This document shows, piece after piece, positions 1-64,000 of a DNA stretch of 64,000 nucleotides. The notes below the pieces were generated by a model, which was not told the DNA's origin, made no database searches, and saw nothing but the letters and a program-made list of their open reading frames with translations. A program made the translations under genes and the position numbers. This DNA is from Antedon mediterranea. Taxonomy: Eukaryota > Animalia > Echinodermata. The first letter of the stretch is position 1, and every line of letters begins with the position of its first letter. Where the stretch lies: the NCBI RefSeq assembly GCF_964355755.1, contig NC_092672.1:14136001-14200000 (forward strand). The letters run 5' to 3'.

Positions 1-335
1 CCTTTAACATGCACACAAGCCAGATATGTACACTGGAAGTCCATTTAAGTTCTTATCTCTGAGAAGACATTATTCTACCACCAGAACTATGATCAAGGAG
101 AGCTTTGAACCTGTCCAATTTGAAGGCTGATAGAGGAACCTCACTTAAGAACCACCACTCGACAGACTAACTTTGACGTATTTTAGGCAAATGGATCAAA
201 TAGAAATAAAAAAGCTAATTAATTGTAACTGTTTTGCTTGGTACATTTAGCATCATATACAGGATTTTCAAAATTTTAAAAATAATTCATACATTGTGTA
301 CTTCCATGAGCCCTTGTTACACAGATGTTGCAGTG

Positions 336-998
336 CATTAAACTCTTCTTTAAATATTGGCCTAAGTGTGCGTCAACTCCAGGGAACATTTACAACATTA
401 AACACTTCTTTAAATATTGCCCTCAGTGTGCGTCAACTCCAGGGAACATTTACAACATTAAACACTTCTTTAAATATTGCCCTCAGTGTGCGTCAACTCC
501 AGGGAACATTTACAACATTAAACACTTCTTTAAATATTGGCCTCAGTGTGCGTCAACTCCAGGGAACATTTACAACATTAAACACTTCTTTAAATATTGG
601 CCTCAGTGTGCGTCAACTCCAGGGAACATTTACAACATTAAACACTTCTTTAAATATTGGCCTCAGTGTGCGTCAACTCCAGGGAACATTTACAACATTA
701 AACACTTCTTTAAATATTGCCCTCATTGTGCGTCAACTCCAGGGAACATTTACAACATTAAACACTTCTTTAAATATTGCCCTCAGTGTGCGTCAACTCC
801 AGGGAACATTTACAACATTAAACACTTCTTTAAATATTGCCCTCAGTGTGCGTCAACTCCAGGGAACATTTACAACATTAAACACTTCTTTAAATATTGC
901 CCTCATTGTGCGTCAACTCCAGGGAACATTTACAACATTAAACACTTCTTTAAATATTGCCCTCAGTGTGCGTCAACTCCAGGGAACATTTACAACAT
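336..998. repeat. 60-bp minisatellite, ~11 near-identical copies
   Basis: Unit TTAAACACTTCTTTAAATATTG(C/G)CCTCAGTGTGCGTCAACTCCAGGGAACATTTACAACA recurs every 60 nt; explains ORFs 296..1000 and 325..1029. Confidence 0.97.
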
Positions 999-3732
999 GA
1001 AACAATTTGTATCTTTAATTACACAATAGTTTTCTAGGCAAAATTAAATGATTCATTAAATTGAATTATTGTTCCAATATTTTATTAATATTACTAAAAG
1101 TTTACTTACTAAAAAGAAATTAATTTATTTCAAATTGCTTTATAAAATGTCCTGCAAAATCATCTTTCTTGTTCTCATAAATCTCAAAATAATCATATTT
1201 GCTTTATATCTAATTAACATTTGGATTAAAAAATAAAATGGTAGATTTCTCTAAAATATAAGTGCTGGTAAGATAAAGGGTGTTTAGAGCATTTTAATAT
1301 TTTGATATTACAGTAGATGGTGCTGGATATTATCCTCTAAAAGCAAGTAAAATATAGTTAACAATTGATTGACTACTATGGTCGCCTGTTGCATTGCTAT
1401 TACAATCCAAAACTATGGCTGCTGTTTTCAATTATGTATTAATAACTTCCTGAACAATCATGTGTTTTTTGTGTCAATTAACATGACGTCATTTCTTTCA
1501 GGAAATGCGTATAAAAATGTCTACAATGCATTATTATTTCTATTCAGAATGTTGGATTTGAAATGTTGTTTAGAATAATGATTGTATGATCATCAAATGT
1601 TGAAAATCAAATATAATTTTGTAATTTGTAATCAAACGTAGTTGTCCTGCAATACTAAGCTTTATTTAAGACTCAAGTAATTTAAAGGACAACTTAAATA
1701 TGGTTCTCTGTCAAGTTGTGCTTTAAAGAAAAACACTGACTTAACTGAGCTGAACTGTGATTGGTCAATACTTTGAGCATACATTGCTTGTACATCATTA
1801 TGTGCTTTTTAAGTTGGAGTCTAATGTTGATTTAAAAAAATAAATGTTGGCTCATTTATATTTAGATTTTTCTATTCCTGATTTGTAATTTTGAAATTTT
1901 AACAAGAAAATGAAGTTTGGCTCATATTACACAAAATACACAAACGTGTCACTACCTTGAGTTCCATATTTTACCAGGGAGTACAGTATCTGTGTGATTA
2001 CTTAATGGTGTACACGCTGAATACAGGCATGCTACAGTCACATTGATTTTTGTGACAACCACTGTGGTTATGGTGTATAGTCAGTACTGTAGCAAGATCT
2101 GGTGGAATGTACAAAACAAATTTGATTTCAATTTATGCTTAGTCATTTCAAACCGGTGTTTCATTGAAATGTATGCATAGAATTCAGATTGAATTTTTTG
2201 GGAATTTTAAAGTGCCTTTCATATGGCATTTATCATAAGTTTACATGGCTGGTTGGTACCATGTCTTGCCATTCTTTTGGTTTTATCAGCTTTGTGGGGA
2301 GCAGGGGCATGATGTAAAGGCAACAAGCTTCCCTCCACATCACATCCCTGTGTTGTGACTATGATCAATTTTCATTCATAATATCAACTACTATGCTGGT
2401 ACTGTGGAAAAACCTTGTTTTTAACCTGCTTGCTCTATCAAAATAAAAATTTTAAATTGAATAGAATACACAAGTTTTATTCAAAAATTGCAGAACACCT
2501 TTGTGTTAAATGGTGTATCGCTTAAATAAATATTTACTGTACAATCTGATAGGGTCTATTAGGTAGACTACCCTATTGTAAAAATGGAATCAACTGTCTG
2601 TTGGTGATACTGTTTTAGCCTTGACATTCTCACTTGTTGAGACTAGAGGATTTGTAAAACTGTTTCCTATTGGATTTTGTGAGAGCTTACATATGGTTGG
2701 CTTATTCACAATAAGAGGTGTGGTTTAAACCTTGATTTCATTCATAAGATCTGAACCAGCATAGCTAGACCTGGAAGTTGATTGTTAGAGTTGGCTATTA
2801 CAGTTTCTGCTAGGTAAAAGAAAGGATCTCTCTCGCTAATACATTTAATACAGAGGAGGTGTAAAATGGCAATAGTTAAGTTTAAAATTTGTCGCTCAGA
2901 AATATCCAACTCTGTAGATGACAGACATAGAAAGAAAGATGAAATGGTACAGGTCATCGATGCATCTAAAATAAGGTGATGTGTAAATTAACTGCATAGT
3001 TGATGGGTATGATCATGTAAAGAGCTTTAATTGATAATTCAGGTGAGAATATTAAATTTAATTGTATACAATAGTATTCATTGTATTATATATTTAATTT
3101 ATTGTTTTTATTGTATTTTGAAATGTATTTTCACGTTCCTTCAATCCTTACTGTTAGCATGATAACTATCGCTGTTTCTTTTTTAAATAAATAAATAAAG
3201 TTAATTAAAGTACAGATTGCTTTTACTGATACTGTACTACTATGATCCAATATTTTTTTTTATTGAAAAGGGTTTATTTTCATTGTACACTATTGTTGTT
3301 TCAAATAGATATATATATATAGTTAAAAAAGAAGAGAATGCATTGATTGTGATTGTAAATTAGACCTGTAGTATGATAATGATTTTGGATTTGTGCATGC
3401 TTGTGAAATTACACAATCAATATACTTCATTCAATCAACTAGAAAAACATATTGCCAATTTTATTGGTAGTCCTACTTGCTGTATCAAAACTTTACTGTT
3501 TTTCTTTTTTATATACAAGATAAGATCAAAATATTTATTGTTAAATTGAATAAGGTATCTGGTCCTGCAGGTTACTTTCTTCAAAATTCTGATGAACATA
3601 TAATTAATTGTTAAAAGAGAAATAAAAATACTATATTTGTTGTTGAAAATAGTATTTTAGCCTGATTTATGGTTTTTATCAAATGGCTAAAAGATAGAGT
3701 AAAAAGGAAAATTATAAGATATATAATTTTAA

Positions 3733-4317
3733 TTTTTAAATTGATTACCATAGATAAACCTACATGTAATATTTTTAAACTGATTACCATAGATAGACCT
3801 ACATGTAATATTTTTAAACTGATTACCATAGATAGACCTACATGTAATATTTTTAAACTGATTACCATAGATAGACCTACATGTAATATTTTTAAACTGA
3901 TTACCATAGATAGACCTACATGTAATATTTTTTAACTGATTACCATAGATAGACCTACATGTAATATTTTTTAACTAATTACCATAGATAGACCTACATG
4001 TAATATTTTTAAACTGATTACCATAGATAGACCTACATGTAATATTTTTTAACTGATTACCATAGATAGACCTACATGTAATATTTTTTAACTGATTACC
4101 ATAGATAGACCTACATGTAATATTTTTTAACTGATTACCATAGATAGACCTACATGTAATATTTTTAAACTGATTACCATAGATAGACCTACATGTAATA
4201 TTTTTAAACTGATTACCATAGATAGACCTACATGTAATATTTTTAACTGATTACCATAGATAGACCTACATGTAATATTTTTAAACTGATTACCATAAAT
4301 AGACCTAAATGTAATAT
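3733..4317. repeat. 39-bp minisatellite, ~15 copies
   Basis: Unit TTTTTAAACTGATTACCATAGATAGACCTACATGTAATA repeated with only point variants. Confidence 0.97.
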
Positions 4318-5099
4318 TTGTTCGGACAGTTTTCCAAGCTAAGGACGTTTTATTTTGTGGGGAGACGAGGAATTATAATTTTATTTCAAAGGTCATATTT
4401 ACAAAGTAAAATCACATTACAGCGTGCAATTATTAAAGTCTTGGGATGGGCACTTCAAAATGTTCAAAGGTCTATTTGCTTTATTTCACACAAAAGACAT
4501 ACCGTACTGTAGTCATGAATTTCTCTGCATGATACAACAAGTATTGAAACGGATCAAATGCTTTGTTGGTAATCAATGATCGTCAATAGATGATTTTTAA
4601 CAAAATATCCTTTTAAATTTTATCACATGATAGTGACTTATAAAATGATTGTGCAATTTTGTTTGGGTCTGTACACATATACTGTAAGGTAGTATATTTT
4701 AATCAATTCCTTGCATTGATTTTTGCATATTGAATTTGATATATATTGATGTATAAAGCCTTTTCACACAGAAATTAAAAGTAAACATGTCAGCGTGTTG
4801 CCGACCTACTTCTATATAGAAGGTAACATTTTTTCTGTATGAAATGAGTGCCCCAGTGATAGCCACAAAATTGGTATTTTTACAGAATAATACAGTAAAT
4901 TACTGATGATGTGGCAGTTAATATATTTTATTGGTCCAAAGGAAGCCAGTATTCAGTTTTATATCTGAATGAAAATGTTAATGCTTGTTTTTTTCTTGAA
5001 AGAAATTGAAAATCTAATTTGGTTTAGTATGGCCAAAACTATGTCAATATAAATAAAACCATAGAGATATCTATAATATCTCTATGATAAAACATACAT

Positions 5100-5335
5100 G
5101 TAGAGTTGGGTAGGGTTAGGACCCTTGACTGTCATACAGACAGACCGGGTTCAATTACTAACAACTCCTAGTCTACTCAGCTATAAATGTGTACCTGGTT
5201 GAAAATACTAGAGAAGAAAGGTGTTGTGGAAAGGAACTGGCCACCCTCTACCACATAATGCAGAGGCTTTTAGTACAATGAGCTCCTACTAACACCTCAT
5301 TACCTCAGAAATGAATATGGGACTTACCTTTACAG
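5100..5335 (+). mobile_element. Degenerate tRNA-derived SINE
   Basis: B-box-like GGGTTCAATTAC near 5147, central CTACTCAGCTATAAATGTGTACCTGG resembling conserved invertebrate SINE cores, and a GGGACTTACCTTTAC-type tail. Confidence 0.5.
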
Positions 5336-6169
5336 AAATTCATGATACTTGATACTTGATGATTAAGGTTGTATTGCATGGTACCAAATGACACTAACAT
5401 AAATCAAACACCACAGATACAATACATAACATTGGTAGGCAACAGTAGCAATAAAAAGTCATTAATTTTTAGTTATACTGTACTTATATAACAACATTTA
5501 CAAATTTTCGGATGCTATTTGTGTTTAACTTAATTTGAATTACCATATCTAGTACATTAATCATTTGCAACCACTGCCATTAACTGCCTCACAACCATTT
5601 ACAGCTTCATTTTACTGGAAAAGTAGGAAATAAATTTTAAACAAATCCCTTTCATATGATTAATCAATTGATTAAGCTTAGTGTAGGAACATGCCTGGTA
5701 GTCAACCATTCAGTGACTTCATAATACCACAGAGACATTTCTATGACAATTACCATACCAGGCTACAATTAATACAGTATATGTTTCCTGTATTGAAGGA
5801 AGTAATGAAGATAATCAACACTGTTGGTAGTTGAAAGATAACAAGACATGGCATCCTTTGCAATTATTAAAATCCTTCAACTAATCAGATTGTAAAAAGT
5901 CAATTTTTTTTTTACTTTAGTTAATAAATAATAAGAATATTGAACTTAATTTTATTTAGGCCTAATAGTATGATTATTTTATTGGTATGTTTAAAAAAAA
6001 ACAAACAAGCTTCATTGAGTAATAATACTGTATCATTAATGTTTGTTCTAAGTTGATAACCATTAGACCAGTTACTGTACTGTAGTTCCAGATAAAAAAA
6101 AAGGAAAAAAGTCCATATAGGCCTACAGTAAGCTTTAATTCAGAGAAACGATTGTTGAAAATCCCATGG

Positions 6170-7020
6170 ACTACCGGCTGCTGAGTTCCAAGTAGTTATG
6201 TTTCAACCCTATACATATAATCAGTGTAATAAAATTACCTAGAATGCATTTTAGCTCATAAAAGGTTGCAACTAACATTTTTATGGAAAAATGTAGAGTT
6301 TCTTCTGATGTATTAAAAACAAACATCACAATTTTCAATTCTGAATCATTCGATGCACAAGACAAAGAGTGAATCTTCTTGAATCCAGTAGCACATATCA
6401 GACTATATGTACTTCAGCTTTTCAGTACCCACATTTAAGATTACAATGTCAAAGCTTTTAGTGGAATAAACCATAACAAGAATTTTGAAACAGCTGTTTT
6501 TCTGTAAGGATAAAAAGCACTATACTACAAACCGTGAGTACCAAGATGTTCTTTAATTACTAACTAGAGGTATGATTCTTCGAGTAGTACTCACTTGTTA
6601 TCTAACTATGCAGTTTTCTAATTCTCAAAATCGTACACATACTCGCTAAAGATTCAGAATAGAGTCTGGTGATTCCAGCAAAACTGACTCCAACTATCTC
6701 TTTATACTACAATACATTTCTATTCTGAGCGAGGTGCTATGCCATGTGTGGAACTCTTTCATTGGATGGCAGCCGTTTTTTTATTCTGCTTTTTGGAATT
6801 GGGGCAACTGTAGCATCATACCTGACAGCATTAGACGTGATGTAAGCGTTCTCTAATACTGTCTGGTAATGATGTTATTGGTGTCTTTTTTACAGCCTTC
6901 ATCTACCTATTGAGCTCTCTTTACTTGCCAGTTTAATTTTCTAAATTCATCAGTTCTGTCTTCATTGCTCTTCAAATGTCGTCTCCACTTTGCCACAGAT
7001 GTAACTGACACCTAGATTTA
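6170..7020 (-). pseudogene. Highly decayed non-LTR reverse transcriptase remnant
   Basis: The minus strand gives, in RT order and with many stops or frameshifts, ATVAPIPK-like, KAFD.V-like (AAAGCTTTGACATTGTA), EKL, WIQ and IVMF..T-like fragments. Confidence 0.35.
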
Positions 7021-7073
7021 GGTTAATACTGCTGTAGTTTTATGAGAGTAGCTTTCCAGATTTCAAGAACCCT

Positions 7074-7360
7074 CAGATGATGTTAGTGAAACCAGTTGAA
7101 CAATGATATCAACAAAGATGCCAAAAAGAAACTTCAGATGATGTTAGTGAAACCAGCTGAGTTGGATGCCAAAAAGAAACTTCAGATGATGTTAGTGAAA
7201 CCAGCTGAGTTGGATGCCAAAAAGAAACTTCAGATGATGTTAGTGAAACCAGCTATAGTTGGATGCCAAAAAGAAACTTCAGATGATGTTAGTGAAACTA
7301 GCTTAGTTGGATGCCAAAAAGAAACTTCAGATGGTTTTAGTGAAACCAGCTGAGTTGGAC
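7074..7360. repeat. 48-bp minisatellite, ~5-6 copies, decaying into diverged copies to ~7570
   Basis: Unit GATGCCAAAAAGAAACTTCAGATGATGTTAGTGAAACCAGCTGAGTTG; explains ORF 7096..7353. Confidence 0.9.
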
Positions 7361-9447
7361 AACTATATCAAAAAGATGTCAAAATGAAACATCATTTATT
7401 GTAAGTAAAACCTGGAGATTTAGAGATGACAAAAAAAACCCTCAATTGATAAAAGTCAAACCAGAAGACAATTTTAAAAACAAAGATGTCAAAAGAAACT
7501 GACTGTAAGTGAATCCAGAGTTGATCAACTAATATCATCAGAGATGCCAAAACCTGAGTCAAACTAAGTACAAGCTACTGTATAAAAAAAAGCAAAATAG
7601 TACATTTTGATGGATCTAAAGAAAGAACCTGAAAGAGAAGAAAACACTATCGGAAAAAGTAAAAAAATAAACAGTTATGATGCCGTATGCAACAAAACTA
7701 AGATTGAAAATGTTGGTTTTTTATGTTGTTAATTATTCTGTTAATGATACTGACGACAGGATTGTAATCAGTATTGGCTCTTTGATCTGTAGAGTTTGGA
7801 CTTAATCTGAAGTTGAATGATTATATTTTGGTAAAAATGAGATTATTAATTGTTCAATTTAAAGTTAATGCTGATCAACTTGAATAATTTAAAACTGATA
7901 GAATCATTAATAACTATAGCAACACTGGAACTACTAGAGGAATGTGACTATAAATTACTACCATATTGTTAGAATAAAAAGATGAATCGATTAAAGTCTT
8001 TCCTGTTGTTTGCTAAAAGAAATAAAGCTCAATCATCATCTAGAATTGAAATTTCCACACATTATGTCATTATTGCTGACTGCTGCCTTATATCTGCTGT
8101 GGAAATTGATAGATATGTCCATTTATTTAAAATAGTGACGGTTCGTTTTATCTTGACTTGATTGCATACTGTAGGTGATTTGATGCATGTTTTTATTTTG
8201 CTACACATGGTATAAATGCAACACATACAGTCCAATAATAATCAATAGACCACCATCAGTACTTTTTTACATTTTTTTTTTTTGGTTTTGCTATATTGGT
8301 TCAATTCCATTCTGTCTGTTTTATTACAGTAGATCCAAGCCAAGATTAAGAATTTAATTGTGTATAGTCAGTTATTACCAATTCAAAATCTTTGCCTATA
8401 AATTTACAAAATAATGAAAAGCAAAAACAGAATGTTAATTTGTATATATAAATATTTGTTGATGGATTCAAACATGTACTACAAATGGAGAGAGGCATTA
8501 TATACCAATAGATAACAGTTTTGGTCCTCTCCTTCATATTTTTTTTTGTGTAATGTATTATACCATATGGACAATTGTCTGAAATAAAAGTTGAATTGAA
8601 TTGAATTATAGCTAATTATAATAATTGTGTGAAGTTTAATTTATAAAAAAGGAACTAATTCATTTTTTGCAAAGAATGTTAGGTTTAAATAACACTGTAT
8701 AAAGCTGACTCCAAATAAGGGAAGTAAAGATTTAAAGTTTTTAGGTTTATTCAAAAAAACGTTTTTTAGGTAAACAAATTATACTGATTGTCAACCTGAA
8801 TCAACATAGCATACTTGAGGTTTGTTATAAAAGGTAGAAGCTTAACCCAAAATACTCTGTTTCAGTGAATATGATTACATGGTGATAAATGAAGCATGTC
8901 CTGTATTGTTTACAGAGTGGTTATTGAGTTTCTGGAGGAGTTTGTAATACAGTTTGTGTTATTGTCCATGTAAAGCTAGATTATGCTAACTAGACTACAT
9001 CCTGGATTTAATATTTTCCCTAGAAGGTTACACATTGTCCATATTGTCTTGTGAAGGTTGTGTTTTTTGTTGCTTTTCCTCTAAAGCTTTTGGTTTAGAT
9101 TAGTGGGTCTGTATTCCTACCATTGAAAATAACAGTACTGTAATTAGTATTTAAAAGCAAAAACAGCTAATACCATATATTGTTTATTTTGAAAATATCA
9201 TTGAAATTATGTACATATTTTGCTAATTGTATTAATTGAAAATATACTATTAAGAAACAGTTCCTGTAATTAATTATTGTTCTTCTTGTTTTGTCATGGA
9301 CTGAACTGAAAAATTAATATTGCAATTAGCAAAATGAAGTTTCATTATTATCCTAAATACAGTATGACAATTATACTGTAATTAAATATTTCTATTGATG
9401 GTTTATACTGTCAGCTTTGCTTTCCAATTAGATAATTAAGAATTACC

Positions 9448-9623
9448 AATCATACCGTAGTGAACCTGTAATCATACCGTAGTGAACCTGTAATCATACC
9501 GTAGTGAACCTGTAATCATACCGTAGTGAACCTGTAATCATACCGTAGTGAACCTGTAATCATACCGTAGTGAACCTGTAATCATACCGTAGTGAGCCTG
9601 TAATCATACCGTAGTGAACCTGT
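9448..9623. repeat. 22-bp minisatellite, 8 copies
   Basis: Unit AATCATACCGTAGTGAACCTGT. Confidence 0.97.
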
Positions 9624-10009
9624 ACAATTTCTAATTACTTTTCAATTTCAATGAAAATAAAAAACTGAATATGAACAACTAAATACCTTTTCCACAGCTG
9701 ACCTCAAACAAAACTTGTTTCATTTCTGAATAAATATTCTTTGTACTGTATACCTTTATCTGTAACCTCTGACACAGATTGTGTGTATGTATATACACTG
9801 TAAAAATGGTAAGCTGGGTTCATTTTCTGAAATTGCAGCAATACTGCCCCACACTGTCAAGTTGTTGGTTTATGGTTTTAACTTTTCTTTTTCAAAGTTC
9901 CCAGAAAGTATTTAAATATTCTTACACTCACATGTACATTTGGTCAGTGTATTTGCGCAACAATGTATTAAAAATATGATTGATAATAAGTATTTACCAT
10001 ATTTTACAG

Positions 10010-13000
10010 AAAGAAATACGAGAAACTTTGCTGCAAAAACAAAAAACTTTGCTGGAAAAGAAAGATCCCAAATCAATGCAAGAGTTGAGAATGAAGTTCT
10101 TGAATCAAGCAAAGAAATACTTTGGTGTTCCATATGCTAAAAGATATCACCCACCAGAATGTATGTTTTGAAATTACTCAAAATTGCATTATTTATTTAT
10201 TCAATAAACTTTAATATCTTTAATAAAAAATGTTAGATTTTCCAAAAATGTATGTATTAATCTTATAAATCATAAGTGAAATGAAAGGTATTATTAATCC
10301 AGTAGTGTCCATCTCAAGAAAATAAGTAATATGAATGGTGATTGCCGTTTTAATATATTAAAATTGCTTTTCAATTAAATAATTATTCTAACTACTGTAT
10401 GATGGCATCGAGAGTCCACACTACAACAAATGATATAGATAATTGTCATGTAAATTAACAGCAATGGCCTGGATATGGCTGGTAAATTTAATCTTTTTCT
10501 TTTTATTATGTCTCAAGATAAATAATTATACTGATTATCTGAAATTTACTCTTGGTCTTTTGTTTACCTTGCAGCTTCAATGCATAATGAGCCTTTATTC
10601 CTAGACTGTTGCGGCCTGACACGGCGGATTCTTCGTGATCTGAAGGAAGACTTTGGATTCAACATTGGACCTTGGAACCAAGCTTACCAGTATGACACAT
10701 TACCTATTTCAGTAACGGAAGAGGAAATGTTGCCAGGGGATCTGGTGTTTATAACAGGCACCTATTTCAACCCAAAATGTAAGGAAAAACATGGTTACAT
10801 AAAATATAGCGCCTGTATAGAAATTTACTGCAACTGTGAATGTACACTATAGGCTGGCCAATGAAATATTATTTCAGTTGGTGCCTAACGTTTTTCTGAG
10901 CTGGGGGATTTGGTAGATAGAGCCCCCCATCTAGAGAAAGTGCTAAAGGTTATTTGACATAGACTATTAAGATATAGTTCTCAATTAAAGATGAATGAGC
11001 AACTAACAGGATAATACAGTATTTTCATCATGCTGGATCTATTTCAGGAAAACCATCTTTCCAAAATTATTTTCAATTGTACATAAACTTTTTTTTTTTT
11101 TAAATCATCATTAAAATCTTTAAAGTTTAGTTTAGTACGGGTTATGTATCCCCTTTTAAGAATACCTTTTAAGAATACTGTAGCCCTGGACTAAATCCTA
11201 AAGTCCAGGCTAATTGTAAATTTTAAAAATAGACAACTGCACCTGATGATCAGTATTATGGTAATGTTTACTATTAATGTTTTACAAGTTGTCTGGAGTA
11301 TAGATGAATTTCTATGATTGATCAGATTGCGTGTGAGCTCTGTTTCTTTAAGGACACATCCAATACTGCTAACACACCCAATGTTTGATTGAATGCTGTA
11401 TGTATTGAATCTTCAGAATACATAATGTGTTCAAACATTCTACCTTGTTTGTTTAACCCAGTCGCTATCAAGCTGAACGTGAACTTCTTGGTGAAAACCC
11501 CATCATAATACATAGCTGATGTTATCAATAGATTTCCGGTGTAATAAATAAGAATAGGTGATTGATTAGGTATTCACCACTATTTGCAAACTGTAAACAG
11601 GCATTTGTAAGATTGTTCTACCCGTCATACATCATGTGACAATATTTACGTTGTCTGCTCCCACGCCCTTGTAGAGTGTTTTGTTAGTGGTTGTTTTTGT
11701 CGATTCATTGTGTTCAATACCAGTAAACTTAATTCCATATAATATGTAGATTTATACATGACTCATTTTAACTGTGGACCGTAACATTTTCTGTATTATG
11801 CTCCTGAATCTTTATCATAAAATCCATTCTCACAATTTGAATGAATATTTATTAAAAGGAATCAGTAAGTTAATATACTGTATGGATAAAATTTGATTTG
11901 TTTAAAATTCATTAAATAATATGGTAGATAATGAACCAACGGCATGCTATTTAAACTCTTATTTTCATAATTCAGTACGGTAAATTCTACAGTAACATTA
12001 TTATTCTAATTACATGCAGAAATTAAGATCTACCTGCAGATAAAAATCATATTTAATAATATTATCTGATTAATTATCTGTTATTGTTTGGCAAGCGAAG
12101 TCATTGAAATTTTAATATCATCTTTCATTCTATTACCTAAACCTACCCAGAGCTATCATCATTATCATCAAGTACAATAAAACGGGGTAGTTTTTAGAAT
12201 TTCTTTTTTTTTTTTCAACAAAAAACAGTGGTATTCTAATTGACTGAAATCTCTGGGTTTTAAAGTAGTTAATATCAAATTGTGAAGGCTTAGTGTAGTT
12301 CCTGGGTTAATCCCCATTAGTACCTCAGACACAAAGCACTGTAGTACATGTGAATTAATGCATTTGAATTGTATACTTTGATGATGGCCTTGTCCTGGTC
12401 TTAGTAACACTGCTGTATTAAAATATTAGGCCACCCTGTTCTTGTTATTAACTCTTCATATTGTGTATTTATAGATTATTATGAATTAATGTATATTATT
12501 AATTTTTGGGACATGTCCTTGTAAAACATAGATAAATCCTTTCCAATGTAGCTTCACTCATTATTTTTCATTGGAGATTAAACACATTATACTATCAATA
12601 GATGCATCATAATGCGTTTTGTGTTGTTTCTATAGACCTTTAAATGTTCAAGTTACCAGGATTTATTCGTCTTTTGAAGGACAAACTCTTTCATTAAATT
12701 CAAATCCTTTGTGATATGAATATTCGTTAAAATGCTTTTCATTGTGATTTGGTTTGAGTGTCTTTTTCTGATATTAGTGATTTATTACCATACGTGTTGA
12801 TGTGTAAACAAGGTCAACTATTTAACATAAGGATGTGACTGAGCTATCTAATTCATGGTCAGAACACTCATCAGGTGGCAACTAATCACTTCTCAAAAAA
12901 AAAAATTTAATTCCATGATTTTCATGGTTGAACATTGATTTGTTTCCTCAATGGAGTTAGGGGGAGTTGCAGAGTCACTTAAAACCCTAATTATTGTACA

Positions 13001-16000
13001 CTTTTTAAAGAATTTCAACCTAAAAAATAACAATTCTATACATTTATTTTCTTATTTCATTATAATTAATAATAACGTTAAACAATGATGTATTCATGTG
13101 ATACTGTACTAGCGAGACATTTACATCATTTATTGACTTAAAATATGCTGCTTCACAAGTCAAAAAAAGTCACACAAAAATTATTGGCAAGCATTTCTTG
13201 CTCATCTTAACTGGCTAGAGAGGCCTACATCCAGACCAAAAGTCAATACTACCCGGGATATGCCTGTTTGTGAAATCGGACATAAAGTAGGAGTGGGATT
13301 AAACCCGAAGTAGCATTATAACCAAGGATAGTATTCCTGTTCTTTATCAATAGAAAGTAAAATTTGAACTTCTGAAAAGAAAGCCAAAGAAAGAAATTTG
13401 TATAAACTATGTTTGTGTGTGAATAATAGCTTTCATTCCACTGCTCATCTTCTTCAAGTCTGTTTGTGTGTGTGAATAATAGCTTTCATTCCACTGCTCA
13501 TCTTCTTCAAGTCTGTTTGTGTGTGAATAATAGCTTTCATTCTACTGCTCATCTTCTTCAAGTCTGTTTGTGTGTGTGAATAATAGCTTTCATTCCACTG
13601 CTCATCTTCTTCAAGTCTGTGTGTGTGTGTGAATAATAGCTTTCATTCCACTGCTCATCTTCTTCAAGTCTGTTTGTGTGTGTGAATAATAGCTTTCATT
13701 CCACTGCTCATCTTCTTCAAGTCTGTTTGTGTGTGTGAATAATAGCTTTCATTCCACTGCTCATCTTCTTCAAGTCTGTTTGTGTGTGAATAATAGCTTT
13801 CATTCCACTGCTCATCTTCTTCAAGTCTGTTTGTGTGTGTGAATAATAGCTTTCATTCCACTGCTCATCTTCTTCAAGTCTGTTTGTGTGTGAATAATAG
13901 CTTTCATTCCACTGCTCATCTTCTTCAAGTCTGTTTGTGTGTGTGAATAATAGCTTTCATTCCACTGCTCATCTTCTTCAAGTCTGTTTGTGTGTGAATA
14001 ATAGCTTTCATTCCACTGCTCATCTTCTTCAAGTCTGTTTGTGTGTGTGAATAATAGCTTTCATTCTACTGCTCATCTTCTTCAAGTCTAGACCAAAGCC
14101 TCCACTATTATACTTTAATTAAATATGCAATCTTGAACAAGCCACTGTTTATGGTGTTTATATGGTAGTTCAATATTATAATCTCTAACAGCCACTGTTT
14201 ATGGTGTTTATATGGTAGTTCAATATTATAATCTCTAACAATTTAGAACTTCATTACCAAGCCAAAACACTTTAATCCCGACTCCCACATATTTGAAATG
14301 TAACAATTGTCGTATTCGATTGGGAACTTTCGTTGTCAACGTAAAGATTCGTTGAGTACTTTTTGTATTCGAATTGTAAATTTGTGCTCAACAGAAAGTC
14401 ATTCGAATAGAAAACGTTGACAACGAAAGCTTTTTCGTTAAGAACAATCTCAACGCTCAAAATACTCCGTTAAAGAAGTACTCAACGGAAAAACTGTACT
14501 CAACGGTGAAAGTCTAAATCGAATACGACAAATGTAATAATTTGATATGTTTTTATTAATAATAGACATAGTAACTGACAAAATGAGCCCAAAACTTATT
14601 TTGTGTTTCTTGTTTTCAAAAATATTTATCTACGATAAACAGAAAATACATTTACCGTATTTAAGATTGTGTCTTTTTTCTCAACACACATTAACCACCA
14701 AGCTACAGCTCCATTGCAATTACAGTATTATAATAATAATTAAATTTTAATTTATTTAACAGCAAAAGCTCAAAAACATGATATGGTTCACGTAGAGATT
14801 TGGCTTGGAGATGGAGAGAAGACAATTGGTGCAAGGTGGCAGAAAGGCGTGGTTCAGGTGTTTGATTCATACAAGTTTGTGTCTAAAAGCTACTACAACA
14901 TGCAGTATCACTTCAAATCTATTGACACCTGGTTACAAGGTGTTTGTAGAAGGTAACTAATTAATGAGAAATATAACTAAAGTCTCAATCATGCATGACT
15001 TAATTTGGTAAAATAGTCGTAAATTTAACCTCATGGTTAAATTAACCAAGTCCAATGGTTATTTTTATCGACCATTTCCTGCTCAAAAGAACTCAACATG
15101 TTCTCTGTAAAGATCAATCTGAACATGCAACCTACTGTATGTGAATAAATCGTTTTAAATTTAATTTAAAACTAATGGCGTAAAACTTGTCTAAGAGAAA
15201 AATATCAACACACAAAGAAGCTATTAAGTAAAGTTCTCTCTCTGACTGATTCATCAAATATACACAAATGTACAATTGACAAGAACTAATAACTAAATAT
15301 CTTATAAATAGCCACAATAAAAAACAAATACAATAGTACAATTGTTAATTAACTGTAATTGTGTTGTGGTTTTTACCATATCATCAGAGACTATAAAGTT
15401 ATCATATTATTATCATTTGGGAAATCTCAAATTCACATTCATACATCCAATTCAAAGCAAACATACATTATACTGTAAACAGATAAATTTTAAATCCGAT
15501 TTTCTTATTCATTATACAATTAAAGGGCAGAGACGTACAGTAGCTCTATGCTAGTCTTGTATACGACTAGGCCTAGGTTTGATAGATGATAGATAGTCTT
15601 GCCAACATTACTTCTTCCAACGGCATTGTTTTCTTGAAACATTTTTATATCAAAACTCTGTCTGTCAGTGTGTCAGAATTTTCTTAACAATATCACTGTA
15701 ACTGATATAATAGGACTTTAATTTTCAACATATAAATTAATATAAAGTTTTATTAAATGTATAAAAACAATAATTAATGAGGTAGTTAATTTATAGTAAA
15801 CACATCTTACTTTTATTAATTTGATACTAACTAGACTATATCTAATTTTGCTGACCCATCATTTTGATGTTGAACAACCATCAGGCAATCAAGTATATGC
15901 CACACCCATTTCATTGAAATTAATCAATATGCTACAATGCGTCGTCATATTACTGCTCAAAGCAGCAGCATTTGCATTTTGGCCATATTTGTAGGATTAA

Positions 16001-17762
16001 TATATTTTAGGTCACATATTACCCACAAAAAGTAGTTCCTACGTGTTGCTTCCTTAATGGTTCAAGGTTAGTAGGGCTTAGATTTAAGTCAGGCAAACTT
16101 TGTAGCAGACCTTATGGGCTTACAGGCTAAATACATAAATTGGCCTGTTTTTACAGATATATTTAATATTTATTTCACTTATTGTTGGTAACAAAATTGT
16201 TATTATTTAAAATCTTTGTGATGTACATACAGTAGCTAGATTTAGAGCTTATAATAAAATACACTTTATTTAAAACTGAATTCACTCTTGCTTGATTATA
16301 AAATACTGGCTAAAGGTCACGTACAGGGAGGAGTATGTTTAGTTTACAATGACATCATCTTCAGTATATTTCTATTGTGTATTTAGGAGCTGTGATTGTT
16401 TGTATGCTCTATTTGTTTTGGTTGAACTGTTTTTATTCATAATAATTTTATACTGTTACCACGATTTAAATGTTTAATTTTGTTTCACAAAATGATTGAT
16501 AGATTTAAAAATAATATCCAAGTATATACAGTATTACCATATAAACGGTGTTAAATAAATAGCATAATTCTTGGCCTTAGTATCATAATGTCAACCAGAA
16601 TTACAAAGAAATTGCTGCAGCAACTATTATTGCTGATCTGTCACTGAAAAAAGAAAGGAAAATTCAGTGACAGGAGGGGAAACAATGCAGTTACGAATGA
16701 ACATACACTAAGCTTGTTATTTAGATGCCATGTATGGGCACCTGAGTCTTACTTCATTTCCAACAAATTGTTTACTTCAAAATAATTGCAGAACACAATC
16801 AGTACACACAGCAATAAAAGCATAGGCCAAGCCTACTATTCAATTACTGTATATGGTTCTTGGTCACTCTCCCAATATCAAATTACTCCAGAAAGCCACA
16901 GCCTCCAGCTATGGTTTGCTCCACCACGCATCCTGGATTTGCCCCTGAAAAAGATCAACAATAATAAATAATAGTAATAATAATCTTGTAAACGATACCT
17001 TTATACCGGTGGTACACACGGTCTAAAAAGAACAAGTGAAAACTTTAAAACGACAATAAATATTTAAACTCAAAGAACACAACACAAAAATTACTTATGG
17101 CATCGAGTCATCAATCAATAAAGATGATCGTTTTTTAATTTTTGTTAACCTCCTGCCTTAACCACCGGACTAACTGAACTGTTAAAATTACAATTGCTTC
17201 TTTTTTTTTTGTCAGTTATTGTCCTGAACATGAATGGTGCTTGACCAAATTCACACCTGGGATTAAATCAATCTTCTCTGTTGAAAATGAGCAATCTGAT
17301 GAGGGAGCCAGCGACTGTGAAGATGATGGCAACGATGAAAATACAGAAAACTTGCTTGGTCATGCTCCACATCATGAACCAGCCATGCATGACCTACCAA
17401 CACACACACTTGTGACTAATACACAATCAAACAATACACCCATCCAACATCAAGATACTAAATCAACACAGGCACAAAAGCAAGGTGTTAACAACACAAC
17501 GTTACTGCAGTCAAGTGTAAAGAATGCACCCACACTGTATCAAGAAAATAACAAGAAGAACGTGAGATACCAAGGTGATGTAAAATACAAAACAATAGAT
17601 TGTTATGAGTACAGGGAGCTTGTTAGCCAACAACCACTCTCTGTAAGCATACACAGAGAAAGTCTGCAGCAGCACTACCAAGAAGGCAGTGAAGGGCCTG
17701 CTCCTGTTGACGGTGATACTGAGAAGAAGTCAGATGCTTCATCTAATAGTAAAGGTGTGTAG
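10010..17762 (+). CDS. NlpC/P60-domain (papain-fold cysteine peptidase/amidase) protein, 5'-incomplete; may be the N-terminal half of a TTLL10 fusion
   Basis: Exons 10010-10160, 10575-10778, 14763-14952 and 17216-17762 (stop TAG), or 17216-17754 if spliced onward. All GT-AG with matching phases 1,1,2. Joined protein: ...KFLNQAKKYFGVPYAKRY...LFLDCCGLTRRILRDL...MLPGDLVF...HDMVHVEIWLGDGEKTIGAR..., matching NlpC/P60 motifs A..Y.G.PY, DC(S/C)G, PGDLVF, HV.I..G.G. Start exon not identified. Confidence 0.85.
13410..14089. repeat. 51-53-bp intronic minisatellite, 13 copies, with a variable internal (TG)n
   Basis: Unit TGTT(TG)nAATAATAGCTTTCATTCCACTGCTCATCTTCTTCAAGTC. Confidence 0.97.
14141..14240. 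repeat. 50-bp exact tandem duplication
   Basis: GCCACTGTTTATGGTGTTTATATGGTAGTTCAATATTATAATCTCTAACA twice. Confidence 0.9.
14303..14535. mobile_element. Small palindromic MITE-like element
   Basis: Inverted ends ACAATTGTCGTATTCGATT / AATCGAATACGACAAATGT and internal inverted GTTGAGTACTT / AAGTACTCAAC subrepeats; TSD not resolved. Confidence 0.6.
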
Positions 17763-18611
17763 TGGTACAATACTGAGTGTTCACTGATTTCTGATAACTG
17801 TACATTCAACTCTCACAAAACTGGACTCCCTGAAAACCAGACACACTCCCAAAAGCGTCTTTTACACCTGCTCCGGCAAATAAATTCGCATCTTAATGCT
17901 TCATTTTCATTTCGTTTTACTTGATATTCATGTGAAAGCAGCATCAAAAACGAAATGTCTGTAATGTTGTATGCGAAATCTGACATGCACTGGAGCCTGA
18001 CCAAAGCAGGTGTGAAAGACCCTTTATATTTGATACTCTCATAACTTAAAAACTGCAAAACTGACTTTGTGAAACTCCCTAAACTGACAATAAATATTAG
18101 AGACTTTTCTGAAAGCCATTTTAGTTCAGTTTTGAGTAAAAGATTTGAATGCACTATATAAATAGTTTTAAACATTTATTGTTGTTACTGTGTCGTTAAA
18201 ATGTTTTAAATGATGATTTGAAATGTTTTCTTGTACATTTTATTCTGTTTTATAACAAATTTGATTGCAGCATTTAATTTTGTATTCTGAATTTGCATTA
18301 TTTTATTCCGTTATTTGGTTTTATCCATTTTTTTTATAAATTTATACTTTATAAAGTATAAACATGGAGGTATTGTTTTATACCTCCATGGTATAAACAA
18401 ACAAAAAACGAGATACAACTTTTTACAAACAAGTTATAAATCCTTTCAATTCAAAAAACAATTGCAACCCCAAAAGAATGATTGCTTTACCCAAAAAAGA
18501 AATGCAATATTTGCCTGCAATGTTTACAATATAATTGTGGGTATTGATACTGATCAGATTGTAAATTTATTTTGAATCTTGTATTTCTGTTTGACAGAGC
18601 AGAGCAGATGT

Positions 18612-18771
18612 CTTATACATGTTGTATAATGTGTCAAATGTATCAATGTACCTTATACATGTTGTATAATGTGTCAAATGTATCAATGTACCTTATACAT
18701 GTTGTATAATGTGTCAAATGTATCAATGTACCTTATACATGTTGTATAATGTGTCAAATGTATCAATGTAC
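18612..18771. repeat. 40-bp tandem repeat, 4 copies, in the predicted short-isoform 3' UTR
   Basis: Unit CTTATACATGTTGTATAATGTGTCAAATGTATCAATGTAC. Confidence 0.95.
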
Positions 18772-19038
18772 TAAATTGTTTTATTGTATTTGAGTTTGAT
18801 TTATAGCTTATTGTCAATGTTACTATTCATAGGCGTGTACTACCCTTTGCAGATGCTCTTCACTGAATGTACTTTATTATTTATTCTGCTAAATATTGAG
18901 TTGATTTATACTTTTGTCTTTAATACACTAACTCATCATGCTATTCTTTCTAGAATGCTTCATGTTCCATTCATATATTGTCTGTTTTTTAATGTATAGT
19001 GTACTACAGAGATTAATGTGTTTATTATTTTAAAGTGC

Positions 19039-19090
19039 AATAAAAATAAATTATATTCAGTGTGTATGTATACTTGTTTTCTCTTGCCTG
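19039..19090 (+). terminator. Candidate polyadenylation signal of the peptidase-only transcript
   Basis: Tandem AATAAA at 19039-19044 and 19045-19050 followed by a GU/U-rich tract (TGTGTATGTATACTTGTTTTCTCTTG). AATAAA is common in AT-rich DNA, so support is moderate. Confidence 0.5.
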
Positions 19091-22000
19091 TCTTGGCATT
19101 TAAATATGTGTAACACTTGATTTATAATAATCTTGTGGGTTTCTGTGTGTTTAATCATAGAGATATATAATATCTCTATGATTTAATTTATTCCTTGAGT
19201 TTATTCATATTATGTAAGAGTTTGTCTGAAGACTCATGAAAGACGAGCATGACAATTGAATCAATTTAAAAAAAACGAAAACTGTGTAAACCACTTCTCT
19301 TAAAAAGTTGATTTCTCTTCATTGACTGTTTAAAGTCACCTGCACAATGAGCATATAAGACATGAAACAGTTTACACTAAATCCAGGTAAAATGTTTTTC
19401 TTTTCTGACTTGTGATTTTCATAAAGTTCTGATATAATATATCATGATATAAACATGATTAATGGTAAATTATGTTGATATAAAAAGTGATATTGTTTTA
19501 GACTTCAAATTTTTAATATTATTATAGTGTTAAATAGTATCAATTGCACTCAAAAATAGGTCAAACCAACAAAGGTCATTTTGAGAAAGCAAATCCGTTT
19601 TCTTTATAATTCTTTACACTCAGTGACCTATTTTGATGGCCTCTTTTGCTTTCATTTATAGTCTGCTTAATTCTACATTATTCTGAAGTGTTTATGTGAA
19701 CAAATGATATCAAACCATGAGCAGATTCACTAAATTTCAAAAATTGTAAAGCAAAAGATACACTATGACATCATATTAAACTCGTCACTGTATCTACCAT
19801 TTTTAGGACCTTGCACACCCTGTCTATTTTAACTTACAGCTGACTGCATGCAAATTATTAATATTTAATGTAATATTTCATGGTCATAAATAATTGTTTT
19901 TTTATATAAATTCTTGATTAGCATTTAGTACTTACTCATATCTTATGTACCTGTAAAATAACAAAATACTTACAGTGTTGTTTTTAATAAACGCCCACTC
20001 TGAGATTTATAAAAAATAAATTAGGTAAGCGGTTATCTGAACACCACTGAATTTTTACAATCGTTGAACGACCACACAAGATTTTTATTTTCTGTTAAGG
20101 GACAATTTCTATTTTATATTTTCTGGTGTCTTTTTAACTTTTAATGGATTTATACGATTGAATACAAAAATTGTGATGTGAATCATCTGTGCTTTACAAT
20201 CCAAGATTTCCTTTGCTATGGCTCTGCTGAACCACAACCTGTTAGGGTTAAGTCTCCTTTTCCTGAGTGTACGCATTTTTCGCACTTTTGTTCTCTTGTT
20301 TCGAACTGAAAGTCATCAAGGACAATTCACTTTTGTCTATCAGCATACTTAACTGTGACCTATGAAGCTATTTAATTAGCCTATTCAGTCAACTATTAAC
20401 TGCCTTGCATGATTTTATATTTTGCATGGCCATAATACCATTTCATTGTACTTCCGTATTCATCATAAAAATAATTACTTTTTCATATTTACCTACAAAA
20501 TTATTTGTTTTATTCCTTTGCTTATTTACGGCAAATTTTTAAATCATTTGTTTGTCACTAACTAAATCATGATGAAAAATCCTTTAAAAAAATTATTTAA
20601 ATTTGAATATAAAATGACTAAAAAAATGGATTGTAAATTTTCAAATAATTTATGGTTTTGATATCGTTTATTCAATGATTTAATGTGGGAAACTGGCAAC
20701 ATAGCTATTAATAGCGGAGTTATCTGTGTAATTTATAAATTTAGAAAAATATCAGTGTTTTGCAACCTCTTTGGACCATGACATACAACCATCGGAACCT
20801 CTGCAACCGTAAAATTATTTTAACATACATAATACACAAATATTGCTCTAACAAAGTATACTGAAGTTAATACTACTGGGGCTTAGAGCGATTGAAAATA
20901 TTGACAATAATATGTTTTTGAAAGACTATAGTTTTATATGTTAGCGCTCTCTGAATCCGCCCCTATTGATCACCTGAGCAATGAATAAGCTGAGGCAAGG
21001 CAATTTTATATATATGCAATGGAAACAGCACTAATATTTTGCAGGTATGCGTACGTTCAATGAACCAGCTAGATACAAGCCTGTTAATAGTATACTAATC
21101 AGAAACCAATTCGCCACTCATCTTTTTTTGATGCTCAAAAAATATGTCTCACCCCATATTTTTCAGAATGTTTGACTATAATATTAATATTAATTCAAAT
21201 GTTGAAATAGACCATTCTATAAAAGGCAGAATGCTGGAGTTCAAGCGTGGTGGGTAAGCAAGAAAGCCTTGAGTATGACAGCATGTGAATTTGTTCTTAA
21301 GTTATTGCAGGTTCACTGAAACCAGGTTGAAATGTGTTTGTTTGCTGTTGTTGAGTCAAAGAAAGCATTACTTCAATGCTTTTGAACATTGCAATTTTTC
21401 TCATATTTCATGCTCTGAATTATGAACACATTTTGTATACTGTAATGCCAGTCTCTAGACCAAGGTGTTTCATTCATTACTAGGTGATTAATAGAGATTA
21501 AAGTAATAATTTACATGTTAATTTATTTAGAAAATAACATGTGACACTCTTCCTGGAATACGCCAATGTCTGGAGTCCAGTAGACAGCTCTTAATGATAA
21601 ACAACATAACTGAGACTAAAGTAATTTGTGCAATTCTGCTTTAATTATAATAAATATAATATATATTTTGTCAATATTTTTTGGTTGCAGAACAAAAAAT
21701 CTATTTGCTAAATTTTCACCTTGGCCACTTGTTATTTAGTCATTAAAATACCATTGTACTTTAACAACCTGTACATTCTATATTTTTACTTCAATTAAAT
21801 AACAAATTATTTGATAAAATTAAAGATCAAGACAAATAAGCATATTTCATTATTTTGACACAGAATTGAAATATAAAAACATGATTTTAATCTGGTTTCC
21901 TGATGTTATAAAAGATGTTATTTCACTTCTGGTAAAGTTTGATAGTATTAACAGTTTGTGGATTTGATATGACAAATCACAAACCCACCAACACTATGAT

Positions 22001-22466
22001 CACCTTCCAAATCAATATGCAAATTATTACTTTAGTGTAATATTTTATGGTTATAAATTATTATTTTTTTTTTAAATATCTTAGTATTTTATATCTATAT
22101 ATGCATTTACAAAATACTAAGATATTAATTACAAATTGTTACTATTTCTTAATGTTAAAGAAAAAACTAATACTATAAATTATTGTAAACACAACATTTC
22201 ATTAAAATATCATTTTTAACTTAAATATTGTTGAGCTGTAATTTTATGATGTACTTTTTTAATCATTGTGTATTTTTATATTGTTATTCTACATTTTATA
22301 CTTTATTTTTATACGATATTTTTATACGATATTTTTATGTGATAAGTGAGCAAATGCAATTTCCAGTTTATTTGGACAATAAAAGTTATCTGTATCTGTA
22401 TCTGTAACATGATAAACAGTACTGCGCAATTGAAATCAATACATGCATTGTTTTTGTTGTTTCCAG

Positions 22467-25400
22467 GTATGAATGCGACCAATGTAAAATCATCGAGTAG
22501 TAGCAAGTCAGCTAGCGGAGATAGTGGAAAAGCCAACAGAGCCCAGCACACTGATAAATCTAAAGGCAATTCTCTAACTGTTCAAGCACCCCCAACCTCA
22601 GTTCGTGGACATGGTCCATATTTTTTCATCGGTGGAGGAAATGGAGTTTCATTGTAAGATAAATTCTTTTAAACCTTCAAAATTAACCCTACAGTAAGTC
22701 CACGTTGTGGCTTACCACTCATTTCTATCAATTTAACTGCTTTTTATGGATAAAATGGAAATTGTCTTAGATAGTCTAGAATACACTACATACCAACAAT
22801 AGCAAAATCTGTTGAATTTTAAAATGTAAACAAACCTACTAGTGAAAAAGTTTTATTTAATAATAAAATCGTTTTGGCTTCCTACTCTTTTTCAAAGCAT
22901 GCTTGATGTCACTGTTCCCTGTACAATATTGACTGCAAGATACAGTATGGACCCATACAATCTTTATTAGGGGTGCCTTTTTCCTGAAGAACAAATGATT
23001 ATGAATGTGATTTTTTTTGTTTTTAAAATTTCTCAATATCTTTATATGTATTTTATTGTTTTTAGAGTAGAAGAACCTTTGTTGTCTCGAGGATGGCGAC
23101 GAATTCATGATAAAAACAGTGACAACTACCGGCTTCGCTGGGTTGAACTTAAATCACAGATCAATTATACAACTTTCAAAGCAGGTAAACATCAGTTATT
23201 TTAATGAGCATGCAAATATTTTGTAATTGTTTCTGATATCATTACCAGTTTGGGTGTTTGTATTTGAAGACTAATAACAACATATACAGACAACAGTACG
23301 TTAACATATACAGACAACAGTACGTTAACATATGCAGACAACAGTACGTTAACATATACAGACAACAGTACGTTAACATATACAGACAACAGTACGTTAA
23401 CATATACAGAAAACAGTACGTTAACATATACAGACAAAAGTACGTTAACATACAGACAACAGTACGTTAACATATACAGACAACAGTACGTTAACATATA
23501 CAGACAACAGTACGTTAACATATACAGACAACAGTACGTTAACATATACAGACAACAGTACGTTAACATATACAGACAACAGTACGTTAACATATACAGA
23601 CAACAGTACGTTAAAGACCCCTTCCCTGCAATTTCGGACGTTTTTTGGAAAATAATACATATATATCACTTTAAAAACATTAAACCATGTCATTCCTTGT
23701 CTTAAATGTACGTTTTATGGTAAATTATGATAAAAAGTGAGAAACAATGCACTACCTAAGTAGCTCGCGGCGATCGACCTCTCGTGGACGGTCTTAGGCC
23801 TAGCCTAGCTAGGCTTAGTTTTGTAGGCCTAGCTGGTAAACATCGGTAACGTACGAACATCGTACGCTACCTATATACCTAGCCTGACGTTGTATAGTTG
23901 CTGCATTTATTGTCTTTCTATTTTTGCCAGACTCCGTTGATACAAATTGGGGAAAACCCGGTATTTTCGCTGAAAAGTTAGGAGTCTTCCATTTGTTTTG
24001 GCCTCACGATCGATCGAAAAGTGGGCGAATTACAGGTGAAAAACAAAAATATCAATCCGCGCGCAGTGCATTTTGGGATTTATAGCGGGCCGCTATAATT
24101 ATTAGAATCGACTTATTTTTCACATTTTTAACCGTTTAAAGACGAAAAAAGTTATCGCAATAGGATCATATAGTATTATTTTTACATTAAATATAGTTTG
24201 TGATCTCAAATTAGATCTAAAAAACGTAGGGAATGGGGCTTTAACATATACAGACAACAGTACGTTAAAATATACAGACAACAGTACGTTAACATATACA
24301 GACAACAGTACGTTAAAATATACAGACAACAGTACGTTAACATATACAGACAACAGTACGTTAACATATACAGACAACAGTACGTTAAAATATACAGACA
24401 ACAGTACGTTAACATATACAGACAACAGTACGTTAACATATACAGACAACAGTACGTTAACATATACAGACAACAGTACGTTAAAATATACAGACAACAG
24501 TACGTTAACATATACAGACAACAGTACGTTAAAATATACAGACAACAGTACGTTAACATATACAGACAACAGTACGTTAACATATACAGACAACAGTACG
24601 TTAACATATACAGACAACAGTACGTTAACATATACAGACAACAGTACGTTAACATATACAGACAACAGTACGTTAACATATACAGACAACAGTACGTTAA
24701 AATATACAGACAACAGTACGTTAACATATACAGACAACAGTACGTTAACATATACAGACAACAGTACGTTAACATATACAGACAACAGTACGTTAACATA
24801 TACAGACAACAGTACGTTAACATATACAGACAACAGTACGTTAACATATACAGACAACAGTACGTTAACATATACAGACAACAGTACGTTTCAGCTAAGA
24901 TTATACATTATATTATTACTGTACATTATAATAATTAAAATAATATTTTAATGTTTAATAAGTAAAAATAAATGTAACACTTAACAGATATTTCGCAATT
25001 CTAAAACACAATAAATAGGATAAATTCCATTGATTAAGAATGTTAAATGCAACATTTATGGTAGTATATCTTGTTCTTTATGATAACAATTATTTACAGG
25101 TGACCAATTGGTAAACAGAATACCAAATGGATATTTGCTGACGACTAAGACTGGTTTGTTTAACAGTCTCCGAGAGTATGAGCGTGTACTCGATAGAGTT
25201 TCAAGACCGAAATCACCACGCTCTATTCGTATGAATGACTTCTTCCCAGAATCCTTTGTGTTGGATCTTAAAGCAGACAGGGATGCATTCTTTGAAACTT
25301 TTAAAGGTTTGTTCTAAGTTCAAGTTCAAAAAACATTTATTTGTTCAACAATGGCATATTTTTTAACAGTGTAATATATAGGTGTGTACATATTTAAATA

Positions 25401-28400
25401 AAACAAGGCAATAAGCCATCATTTGGGGTCTTCTCTAGAAGAAATCAAGTTTCTTGTCTCGAGAAAGACCCCACAAACAATACAGATACATATAAACTAA
25501 TACAATTTACTACTTAAAATAATAAATAAAACAAAAAAACGATGGAAGAAAAATAGATACATTCAGTGAACTACAATCATAATAATATTAAAATTAGTAT
25601 AAAGAAATAAGATATTTGTTTAAATTTTTACAAAAATTATAAAGAGATTTCACTCTTCCCTTGTTCTAACTATTGTATAAAGATGTATGTTATTTTTAAA
25701 GAACCCATAATAAACATTTATTATTTATCTACAGTATACCTTAGCAAAAAATGTCAACTTTTTCAAAATGCATTTTAACATTTCGGAAAAGATTTCAATC
25801 TTTGGATATTTACACATCAAATTGGCTAATTTACAACATAAGATTACAATGTTACAATATAAGATTTTTTCTTGAGAAAACACACAAATTTCAGGTAGAT
25901 CCCCAGGCGACCTATGATATTATTTTCTACAGCACTAAAATTTGTAATTCTTTATGCAGAAGGTGAGACCTGGATTTGTAAACCAAATGGTATGAATCAA
26001 GGCAAAGGTATCTACCTCGTACGTGACCTCAGTGAGTTGAAAGAAAAGTACAGTGATGTTCAAGCTGATAAACCTCCAAAAAGAAAGCTGAGACCACATG
26101 CTAATCAGAGATTGATTCAGAGGTAAATACAATGAAACAATGATGATTATTACATAGAATCTCTATTTAATGATCATGTATTTATTTAGAGAACAATAAG
26201 GCATAATGATTAGAAATTGGACTGTCAGGTGAGAACCTGTATGCACCATTTGTTTATGTCCTCAGAATAGAATGTTGCTTTGTCTTTCAAGAGAACTATG
26301 AAGCCAAAGCATAAGCCACATGTGCACAATAAATAATTAGGTTGCAGAACAGAAGCTGTGTGCCAGACAGGGGTCCACGTACAGAACACTAAAAGCAAAA
26401 AAAGAACTAATAGCATTATAGTGCAACACTAACAGTACACTACAAATGTAGGCCTACCTATAAGTTAGAATACTTAAATGCAATCAACCCTGATAAATAA
26501 CTGGCTACACTATTCAGACAGTGAATGGTATCCTCATTTTCTAAGGATCATTAAATTAAGTGTTAAATCAGAAGATCTGTAAATTATATTGCATAGGTCA
26601 TATTTTGATAGAATGTATATACAAAATATAAAAAGTATAGCTGCTGTAGAGTAATTACAAGTCAACTTTATACATTTAAGGTAATTTTATATTATAACAA
26701 AAAATACTTTAATACATTGTATGAAAGGATTCCACTTTAAATTGTAAAAACGTTTCACTACATATAGGTACATTCCGAATCCTTTGCTGTTGAATGGTAA
26801 GAAGTTTGACGTCCGATCATACATGTTGATAGCTTCCACCACACCATTCATTGTATTCTTCCATCAAGGTTATTGCAGGTTGTCTTGCGATAAATATGAT
26901 CCAGATAGTCATGATTTGGCTCTACATCTCACCAATCAGGTAAGACACTAGCTTCACACATTCCATAATGCGTGATGGATACTTAGTACTTACTTACTGT
27001 TTTTTCAGAGGCAACTTTGATTCTGGCTTTTGTTGTTCCAGCTTTTGTTTGTATTAATTGTGATTTAATTACAGGTGCTTGACATGTATAGCATACGTAT
27101 GCCACCACATAGAATATATCATCATCATGGACTATTGACTGACATGACTCTCCATTTAACTCTATCGTCTACCAGTGCTCTCTAAAGCTTGGTTCTTAGG
27201 TGACAACGCAAGGACGTAAGCGCAACGCAAGCAAATTGACCAATGACAACCATCAGTTCAGATAATCCATCTCTTATTATTGGTCAAATTACTTACGTTG
27301 TGCTTACAACCTGAGAACCAAGCTTAAGATAGCTTGTGATGTGGTTACTCTTTACTTTCCTGCTCTTATACCAGTGTATATCCTGCACAAATATGTCACA
27401 CAATGACAATTGACTCAAGATCCATCTATAACATAATGTTAACAAAAACATGCGATAACAACTAGTGGTTGACATAAATTCATGTAGTGTTAGTTATTGA
27501 TGAAAAGCAAGTTTTGTAACTTGAACATCATAGATTTGTTATGTTATTAAGCTGTTTTTAGGGGCTACTGCAGAATAATTGTTAAAGGGCAAAAGACGGA
27601 ACAACATTGTTTTTGATCCATTTTCATCTACAATCTATACAAAGTGTAAGGTAATTTCTACCAACATGATACCATCTACAGTATTTATGATTTTAGATAT
27701 CAATTTTATTTTATTTTTAGTATCAACAAAAGAAAAATCCAAGTTATCAAGATGTTAAGGAAGACACAGTGTGGAGTATGGAACGCTTCAATGAATATGT
27801 AAATTCATTAGCAAGTGAGAAAGGTCTTAGCAAGGACTGGGTTCTCAACTCATTCACAGTAAGTGAACTCTGAGAAAGGTCTTAGTAAGGACTGGGTTCT
27901 CAACTCATTCACAGTAAGTGAACTCTGTGAGAAAGTTCTGAGTAAGGACTGGGTTATCAACTCCTTCACAGTAAGTGAACTCTGTGAGAAAGGTCTTAGT
28001 AAGGACTGGGTTCTCAACTCCTTCACAGTAAGTGAACTCTGTGAGAAAGTTCTGAGTAAAGACTGGGTTATCAACTCCTTCACAGTAAGTGAACTCTGTG
28101 AGAAAGTTCTGAGTATGGACTGGGTTCTCAACTCCTTCACAGTAAGTGAACTCTTTGAGAAAGTTCTTAGTAAGGACTGGGTTCTCAACTCCTTCACAGT
28201 AAGTGAACTCTGTGAGAAAGTTCTGAGTAAGGACTGGTTCTCAACTCATTCACAGTAAGTGAACTCTGTGAGAAAGTTCTGAGTAAGGACTGGGTTCTCA
28301 ACTCCTTCACAGTAAGTGAACTCTGTGAGAAAGTTCTGAGTAAGGACTGGTTCTCAACTCCTTCACAGTAAGTGAACTCTGTGAGAAAGTTCTTAGTAAG

Positions 28401-30033
28401 GACTGGGTTCTCAACTCCTTCACAGTAAGTGAACTCTTTGAGAAAGTTCTGAGTAAGGACTGGGTTCTCAACTCCTTCACAGTAAGTGAACTCTGCGAGA
28501 AAGTTCTTAGTAAGGACTGGGTTCTCAACTCCTTCACAGTGAGTGAACTCTGCACATACTTCTGCAAATCAAATTGACCTTTATTTCGTACATATTCCAT
28601 TTGTTAGTTTGAATGGAGGTACTTCATGGTTTTTGTAGTAACATTTTGCATCTGTAAGGTATTATTCTTTTACTGATCCTTCTGGGCCCCCATACAAATC
28701 TTAATACAGTAGAATCCCTATTAAGGGAACACCGTCGGCACCCAAATAAGGTGTCTACTTAATATAGTTTACTCTAAATAGGGATTGGCTATATTGTTAA
28801 TGTTAAAACATACTTCTCCACATTTGTTTCACAGGAAATAAACATTTAGGGTGTCCCCTGAATATGGGTCATGTCCAAAAGGAGGTGGTTTTTGTACTAA
28901 GATGCCTACTGTCTCAGGTTTTTTTTTTCATAATACCAGTTCATTGGTTCTTAGGTTAAAATCCTATTGGTTACAGTAAAACCAACATTAGTCCTCATTA
29001 ACAACCTACACTACTTTATTTCCAAAGACAAGATGGAACATTAAAGTTACAAATTATTGTGTAGCATTCATTCCTGCTTTTAATAAATTGATCGACTTGC
29101 TTTATTGTATTATCAAACTAAAGTTTTGTTTGTTTAATTTCTTTCAGAAACAAATGATGAAAATTATGACACACTGTTTTCATGCTGTTAAGAATAAATT
29201 AGAATGTCGCTATGGATTCTTTGAATTATTGGGCTTTGATTTTCTTGTTGATACAGACTTCAATGTAAGTACATTACACATGATACAAGTTACAGAAAAT
29301 ACAATTATTATTAGCTGAGATGTTGCAGTATTTAAAGCAATTTCCATTGAATAATTATTCATGAATGTCCAACTAACTTATAAATATGCATATCCCCTAC
29401 TAATGTGTTACTGATATCCATTATATATTATTCCTTGTTCTATTTTCAGATTTATGTTTTGGAGATAAATTGTAACCCAGCATTACACACAAACTGTGAG
29501 GTTTTGAAGCAACAACTACCACCAATGATAGAGGAAACATTAGGTTAGTGCGAGACTAGATGTATTTTAAAAAGAAATTTAAGTTTCAAATATTAAAAAC
29601 ACAAAAAATAATGCAGAGGTCAACTTAATTCCTTTTTGGTCTTTCAATTCATTTTATAAACTACATTATGAAAATGCTGCACAATATTGTCAAAAATATC
29701 TAAAATATAATTATGTCTATAAAATTACACTAACAAATATTTCAATTATTAATATTATAATTTACAGATATTGTTATTGAAGTATTTGAAAAGACGATGA
29801 AGCACAAAACAATAAATCCTATCCATTCAGTGAGGAGGTTTATACAGCTGTACAATACAGACACTAAAAGAGTTTCTTCTAGTAGACCAAAATCACTAAG
29901 TCCAACTAGACCACGTCCTACACCGATGTCACCGGTCAAGAAGAAACAAGCGCCACCAGCGCAAGCCAACCAACAAACACCACCGAACAAAGCTAAAGAA
30001 AGAACCAAAAGTACAACATCATTAAGAACATGA
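22467..30033 (+). CDS. TTLL10: Protein polyglycylase TTLL10 (tubulin-tyrosine-ligase-like ATP-grasp), 9 exons
   Basis: Exons 22467-22653, 23066-23184, 25100-25306, 25960-26122, 26768-26939, 27721-27858, 29148-29264, 29450-29543, 29768-30033, all GT-AG and phase-consistent (486 aa from ATG 22469). TTLL10-type [11 protein letters not shown]...GWRRIHD...LLTTKTGL and TTL core [54 protein letters not shown] in NQGKG is the elongase-type residue. Confidence 0.93.
23279..24890. repeat. 24-bp intronic minisatellite split into two arms by a transposon
   Basis: Unit AACATATACAGACAACAGTACGTT; arms ~23279-23614 and 24241-24890; explains the repetitive ORFs at 23201-24881. Confidence 0.97.
23615..24240. 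mobile_element. Non-autonomous DNA transposon with TTAA TSD (Kolobok-like), 626 bp
   Basis: TTAA at 23611-23614 and 24241-24244; imperfect TIRs AGACCCCTTCCCTGC / GTAGGGAATGGGGCT. AG...CT termini with a TTAA TSD fit Kolobok better than piggyBac. Confidence 0.75.
27186..27324. mobile_element. PIF/Harbinger-type MITE, related to the copies at 51777 and 53103
   Basis: TAA flanks on both sides; TIR AGCTTGGTTCT / AGAACCAAGCT; internal AACGCAAG subrepeats. Confidence 0.7.
27816..28551 (+). repeat. 57-bp tandem repeat of a TTLL10 exon 3' end plus its splice donor, 13 copies
   Basis: Unit GAGAAAG(G/T)TCT(T/G)AGTAAGGACTGGGTTCTCAACTC(A/C)TTCACA|GTAAGTGAACTCTGT; copy 1 overlaps coding exon 27721-27858. 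Confidence 0.95.
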
Positions 30034-31745
30034 ACATATCATCCATGTTTGTTGATGTTATCTGGTAGAGGCATTATTATTGTAATACAGTATTAGGAAA
30101 TTTGGGCAACCTCCGTATCTGTATGGGTAAAATTTCACATTTTATCACACATTCTGTGTAGCTTGACTTGAGAATAAATAACAAATGTTGACTAGGCCTG
30201 GGCTAGATATGTTGGTAAACATAGAGGCCTAGGCTAGATGCGTCGATGAACCCAGCCTAGGCCTATCTCCTACATATATTTAGCCCTCTAATGGTACGTA
30301 AAATGATTTTTCCCAAATGAAAAAAGCTACAAATTCAAACATATCCATATATGTGTTGTCAGACAGATTCGTATGCGTATACGTAAGCTTGCCCAAACTC
30401 TCCTGTAACTTACTCCTCAGAACTCACAACTATACTATATACCAGGTTTATGCTTGCATTAAACACTATTTATATTACTGTGACATACAAAATGACATTG
30501 AAAAATAATCAATCTTGATCAATGAAAATGATTTCCATTTGTTTAATTAAGAAACAAGATTATTATACAATACAAAGAATATAAACAGAAATATTGTAAA
30601 GTGATCATGACAATTTTCTTTTAAAACATATTTCTAATGCCATCTTCATTGTTCTTGCCAGTTTTGCTAGTTTTTTATTTTAACAGTTTTATACTTTTAC
30701 ATTTGTTTCTTTATCCTAAATCTGCATTATATGCTGCATAATTATTATAAGCTGCATAATTATTATAAGCTTCATGATTGTGTAGCACTGCAATATAATT
30801 AATAAGTTTAGAATGTTGTTTCAATATTTATGCCAACATCTATTCATATATAAAGCATCATTGGTAAGTGTATCATTCAGTAATATAAAAAAACAAAACA
30901 AAAAAGCTTTTTACATATTATGTTATTAAAATATAATTTTTATAAATTCTTTCAAATGTCCATAAAGGCAACATTTAACTTTGATTATTTAGTTGTAGTA
31001 GAATATTACTACTACTAGCCCACATCTTTTTCTCTTTATTTTTTTATGAGGTAATATGAGAGAACAATTTGATTCTGTTTGTTTTTTAATATATTTTTAT
31101 ATTAATTATCAATTCAATCTCTATTGAATTTAAATAAGTTGTAGTTGTGTAGGCTTATAGATATTATTCAATAAGTTAAGTGTGAATAGGTATAGCCAAA
31201 TTGTTAGATAAACACATTACATATTGGCTTGAAAATGTATTGATCATTCCATATAATTGTGCAATTATTTGCTAACTTCTTTGAAGTGATAATTTAGGAA
31301 ATAAAGCATGTTATTGTAAACAAATTTTAACTTACTAAAGTCGGTTTTAAAAAATAATTGTTGTAGGCTAAAATGCATGGTGAAAATATGCAATATTTTA
31401 ATTAATGTATTTGAACACTAACAGTTTGATGTCTTGTTATACAAGTTATTATTTATTTTTGTGATACTTGTAATTGATGAGTATGTGTGTCTGCAACTAA
31501 TCCTTGTTACAAACTGAAATATGAATTAGCTTTTTTATGACTGAATTTGTTTATTAACTGGTTCCTAATCTTAATGTATGTCTGTGACGTTGGTTCACCC
31601 TTATTTCCATACCGTATAGAGTAGTAGATCAATTCAAATATTCTTCTTTTATTATAATGCAGTATTTAATGTCCTGGTTCTTTTCTTTTCTACTGAATTG
31701 TTTATAGAATAGTCATAAATATGTGCAATTATTGTGTATATAATT

Positions 31746-31766
31746 ATGTGTGTGTGTGTGTGTGTG
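31746..31766. repeat. (TG)n microsatellite
   Basis: About 10 TG units. Confidence 0.9.
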
Positions 31767-33504
31767 ATAATTATAGGAAAGCCCTCCATTCTCTGTTTGC
31801 TTGTATGGTAATTCTGCAATAAATAGCAAAAATATATCTTATTGTTTATTTAACATTTGTGAGGTTTTTACACCCAACATAGAAACAAAAACATTCACAA
31901 ACATTGTAAATATCCTACGAGAACTTTGATGGGTAATATATTTTGGTTACCAAAAATGCACATTTTTATTTAACAAAAAATATGAAGGCCACAGATATCC
32001 TGTGATACCATATAAGATGGTACAAAGTGCAATGGGTATGGAAGATTATTACAATGATCATAGCAAAAAGGGTCTAACAAACAAACAAAATATATACACT
32101 GAAACATACATATAATAAAATGTTCATACAAATTTAAAAATCAAGACTACAAATAATGCTAGACAATAAAACAAATATTAAACAAGAAATATTTCTTACA
32201 AAAAAACGGCGCTCCACTTTTTGGGTAACAATTTTAATTATTGGTTTTTTTTTATTGACTTTTTATCCAATTTTTTTGGATTAAAAGTCAGTAGTAATCA
32301 TTTTGTTTAACGTAAATATAGTCTGAAAGTGAAAACAAAAACATCAATTTAACTTTCCGAACACACTGCTCAGACTTTTCAGCACATTCGCATAAAATGT
32401 ATGTTGTTAGCTCAGTGATCACATTGTTTAACATTAGCATAACATAGCCAGGAACGTAACCACCACGCGAATTGTTCACCGAAAATACGCCTTTTTCACG
32501 ATACGGAAGCGCCAACCATATTATTTTCAGAGGCCAACTTACAAATTCATAACTCATTAACGGACAGTAATTATGGACCTACTCTTTGCTTTAAACTGTA
32601 CTAGATTAGCCTATTATAAAAGCTGTTTGGACTTGCATATTTGTACTATTGTACTAAGTGCTAAGACGATGTTGAAAAAAAATACCTTTGTGGGGTGTCA
32701 AAATGCTATTTGACCCCCACGATTTATTTTGGGAGGTCAGTTGCCCACCCCAGATTAAAGGTTTTAAACTCCACACATCGTTTTTCAAATCAAATATTAA
32801 AATTAGAATACCCAAACACGTTTGTAATGTTTTTTAAACATTTAAATTCTATAAACTACAATAATATACATTCTTAACGTTTTAAAATAAATGTTCTATT
32901 ATCCAAACAATATTGCGTTCTTTATACGTTTAAAACCGTTTTCAAAATACGTTATTTTAACGCTTGACGCTTACGTATGATAACACACTTTTTTCAAAAC
33001 TAAACAATACGTTCTGATATCGGAAGTGAACGGGTGATTATTACACATAACTGACAATACGTGTCGTAATTCAATAAAACTCTTTTTTGTGTCTTGTAGT
33101 TTTGCCAGAATTCTGACCAGTGAACTGAATATTATGTTTAAAAGAAGTAGTTGTGTAAAGAGAAATATGTTGGTTTGTGGTCCGAGTCAAATGGATCGAA
33201 TTTGAAATATTTGAAAATTATAAATAATATTCAAATTGAGATGGAATGAGTGAGAAAAAATCATATTCATTTATTTCCTGAAAAAAGAAAGCAATGGATT
33301 GGAATGGGATAGCGGAGGGGAGGAATCTAGGAATCTTATCCATCCATCAGTGTCAAGACGACGATACGCGTGCGACATAGACAACACCTTTGCTGCTTAT
33401 GGCGCCCCATAAAGTACCATCTATCATAAACAGCGCCGCTCAACTTTATTCTACCACCACCAGTTTGTGGTGCGTAAACAACTTACATAACATCAAAGAT
33501 AGTG

Positions 33505-34387
33505 GGCGCTAGTTCCGTTTCGCACCTGTTTTTATTTCGACTTCCTTTTGACTCCAAATTGTTAAGCAACTTATTGTGAATACCACATCTTAAAATTGGG
33601 CCTCATAAGTACTTTTATGAAGAAGAATCACATAAAAAGTAACAAATAAATCCTTAAATTGATGATTTTACAAACATGTTTCTCGCATACCGTTCGCCGC
33701 GAATTTAGCATACTCGAAGTTCAATATTTTTGTTTCTATGGAGCGCCAAAAGAGCAACAACAATAGATGGTTAAAACCTCAGTGGAATGCGTCTTCTTTT
33801 AATGCATTTATTATTGAAATACACGTTTAATTTTAATATATTTTGTCAATAAAAATGCTGTAACATTTTACTGCTAATAATTTGCTGTTGTCAAATAGCA
33901 ACCAACCCTAGGCCTAAGAGTAAGACTATTATTTAGATTAAGGTATACCCCTACAGTACATGTAATATGATGATAAATTTGTCGATTTTCATTCCTAAAA
34001 GCTCCTGCAAAAACCATGTACAGTATCAACAGTAATATTTTTGTTGCATTGACATTGACAAAATATGATAAAATTAAACGTAATTTTCACCAATAAATGC
34101 ATTAAATATACGAAATTTACTGAGTTTTTAGCCCTCTATTATGATTGCTCTTTTGGCGCTCCATAGAAACAACAACATTGAACATGGAGTATGCGAAATT
34201 CACGAACCGATGTGCGAGAAACACGTCTGTAAATTCATCAATTTAAAGGATTTATTTTTTACTTTTTGTGTGATCTCCTTCGTAAAAGTATTTTTGAGGC
34301 CTAATTCTAAGGTGTGGTACTCACGATAAAGTTACTTAACCAATTTTGAGTCGAAATAAACGACAGGTGCGAAACGGAACTAGCGCC
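33505..34387. mobile_element. Foldback non-autonomous DNA transposon with 8-bp TSD (Merlin-like), 883 bp
   Basis: TSD AGATAGTG at 33497-33504 and 34388-34395; termini GGCGCTAGTTCCGTTTCGCACCTGT / ACAGGTGCGAAACGGAACTAGCGCC; imperfect inverted arms of ~350 bp. A GG start with an 8-bp TSD fits Merlin, but hAT is not excluded. Confidence 0.85.
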
Positions 34388-34466
34388 AGATAGTGTAACA
34401 TTTAACAACCTGAATCTGAAAACGTACAACAGCAGCAGTAGTACTAAAAATCAAACAGTTTCAAGA

Positions 34467-37400
34467 ATGACGTATTTTAAGGTTTTAACAGTCGTGGTGG
34501 TTTTGTTAGGCATTTGGCAGTTGTCTAGTGACGCTTTTATGATCAAGCCGTTCAAACTCAATTCTTTGCATGCTTCATGTCATGTAAATTGGTAGGTGGT
34601 AAATGCAATTGGGTAGGCCAGGCTATATATACCTGACGGAGGCTGTAGAGTGTCTTATGTAAACTTTAAAGTCATGTGATAATGATTGTGCTTGTATAGT
34701 GTGTTGCTTGTGTGTGATCTCTCAATATAGAACATGTACTAAAAACTATACTCAATTAAAGGTAAAGTCCATTGAATAGGAAATTTAATGTTGGAGATAG
34801 CAACACATTAGATTGAATTTAAAATTGCGCAAGGAATCCTATCCTTGAACAATTTTAAATTGTGCAATGATTTTTGTTACATATAAAATGACCTGTGAGT
34901 AAGTTAGATCATGGATTAATGAATATTCATTAATCCATGGTTGGATGGAGCATTGAAACAATTTTTTAGTCATTGAAAGGGGTCAGTCTGATTTAACCGG
35001 AAACAAACCGAAAACAAACCGAAAACAAAATAGAAAAATCTAAATACCAAAAACAAATTTGTATAATATTGTATGTCGCCCTCTACTGATTTAAAACAAA
35101 ATTATACAAATTTGTTTTCGGTATTTAGAATATTTTATTTGTTTTCGGTTTGTGGTTGTTTTCAATTGTTTATGGTCGTTTTCGAGTAATTAGACTGACC
35201 GATTAGACTGACCAATTTTAAGTGGTGGGTATGACAAAATACAATGCATCAGTGCCAACTCAAGGCTTTTCACCTACGGTATTTATTAATGCAGTGAAAT
35301 TGGAAAAGATTACATGCTGGGGCGTTTTATTTTATAGCTATCCTATGTACCTAATTGTGTTTTAATCACACATACAGCAACTCCCAGCATACAGTGGGAA
35401 GTTGGTGGACATTTTGTGTGAATTTCATTTAAGGTCTGCAACATTTTTCAGTGGCCAATGAGTGAGACAAAATAAATTGAAAATTTACATAGCGTATTTT
35501 CAACCTTTTTTCTTTATTACTTTTGTGGTTGATGATCCCTTTTCACATTTGTTGTTTTCACATTTATGGCCGTTTTCACATTTGGGGGTTCAACAATCTA
35601 TTTAGAATTAAAATAACATCCTATATGTATAATTTTCCACTGAATATAGGCATTCTGTGTTAGCTTTTATCGACCATAAAATATACAGTAGTAACAGGAT
35701 AACATGAGCTATGCTCAAATCAAATAATTATTAATAATATTGTTTTTTCTTCAAATTGCCAATTTCAAAATAATGTTTTTTCTGAACATTTTTATGGATG
35801 TGTGATACAGTATATACCCGAGACCTAAAAAATTGTCCCTCCATGAGTGAGTGAAACTTGCATATTATTATTATTATGCGTGAAAAGTACAGTATGAACA
35901 CGTACCTGTAGAAACAATATTATATAGTGTATTAGACTACATTTACAATACAATTGTTTATGTATGTATGCATTTTGTACCTGTATTAATAGAAACTACA
36001 TTTTCTGACAAATATTTGATGAATATTAGCTATACTATATTTCCACAGGACATTTGGAATAAATTGTTCTGATGTGCAGAATAAGTTGGTCAACCAAGTA
36101 AACAAATGGAGCGGCCGAACATATTGTCCAGATAACAAAGGAGAAAAATGTTTGTATGAGGTATTCATTATTTTTCAATATCAAGTTTTTTTAAAAGGGA
36201 TGAAGGGGGAAGGAGATGTAGGGGCCTACAGTAGCTTTATTTCAAAATGGATTAAAAATAGGCATGTTTTAAAACAAATTTTTATGTCTCGTTATTGCAC
36301 TTTCAGATTTACTAACATTCTGCGCTGAGTGTGAAAATGTTCATGTGACACAAAAATGCTCAAAATGTCTGGAACTTGCTCTGCATTGAATTAAAATTGT
36401 AATAGTTTATGTAACTTCTTTGCAATTTATATATTAATTGTCTTTTGTCACCCGTAACGGCGGAGAAAATTTGTACAGTAATTAAGTTTGATTTTGTTTA
36501 ATCCTGTCACAGGTTTTGTTGTGTTTATCTGTACGGATCACTATAAAATTAATACTCTCATTACTAAATATCCACAAATGTAAAACACATTTGAATTGCA
36601 ACAAAGTTACTAAACTATTACAAGTGGCAATGTTACCGTCATTATTTTATTAAAAATGTGTCTACAAATAATAATTATTAGGTTGATCAGTCTATTCATT
36701 GATTTGTGCTGATTGTGTGTATAATAGCAATTTGCATACAAATACAATTGAATTCAAATTACATAGACCCAATCATTTTTAACTGCACAACTTGTTGCTG
36801 GTAAGATGAGCTTTAATATTATCACTATTCAATACCTTGTACCTCCATGTTTTGTTTTTTTTTTGGAAATTGAGTTTGTGTCAGGGGTATGTATCATGCA
36901 CAAAATGGTGACAAGAGCTACAGGCAATCATAAAGCAGAACATTGTGTTTTTAGATGCCTATACAATTCAAGAGTTTGAATCGTACATACAAGTTTTTGA
37001 AACAACAACAGATTTAATTTAGAAAAAACGTCAGCAAAGCCTTTTAATTTATGTCATTTTTATGTGAAATTATTCAAAATACTTTATTTAAATTTTGTTT
37101 AGATTTTATTGGAATATGTGTTTTTTTATAGCAATGTTAGATTTGCAGATTCGATTATATAATAATTGCAGTATAAATTATTTGTTACCAGATTGTTAAG
37201 AAGAATATGACGAACTTAGACACAAAGCATACAACACCTTCTAAAGGTTATGTTGATGATCAATTCTTTGCCTTCTATCAAAACTCATCTGGTATCTGTC
37301 TTACAACGGTAAAAGCTTTTCATGTTTTCTTTGTATAAAGTAGAGAAAGAACAGCAGTTCAATAGCTATCAATACATAATAATTGGATCAATATTATAAA

Positions 37401-38389
37401 CTCGTATTTTAGAATATGGCTACCCCGTACCCTTTTTCATACATTGCAACATACATAAACATTGATAATACTCACAATTGCATTGTCAACACAGATGCAA
37501 TTTTGAGGTCAATGGTTCGATTTTAACTAGATTGTGTAAAACAATTTTGTTTTTCTTTTAATTGCATTCCTTTGTATTTTTGGATGTTCAGGGTTATTCA
37601 ACATCTGAAACTGTTTATGCTGTACTGGACAAAGGAACCAATTACTGTGACTTGCACAACCTAATTACAGGTACATTAAATTATTACACCCACTCTCGTA
37701 ATTTTTTATATGGTTACAAATTTTCTTAATCATGAGAAATATACTTTTGAAACTGATCACAACTGAAGAAATTCAGCTCTCTCTTGCAAAACAAGCATTT
37801 AATGTTGTGTCTCTGACAATATTTCATAATATATGTGGATTAGTTTGGACTTGCCAAATGACAAATTATAAAGTGGGCTTGTACTAAAGTATTTAAACAT
37901 TTGGGAGGTCAATTTATTCTATAAGAGTTGTTTGGTTACTGCAACATGGAAAAATAGTGATAATGGGTATAAGCAGCTGGATATTGATGCCTCTTCTTCT
38001 GAATTTGATAGTGGTTTTTTTTTTTAAATCTACATAAAACGATTACTGTACATACAAACTCCTTTCATTGTGATGTAGTATACAAAACTAATGTATTTGT
38101 ATCTATAGATTGTACATACTGTGTACAGTGGTATTTATATTTATTAACATTTCTCTTGATTAAATATGTCTTTATAATATGCGAGAATTGGAATTCCTTC
38201 TTCCCCATAGGGCCTGTGCTTCCACGTCTTGGACGTCTTAAGTACCCTAACTTGCTCCTTTTCCAATTTCAATTGCCATGGTTTTCTTTCTATTTAGGTT
38301 CTGGACTTGACAAAGTACCAAAGTATACCGAAACAACAAATGACAATATCTGTACTCAGTATTCATCTGCCGATTGTGATGTCTACTAA
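34467..38389 (+). CDS. Uncharacterized secreted Cys-rich protein, 174 aa, 5 exons
   Basis: Exons 34467-34591, 36049-36160, 37192-37308, 37592-37670, 38298-38389; GT-AG, phases 2,0,0,1 consistent. Signal-peptide-like MTYFKVLTVVVVLLGIWQLSSDA, then LHASC..W...GEKCLYE...HTTP...YVDD..F...GYSTSE...LDKGTNYC.L.NL..GSGL...CTQYSSADCDVY*. Confidence 0.88.
34981..35200. mobile_element. Palindromic MITE in intron 1 of the secreted-protein gene
   Basis: Termini GGTCAGTCTGATT / AATTAGACTGACC; internal inverted CTAAATACC.AAAACAAATTTGTATAAT / ATTATACAAATTTGTTTTCGGTATTTAG; right terminus locally duplicated to 35213. Confidence 0.75.
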
Positions 38390-38696
38390 CATTATCATTT
38401 GACAGTGACAATCTGTAGTATTCAAATTACATCATTGTCACCAGCAGCACAAATTATCCAAATGTTTCAGTTATAAAATATGATATCAATACAATAACCA
38501 GTGCTGCTGAGGTTGTAGTGAGTTGGATTACTCAGATCTATGATTGCACACTCTGAATTGCATTGATGAGAATATCAAACTATTTTAATTCAATATAAAT
38601 TTTTAAAAAAAAAAGAACTTGGCACATAAAACTACATAGACTAGATACAAACTTCATTTTCCTAATCACTGAATGAATCCAATATATGTTAAAGAA

Positions 38697-38788
38697 GTGA
38701 CTTTTATTGATGACTTGTATTGCACTGTATAAAGTCAAAGTGGTGACTTTTATTGATGACTTGTATTGCACTGTATAAAGTCAAAGTG
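38697..38788. repeat. 46-bp tandem duplication in probable 3' UTR
   Basis: GTGACTTTTATTGATGACTTGTATTGCACTGTATAAAGTCAAAGTG twice. Confidence 0.9.
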
Positions 38789-39174
38789 AATTTATATTCT
38801 ATTTAGTACTAATGTTTTTTTAATGTAATTTCTGTTGGTAAATGTTTCATAATCATTTTTATATTTTTTCAAGAACATTTTGAGCAATAAATGAATTAAA
38901 TCATTTAATAGATTTGTTGAAATCAAAGCAATAAAACTATTGTGCAAATCATATTCCGTGTTTTTAATATTTCTTTGTCTTTCTATGAATTCATAACAGA
39001 ATGCATTTAATATTAACAAATGTATCATTGCTATATAATATCTACTCTACAGTACATACATTTTTTGCATACTGCTGATTATTACAAATTACGATGTAAA
39101 TATGATTTTTTTTATTGAACTATGTATCATGAAGGTAGCCCATCCAGCAAAGCTGATCATTGGGCCAAAGTTGG

Positions 39175-39327
39175 GAAAGTAGAGTAGCAGTAGATTGCAG
39201 AGGAGCAGTCTAGTGAACCAGTTGAAAGTAGAGTAGCAGTAGATTGCAGAGGAGCAGTCTAGTGAACCAGTTGAAAGTAGAGTAGCAGTAGATTGCAGAG
39301 GAGCAGTCTAGTGAACCAGTTGAAAGT
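39175..39327. repeat. 49-bp tandem repeat, 3 copies
   Basis: Unit GAAAGTAGAGTAGCAGTAGATTGCAGAGGAGCAGTCTAGTGAACCAGTT. Confidence 0.95.
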
Positions 39328-39762
39328 TATGCCTAACTTTCTAAGGTTATTTGGTTACAATACATTTTTATCCAAATACTGTACTTATTATTTCAAATTA
39401 CAGTATTTGTTTTACCTTTTATACAATGAACAAACATAAGTTAAGTGTTTAAAGGTTATGACCATTTCCTAAATCTAAAAAAAAAATAGGTTGCGAAAGT
39501 TAATTCAGCAACTATTAGAAAAAAATGGGGAGGTGTATGGTATTTAGAGACTATATTATACAGTAAAAAATCCCAAAATACACCATTTTCCATTTCGGTC
39601 TTTTTTTTTAATTTTTATTTTTTTATTTCTTTTGAGGAGGGTGATCCATCCAGCAATTGCTGATCATTAGGGACCCTCAGAGGTTTACAAGACAAAACAT
39701 AAAAAAAGTCTTATTACAAGTCTTTGGGAGTGGAGTTGTAATTTTGTCCTTAGAAAAAATCC

Positions 39763-39832
39763 TGACATGTGACGGGACTTGAACCCAGGACCCTTGGAGT
39801 GGTAGCCAAGCATCATAACTACCAAGCCATTA
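39763..39832 (-). pseudogene. tRNA-derived SINE head or tRNA pseudogene
   Basis: Minus strand TGGCTTGGTAG (A-box-like)...GGGTCCTGGGTTCAAGTCCCG (B box); no convincing acceptor stem. Confidence 0.55.
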
Positions 39833-40039
39833 ATTACCGCCTTACATTCATCTACATCTAATTAACCGATAAAGTTTGTGTGGAAACAGGGTTTAACCGG
39901 ATTCAAGTTGCCAAACTGGAGTGGGGAATGGATGCGATTAGCACTATGAGTAAGACCAAAACAGCTCCTTATTTGATTTTATTTTATTTTGAAGTTTTTA
40001 TCTATTGAACTTGCTGACTGCAGCAGTAGAAGGTTCAAG

Positions 40040-40335
40040 TCTTTTGTAGATTAAAGAAAACCTTCGACATAGTTTGGCATGAGGCACTATGGGCAACAAT
40101 GAACAAATGTAACAAGAGACAGAAGTGGATCCACACCGTCAAGCAGTTATGCCAAGGTCACCAACATGTGGTTCAGGAATATGTTAGCGAATGGTTTCAT
40201 ACATCAGTCTACCTCAAGGCTGTCTACATTCGCCTACATTCTTTAATATCTTCTTCGAATGCATCATGAACGAAGTTTTTGCAAAACACCATTTTCTGAG
40301 GGAATGTCAGTTCCGTTTTTGCAGATAACAGCATA
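40040..40335 (+). mobile_element. Decayed RTE-clade LINE reverse transcriptase fragment
   Basis: Frameshifted FVD..K.FD.VWHEALWATM, EWF.T, QGCL.SPTFFNIF.E.IM, RFAD. Confidence 0.7.
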
Positions 40336-40803
40336 GTAAATGGAATTTTGACTATGGTGAAAGTTACCTTAATTCTTTGAAAATAAGGCCAAATGCAGCA
40401 CTTGTGGTCATTTGTTGGACAAAATGTTCCAATACAATTTGGAAGAAAAAATTAACTCTCTACAACTCGCGGTTAGCGGTCTATGAGTAGGGCCTATACC
40501 TTATATTTTAACCATTAATTTGCATATTTCAGCTAATTTGCATGTTCCACAGGTGTGACCGAGGTATGATTTGTGGAATTCCATCCCCTCATCATATGTG
40601 AAAGTATATGGAATAAAATGAAGTTTCTATCTATATTAGTTATGAAGATACGTAAATCCTGTGGAAATTACCTAAATCCTTTAAAAAATAAGGTCAGTGG
40701 TCAAATACAGCATTTCCATTCCATAAGAAGGAATATAAACATGTATATTCTGAACAATTAAAAAAAAATCAACTCTCACAACTAGCGGTTGGCGTTCTAT
40801 GGG

Positions 40804-42635
40804 TCTCTCTCTCTCTCTCTCTCAGTAGCGTATCATGAGATCATGTTGTGCCACAATTCTCTGTCTATTGCCATGTTCAGCAACTCCACTTCTTTGGTAT
40901 TCTCACCTATTCCGAATCCATTCAGCTATGCTGGCCAACCAAGTGACTCTTTTTCTTCCCCTGCTCCTTCTTCCTTCTATTTTTTTTTTCAGTTATTGCC
41001 AAGTTCTCCAGACCTCCCTTCCTCAACACATGTCCCATGAATCTCATCTGTCTAATCCTAATATCCTTCAGTAGTTTCCTGCACATTCCAACTCTTATCA
41101 ACACATCTTCATTACTAACTCTATCTGTCGAATTCTCCTTAGAAGCTCCATCCTCATATACCTTATTAATCACTTCCGTTAACTTTTCCACTCCATAATC
41201 TTCTAATGCCTCAATCATCTCAATGACTACACCATCCGGTCCTGCCGCCTTATTCTTTCTCAACATCTTGATTGCTGTTCGTACTTCTGCTTTCAAGATC
41301 TTTGGTCCTTCTTCTGAGTCAGGAAAACTTGGCAATTGCTTGTCTAACATAAAAAAACAGCTCCCCGATATACTCTGTCCATCTTTTAAAAATAGCACTC
41401 TTTTCAACAAGCATCGTTCCATCCTTTGCCTTAATGCATCCAGAGTTTGAGCAGCCAGACTTCCTTCCAGTAGTCTCATTAAGTCTCTGATAAATCTTGT
41501 GGTTGTTGTTCTCTAGTCCACTCTCAATCTCAACACACTCTTCTTTTGCCACCCTGCACTTAATTTTTCTATCTAGATCTTTATATTGTTTACTTGATCT
41601 ACTACTAATCTTCTGTCTATCCCTCATCATTGATAGTATCTCTTCCGACACCCATTTGTTCTTCCTTCTTCTCTCTTTCTTGGGTAAGGATTCTTGGGCT
41701 CTTGGTCTCAACAAGGATGTCTCTCATTGCATCCCACGTAATCTCTTCACCTTCATCTACAAGGATGTGAAACTTGTTCTTCAATTGAATGGAATATTCC
41801 AAACGGATCTCCAGACTGTTTAGCTGCTCAAAGTCTAATTTCTGTACATTTTTGGCTTTCTTCACCTTTTTTAACTTTGATTGAAGTGTGCAAACAACTG
41901 AAATATGGTCACTTCCACAATCTGCCCCTGGTTATGTTTTTGCATGAGTCACTGCCCTTTTAGACCTACTGTTTATTGCAATGTATAGGCTAGTCAATCT
42001 GATTCCTCGTCACATCACCAGGGCTCTTCCATGTGTATATTCGTCTGGGATGCTCTTTGAACCATGTATTTGTATGGTCATATCCTTAGCTTTACACCAG
42101 TTAACCCATCTATCACCACGCTCATTTCTTTCGCCTATCCCATGCTCTCCAACTGTGTTTCCATCCTGTCCATGGCCAACCTTTGCATTATTCAGATCAC
42201 CCATGATGATGTTTATCTCATCTGATTGCATTGGGATTTGGCCTTGTCTAAGGTCGCATATCTCTATCTGTGCTGCTGTAGGTGCATAAACCACTATGAT
42301 AGAGATATTGAAGGGTTTTCCCTGCAGTTTGACCAGCATAACTCTCTCACTCACAGCCCAATAGCCCAGCATACATTTAGCCATATCACCATCCAAAGGC
42401 ACCCATACACCCTTTTCATGCTTGTCTCCTCCTCCAGCATAAATCATCTTGTAATTATCAATCATAAATTCCCCATTATTTGTCCAACGAGTTTCATTTA
42501 TCCATAATGTTTGAGCATGTTATAGCTCCATGGTTTGAGTATTGAGGAGTCTCATCATTTCCTGCTTAACAGTTTCAAGTTTGCCATCTTGATACAAAGT
42601 CCTCACATTCGTTCCTAGTCTGATTGTACTTCTAT
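40804..42635 (-). mobile_element. Degenerate, internally deleted RTE-clade LINE (APE endonuclease plus partial RT, (GA)n tail)
   Basis: ORF pieces 42010..42465 (SERVMLVKL..KPFNISIIVVYAPT, IIMGDLN.KVG, GERNERG), 41319..41714, and 40922..41479 (KAAGPDG..E jumping directly to the C-terminal DRVSNEDVL..GHVLR); (CT)n at 40804-40823. Confidence 0.88.
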
Positions 42636-44024
42636 TGCGGTACCGTATATTTTTACCTAAATTTGCATATTTCAGCTAATTTGCATATGTTCCCAAGGTG
42701 TGAACGAGGTAGCCTACTGTGATTTGTGGAATTTCATCTCCACACATCGTGTGTGTTTAATTTTAAAAACAAAAGTGTTGTTTGCAATTTGTTTGACTTT
42801 AAATTCTAGATTGCCTAGACTATTATCTAACATATAGAAAAATACTGTATATAGCGGCCATTTTCGTTTTATGGACATTAACCTAATTTCTTCAACTACA
42901 TTTTTTCTCCATTTTAAAATAATGTATATGGCTCTGATATAAACAGAGGGTGGGGCGCCCTCACTGTTCGCCAAACGTATTTATTTCTATTTTTTTATGT
43001 TGCGTACGTGTGACGTATGTTATTATCAAAGAACTTATATAAGTCAATTGCATGTTGCTGCAGACTGTCCGCCATGCGGTATGTCTACTAGAGGGAGTTT
43101 GTGTCCGCCAACCGGTACCTTGTGAAATTGCCCGACGATTCCATTTTACAGTGGGTAATTACTGTAACTAGTACAATTGCCCGGCGATTCCATTTTACAG
43201 TGGGTAATTATTGTATCTACAGTGTGGTAGACCGTCAATTACTCGTATTGTTATTACTTATACTGGTATTTGATATACTGTGTGTAGTTTTTTGTTCTTT
43301 TTAATTAATAAATGACCTTTTAAAATTGTCTATTGTGATTTTTTAAAACATTGACGAATTAGAAAATATTGGCAACAGAGGGCGCTATTTTTACATTTAT
43401 AACAGAGCCATAATGAAGCTAACAGAGTACACCCCCTATTGAATTACAACAATAATACGTTGCATGCTCCTACGAATTTTACGCATGTTTTGGGGGATAC
43501 AGATACCCTTCCAGTATCTATATACACCAAGGGATACAATATATCACGGTCGACTGTATAGAAAAGGTACCCCCGTGACAGATTGAACACCCTATAACAG
43601 TTTAATAACTATCTATTTGTGTGCAATTATTACGGTCGACTGTCTACTAGGTACCCCCGTGACAGATTGTACCCCTATAATAATAGTTAATAACTATCTA
43701 TTATAGGGGGTGCATATTACGGACCGTCTAGAATATTAGGTACCCCTGTGACAGATTGCACTCTCTATATTATAACAGTTAATACTATCTAATATGCAGT
43801 TTGTCCACCAGTGGAAGTTTTTGACTTTTTTAACGAAATAATTTGTCTAGGTGTGATCGTGTATTTGGATGGGGAGGGGGTGGGGGAGTTCATGTTTGGT
43901 CGATAATATGTTGAACGGAGGGGGTAGGAGGGGGTATGGTGTGCATGGATATGCCTACATCGTGTGTAACTGTAACAGTGTCCGCCAGAGAGAGCTTTTA
44001 AGTGCATCTTTATATTAATTTATA

Positions 44025-44850
44025 TGTTACCCCTGGTCAATGAGTACAGGGATGTTTTCCGTCGTTGAGAGATCTAAGAATAGTAATACACAATAAATGA
44101 TGACAAGGATTTTATAGATGTTACACTCATATGTGGCAAATCTTTAATGGACCTCTTATCATCAAACATAGTAAGCTTAAAACTACAGTACATCTGCTAC
44201 TGTATTTCATAACTCTAAAAATACTAACGATGAAGCATTATCTCTCAACTAAGGTCGTGTTAAATAAGTAATAAACCTGTAACACTTTTTCACCTTCCTA
44301 TTATACCAAGGTGAACATCAATACAGTATAAATAATACATGACTTGTACTTGTGTCTATACCAAATATAACTCTCAAAGTCACTATGATCAAGTTATACT
44401 TCATACGTAACCTATAAAATAACACAATGATACTCTTATCTTAGTTGTCATAGTAACCATGCTGAATCCAAGGACGTTCCCTCCTGGAAAGAATGTTAAC
44501 CTTGGCTTACCCTCTCATTATACGGTGTAGAACCGCAACTGTAACCATATTGTATGAACAACATATCTATCCTAAGGGTAATATCTATCATCCTGAACAA
44601 TAACTACATTATGGAAATTATCTCTATAATACAAAATAATACAGAGAATAATATATTACTTTATAGTAATTGACACAATGAAACTTTACGTACCTAAGAA
44701 TAGTAATACACAATAAATGATGACAAGGATTTTATAGATGTTACACTCATATGTGGCAAATCTTTAATGACCTCATGCCACCTATGCCCACCCTGTCACC
44801 TTGTGTACTTGGACTATTCCAAATTAGTCCGGGGGTTTATGGGCGTCACA
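44025..44850 (-). repeat. 3' LTR of the Gypsy element
   Basis: Direct repeat of 49989-50814; adjacent to the polypurine tract (minus-strand GGGGGAGGG). Confidence 0.95.
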
Positions 44851-44985
44851 CCCTCCCCCACTAAAAAAAATGACGTAACGGCATTTCAAACTTAATCTAC
44901 GAATATGTACATAATGAGAAAGGAAAACACGTTTGAAGAACGAAAAAAATATTATATAATACATCACGGCCATATCATCGGTAAA

Positions 44986-47900
44986 CTAACTGCCGAACAA
45001 CCGACACGACTGGGGTATAAATAGATACGATATAAAATTCAGTTTCCGCTGCTTTTCGCTTGTTCTGTCGATGCTTTCTGTTATCTTCATACAAGATGGG
45101 TCAGGCGTTCCCATGGTGCTGTAAGTCAGTGTTTGAGGTGGACGCCTATTTCGGATTGGCCGGTCTTCTGCTTCCTCTACTACACTACCAGTATTGGAAA
45201 TTCTGTTCTCATTTTCCTGTAGTTGATCAACTAATTCATCCTCATTCGACCTGTCATCAGCGAAACATTGCTGTTCATCCATGTTTGGTGCCAGATCCTG
45301 AATTTGCGGTACGTCAGTTTCATCGACAAACTGTAGTCGGGGTGGTATAAATGCAGTTGCATTCGGATCTAAAATCGCTGATGTATCACTTGAAGAATCT
45401 GTTTCATTTACCCTGTTATCCAATGTCGGTTCAATTTGGCCTACACTATCCCATCTATCCTCGTCATCGCCATCTGTCAGCTCGCTATCTGTCATAGTGT
45501 GTTGTGCATTCTGTGTCTTCGGCATGCATTTCATTTTGGTTGATGTTGGTTTAGGTTGTAGTCGCTCTTCTGACGGTAAAGAATCACAAGGTAGAAGATG
45601 ATTTCGGTGTAGTGTACGAGTCCGGCCAACTCCACATTCGGGTTTTACGATATATACTGGTAAATCCCCTTGCTGTCGTACTACCTTAAAGATATCATTT
45701 TCCCAATAATTTTGCAACTTTCCAGGACCACCTGGTTGTGCCAGTTTCCTTACTAATACGCGATCTCCTGGGTGTAAAGTAATGGCGTGGGCTTTCCGAT
45801 TGTACCGTTGCTTGCTGTTCTCACTTGTTATTCCTGCCCGTTCTCTGACAATCTGGTATGCTTCCTTCATCTGCCGTTTCCATGCTTGCACATACTGTGG
45901 AGTAGTTTTCTCTGGACCCGATCGCGACAAGTTGAAAAGTATATCAACAGGTAATCTTGGCTGTCTTCCGAATAAAAGAAAATGAGGAGAGAAACCCGTC
46001 GTGTCATGCTTGGTTGCATTATAAGCATGTACAAGTTTGGTCAAATGGTTCTTCCAATCCGGTTTCTGGTCATCCTCCAGTGTTCTGAGCATGGAGAGTA
46101 ACGTTCTGTTAAACCGCTCCACTTGCCCATTTCCCTGTGGATGATATGGTGTTGTTCTGGAATGTTCCACACCTGAATATTTCTGGAGGTAGTAAAACAA
46201 ACTATTCTCAAATTCCCGTCCTTGGTCATGATGTAGGCGTTTAGGAAACCCAAACTTTAAACAAAAATCATTAAATATTTTGTCGGCTGCGGTTTTTCCA
46301 GACTTATTTGTAGTTGGGTAGGCCACTGCGAATCTGGTAAAGTGGTCCATAACCACTAGGATATACTCATACCCGCCCTTACTACGCTCTAGGTGAAGGA
46401 AGTCAATAGAGACCAGCTCAAATGGTTCAGTTGTACTTATTGGTCTTAATGGAGCTTTGTCATTTCTCACCGGCTTCTTCTTCTTAATACAGGAGCAACG
46501 CTTGGTGATGTAGTCCTCAATGTCTTTTTGCATTTTTGGCCAATAAAATCTGTCCCGTGCCATTTGAAGTACTCTCTCTACGCCCAAATGACCCATGTTG
46601 TCATGCAGCTCCGTTAGCACTCTAGAAATTAGTTGTTGCGGTAGAACTAGCTGTGACCGATCCGATGTTTCTCGTCGAAGATTTCCGTTGTCATCTAGTC
46701 TCAACTTTTTCCACTGTCGTAGTAATAGGTTGGTTTTAAGTGATAACTTCGTTCTTTCATTTTTAGTTGGCGGTCGGTTTCTTTCGACAAATGGTATTAC
46801 CGCTAAAATTGTATCATCCATACGCTGTTCTTGGAGGATATCTGCGGGGCAAAATATCGAGGAATGTTTGGTCACAGGTGTTACTGGTTCATTATCGGTT
46901 GGGTTTGCTGAAACTCCAGAAAGTAGCGTCACTTGGCCGGATTGCAGTGCAAACACTCCGTTTGACATAGCTTTGATAGTATCCGTTGATATACATGAAA
47001 TACATTCTTTGATGTAGCGGTCGATATCAAGAGGTATCCTCGACAGAACGTCAGCATCAATATTAGATTTACCCGGCCTGTATTTAATGTCAAAGTGAAA
47101 ATCGGCAAGTTCTGCCACCCATCGATGACCTGTGGCATTCAGTTTCGCCGATGTCAGAACGTAGGTCAGCGGGTTGTTGTCTGTATAAACCGTGAATGAC
47201 GGTGCATGGTACAAGTAGTCACGGAAATGTTCAGTCACTGCCCATTTCAAAGCCAAAAATTCTAGTTTACCGGAGTGTAAGTGGTAATTCTTCTCTGAGG
47301 GACTTAGAGATCGGGAACCATACCCAATAACTCGCATTTTTCCGTTTTGCCTTTGATAAAGTACTGCTCCAAGACCATCCATCGAGGCATCTGTATGTAA
47401 CACAAATGGTGAACAAAAATCTGGATAAGCTAATATGGGTTCACTCACTAATTCATCGATGAATTTATCCAATATGCTTTGGTGATTTCTTGTCCATTCA
47501 ATAGGGGTTTTTGATGATGTTTGACCTTTTATCTTCTTTGACGATGTTTGTGACGTGGGTAAATCTTTCTTCAGAAGGTCAAAAATGGGTTTCGCCCTTT
47601 TTGAGAAATCTTTTATATAACGTCGGTAGTAACCAATCAGTCCCAGTACTTTCCTCACATCGCCAACTGTCCTTTGTGTCTTTTGTTTTAATGACGTCAT
47701 GGCAACAATGTCTTTGGTGTCTGGTCGATACCCCTCTGCGGATACTACCTTCCCTAGGTACCGCACTTCTTTCCGAAAGAGGCTACACTTTTCAGGTTTG
47801 ACTTTTACACCGTGCTGTCGGAATCGTTGCAGAACTTTTCGAATGTTCTCCACTTGTTCATGAAAATTTTGACTGTAGATCAGGACATCATCCAAGTACA

Positions 47901-49482
47901 CCTCACAGATTCGATGATTAATGTCCTCTAGTACTGTTCCCATAAACCTTTGGTATACCGCAGGTGCGTTTTTCAAACCAAATGGAATCCTGTTCCATTG
48001 AAATAATCCCCATGGAGTCACAAAAGCGGTTAGGGGTTGGCTATTGGGAGATATGAATCCTTGATGATAGGCTTTTCCCTGATCCAAAGTTGAGAACCAC
48101 TTTTGTCCACTGAGGCCATCGAGTACATCTTGCATTCTTGGTATCGGATACCTATCGGGTACAGTCTTTAAATTAAGTCCACGGAAATCACAACACAATC
48201 TAAGGCTGCCGTCCTTTTTTCGGACACATACTACTGGAGATGAATATGAAGACTGTGACTTCTTGATCCACCCCTTGCTTAAAAGTTCATGAATGTACTG
48301 TTTTACCTCTTCATACAACGGTCGAGGGATTGAAGTATATGATTTCTGTACAGGGATATTGTCAGTAAGTTGTAAGCTCATTTGTAATTCAGGGGAGCAC
48401 CCAATATCAAAGTCTCCCTTTGAGAAAGTAGCTGACTCCTCGCGTAGCATTTGTTTGGCTACCGTCTGTTGTTCCGAGGTAAGGTGGTCTAGACTCACAG
48501 GCGGGTCCCATAATTCGTCCGTACCGCCTTCCGAGGTTGTAGCTCCTACTGTAACTTTGGTGGTTGGATTTTGAGAGTCGCCTTTTTTCTTGCTATACTC
48601 CGTTCTTGATTGTGTAGGTAACAATACGCTTTGTATTCCTTCCACATGTCCAACGGTTATTCTCCGTCTCAGCATAATTTCGTTTGGTGTTGGGTTATGC
48701 GCATACAGTCTACAGGAATTTCCTTGTATTTCAACAACAGTATCGTACATTTCTAGTCCAATTGATAGAAGATTTTCAACGCTCGGTTCAAACATAGCCA
48801 TAACTTTATCTTTTGTTCCCATATAGGCTCGGCATTTTATTGAAACTGTCTCTCCTTTCCTGATGACAACATCGTTTCCGTCGAACGTAACAGTGCCCAT
48901 AGTGCCAGTGTTTTCCTTGACCAAATTTATTAAACAGTCTACCTTCTTATTATGAAACTTTGGAAACGCTTTTATGGCATTCGGATGTAGTCGAGCCGGA
49001 CCCATTATTATATGTTCCACAACGTTGTAACCGATTATTGGTTCACTTAGATTTGTTTTAGTAACTAGAAAAGGAACTCTGACCTGCTGTGTGGATTTTC
49101 CATCCAACGATAATTCAACAAACACCTCAGTCCATCCGTCGAATGGAAGATTCGTTCCATCGGCTGTACTTAGCTCAAGGTTTGTATCATCCAGTAGTTC
49201 CTTTAGGTCTCTCAGTTGCTGGTTTGGAAAATGTGTCTTTAACCAGGTCGTCGGCAACAATGAAACTTGTGCTCCGGTGTCCCAGAGAACCTTACAATTT
49301 ACATCATTTAATTTACAATTTACGATACACTTTCGGCCAACCAGTTTGACAAGTCTTTGATGGTGAACAGGATTAATATGTCCTATTTGATTTATGTATC
49401 CTGGCAAACTATTTACATAAGGGGACTTTTCGGTAGAATTGATCACGCCTCGTCCCGTCTGGGTGATCACTGCTCGTTTCCC
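44986..49482 (-). CDS. pol: Gypsy Pol polyprotein (protease, RT, RNase H, integrase), probably expressed by -1 frameshift from gag
   Basis: Uninterrupted ORF 44986..49509: LWDTGAQVS (PR), YLDD (RT), DAS..GLGAVL (RNase H), H..MGH...C..C plus IDF/DQGREF/NGQVER (integrase). Confidence 0.96.
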   Translation of the reverse strand, partial: GKRAVITQTGRGVINSTEKSPYVNSLPGYINQIGHINPVHHQRLVKLVGRKCIVNCKLNDVNCKVLWDTGAQVSLLPTTWLKTHFPNQQLRDLKELLDDTNLELSTADGTNLPFDGWTEVFVELSLDGKSTQQVRVPFLVTKTNLSEPIIGYNVVEHIIMGPARLHPNAIKAFPKFHNKKVDCLINLVKENTGTMGTVTFDGNDVVIRKGETVSIKCRAYMGTKDKVMAMFEPSVENLLSIGLEMYDTVVEIQGNSCRLYAHNPTPNEIMLRRRITVGHVEGIQSVLLPTQSRTEYSKKKGDSQNPTTKVTVGATTSEGGTDELWDPPVSLDHLTSEQQTVAKQMLREESATFSKGDFDIGCSPELQMSLQLTDNIPVQKSYTSIPRPLYEEVKQYIHELLSKGWIKKSQSSYSSPVVCVRKKDGSLRLCCDFRGLNLKTVPDRYPIPRMQDVLDGLSGQKWFSTLDQGKAYHQGFISPNSQPLTAFVTPWGLFQWNRIPFGLKNAPAVYQRFMGTVLEDINHRICEVYLDDVLIYSQNFHEQVENIRKVLQRFRQHGVKVKPEKCSLFRKEVRYLGKVVSAEGYRPDTKDIVAMTSLKQKTQRTVGDVRKVLGLIGYYRRYIKDFSKRAKPIFDLLKKDLPTSQTSSKKIKGQTSSKTPIEWTRNHQSILDKFIDELVSEPILAYPDFCSPFVLHTDASMDGLGAVLYQRQNGKMRVIGYGSRSLSPSEKNYHLHSGKLEFLALKWAVTEHFRDYLYHAPSFTVYTDNNPLTYVLTSAKLNATGHRWVAELADFHFDIKYRPGKSNIDADVLSRIPLDIDRYIKECISCISTDTIKAMSNGVFALQSGQVTLLSGVSANPTDNEPVTPVTKHSSIFCPADILQEQRMDDTILAVIPFVERNRPPTKNERTKLSLKTNLLLRQWKKLRLDDNGNLRRETSDRSQLVLPQQLISRVLTELHDNMGHLGVERVLQMARDRFYWPKMQKDIEDYITKRCSCIKKKKPVRNDKAPLRPISTTEPFELVSIDFLHLERSKGGYEYILVVMDHFTRFAVAYPTTNKSGKTAADKIFNDFCLKFGFPKRLHHDQGREFENSLFYYLQKYSGVEHSRTTPYHPQGNGQVERFNRTLLSMLRTLEDDQKPDWKNHLTKLVHAYNATKHDTTGFSPHFLLFGRQPRLPVDILFNLSRSGPEKTTPQYVQAWKRQMKEAYQIVRERAGITSENSKQRYNRKAHAITLHPGDRVLVRKLAQPGGPGKLQNYWENDIFKVVRQQGDLPVYIVKPECGVGRTRTLHRNHLLPCDSLPSEERLQPKPTSTKMKCMPKTQNAQHTMTDSELTDGDDEDRWDSVGQIEPTLDNRVNETDSSSDTSAILDPNATAFIPPRLQFVDETDVPQIQDLAPNMDEQQCFADDRSNEDELVDQLQENENRISNTGSVVEEAEDRPIRNRRPPQTLTYSTMGTPDPSCMKITESIDRTSEKQRKLNFISYLFIPQSCRLFGS

Positions 49483-49955
49483 GCCTGATTTCTGCGTTGG
49501 GATCGACAACCACGAGCAAAATGTTCACTGCTTCCACACTTGAAACAGTGATTGCATCTGGTACCACGTGTGCGACATCCATCACATGCCCGAACTGCAG
49601 GCCGGTTTCCGTGGTTGTTGTTCTGGGTCGTGGCTTGTTGTTGACCAATTACACCCACTTCTTGTCGAATTTGATTTAATCCGGCCTGTAACATGTCCCT
49701 CATCTCGTGAGTGAATAGTTCAAAACGTTTGTTTTCATTTTGCTTTTCACAACCTGATCCCTTTCTCAAAGATTCATCCACATCCACTTTGCAAACTTTA
49801 GTCCTTCCTGCTTTGAGTTTAGCCAAACGTTCCTGGTAATTGTTTACCGCTATATTAAGCGCATCCATTACTTCCTCATCCTCAGCACCATTATCGTCCT
49901 GATTCTCAACCGGATTGACGTCACCTTCCACATTCTGTTCCTCTCTTTCAGCCAT
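49467..49955 (-). CDS. gag: Short Gag (162 aa) with CCHC zinc knuckle, apparently lacking most of the capsid domain
   Basis: ATG 33 nt inside the 5' LTR boundary; C-terminal CDGC..CNHCFKCGSSEHFARGC; overlaps pol at a GGGAAAC slippery site. Confidence 0.85.
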   Translation of the reverse strand: MAEREEQNVEGDVNPVENQDDNGAEDEEVMDALNIAVNNYQERLAKLKAGRTKVCKVDVDESLRKGSGCEKQNENKRFELFTHEMRDMLQAGLNQIRQEVGVIGQQQATTQNNNHGNRPAVRACDGCRTRGTRCNHCFKCGSSEHFARGCRSQRRNQAGNEQ

Positions 49956-49965
49956 AGTTTCAGAT

Positions 49966-49985
49966 GAATCCGGGCAGTGCCTCCA
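49966..49985 (-). other. Primer-binding site, most like tRNA-Thr
   Basis: Minus strand TGGAGGCACTGCCCGGATTC, 3 nt from the LTR. Its complement GAATCCGGGCAGTGCCTCCA resembles metazoan tRNA-Thr 3' ends; the isotype is recalled, not searched. Confidence 0.7.
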
Positions 49986-49988
49986 AAA

Positions 49989-50814
49989 TGTTACCCCTGG
50001 TCAATGAGTACAGGGATGTTTTCCGTCGTTGAGAGATCTAAGAATAGTAATACACAATAAATGATGACAAGGATTTTATAGATGTTACACTCATATGTGG
50101 CAAATCTTTAATGGACCTCTTATCATCAAACATAGTAAGCTTAAAACTACAGTACATCTGCTACTGTATTTCATAACTCTAAAAATACTAACGATGAAGC
50201 ATTATCTCTCAACTAAGGTCGTGTTAAATAAGTAATAAACCTGTAACACTTTTTCACCTTCCTATTATACCAAGGTGAACATCAATACAGTATAAATAAT
50301 ACATGACTTGTACTTGTGTCTATACCAAATATAACTCTCAAAGTCACTATGATCAAGTTATACTTCATACGTAACCTATAAAATAACACAATGATACTCT
50401 TATCTTAGTTGTCATAGTAACCATGCTGAATCCAAGGACGTTCCCTCCTGGAAAGAATGTTAACCTTGGCTTACCCTCTCATTATACGGTGTAGAACCGC
50501 AACTGTAACCATATTGTATGAACAACATATCTATCCTAAGGGTAATATCTATCATCCTGAACAATAACTACATTATGGAAATTATCTCTATAATACAAAA
50601 TAATACAGAGAATAATATATTACTTTATAGTAATTGACACAATGAAACTTTACGTACCTAAGAATAGTAATACACAATAAATGATGACAAGGATTTTATA
50701 GATGTTACACTCATATGTGGCAAATCTTTAATGACCTCATGCCACCTATGCCCACCCTGTCACCTTGTGTACTTGGACTATTCCAAATTAGTCCGGGGGT
50801 TTATGGGCGTCACA
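49989..50814 (-). repeat. 5' LTR of the Gypsy element
   Basis: Direct repeat of 44025-44850; followed on the minus strand by the PBS and gag ATG. Confidence 0.95.
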
Positions 50815-51776
50815 TATATTTACATTTATATGGATCAATTACAAATTATAACAGGCAACATGTACGTTATACATAAACGTCAGATAAGCCGTTGATTTCA
50901 TCGCCCAAAAAACGTGCCAATATTTGTTATAACGTAAAAGATATCCCAACTATCCACTAAAGAGAGAGTTTATTAATTTACAATATTCTGTCACCGAAAA
51001 AAATATGATATACATTAAATTTTTTTAATGATAGGCCTACTTCCAGACGGTGACAAATTAAGAGTCTTGACTATACATCGTACCGTTTTTTAATGTCCGT
51101 TTAAAAATAGCAGAGAAATGCAGTTTGTTTTAATAGGCCTGAAGATATAGGCCTAATATGCAGTTTGTCCACTAGAGAGAGTTTTTTGACGGGCCTAAGT
51201 TCTTTTTTTAACTAAATAATTTGTCTGGTTGTGATCGTGTATTTGAGCTTGGATGGGGAGGGGGAGTTAGTTCATGTTTGGTCGATATGTTGAACGGAGG
51301 GTGCGGGAGGCGGGGGTATGATGTGAAGGGATAAGCCTACATACACCGTGTGTAACTGAATTGTCCGCCAGAGAGATTTAAAGGGCATCTTTACATAAAT
51401 TTGTATTTAGTACATTTCTATGGATCAATTACAAATTATAGCAACAGGTACGTTCTATATAAACATCAGATAAGCCGTTGAATTCATCGCCTAAAAACGT
51501 GCCAATATTTGTTATAACGTAAAAGATAGCCCAACTGTCCACTAGAGAGAGAGTTTATTGAATTACAATATTCTGTCTGTCATCGAAAAATATATGATAT
51601 AGGCCTACATTTCATTTTTTTAATGTAATATTTCCAGACGGTGACAAATTATGTCTTGACTATACATCGTACCGTTTTTGAATGTCCGTTTAAAAATAGC
51701 AGAGAAATGCAGTTTGTTTTAATATAAATAAGGCCTAATATGCAGTTTGTCCACCAGAGGGAGTTTTTGGACCTAA

Positions 51777-51955
51777 AGCTTGGTTCCCACTAGAACGTAA
51801 CGCAATGACGCAAACGCAACGCAAGCGTTTTAACCAATGACAAGCGAAGTTATAGAAAGTTAGCAATCACAAGCGAATAAGCCATCGCTTGTGATTGGTC
51901 AATTCACTTGCGTTGCGTTACGTCCTTGCGTTGCGTCGCTAGTGGGAACCACGCT
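51777..51955. mobile_element. PIF/Harbinger-type MITE, 179 bp, TAA TSD
   Basis: TAA at 51774-51776 and 51956-51958; TIR AGCTTGGTTCCCACTAG / CTAGTGGGAACCACGCT. Confidence 0.85.
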
Positions 51956-53102
51956 TAAGTTCTTTTTAACTAAATAATTTGTCTGGGTGTTCGTGTATTT
52001 GAGCAAAGGGGGAGGGAGTTCATGTTTTGTCGATATGTTGATCGGGGGGGGGGGGTGGGGTATGGTGTTTAATTACATTAAATGTACTAAATACAAATTT
52101 ATGTAAAGATGCCCTTAAACTCCCTCTGGCGGACAATTCGGTTACACAAGGTGTAGGCCTATCCCTATACATAAATTGTATATGAATCAATTACAAATTA
52201 TAGCAACAGGTACGTTCTATATAAACATCAAATAAGCCGTTGATTTCATCTCCCAAAAACGTGCCAATATTTGGAGTTGGGGGAGGTATAGTGTGAAGGG
52301 ATAGGCCTACATTTGGCGATATTCTGTCACAGAAAAAAATATGATATACATTTAATTTTAAAATGTGATACTTCTAGACTGAAACAAGTCTTGACTATAC
52401 ACATACACATCGTACCGTATTTGAATGTCCGTTTAAAAATAGCAGAGAAATGCAGTTTGTTTTAATATAGATATAGGCCTAATATGCAGTTTGTCCACCA
52501 GAGAGAGTTTTTTGACGGGCCTAAGTTCTTTTTTTAACTAAATAATTTGTCTGGTTGTGATCGTGTATTTGAGCTTGGATGGGGAGGGGGAGTTAGTTCA
52601 TGTTTGGTCGATATGTTGAACGGAGGGTGCGGGAGGCGGGGGTATGATGTGAAGGGATAAGCCTACCTACACCGTGTGTAACTGAATTGTCCGCCAGAGA
52701 GATTTAAAGGGCATCTTTACATAAATTTGTATTTAGTACATTTATGTGGATCAATTACAAATTATAGCAACAGGTACGTTCTATATAAACATCAGATAAG
52801 CCGTTGAATTCATCGCCTAAAAACGTGCCAATATTTGTTATAACGTAAAAGATAGCCCAACTGTCCACTAGAGAGAGAGTTTATTGAATTACAATATTCT
52901 GTCTGTCATCGAAAAATATATGATATAGGCCTACATTTCATTTTTTTAATGTAATATTTCCAGACGGTGACAAATTATGTCTTGACTATACATCGTACCG
53001 TTTTTGAATGTCCGTTTAAAAATAGCAGAGAAATGCAGTTTGTTTTAATATAAATAAGGCCTAATATGCAGTTTGTCCACCAGAGGGAGTTTTTGGACCT
53101 AA

Positions 53103-53281
53103 AGCTTGGTTCCCATTAGAACGTAACGCAATGACGTAAACGCAACGCAAGCGTTTTAACCAATGACAAGCGAAGTTATAGAAAGTTAGCAATCACAAGC
53201 GAATAAGCCATCGCTTGTGATTGGTCAATTCACTTGCGTTGCGTTACGTCCTTGCGTTGCGTCGCTAGTGGGAACCACGCT
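53103..53281. mobile_element. Second copy of the same MITE, duplicated with the satellite dimer
   Basis: Same sequence and same insertion site in the monomer, 1326 bp downstream; TAA at 53100-53102 and 53282-53284. Confidence 0.85.
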
Positions 53282-56200
53282 TAAGTTCTTTTTAACTAAA
53301 TAATTTGTCTGGGTGTTCGTGTATTTGAGCAAAGGGGGAGGGAGTTCATGTTTTGTCGATATGTTGATCGGGGGGGGGGGGGTGGGGTATGGTGTTTAAT
53401 TACATTAAATGTACTAAATACAAATTTATGTAAAGATGCCCTTAAACTCCCTCTGGCGGACAATTCGGTTACACAAGGTGTAGGCCTATCCCTATACATA
53501 AATTGTATATGAATCAATTACAAATTATAGCAACAGGTACGTTCTATATAAACATCAAATAAGCCGTTGATTTCATCTCCCAAAAACGTGCCAATATTTG
53601 AAGTTGGGGGAGGTATAGTGTGAAGGGATAGGCCTACATTTGGCGATATTCTGTCACCGAAAAAAATATGATATACATTTAATTTTAAAATGTGATACTT
53701 CTAGACTGAAACAAGTCTTGACTATACACATACACATCGTACCGTATTTGAATGTCCGTTTAAAAATAGCAGAGAAATGCAGTTTGTTTTAATATAGATA
53801 TAGGCCTAATATGCAGTTTGTCCACCAGAGGGAGTTTTTGGACCTACAACGTTCTTTTTTAACTAAATAATTTGTCTAGGTGTGATCGTGTATTTGAGCT
53901 TGGATGGGGAGGGCGGGGGGGGGTTCATGTTTGGCCGATAATATGTTGAACGGAGGGGGTGGGAGGGGGTGGATGGTGTGTAGAGATAGGCCTACACCGT
54001 GTGTAACTGAAGTGTCCGCCAGAGAGAGCTTTTAAGTGCATCTTAATTTACATTTAGTACATTTATATGGATCAATTACAAATTATAGCAACAGGTACGT
54101 TCTATATAAACATCAGATAAGCCGTTGATTTCATCGCCCAAAAACGTTCCAATATTTGTTACAACGGTAAAGATAGCCAAACTGTACACTAGAGAGAGAG
54201 TTTATTGAATTACGATATTCTGTCACCAAAAAAAATTTGATTTACATTTAATTTTGTTAATGTGATACTTCCAGACTGAGATAAATTATGAGTCTTGACT
54301 ACATCGTACCCTTTTTTAATGTCCGTTTAAAAATAGCAGAGAAATACAGTTTCTTTTAATATAGCTATAGGCCTAATATGCAGTTTGTCTACCAGAGTGA
54401 GTTTTTAGACCTACGCTCTTTTTTAACTAAATAATTTGTCTGGGTGTGATCGTGTATTTGAGCATGGATGGGGAGGGGGAGAGAGTTCATGTTTGGTCAA
54501 TATGTTGAACGGAGGGGGAGGGGTATGGTGTGAAGGGATAAGCCTACACCTTGTGTAACCGAATTGTCCGCCAGAGAGAGTTTAAGGGCATCTTTACATA
54601 AATTTGTATTTAGTACATTTATATGAATCAATTACAACATAGCAACAGGTACGTTCTATATAAACATCAGATAAGCCGTTGATGTAATCGCCCAACCGTT
54701 TACGTTTATTTATCAATGTTAATTTAATGTTGAAATCCAGTCGATTTTGGTTTACATGATATGTTTTCAATGTTGAAAAAAGATTGAAAGTAGGTAGTTA
54801 TAAATTATGCTTTCATGTTTTAACCCTTTTACAGTATTACGTTTCTTTAGCAATCTCATTTCAACGATAATTTAACGTTATAATCGAGCTGGCTTTTGGT
54901 TAAAATGGCAACATGATTTGAATTGAACATTGTGTTACGTTTATAACACAATATAATGTTAACGTTAATTCAACGTTAAAATCCAGTTGGCATTTTTGGT
55001 TAAAATGACAACATTTTTTCAACATTGAATAAAGGTTGAAATTACATATGTGTTAACGCCATTATTACGTTTGTTTTTCAATCTTATTTCAACGTTAAGA
55101 TGTATTGTCCCTTTGACTAATTCAACAACAAAAAAATTATTTTAAAAAAAAGTTGGTCATTTTGAAGTATCATAATAGTTCTTAACTTTCACCAAAAATT
55201 AGTCGAAAACAGTTGATTTAAAATTAAAACAAAACAGTAGACACAAGTATGAATATTTTCATAACCCAATTTATCCATTTTTACTAACTTAACTTATTTT
55301 TAAATGCAGATGTCATTTGTCCATTCGTCTACAAGCCTTTCGTTTTACTATTACAAATGTCTTAATTAAATGCACTGTGTTGAAGGGTGCAGTATGTTTG
55401 AATTTACAGTTTGTCTGTAATATTTCTGCTACAGTATTCTGTAGTATTCTGAAAGATATGCTACTTAAATTAAAACAACAATCATAATGAATGTTACATT
55501 GATTAAATATTAGGCCTAAATTATTACCCGAACCTTACTTTCTTAAAAAAATACAAATAATAAGTCAATCTATCAATATTCATGATAGTTAATACGCTTG
55601 CTCCTATGGAATTTATAAATTATATCTCAGGTTTAGGAAGTCTTTTTATGTTTTTACATTGTAATGTTTAATGTCTTTTGGAAACTCAGACCAAAAATCC
55701 TTTTTTTTTAGATTCCACACATCATTTTTTTAACAAGGCTTGTTCTTGTCATCTGTTTTATAAAACTGTATGTACTGTGAAACAATAAAAATGATATGAA
55801 AAATTAATATGATTTTGAAATTATGAAGAATCAGATATACAGTAATTCGGTAAATAATGGCCAATGTAGTACACAGTAGTAGTATAACAATAATTGTATA
55901 ATAATATGCTGCGCAGGAGGCCCGGCCTAGCTATGCTAGTTAATAATAATAGTATTACAAAACACCTCGGATATGTCGACGCAACTCTAGGAAAAGTGAC
56001 GCTTTAGTAACGCAATTTACTTACAGAAACAAAGTACATATAATTTTTCCCTCTAAAAAAATGGTATCGTCAGGAATATGTTCCCCCTGGCAGACATACC
56101 GTCTTGCAGACATTACAGAAACAAAGTACAGATATTTTCCCTTTAAAAAAAATGGTATCGTCGAGAATATGTTCCCCTGGCGGACATACCGCCTGGCAGA

Positions 56201-56342
56201 CATACCGCATGGCAGACAGTCTGCAGCAGGATCTCTATCATATAAGTTCGGTGGTACTGGTGTGTGTTTATGAGGAGAGAGAGAAAAGAGAGTGTGAGGC
56301 CTAGTAAGAAGAAGCATACACTGTGACAAACCGTAATTAAAA

Positions 56343-59300
56343 ATGATACGAACAACAGAAAGTTTGGCAAATCAGCAAACTACAGGTAAAAGTGGTAACG
56401 CCGGTTTTCTACCATGTAGGTGGCCTCCTTTAATATACTAGGCCTAGCTAGGGCCTAGTTAGGCCTACTTACTAGGCTAGGGCCAGGCTAACAGTAACAC
56501 TCTAGGCCTAGGCCTAGCTAGGCCTAGTAGGGCTACTAGGCCTAGGGTAGATGTACCAGACCTCGGCAATGTGCCAAACCTCGGCAGGTTGTATTTATAT
56601 TAGTTATAATTAATTAAATAATTGATATTTTGTGTTTATCTTAACGTATAATATACTTTATTTATAGGTGGTAAATATAAACCACCGATCGTTTACTAGA
56701 CACAAGCGAAACATGTCTGCCAGTAGCCATAAAAACTGAAACCTGAAAACCGGAAGTGACATTTCAGCAAAATAGACCAATGAGCTAACACGTGACTGTT
56801 CCATTTAAAGTTCTAGGGCATGACAAATTACACACGAGGGACACGTCTGGGATTGAAATAGGCTCCTACTGTAGTGTGTATCAACATTCCAGAATATTCC
56901 ATTTTCAAACCAATGAAAAAATATAGGGTTTATGAGGGGTGTTAAGATGTTTGGTTGGTAATTAATGATATGTGCCAGACTTCGGCACCTAACGGAAATA
57001 ACTAATTAAATTAAATTATTTGCAATGTTGTTTATTAAATTTTATTCAAAATATAATTGTTGGTAAAATAAATTTAATATTGCTGTTTTTTGACTCATTT
57101 ATTTCACATCTGGCCATGGCTAGGCCTAGCCTAGCTAGGCGCGGCCTGCTATTTCATCGACGATCGATTGCGCAATCGCTCGCGCGTAATTCCAGGGCTT
57201 GCTTGGGCAGCGTATGCCGAGGATTGGCAGACACATGCCGAGGTTTGGTAAATAAATAAAAAACACATTTTTTATTATTGCTTGTTAATTATAAATATTT
57301 ATTTGATAATTCATACTGTATTTACTACTTATATAAATACTAAAAACTTTACCAAAAAATATTTTGTGATGCTTTTAAAAAATACACGTAAATAACGAAT
57401 TTCCCTGTAACCTGCCGAGGTCTGGTACATCTACCCTAGGCTTTAAAAACTAGCTAGGCTGCTAGCCTCATACATAGTTTAAATCCGGGACGATTCGGCC
57501 CACTTTTGGTGGGTTCGGCACACTTTTGGGCCAAAACATCCCACTTTGTGGGCCGAACGAAACGTCTCACTTTGGACCAAATTCATATTCATTTTTGTTG
57601 GTATTCATCAAGTTTATTAATTTAATTAAGGTGTTTAACAATCCGTAATTTATTGATATTGACAACAATAATGATAGCCTAGGTAGGCTAGGTAGGCCTA
57701 GTAGGCTAGGTAGGCCTATGATAAATATAAAAAATAAATTATTTAAAAAAACCTATTACTTCGAAAACTTTGTTTATTTCTTGCATTCGCCAAGCAGTCA
57801 ACAAAGGGCGTAACTGAAAATAAAGTTTGGGAGAAAAAAAATTTATTTTATGCTTATAAAATACATATCAAAGCCGATAAATTTAAGTGTGCCGAATCGT
57901 CTCAGGGCCGAATCGTCTCGGCTATGTATTGTCCCGCTACGTCACAGTTTAGCCCCGCCTTATAATCAAGAAGGTAAACAGACGATCGGCCCCATCATAG
58001 AGAGAGTCCTACTAAACACCAAATGGAAACAAACAAGACTCAGAATGTTGCAAATACCTACCAAACGAGAGAAGATAATTATATAACATCTATATATTAA
58101 TGCTACTAAATTTTTTTTATTTACGTATCTCCTCCAAAACCACTGAACGGTACGTGCTCACATTTTATTTATTTATTTATTTATTTAGGTTTAAAAACAC
58201 ATACAAAACAGCAGCCATTGGCTGATAACGTTCGTTTACAATCAATATACATATATAATTAAAAGTAAAAGAGGCACAATTACAAACAGCATAGAAAAAT
58301 AACTATATATTATAAAACACAAAATACAATATTATTCGTTCATAAAATTGAGCACGTCATTATTATTATTATTATTTAAGATTATTATTAATATTTTATA
58401 TACATTATTAAAATTATTATAATAAAAGGTCGAAACGGCATCTAGAAAGTGAGAAATAATCATGGAAATCAAACCTATATCAGTTAGCATTAATGAACTT
58501 AACAATCGTAGGTATGGCAGACCTTTGGTATCGTTCAGTTTTACACCTGGGGGGAAGGAGACTTCCGGTACTAGTTGTATTAGACCTAAGGGTTCTCTTC
58601 TGCCCGCGGCAAGGAGGTAGCATGTCTCGAAAACAGTTGGACTTGAGTAACCCCCTGCCAAAGGACAACACAAGAGTGTCTCTCCTTGCCTCGAGAGAAG
58701 GTAACCCTGTAACCTCTAGGGCATTGTCATAGGAAATGTAGGTAGCACCTAACATTAGTCGACATGCTCTTTTCTGGATGGTCTCAATGCTGTTGGCCAT
58801 TTTCTTGGTAATAGCACCATGCCATACCTGGCAAGCGTATTCCAAGATGGGCCTAATGTAGGAAGTGTACACAGTGATTAGGTCATCAAGAACAACATTG
58901 ACTTTTTTTAAAATACATAGAGCAAAGAGTCTTCTTGATGCCCGTGAGACAATATCTTGGGTGTTGAGGTCCCACTTCAAATTACTTTGAATTATGACGC
59001 CAAGCAATCTCATATGTTCTACTACATCAAGGTTGGAGCCATTTAGATTAAAAATGGGAGACGCAGCGTCAACGCTGATGTCTTTCAAAAAGTTAACAGT
59101 CATTATATGGCACTTAGAGGGCTTTGGGATCATATTATTCTTTTTACACCAATCATTAACATCATTAAGCATCTCTTGCATCGTAGGCCAAGCTCCTTTA
59201 CTAACTACCTCTCCCAGGGTGAGGTCGTCTACGTATTTCCACCTTCTGCAGCTTCCGACACAGGCATCATTAATGAGCACCAAGAATAACACGGGACCAA

Positions 59301-62300
59301 GCTTAGTCCCTTGCGGGACGCCACAGGTTATCTTACTAGAAGTAGATGTACATCCAGTATATTTGGTATTCATGGTGCGATCGGTGAGGAAGCTGCAGAT
59401 GGTGGGAATTATAGACGACCTCACCCCGATGTCGATTAACTTCTTTATAAGAATGGAGTGGTCAACAAGGTCAAAAGCTTTGGTGAAATCAATTGCGCAC
59501 AGATTAACGTAAGTTCCACCACACTCAAGATCTTTGAGCACCGAGTCAATTAAGCTTATAAGATAATGGGAGGTCGATGATTTCTTCCTGCTTCCAAATT
59601 GTCTAGAATCTAAGCTAATATTTATATCCTCCACGATCCACTTAACTAAAAACGATTCAAAGACTCTGGCTAATATGGGGGTAAGGGAAATCGGCCTTAA
59701 GTCGTTAAGTGATTTAACACTATTAACCTTAGGAATTGGAATGGCGGTTGCTTTTTTCCAGGCGCTAGGGAATGTTCCTTCTTTAAGGGCACAATTAAAA
59801 ATATCAGCAATTGGTGGAGCTAATTCAGGGGCAAAGTCTCTAATTAACCGTGCAGGTAGGTCCTCGGGGTGACCTGCCTTTATTGGAACTAATTTGCTAA
59901 GTAATGCTTTTACTTGCCCGACAAAAATATATGGGGGTTTATCATTTGCTGGCAAATAGGCAGGCAACTTTTTAATATCTAATGGTGTTAACTTATTGCA
60001 AATACTGGAGAAATGGCTGTTAATGTTCTCCGCAATATCTTCATCGGAATGGCCAGGCATACTAAATGTAGTATGTTTTTTCATGTTACAGAGTTGTTTA
60101 ATCCCCTTATGCCATTTGGCTGCATTGTTAGACTTTAGATTCTTTAGGGAATTGCGATAATACGATTGTTTGGCTTCTCTAATTCCAGCTTGCACCATGT
60201 TACGGAGATTCCTCCATTCCTGCGTTTTACCATGCTTTTCATACGATTTCTGTCGAGCATCTAGTAGATTCCGAACTTTAGATGTCATCCATGGTCGATC
60301 TGCTTCTCTCACACGCTTAGTAATAACTGGAAACTTATTGGAGTATGCTCCATTTAGCAGAGAGATAAACTCGTCGGTTTTTGACTCAGCATCAACTATA
60401 TTGTACACGTTATCCCATTCATATGCTGTGACCACTGGCACACTAATGGTTATTGATGAACCGCACACGATAGGCTATGTCACTTTCCTGAATTTTAAGG
60501 ATAAACACTAAAAAAGGCAAAAAAATAGCAGTAATTTGACGTCTCAGTGACCATGTTATGTCACTGTATAAACTACGCAACCTCCTCTGTTGTGTACCGC
60601 CATGGCCGAATCTACAAATACCATGCCAGGCCGCTAAAACACCAGTCTTTAGTCAACCGTATCGAATGATCGCGTCGTTAAAGTTAATTACACCTATTGT
60701 TTGAACAGAATATTTTTTGTAAATCACGGTATGGCTCAGTGAGTAAATCGCCGTGACCATTGATATTAGTGTTTTGTACGTTGGAGTTCGAATCCGCGAC
60801 ATGCTTAAAGCTAAAAATCAAAACTAGAGCTCAATCTAATAATCATTACAAAACTAGCAAAAGGGATACGAAACCTCACACACACAAAAAAAGAGCAAAA
60901 TATAATAAACCATGAAATTGAAAAAATGTAAATGAACAAAAAAAAAAGTTTAAAAAAAAATCTTATCTTATTATCAATATTAACGAAAAATTCTGACGAA
61001 CAAAATATCACAAGGAAAAATACACTTGAAATATAGTTTGGTATTTAATAGGCCTACTTTCGTTAGTGTCCGCGTGCATCATCTTATTTCAACATCATGC
61101 ATTTTTTGTGTTGATTTCAAGTACGAAAAAGGCTGTGGTTTTATTATGCCAATACTTTACATTTCAATTCTATAAATTACCAATTCATATGTTATCAATG
61201 AAATGTTTACTGATTATCAGAGTTCAACCTTCATCTCCCTCTCATTAGTACAGTAGTACATGCACGTTGTTACTTTCTGATGCGCACCCTAGATTAATAT
61301 TCACACAGCACAATTTTGTAGCTCATAGTTACTTAAAAGTGAAGGAATACTTGGTGTATAACAAAATCCATGGCTTTTTATGAGGGAAGAGTGCGCTTAT
61401 TATGATACTTACTCATCCCACGCGAATTAGTATATAACCATATATTGAAGCCGACAAAGACCGTGCGGAACACGGGTTAAAAAATATTGCTTCATATTTG
61501 AAGAATCTACCATTTTTTAACAAGAGGTATTAAATCTGAGCATTATGATGGACGGACGAGAATTTTTAATTAATATAAGTTAACTTACAGATACATTACT
61601 TGTAACATTTTTGTTACGGACGGACATATACACACAATATATAATTGGTCAGATGTTTTGGCCTACTCTGACAATGACATAATTTGAGTAGTACATTTGA
61701 GAATACTTGTGAAAAAATTCGCAAATAATTCTCGAGTGAGACTCACCCCCACGACCTCCAGATCAGCCAGATCATACCTCTAGACCACCAAGCTTGCGCT
61801 GATATGGCTAGTGGTTAGATGCAAATTTGTTCGCAAGTAGTCTCAAATGCATAAATGTGCTGCTTGCATAGCATTTATTGTCAAATATATAAAATATTTA
61901 AAATTTGGAGTTTGTACACGACAAAGTTCTTAAAATTATTTAAAAAACCATCAAAAAACAAGATAATAAAAAAACACATCAAAAGATACAAAGAACATAC
62001 AGAGAAATTCCAATAACAAATTGTCATGATGCCTACAATAAGGTAAGACACAGTTATAGTAATACTAAATCTTATTTAGATGTTTTACTGTTATAATATA
62101 GTTATGAAGTTCAGAATAAATTACTTTCTATATATACCAGACGGACTAATAATGGGATCAATAAGATATGAGACGGTTGTGCGAGTATACGCTGTACCAT
62201 TTTAGGGGATCGCAACTACATATTTAGATTTGAAGTCGAATACGTTTAACTTTGCTATTTTATTAGGTTGTTTATGAATTCTCTCTAAGAGACCCATGTC

Positions 62301-63549
62301 ATTAGCTGTAAAAGGCTGCCGCCCCAGACTATAAAACAAAAATAAATCACACTGGACATCATCAAATTATAATATAATTCAATAATTTTTGGTTCTGCCC
62401 AGGTTTGGTGGGACGATTCCATCAGGGACAATTCGGCCCATGCTTGATGGAACAATTTGGCCCATTTGTAGGCAAACCAATGGTTGTTATTATGTAGGAC
62501 TAGGCCTACAGTAGTGTCTATTTCTATTTGTAGTAGAATTCATTGAATGACATTTACAATTAGCCAATCATTTTTATATAATTGTTACTGTATTTTGTCA
62601 TATCTAGGAGGTATTTTGATTATACATGTTACCACATTACACCCACAAAAATGCCTCCCTTGATTAAACTCCCTCCCAAAACCCCCCTGAACACACGCCC
62701 CGGTGTGTTTATTCAAATATTAATGCGAAATCAGTTTTTAAAATGTTTTTACTAAGCAATGCCATGTTCAAACATTAGTAAGATGATATCCAATTTAGTT
62801 TTAATTAAAAAGTAAAAAGTCTTACATTCCTTGTTTAAATAAATGATAAGATGATGCATTGTTTGCATTTCTCGCCATACAGGGAATAATTGTGCTGTTG
62901 TAGCATAGCAAAAAGCTACACACCTTACTGTTGCTTTATTTATAAGATTGTGTAGGGAATAAAATACAAACTGTTTGTTTCTAGACACAAAATTCAGTTT
63001 GATTAGCAATATTGCTGAACAAAATAAAATGTTTTTCTTCCAGCAGCATGTATGTATGTACAGTAGTAACTATGTAAAACAGGACAGGTTCAATATCTAT
63101 TCCAGATATATTGTTTGAAGGTTTGCATGGCGAAATCCATGTATATTAGTTCTGAAAACAACGGTTGAGTTTCTCGACGTTTCGATCAATATGCTTTCAT
63201 CGTCCTCAGTCCGAGTGAAAATGTTCCAGATATGTTTTTATCCTGAAATATGTTTTTATCCTGAAATATGTTTTTATAAATGAATAAATAAAAAATCTAA
63301 AAACATTTTGATCTAGTCTTAAATGTGCCTTATCTTGTCAGCAGTGTAATTAATTTCTTTATTGTTTTCTAATGATGTATACCTTTGTAAACATAATGTG
63401 CTTATATTAATTATGATTGTACGTTTTTTGTAGTGAATTTAGTAGAAGTTGGTGACAGTCCTGGTGGAGTTAAACTGGTGAATGCATATCGCACAAACAG
63501 AACCACTGATGTCACAGATATTGTAGAACTTGCCAAACAGGTTCAAAAG
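56343..63549 (+). CDS. C1orf50: C1orf50 homolog (DUF2452 family), first two coding exons; gene continues beyond the window
   Basis: Exon 63434-63549 encodes VNLVEVGDSPGGVKLVNAYRTNRTTDVTDIVELAKQVQK, matching vertebrate C1orf50 ALVE..PGG..LVSPY.T.R..D..DLV.LA.QVQK, and ends AAG|GTAATT. Candidate exon 1 56343-56385 (MIRTTESLANQQTT, CAG|GTAAAA) has the required phase 1 but is less certain. Confidence 0.8.
56545..57436. mobile_element. MITE with TA TSD (Tc1/mariner-pogo-like), 892 bp
   Basis: Perfect TIR GGGTAGATGTACCAGACCTCGGCA / TGCCGAGGTCTGGTACATCTACCC flanked by TA; subterminal CCA(A/G)ACCTCGGCA repeats. Confidence 0.85.
57485..57921. mobile_element. MITE with GACGATTCGGC subterminal repeats
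   Basis: Termini CCGGGACGATTCGGCCC / GGGCCGAATCGTCTCGG; related fragment at ~62410-62465; TSD not resolved. Confidence 0.7.
58163..60468 (-). mobile_element. 5'-truncated CR1/L2-group LINE with intact RT frame, antisense in the predicted C1orf50 intron 1
   Basis: ORF 58480..60468: PIPK..LRPISLT, QFG...ST, IDFTKAFD.V.H, GVPQGTKLGP, KYVDD, LLGV, RPILEYA; 3' UTR then (TAAA)n tail at 58163-58187; endonuclease domain missing. Confidence 0.93.
60730..60802 (+). pseudogene. tRNA-derived SINE head
   Basis: A box TGGCTCAGTGAG and B box AGTTCGAATCC at tRNA-like spacing; no cloverleaf. Confidence 0.5.
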
Positions 63550-63789
63550 GTAATTAACATGTTTAAAATAAAACTGATCTATTCATGCAGATTTACTCCA
63601 CCCTATGGATTGGCTTTGACAATGGATTGGCTTGACAATGAATACTATGAATTTACAATGAATGGTTTGACCAAGCAATGAATGGTGTGGTTTTATGTGC
63701 AAAGGCTTGAAGATGAGGTAATACTAATCCAAACCTACATGTAATACTCAGCGTTTTCCCCAGGATTAACATCAAGCATCACGCTTCCG

Positions 63790-64000
63790 CCAAATTAAAC
63801 AGATTATCGAGCATTACAACAATCATGGTAGCTCAGTTTATTGCTGTTTCTTGGACGCTAGCAAAGCTTTTGATAAAGTGAACCACTGGACACTTTTCAA
63901 GACCTTAATTGACAGGAGTACCCCTTCACCCTATAGTTAAGATACTGAGGTCATGGTATAGGAATCAGGAATTTGTTGTCAGGTGGGGTAGTTCCGTTTC
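63790..64000 (+). mobile_element. LINE reverse transcriptase fragment running off the window end
   Basis: CFLDASKAFDKVNHWTLFKTLIDR followed by a frameshift. Confidence 0.75.

Follow-up and report, generated by a model that had tools for sequence, protein, structure and literature searches.

Glycine branches on tubulin are attached through a gamma-glutamyl isopeptide bond (bioRxiv 10.1101/2024.03.31.587457), and glycine elongases are marked by Gln at the position of TTLL6 Q180 together with absence of Lys at those of K283 and K377 (bioRxiv 10.1101/2020.06.07.139295). According to texts of 2024, 2025, and 2026, the enzyme that takes glycylation off tubulin has yet to be identified. The Giardia M20 deglycylases, which act on 14-3-3, provide the sole deglycylating activity named in the passages searched (PMC4230590). 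CCDC135-clade ciliary transglutaminase-like peptidases have been predicted to be papain-fold erasers of tubulin peptide tags, and some stramenopiles have them joined to a TTL-like ligase; they belong to a different peptidase family and were proposed for polyglutamate and tyrosine, and in the passages searched NlpC occurs in a reference title only (Zhang and Aravind 2012, PMC3495828). The window analysed here, the whole 64,000-nucleotide stretch of DNA from the crinoid Antedon mediterranea, contains a gene that joins an NlpC/P60-fold domain to a TTLL10-type ligase. The M20 peptidase family is unrelated to the NlpC/P60 fold. From its sequence and modelled structure, the domain is predicted to be a likely candidate tubulin deglycylase, a reading to which we assign a probability of roughly 0.5.

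Thirteen exons, all bounded by AG acceptor and GT donor sites, total 2547 nt and encode a single open frame of 848 aa plus stop, reproducing the gene model of a preliminary description of this DNA. One correction applies: the frame holds no start codon for the full gene. It corresponds to residues 69-916 of an A. mediterranea RefSeq model; RefSeq already lists the ORF under the name 'uncharacterized protein'. The RefSeq models carry 68 further N-terminal residues, for which tblastn gave no match in window positions 1-10009, and the gene start lies upstream of the window. Both active-site codons named earlier, Cys in DCCG and His in HVEIW, are present at their positions in the feature list.

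10010..10160, plus strand: exon 1 in the window (internal); end of the long N-terminal helix, G-x-P-Y motif with Tyr110 (10133-10135)
10076, plus strand: in-frame Met in exon 1, start of RefSeq isoform XP_071945730
10575..10778, plus strand: exon 2; LFLDCCG with predicted catalytic Cys130 (TGT, 10607-10609), NQAY motif, PGDL strand; PF00877 E 0.0011
14763..14952, plus strand: exon 3; predicted catalytic His196 (CAC, 14789-14791), invariant Glu198 (14795-14797), Gly209 (14828-14830) at the canonical third-triad position, invariant Arg211 (14834-14836)
Across exons 3-4, plus strand: C-x3-C-x2-H-x-W motif, end of the peptidase domain
17216..17754, plus strand: exon 4; end of the peptidase domain and low-complexity linker; fusion donor 17754/17755
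17755..19050, plus strand: alternative read-through; stop 17760-17762, probable 3' UTR to ~19050, AATAAA at 19039 and 19045
22467..22653, plus strand: exon 5; end of the linker, start of the TTLL10 core (YFFIGGGNG); joints 17754^22467 and 22653^23066 in runs X1 and X2
23066..23184, plus strand: exon 6; N-domain of TTLL10
25100..25306, plus strand: exon 7; TTLL10
25960..26122, plus strand: exon 8; loop [11 protein letters not shown], elongase-type Gln
26768..26939, plus strand: exon 9; catalytic motifs KFDVR, YCR, HLTN; PF03133 E 1.6e-17
27721..27858, plus strand: exon 10; TTLL10; Val replaces a glutamylase donor Lys (TTLL6 K283)
29148..29264, plus strand: exon 11; motif GFDF
29450..29543, plus strand: exon 12; motif EINCNP; Leu replaces TTLL6 K377
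29768..30033, plus strand: exon 13; final helix, disordered basic tail, stop codon

The two halves meet at 17754^22467, in phase 1 as originally proposed, with the join reading ...SNSK-G-MNAT.... A search for this junction, which the preliminary description had recommended, recovers it as a GT..AG joint in contigs from two studies, in run X1 (sample S1, study P1; depth 67.6) and run X2 (sample S2, study P2; depth 147.7), with a short side of 26 letters (+4 ambiguous) that falls below the 31-letter bridging rule. Neither run is recorded as RNA, as is the case for every run with exon 4; the joint is absent from both DNA-like runs, X3 and X5. In X1 as in X2, the TTLL10 contig begins within exon 4. 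The joint 14952^17216 between exons 3 and 4 is likewise found in both runs, and splicing of exons 1-3 is based on the RefSeq match and an X2 contig with 358 letters 5' of exon 3 (exons 1 and 2 together total 355). A single Glu at the exon 8 acceptor distinguishes RefSeq isoforms X1 and X2. Peptidase and TTLL10 thus form one spliced gene, and the fusion is real.

The earlier assignment of exon 4 was correct as to the splice at 17754/17755 and incomplete as to its other fate, continuation unspliced to the stop at 17760-17762. Unspliced exon 4 contigs extend over 17727-18498 (X1) and 17727-18641 (X2), read-through depth drops to 5/0 past 18996, and the depth of the peptidase-only form is at least that of the fusion joint. 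A peptidase-only isoform ending at 17762 is probable alongside the fusion.

A search for the fusion in other species finds peptidase-then-TTL order in ciliates, stramenopiles, an ichthyosporean, and sponges, and up to reptiles, making the architecture far older than the preliminary description could tell. The order is identical in 135 of 136 two-domain proteins, and in some protist fusions the linker is 1-5 residues long. TTL is the sole recurrent partner, present in 126/149 homologs of at least 518 aa; among 33 other proteins scanned, mostly long and without TTL, no second recurrent partner family emerged. Of 80 metagenome loci, 71 have TTL downstream (69 with in-frame continuity), 7 are too short, and 2 are without it. 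These data bear on the possibility of two adjacent genes, with the fusion a rare read-through or annotation artefact. The short side of the joint, the relative depth of the peptidase-only form, and the many database records of the peptidase alone would suit such an arrangement, which is nevertheless exceedingly improbable given the start of the TTLL10 contig in exon 4 in both runs, the near-uniform domain order, the minimal protist linkers, and the in-frame metagenome loci. By sequence comparison, the peptidase-ligase architecture is ancient and eukaryote-wide.

Stand-alone copies occur in the volvocine algae Chlamydomonas schloesseri, Volvox, and Gonium. In a FastTree phylogeny of 237 domains, built with no outgroup and weakly supported at depth, fused and unfused records interleave, with no distinct stand-alone clade. 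No mammal is named among the matches listed, a pattern that fits loss of the domain in mammals. The named host organisms presumably link the domain to cilia. Phage matches proved to be ordinary distant NlpC/P60 proteins (26-33% identity) and were set aside.

The NlpC/P60 assignment held up on modelling. AF2 predicts the isolated domain with pLDDT 93.9 and pTM 0.87, and its best structural matches are NlpC/P60 peptidoglycan DL-endopeptidases (Foldseek E 3e-5; VIA Z 12.9, with an rmsd of 2.3-3.2 across 112-122 residues). Such endopeptidases cleave gamma-D-glutamyl amide bonds, as the titles of entries 2evr and 3m1u indicate. The domain, as modelled, has an NlpC/P60 papain-like fold. P0001 scores 22.2 bits against PF00877, versus a Pfam gathering threshold of 23 that 3 of the 33 other proteins scanned pass. 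The full-length model (pTM 0.49; pLDDT <50 over the linker region, residues 251-477) retrieves TTL/TTLL structures alone in Foldseek and is uninformative on the peptidase; a two-chain fold pairing the peptidase with the ligase of the compact protist protein P0192 scored 0.00, evidence neither way.

Kinship of fold with peptidoglycan endopeptidases, Trichomonas NlpC1 (Z 12.8) among them, raises the prospect of a bacteria-derived peptidoglycan hydrolase used in feeding or defence, as for the Trichomonas NlpC/P60 enzymes, and many of the host organisms are bacterivores. This role is highly improbable for a domain fused to a cytosolic ligase, with a hydrophobic N-terminal window in only 22 of 345 Met-starting homolog records, and belonging to a eukaryote-wide family: two exact patterns searched against 185,579 prokaryote genomes gave a single match, on an intron-bearing contig with the ciliate code, which was set aside as being of ciliate type.

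In the predicted active site, Cys opens the core helix and His lies on strand 2, the arrangement of the NlpC/P60 superfamily; the two align to DCS and HVG of 3npf. Five positions are invariant (C130 in 358/358 homologs, H196 in 356/356, E198 in 356/356, R211 in 354/354, and Y110 in 347/347), counts that are inflated because only the best-scoring matches are listed. In the C40 family proper the triad is CHH, with a strand 3 His as third residue (PMC10318531); among 355 homologs listed here that position is Gly in 336, Ala in 18, Ser in 1, and His in none. Replacement of the canonical third catalytic His counts against the deglycylase proposal. It also lends some weight to a domain whose main task is to bind modified tails or to regulate the ligase, perhaps through autoprocessing of the linker, and which leaves the mark intact; in cilia, papain-fold domains that have lost activity do act as peptide binders (PMC3495828). 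Such a role is improbable, since Cys, His, and the PY tyrosine, usually lost in inactive binders, are invariant in all homologs with a residue there. In the proposed deglycylase mechanism, Cys130 would attack the amide, His196 would serve as the base, and Glu198, to judge from the sequence, would take the place of the usual third His. Tyr110 would line the oxyanion site, and Arg211 may bind the carboxylate of the glycine.

The description of the second half as an intact TTLL10 is borne out. PF03133 matches the ligase with E 8e-52; K607, R670, R691, N710, and E801 match catalytic residues K174, R219, R241, N264, and E359 of TTLL6, and their equivalents are kept in 98-100% of fused homologs. Pairwise scores are 433-469 bits to RefSeq-named vertebrate TTLL10 versus at most 75 to solved TTL and TTLL3/6/7/11. 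Mapped by hand on the 6vzt alignment, Q613 occupies the TTLL6 Q180 position, with V728 and L819 at K283 and K377. By these sequence marks the ligase half is an intact TTLL10-type glycine elongase. The glutamylase donor lysine is missing from the fused partners in 113/113 and 109/109 rows, and the partners are therefore glycylase-type; the initiase Arg is found in 23/125 fused ligases, and some protist partners carry the initiase signature. An ESM Atlas search with the ligase half returned TTLL1/TTLL9 clusters, leaving the subfamily unresolved.

In the proposed deglycylase, the domain would most probably cut the gamma-glutamyl-glycine bond where the glycine branch leaves the tubulin tail. The writer would lengthen chains, the eraser tethered to it would take branches away or reset them, and a free eraser would come from the peptidase-only isoform. 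Of the probability given to a deglycylase, somewhat more than half falls to cleavage at the branch point and the rest to trimming of Gly-Gly chains; the volvocine stand-alone copies and the protist initiase signature favour the former, with the qualification that the reported absence of TTLL10 and polyglycylation refers to C. reinhardtii, which is reported to have TTLL3 (PMC11244163), and the stand-alone domain to C. schloesseri, Volvox, and Gonium. Broader, and tentative, is the scenario in which this particular NlpC/P60 family is the missing tubulin deglycylase: paired with the TTLL10 lineage since early eukaryotes as a single-chain writer-eraser, it would cut glycine branches at the gamma-glutamyl bond, become free where the 3' end is processed alternatively or the gene is split, and have been overlooked through mammalian loss. 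The domain cannot be a universal deglycylase, because mammals mono- and polyglycylate, yet none is among the matches listed. Self-limitation of chain length by TTLL10 in vitro, without any eraser, counts against the proposal, as does the futile-cycle risk of a tethered eraser.

Two other enzymatic roles would retain catalysis. An isopeptidase or transamidase for some other substrate (a glycylated protein other than tubulin, for instance NAP1; a different amide of cilia; or a gamma-glutamyl metabolite of small size) is rather unlikely: the invariant active site indicates an enzyme and is silent on substrate, TTLL10 modifies NAP1 as well (as stated in a reference title), and stand-alone copies and the short isoform mean that the domain can exist without the ligase, whereas near-exclusive partnering with glycylase-type TTL points to the same modification. 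Removal of gamma-Glu-Glu branches, freeing shared acceptor sites for glycine, is quite unlikely. The gamma-glutamyl donor side recognized by the fold relatives is common to both branch types, and glycylation and glutamylation contest the same residues (PMC12838686); however, this job already falls to CCP and TMCP enzymes, TTLL10 as an elongase can dispense with free acceptor glutamates, and its recruitment is aided by glutamylation (bioRxiv 10.1101/2024.03.31.587457).

A literature search of main texts found no papers on NlpC/P60-TTLL10 pairing, NlpC with tubulin tyrosine ligase, or NlpC with glycylation. Iyer et al. reportedly surveyed domains fused to TTL ligases in 2009 and could mention this one. 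As a deglycylase, the domain would close a gap in the tubulin code, yield a reagent for stripping axonemal glycylation, and make ancestral TTLL10 bifunctional; otherwise it still defines a eukaryotic family of cysteine enzymes that is highly conserved and for which the literature searched gives no function. It is a compact, well-folded candidate for the missing deglycylase with a defined catalytic Cys, and it is found in Tetrahymena and Chlamydomonas species, for which genetics and glycylation antibodies exist.

Among known systems, the TTLL10 polyglycylases of mouse and Xenopus tropicalis share with the Antedon protein a high-scoring ligase domain, the elongase Gln, and the absence of donor lysines. 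The X. tropicalis construct comprises residues 105-570 (bioRxiv 10.1101/2024.03.31.587457), whereas the Antedon ligase comes after an NlpC/P60 domain of ~225 aa and a linker of 200 aa; the texts searched make no mention of an N-terminal peptidase on TTLL10. The C40 gamma-D-glutamyl DL-endopeptidases (SagA, Acd24020, YkfC-like 3h41, dipeptidyl-peptidase VI 3npf/3pvq, and Trichomonas NlpC1) have in common with the Antedon domain the fold (Z 12.4-12.9), the DC motif, the GD strand, and the His strand. Identity is just 20-26%, and the Antedon domain differs in its Gly at the third His, its family-specific Glu and Arg, its long N-terminal helix and C-terminal Cys/His motif, its eukaryotic distribution, and its lack of an evident signal peptide. 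Glutathionylspermidine/trypanothione synthetase-amidase, the parallel drawn in the preliminary description, stands as an analogy of domain order and fails as family kinship: its amidase is CHAP-type, acts on a small molecule, and is a far fold match (2io7 Z 5.5, 2vpm Z 4.6, versus 12.9), and the Antedon ligase is TTL-type. With an N-terminal papain-fold amidase and a C-terminal ATP-grasp ligase, it nonetheless sets a precedent for opposed activities in one chain.

Rebuilt from the window, the 13 exons below all have canonical AG/GT ends; together they add up to 2547 nt and a single open frame of 848 aa, as in the preliminary description, which proposed an NlpC/P60 peptidase-TTLL10 polyglycylase fusion. 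That frame lacks a start, since residues 1-68 of the long RefSeq isoforms find no match in the window.

Exons of the fused gene in the window
10010-10160, +, exon 1
10575-10778, +, exon 2, weak Pfam NLPC_P60 match
14763-14952, +, exon 3
17216-17754, +, exon 4
22467-22653, +, exon 5
23066-23184, +, exon 6
25100-25306, +, exon 7
25960-26122, +, exon 8
26768-26939, +, exon 9
27721-27858, +, exon 10
29148-29264, +, exon 11
29450-29543, +, exon 12
29768-30033, +, exon 13

Four of the later exons match the TTL domain (Pfam), and exon 2 as query returns a 100% identical 915-aa Antedon mediterranea protein, named 'uncharacterized' at NCBI. Each of the three RefSeq isoforms in its cluster (916, 915 and 826 aa) has matches to exons before and after the 17754/22467 junction, where exon 4, on the peptidase side, meets the first TTLL10 exon. 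Four sequencing runs (X1, X2, X3 and X5) were compared over 14100-23250 as assembled contigs. Contigs of X1 and X2, which come from different samples and different studies, show GT..AG joints 14952^17216, 17754^22467 and 22653^23066, so that the splice predicted at 17754^22467 is observed, with 26 letters on its short side, in two runs neither of which is on record as RNA. None of the three occurs in the DNA-like X3 and X5, where cover is even. The TTLL10-bearing contig starts within exon 4 in both X1 and X2, and an unspliced contig runs from 17727 through the exon 4 donor at a depth of 199.8 and 184.7, versus 67.6 and 147.7 for the fusion joint, contig depth being a poor measure of expression. 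Past 18996 the depth drops to 5 and 0, adjoining AATAAA at 19039 and 19045. This pattern fits a second, peptidase-only mRNA with a stop at 17762, intron retention past the 17754 donor being the alternative. That peptidase and TTLL10 are two genes, as a peptidase-only mRNA viewed by itself might suggest, is hardly credible.

A tandem acceptor at 25960-25963 makes RefSeq isoforms X1 and X2 differ by one Glu ahead of GETWICKP. Thirteen tandem copies of a 57-bp unit (27815-28552) duplicate the 3' end of exon 10 (TTLL10) and its GT donor; of the 13 donor candidates that result, the RefSeq models use the first. Many intronic minisatellites are present (336-1004, 3732-4319, 7117-7359, 9448-9624, 13414-14089, 23279-23614 and 24241-24890), the 23279 and 24241 arrays having one 24-bp unit in common. 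Elsewhere in the window lie a Ty3/Gypsy-type LTR retrotransposon (44989-50000, -) whose pol frame is open over 1512 codons (protease, RT, RNase H, integrase) and has a gag-like frame upstream of it, a 664-codon non-LTR (LINE-type) reverse transcriptase frame with decayed LINE-like fragments (58483-60474, -, and 40925-42519, -), and an open stretch (63397-63678, +; DUF2452, E 7.5e-6) that is probably a neighbouring gene's exon.

The peptidase-TTLL10 fusion is real and ancient. The architecture recurs from protists to animals: among the matches listed are sponges, cnidarians, echinoderms, a hemichordate, molluscs, a brachiopod, nemerteans and an annelid; lamprey, a shark, sturgeons, tarpon, coelacanth, caecilians, axolotl, turtles, squamates and crocodilians; Chromosphaera, Tetrahymena malaccensis, Ichthyophthirius and an Ectocarpus record; and two sets of records under the truncated labels Protocruzia and Spumella. 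The peptidase precedes TTL in 135 of the 136 two-domain proteins, over linkers of 1-5 up to about 1000 residues. TTL is carried by 126 of the 149 homologs of at least 518 aa, and the other proteins scanned contain no second recurrent partner family. Of the 336 metagenome loci, the best 80 comprise 71 with TTL downstream on the same strand (69 of these in frame, many showing ciliate-type TAA/TAG), seven that end too soon and two without TTL; many 'stand-alone' records are therefore probably truncations. The peptidase apparently stands alone in Gonium, Volvox, Chlamydomonas schloesseri, Stentor, Carpediemonas and Andalucia. Among the matches listed, most of which are nameless, there is no named mammal, bird, insect, nematode, fungus or land plant, suggesting possible loss in these groups. 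A scan of 185,579 prokaryote genomes with two exact patterns gave a single match, on a 1.7-Mb contig in a Desulfobacterium MAG (CAXXVR010000009.1); AT-rich, intron-bearing and using a ciliate genetic code, it was rejected as a bacterial copy and is likely a misbinned eukaryotic contig.

The predicted NlpC/P60 fold is borne out by an AF2 model of residues 52-276 of the full-length protein (pLDDT 93.9, pTM 0.87; 103 sequences), whose best structural matches are NlpC/P60 peptidoglycan endopeptidases (Foldseek, VIA-align; E 3e-5, Z 12.9; rmsd 2.3-3.2 over 112-122 residues). CHAP domains rank lower (Z about 8 or less), and glutathionylspermidine amidase reaches only Z 5.5. Peptidoglycan hydrolysis, the activity of these nearest folds, is very improbable for a domain fused to a cytosolic ligase. 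In a profile search of PDB sequences, DCC aligns with DCS and HVE with HVG of dipeptidyl-peptidase VI. Across 362 domain-bearing records, Cys130 (358/358), His196 (356/356), Glu198 (356/356), Arg211 (354/354) and Tyr110 (347/347) are invariant in every row that has a residue there, figures inflated by sampling, as only the top-scoring members of larger sets were included (best 120 of 447, 120 of 189 and 150 of 949, plus 45). The third triad His usual in the family, according to a passage of PMC10318531, is instead Gly, Ala or Ser in 355/355 rows, and Glu198 may take its role. A C-x3-C-x2-H-x-W motif follows the core at the exon 3-4 boundary (residues 248-257; C248 223/240, C252 221/233, H255 218/229) and, with the near-invariant Cys131, forms a possible metal site. 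Although the triad is non-canonical, a role in binding or regulation is quite unlikely for so conserved a site.

By pairwise scores the ligase is TTLL10-type, as originally assigned, with 433-469 bits against named vertebrate TTLL10 versus at most 75 against solved TTL, TTLL3, 6, 7 and 11, and it keeps equivalents of TTLL6 K174, R219, R241, N264 and E359. By the criteria of bioRxiv 10.1101/2020.06.07.139295, Gln occupies its elongase position, and Val and Leu stand in place of the glutamylase donor lysines. The Tetrahymena partner scores 170-215 bits against TTLL10 and 76 against solved TTL/TTLLs, so protist partners are likewise TTLL10-like. All named animals have Gln at the initiase/elongase position, and the initiase Arg is present in 23 of the 125 fused ligases, both named stramenopile records among them. 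Arg, Cys or Met replaces this Gln, reported as invariant in TTLL10, in TTLL10-like ligases of homologs P0267, P0269, P0270, P0283, P0284 and others and of loci L075, L077, L084, L086, L088 and L089, which suggests altered regioselectivity in some protists.

Glycylation starts with an isopeptide bond from glycine to the glutamate gamma-carboxyl, followed by Gly-Gly peptide bonds (bioRxiv 10.1101/2024.03.31.587457, in part). An amidase that looks catalytically intact, and whose link to a glycylase is conserved across eukaryotes, would most simply act on that modification itself, and we put the chance that the domain is a deglycylase at about one in two. Cleavage at the gamma-Glu-Gly branch bond would be favoured, because the closest folds cut gamma-glutamyl amides, because the domain persists in volvocine algae (C. 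reinhardtii, distinct from the species holding it, is reported in part of PMC11244163 to lack TTLL10 and polyglycylation), and because ligases with the initiase Arg are predicted to form no other bond. Against deglycylation, the activity is a prediction, the triad departs from the canonical one, mammals glycylate with no copy of the domain detected, and TTLL10 is self-limiting in vitro according to part of a 2025 preprint; action on another substrate is possible, if doubtful, and removal of glutamate branches is unlikely.

The reading frame and the label 'NlpC/P60 domain-containing protein' are already in databases, and a full-text literature search covering the main text of mostly open-access papers found no paper on the NlpC/P60-TTLL10 pairing. 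The fusion is a new TTLL10 architecture carrying a highly conserved, uncharacterised eukaryotic NlpC/P60 family. The tubulin deglycylase is stated to be unknown in passages of PMC4230590, PMC5666887, PMC12838686 and a 2025 preprint, a long-standing question that one Cys-to-Ala control makes testable. The reasoning applied here to the NlpC/P60 domain has a parallel in PMC3495828, made there for a different, transglutaminase-like peptidase.
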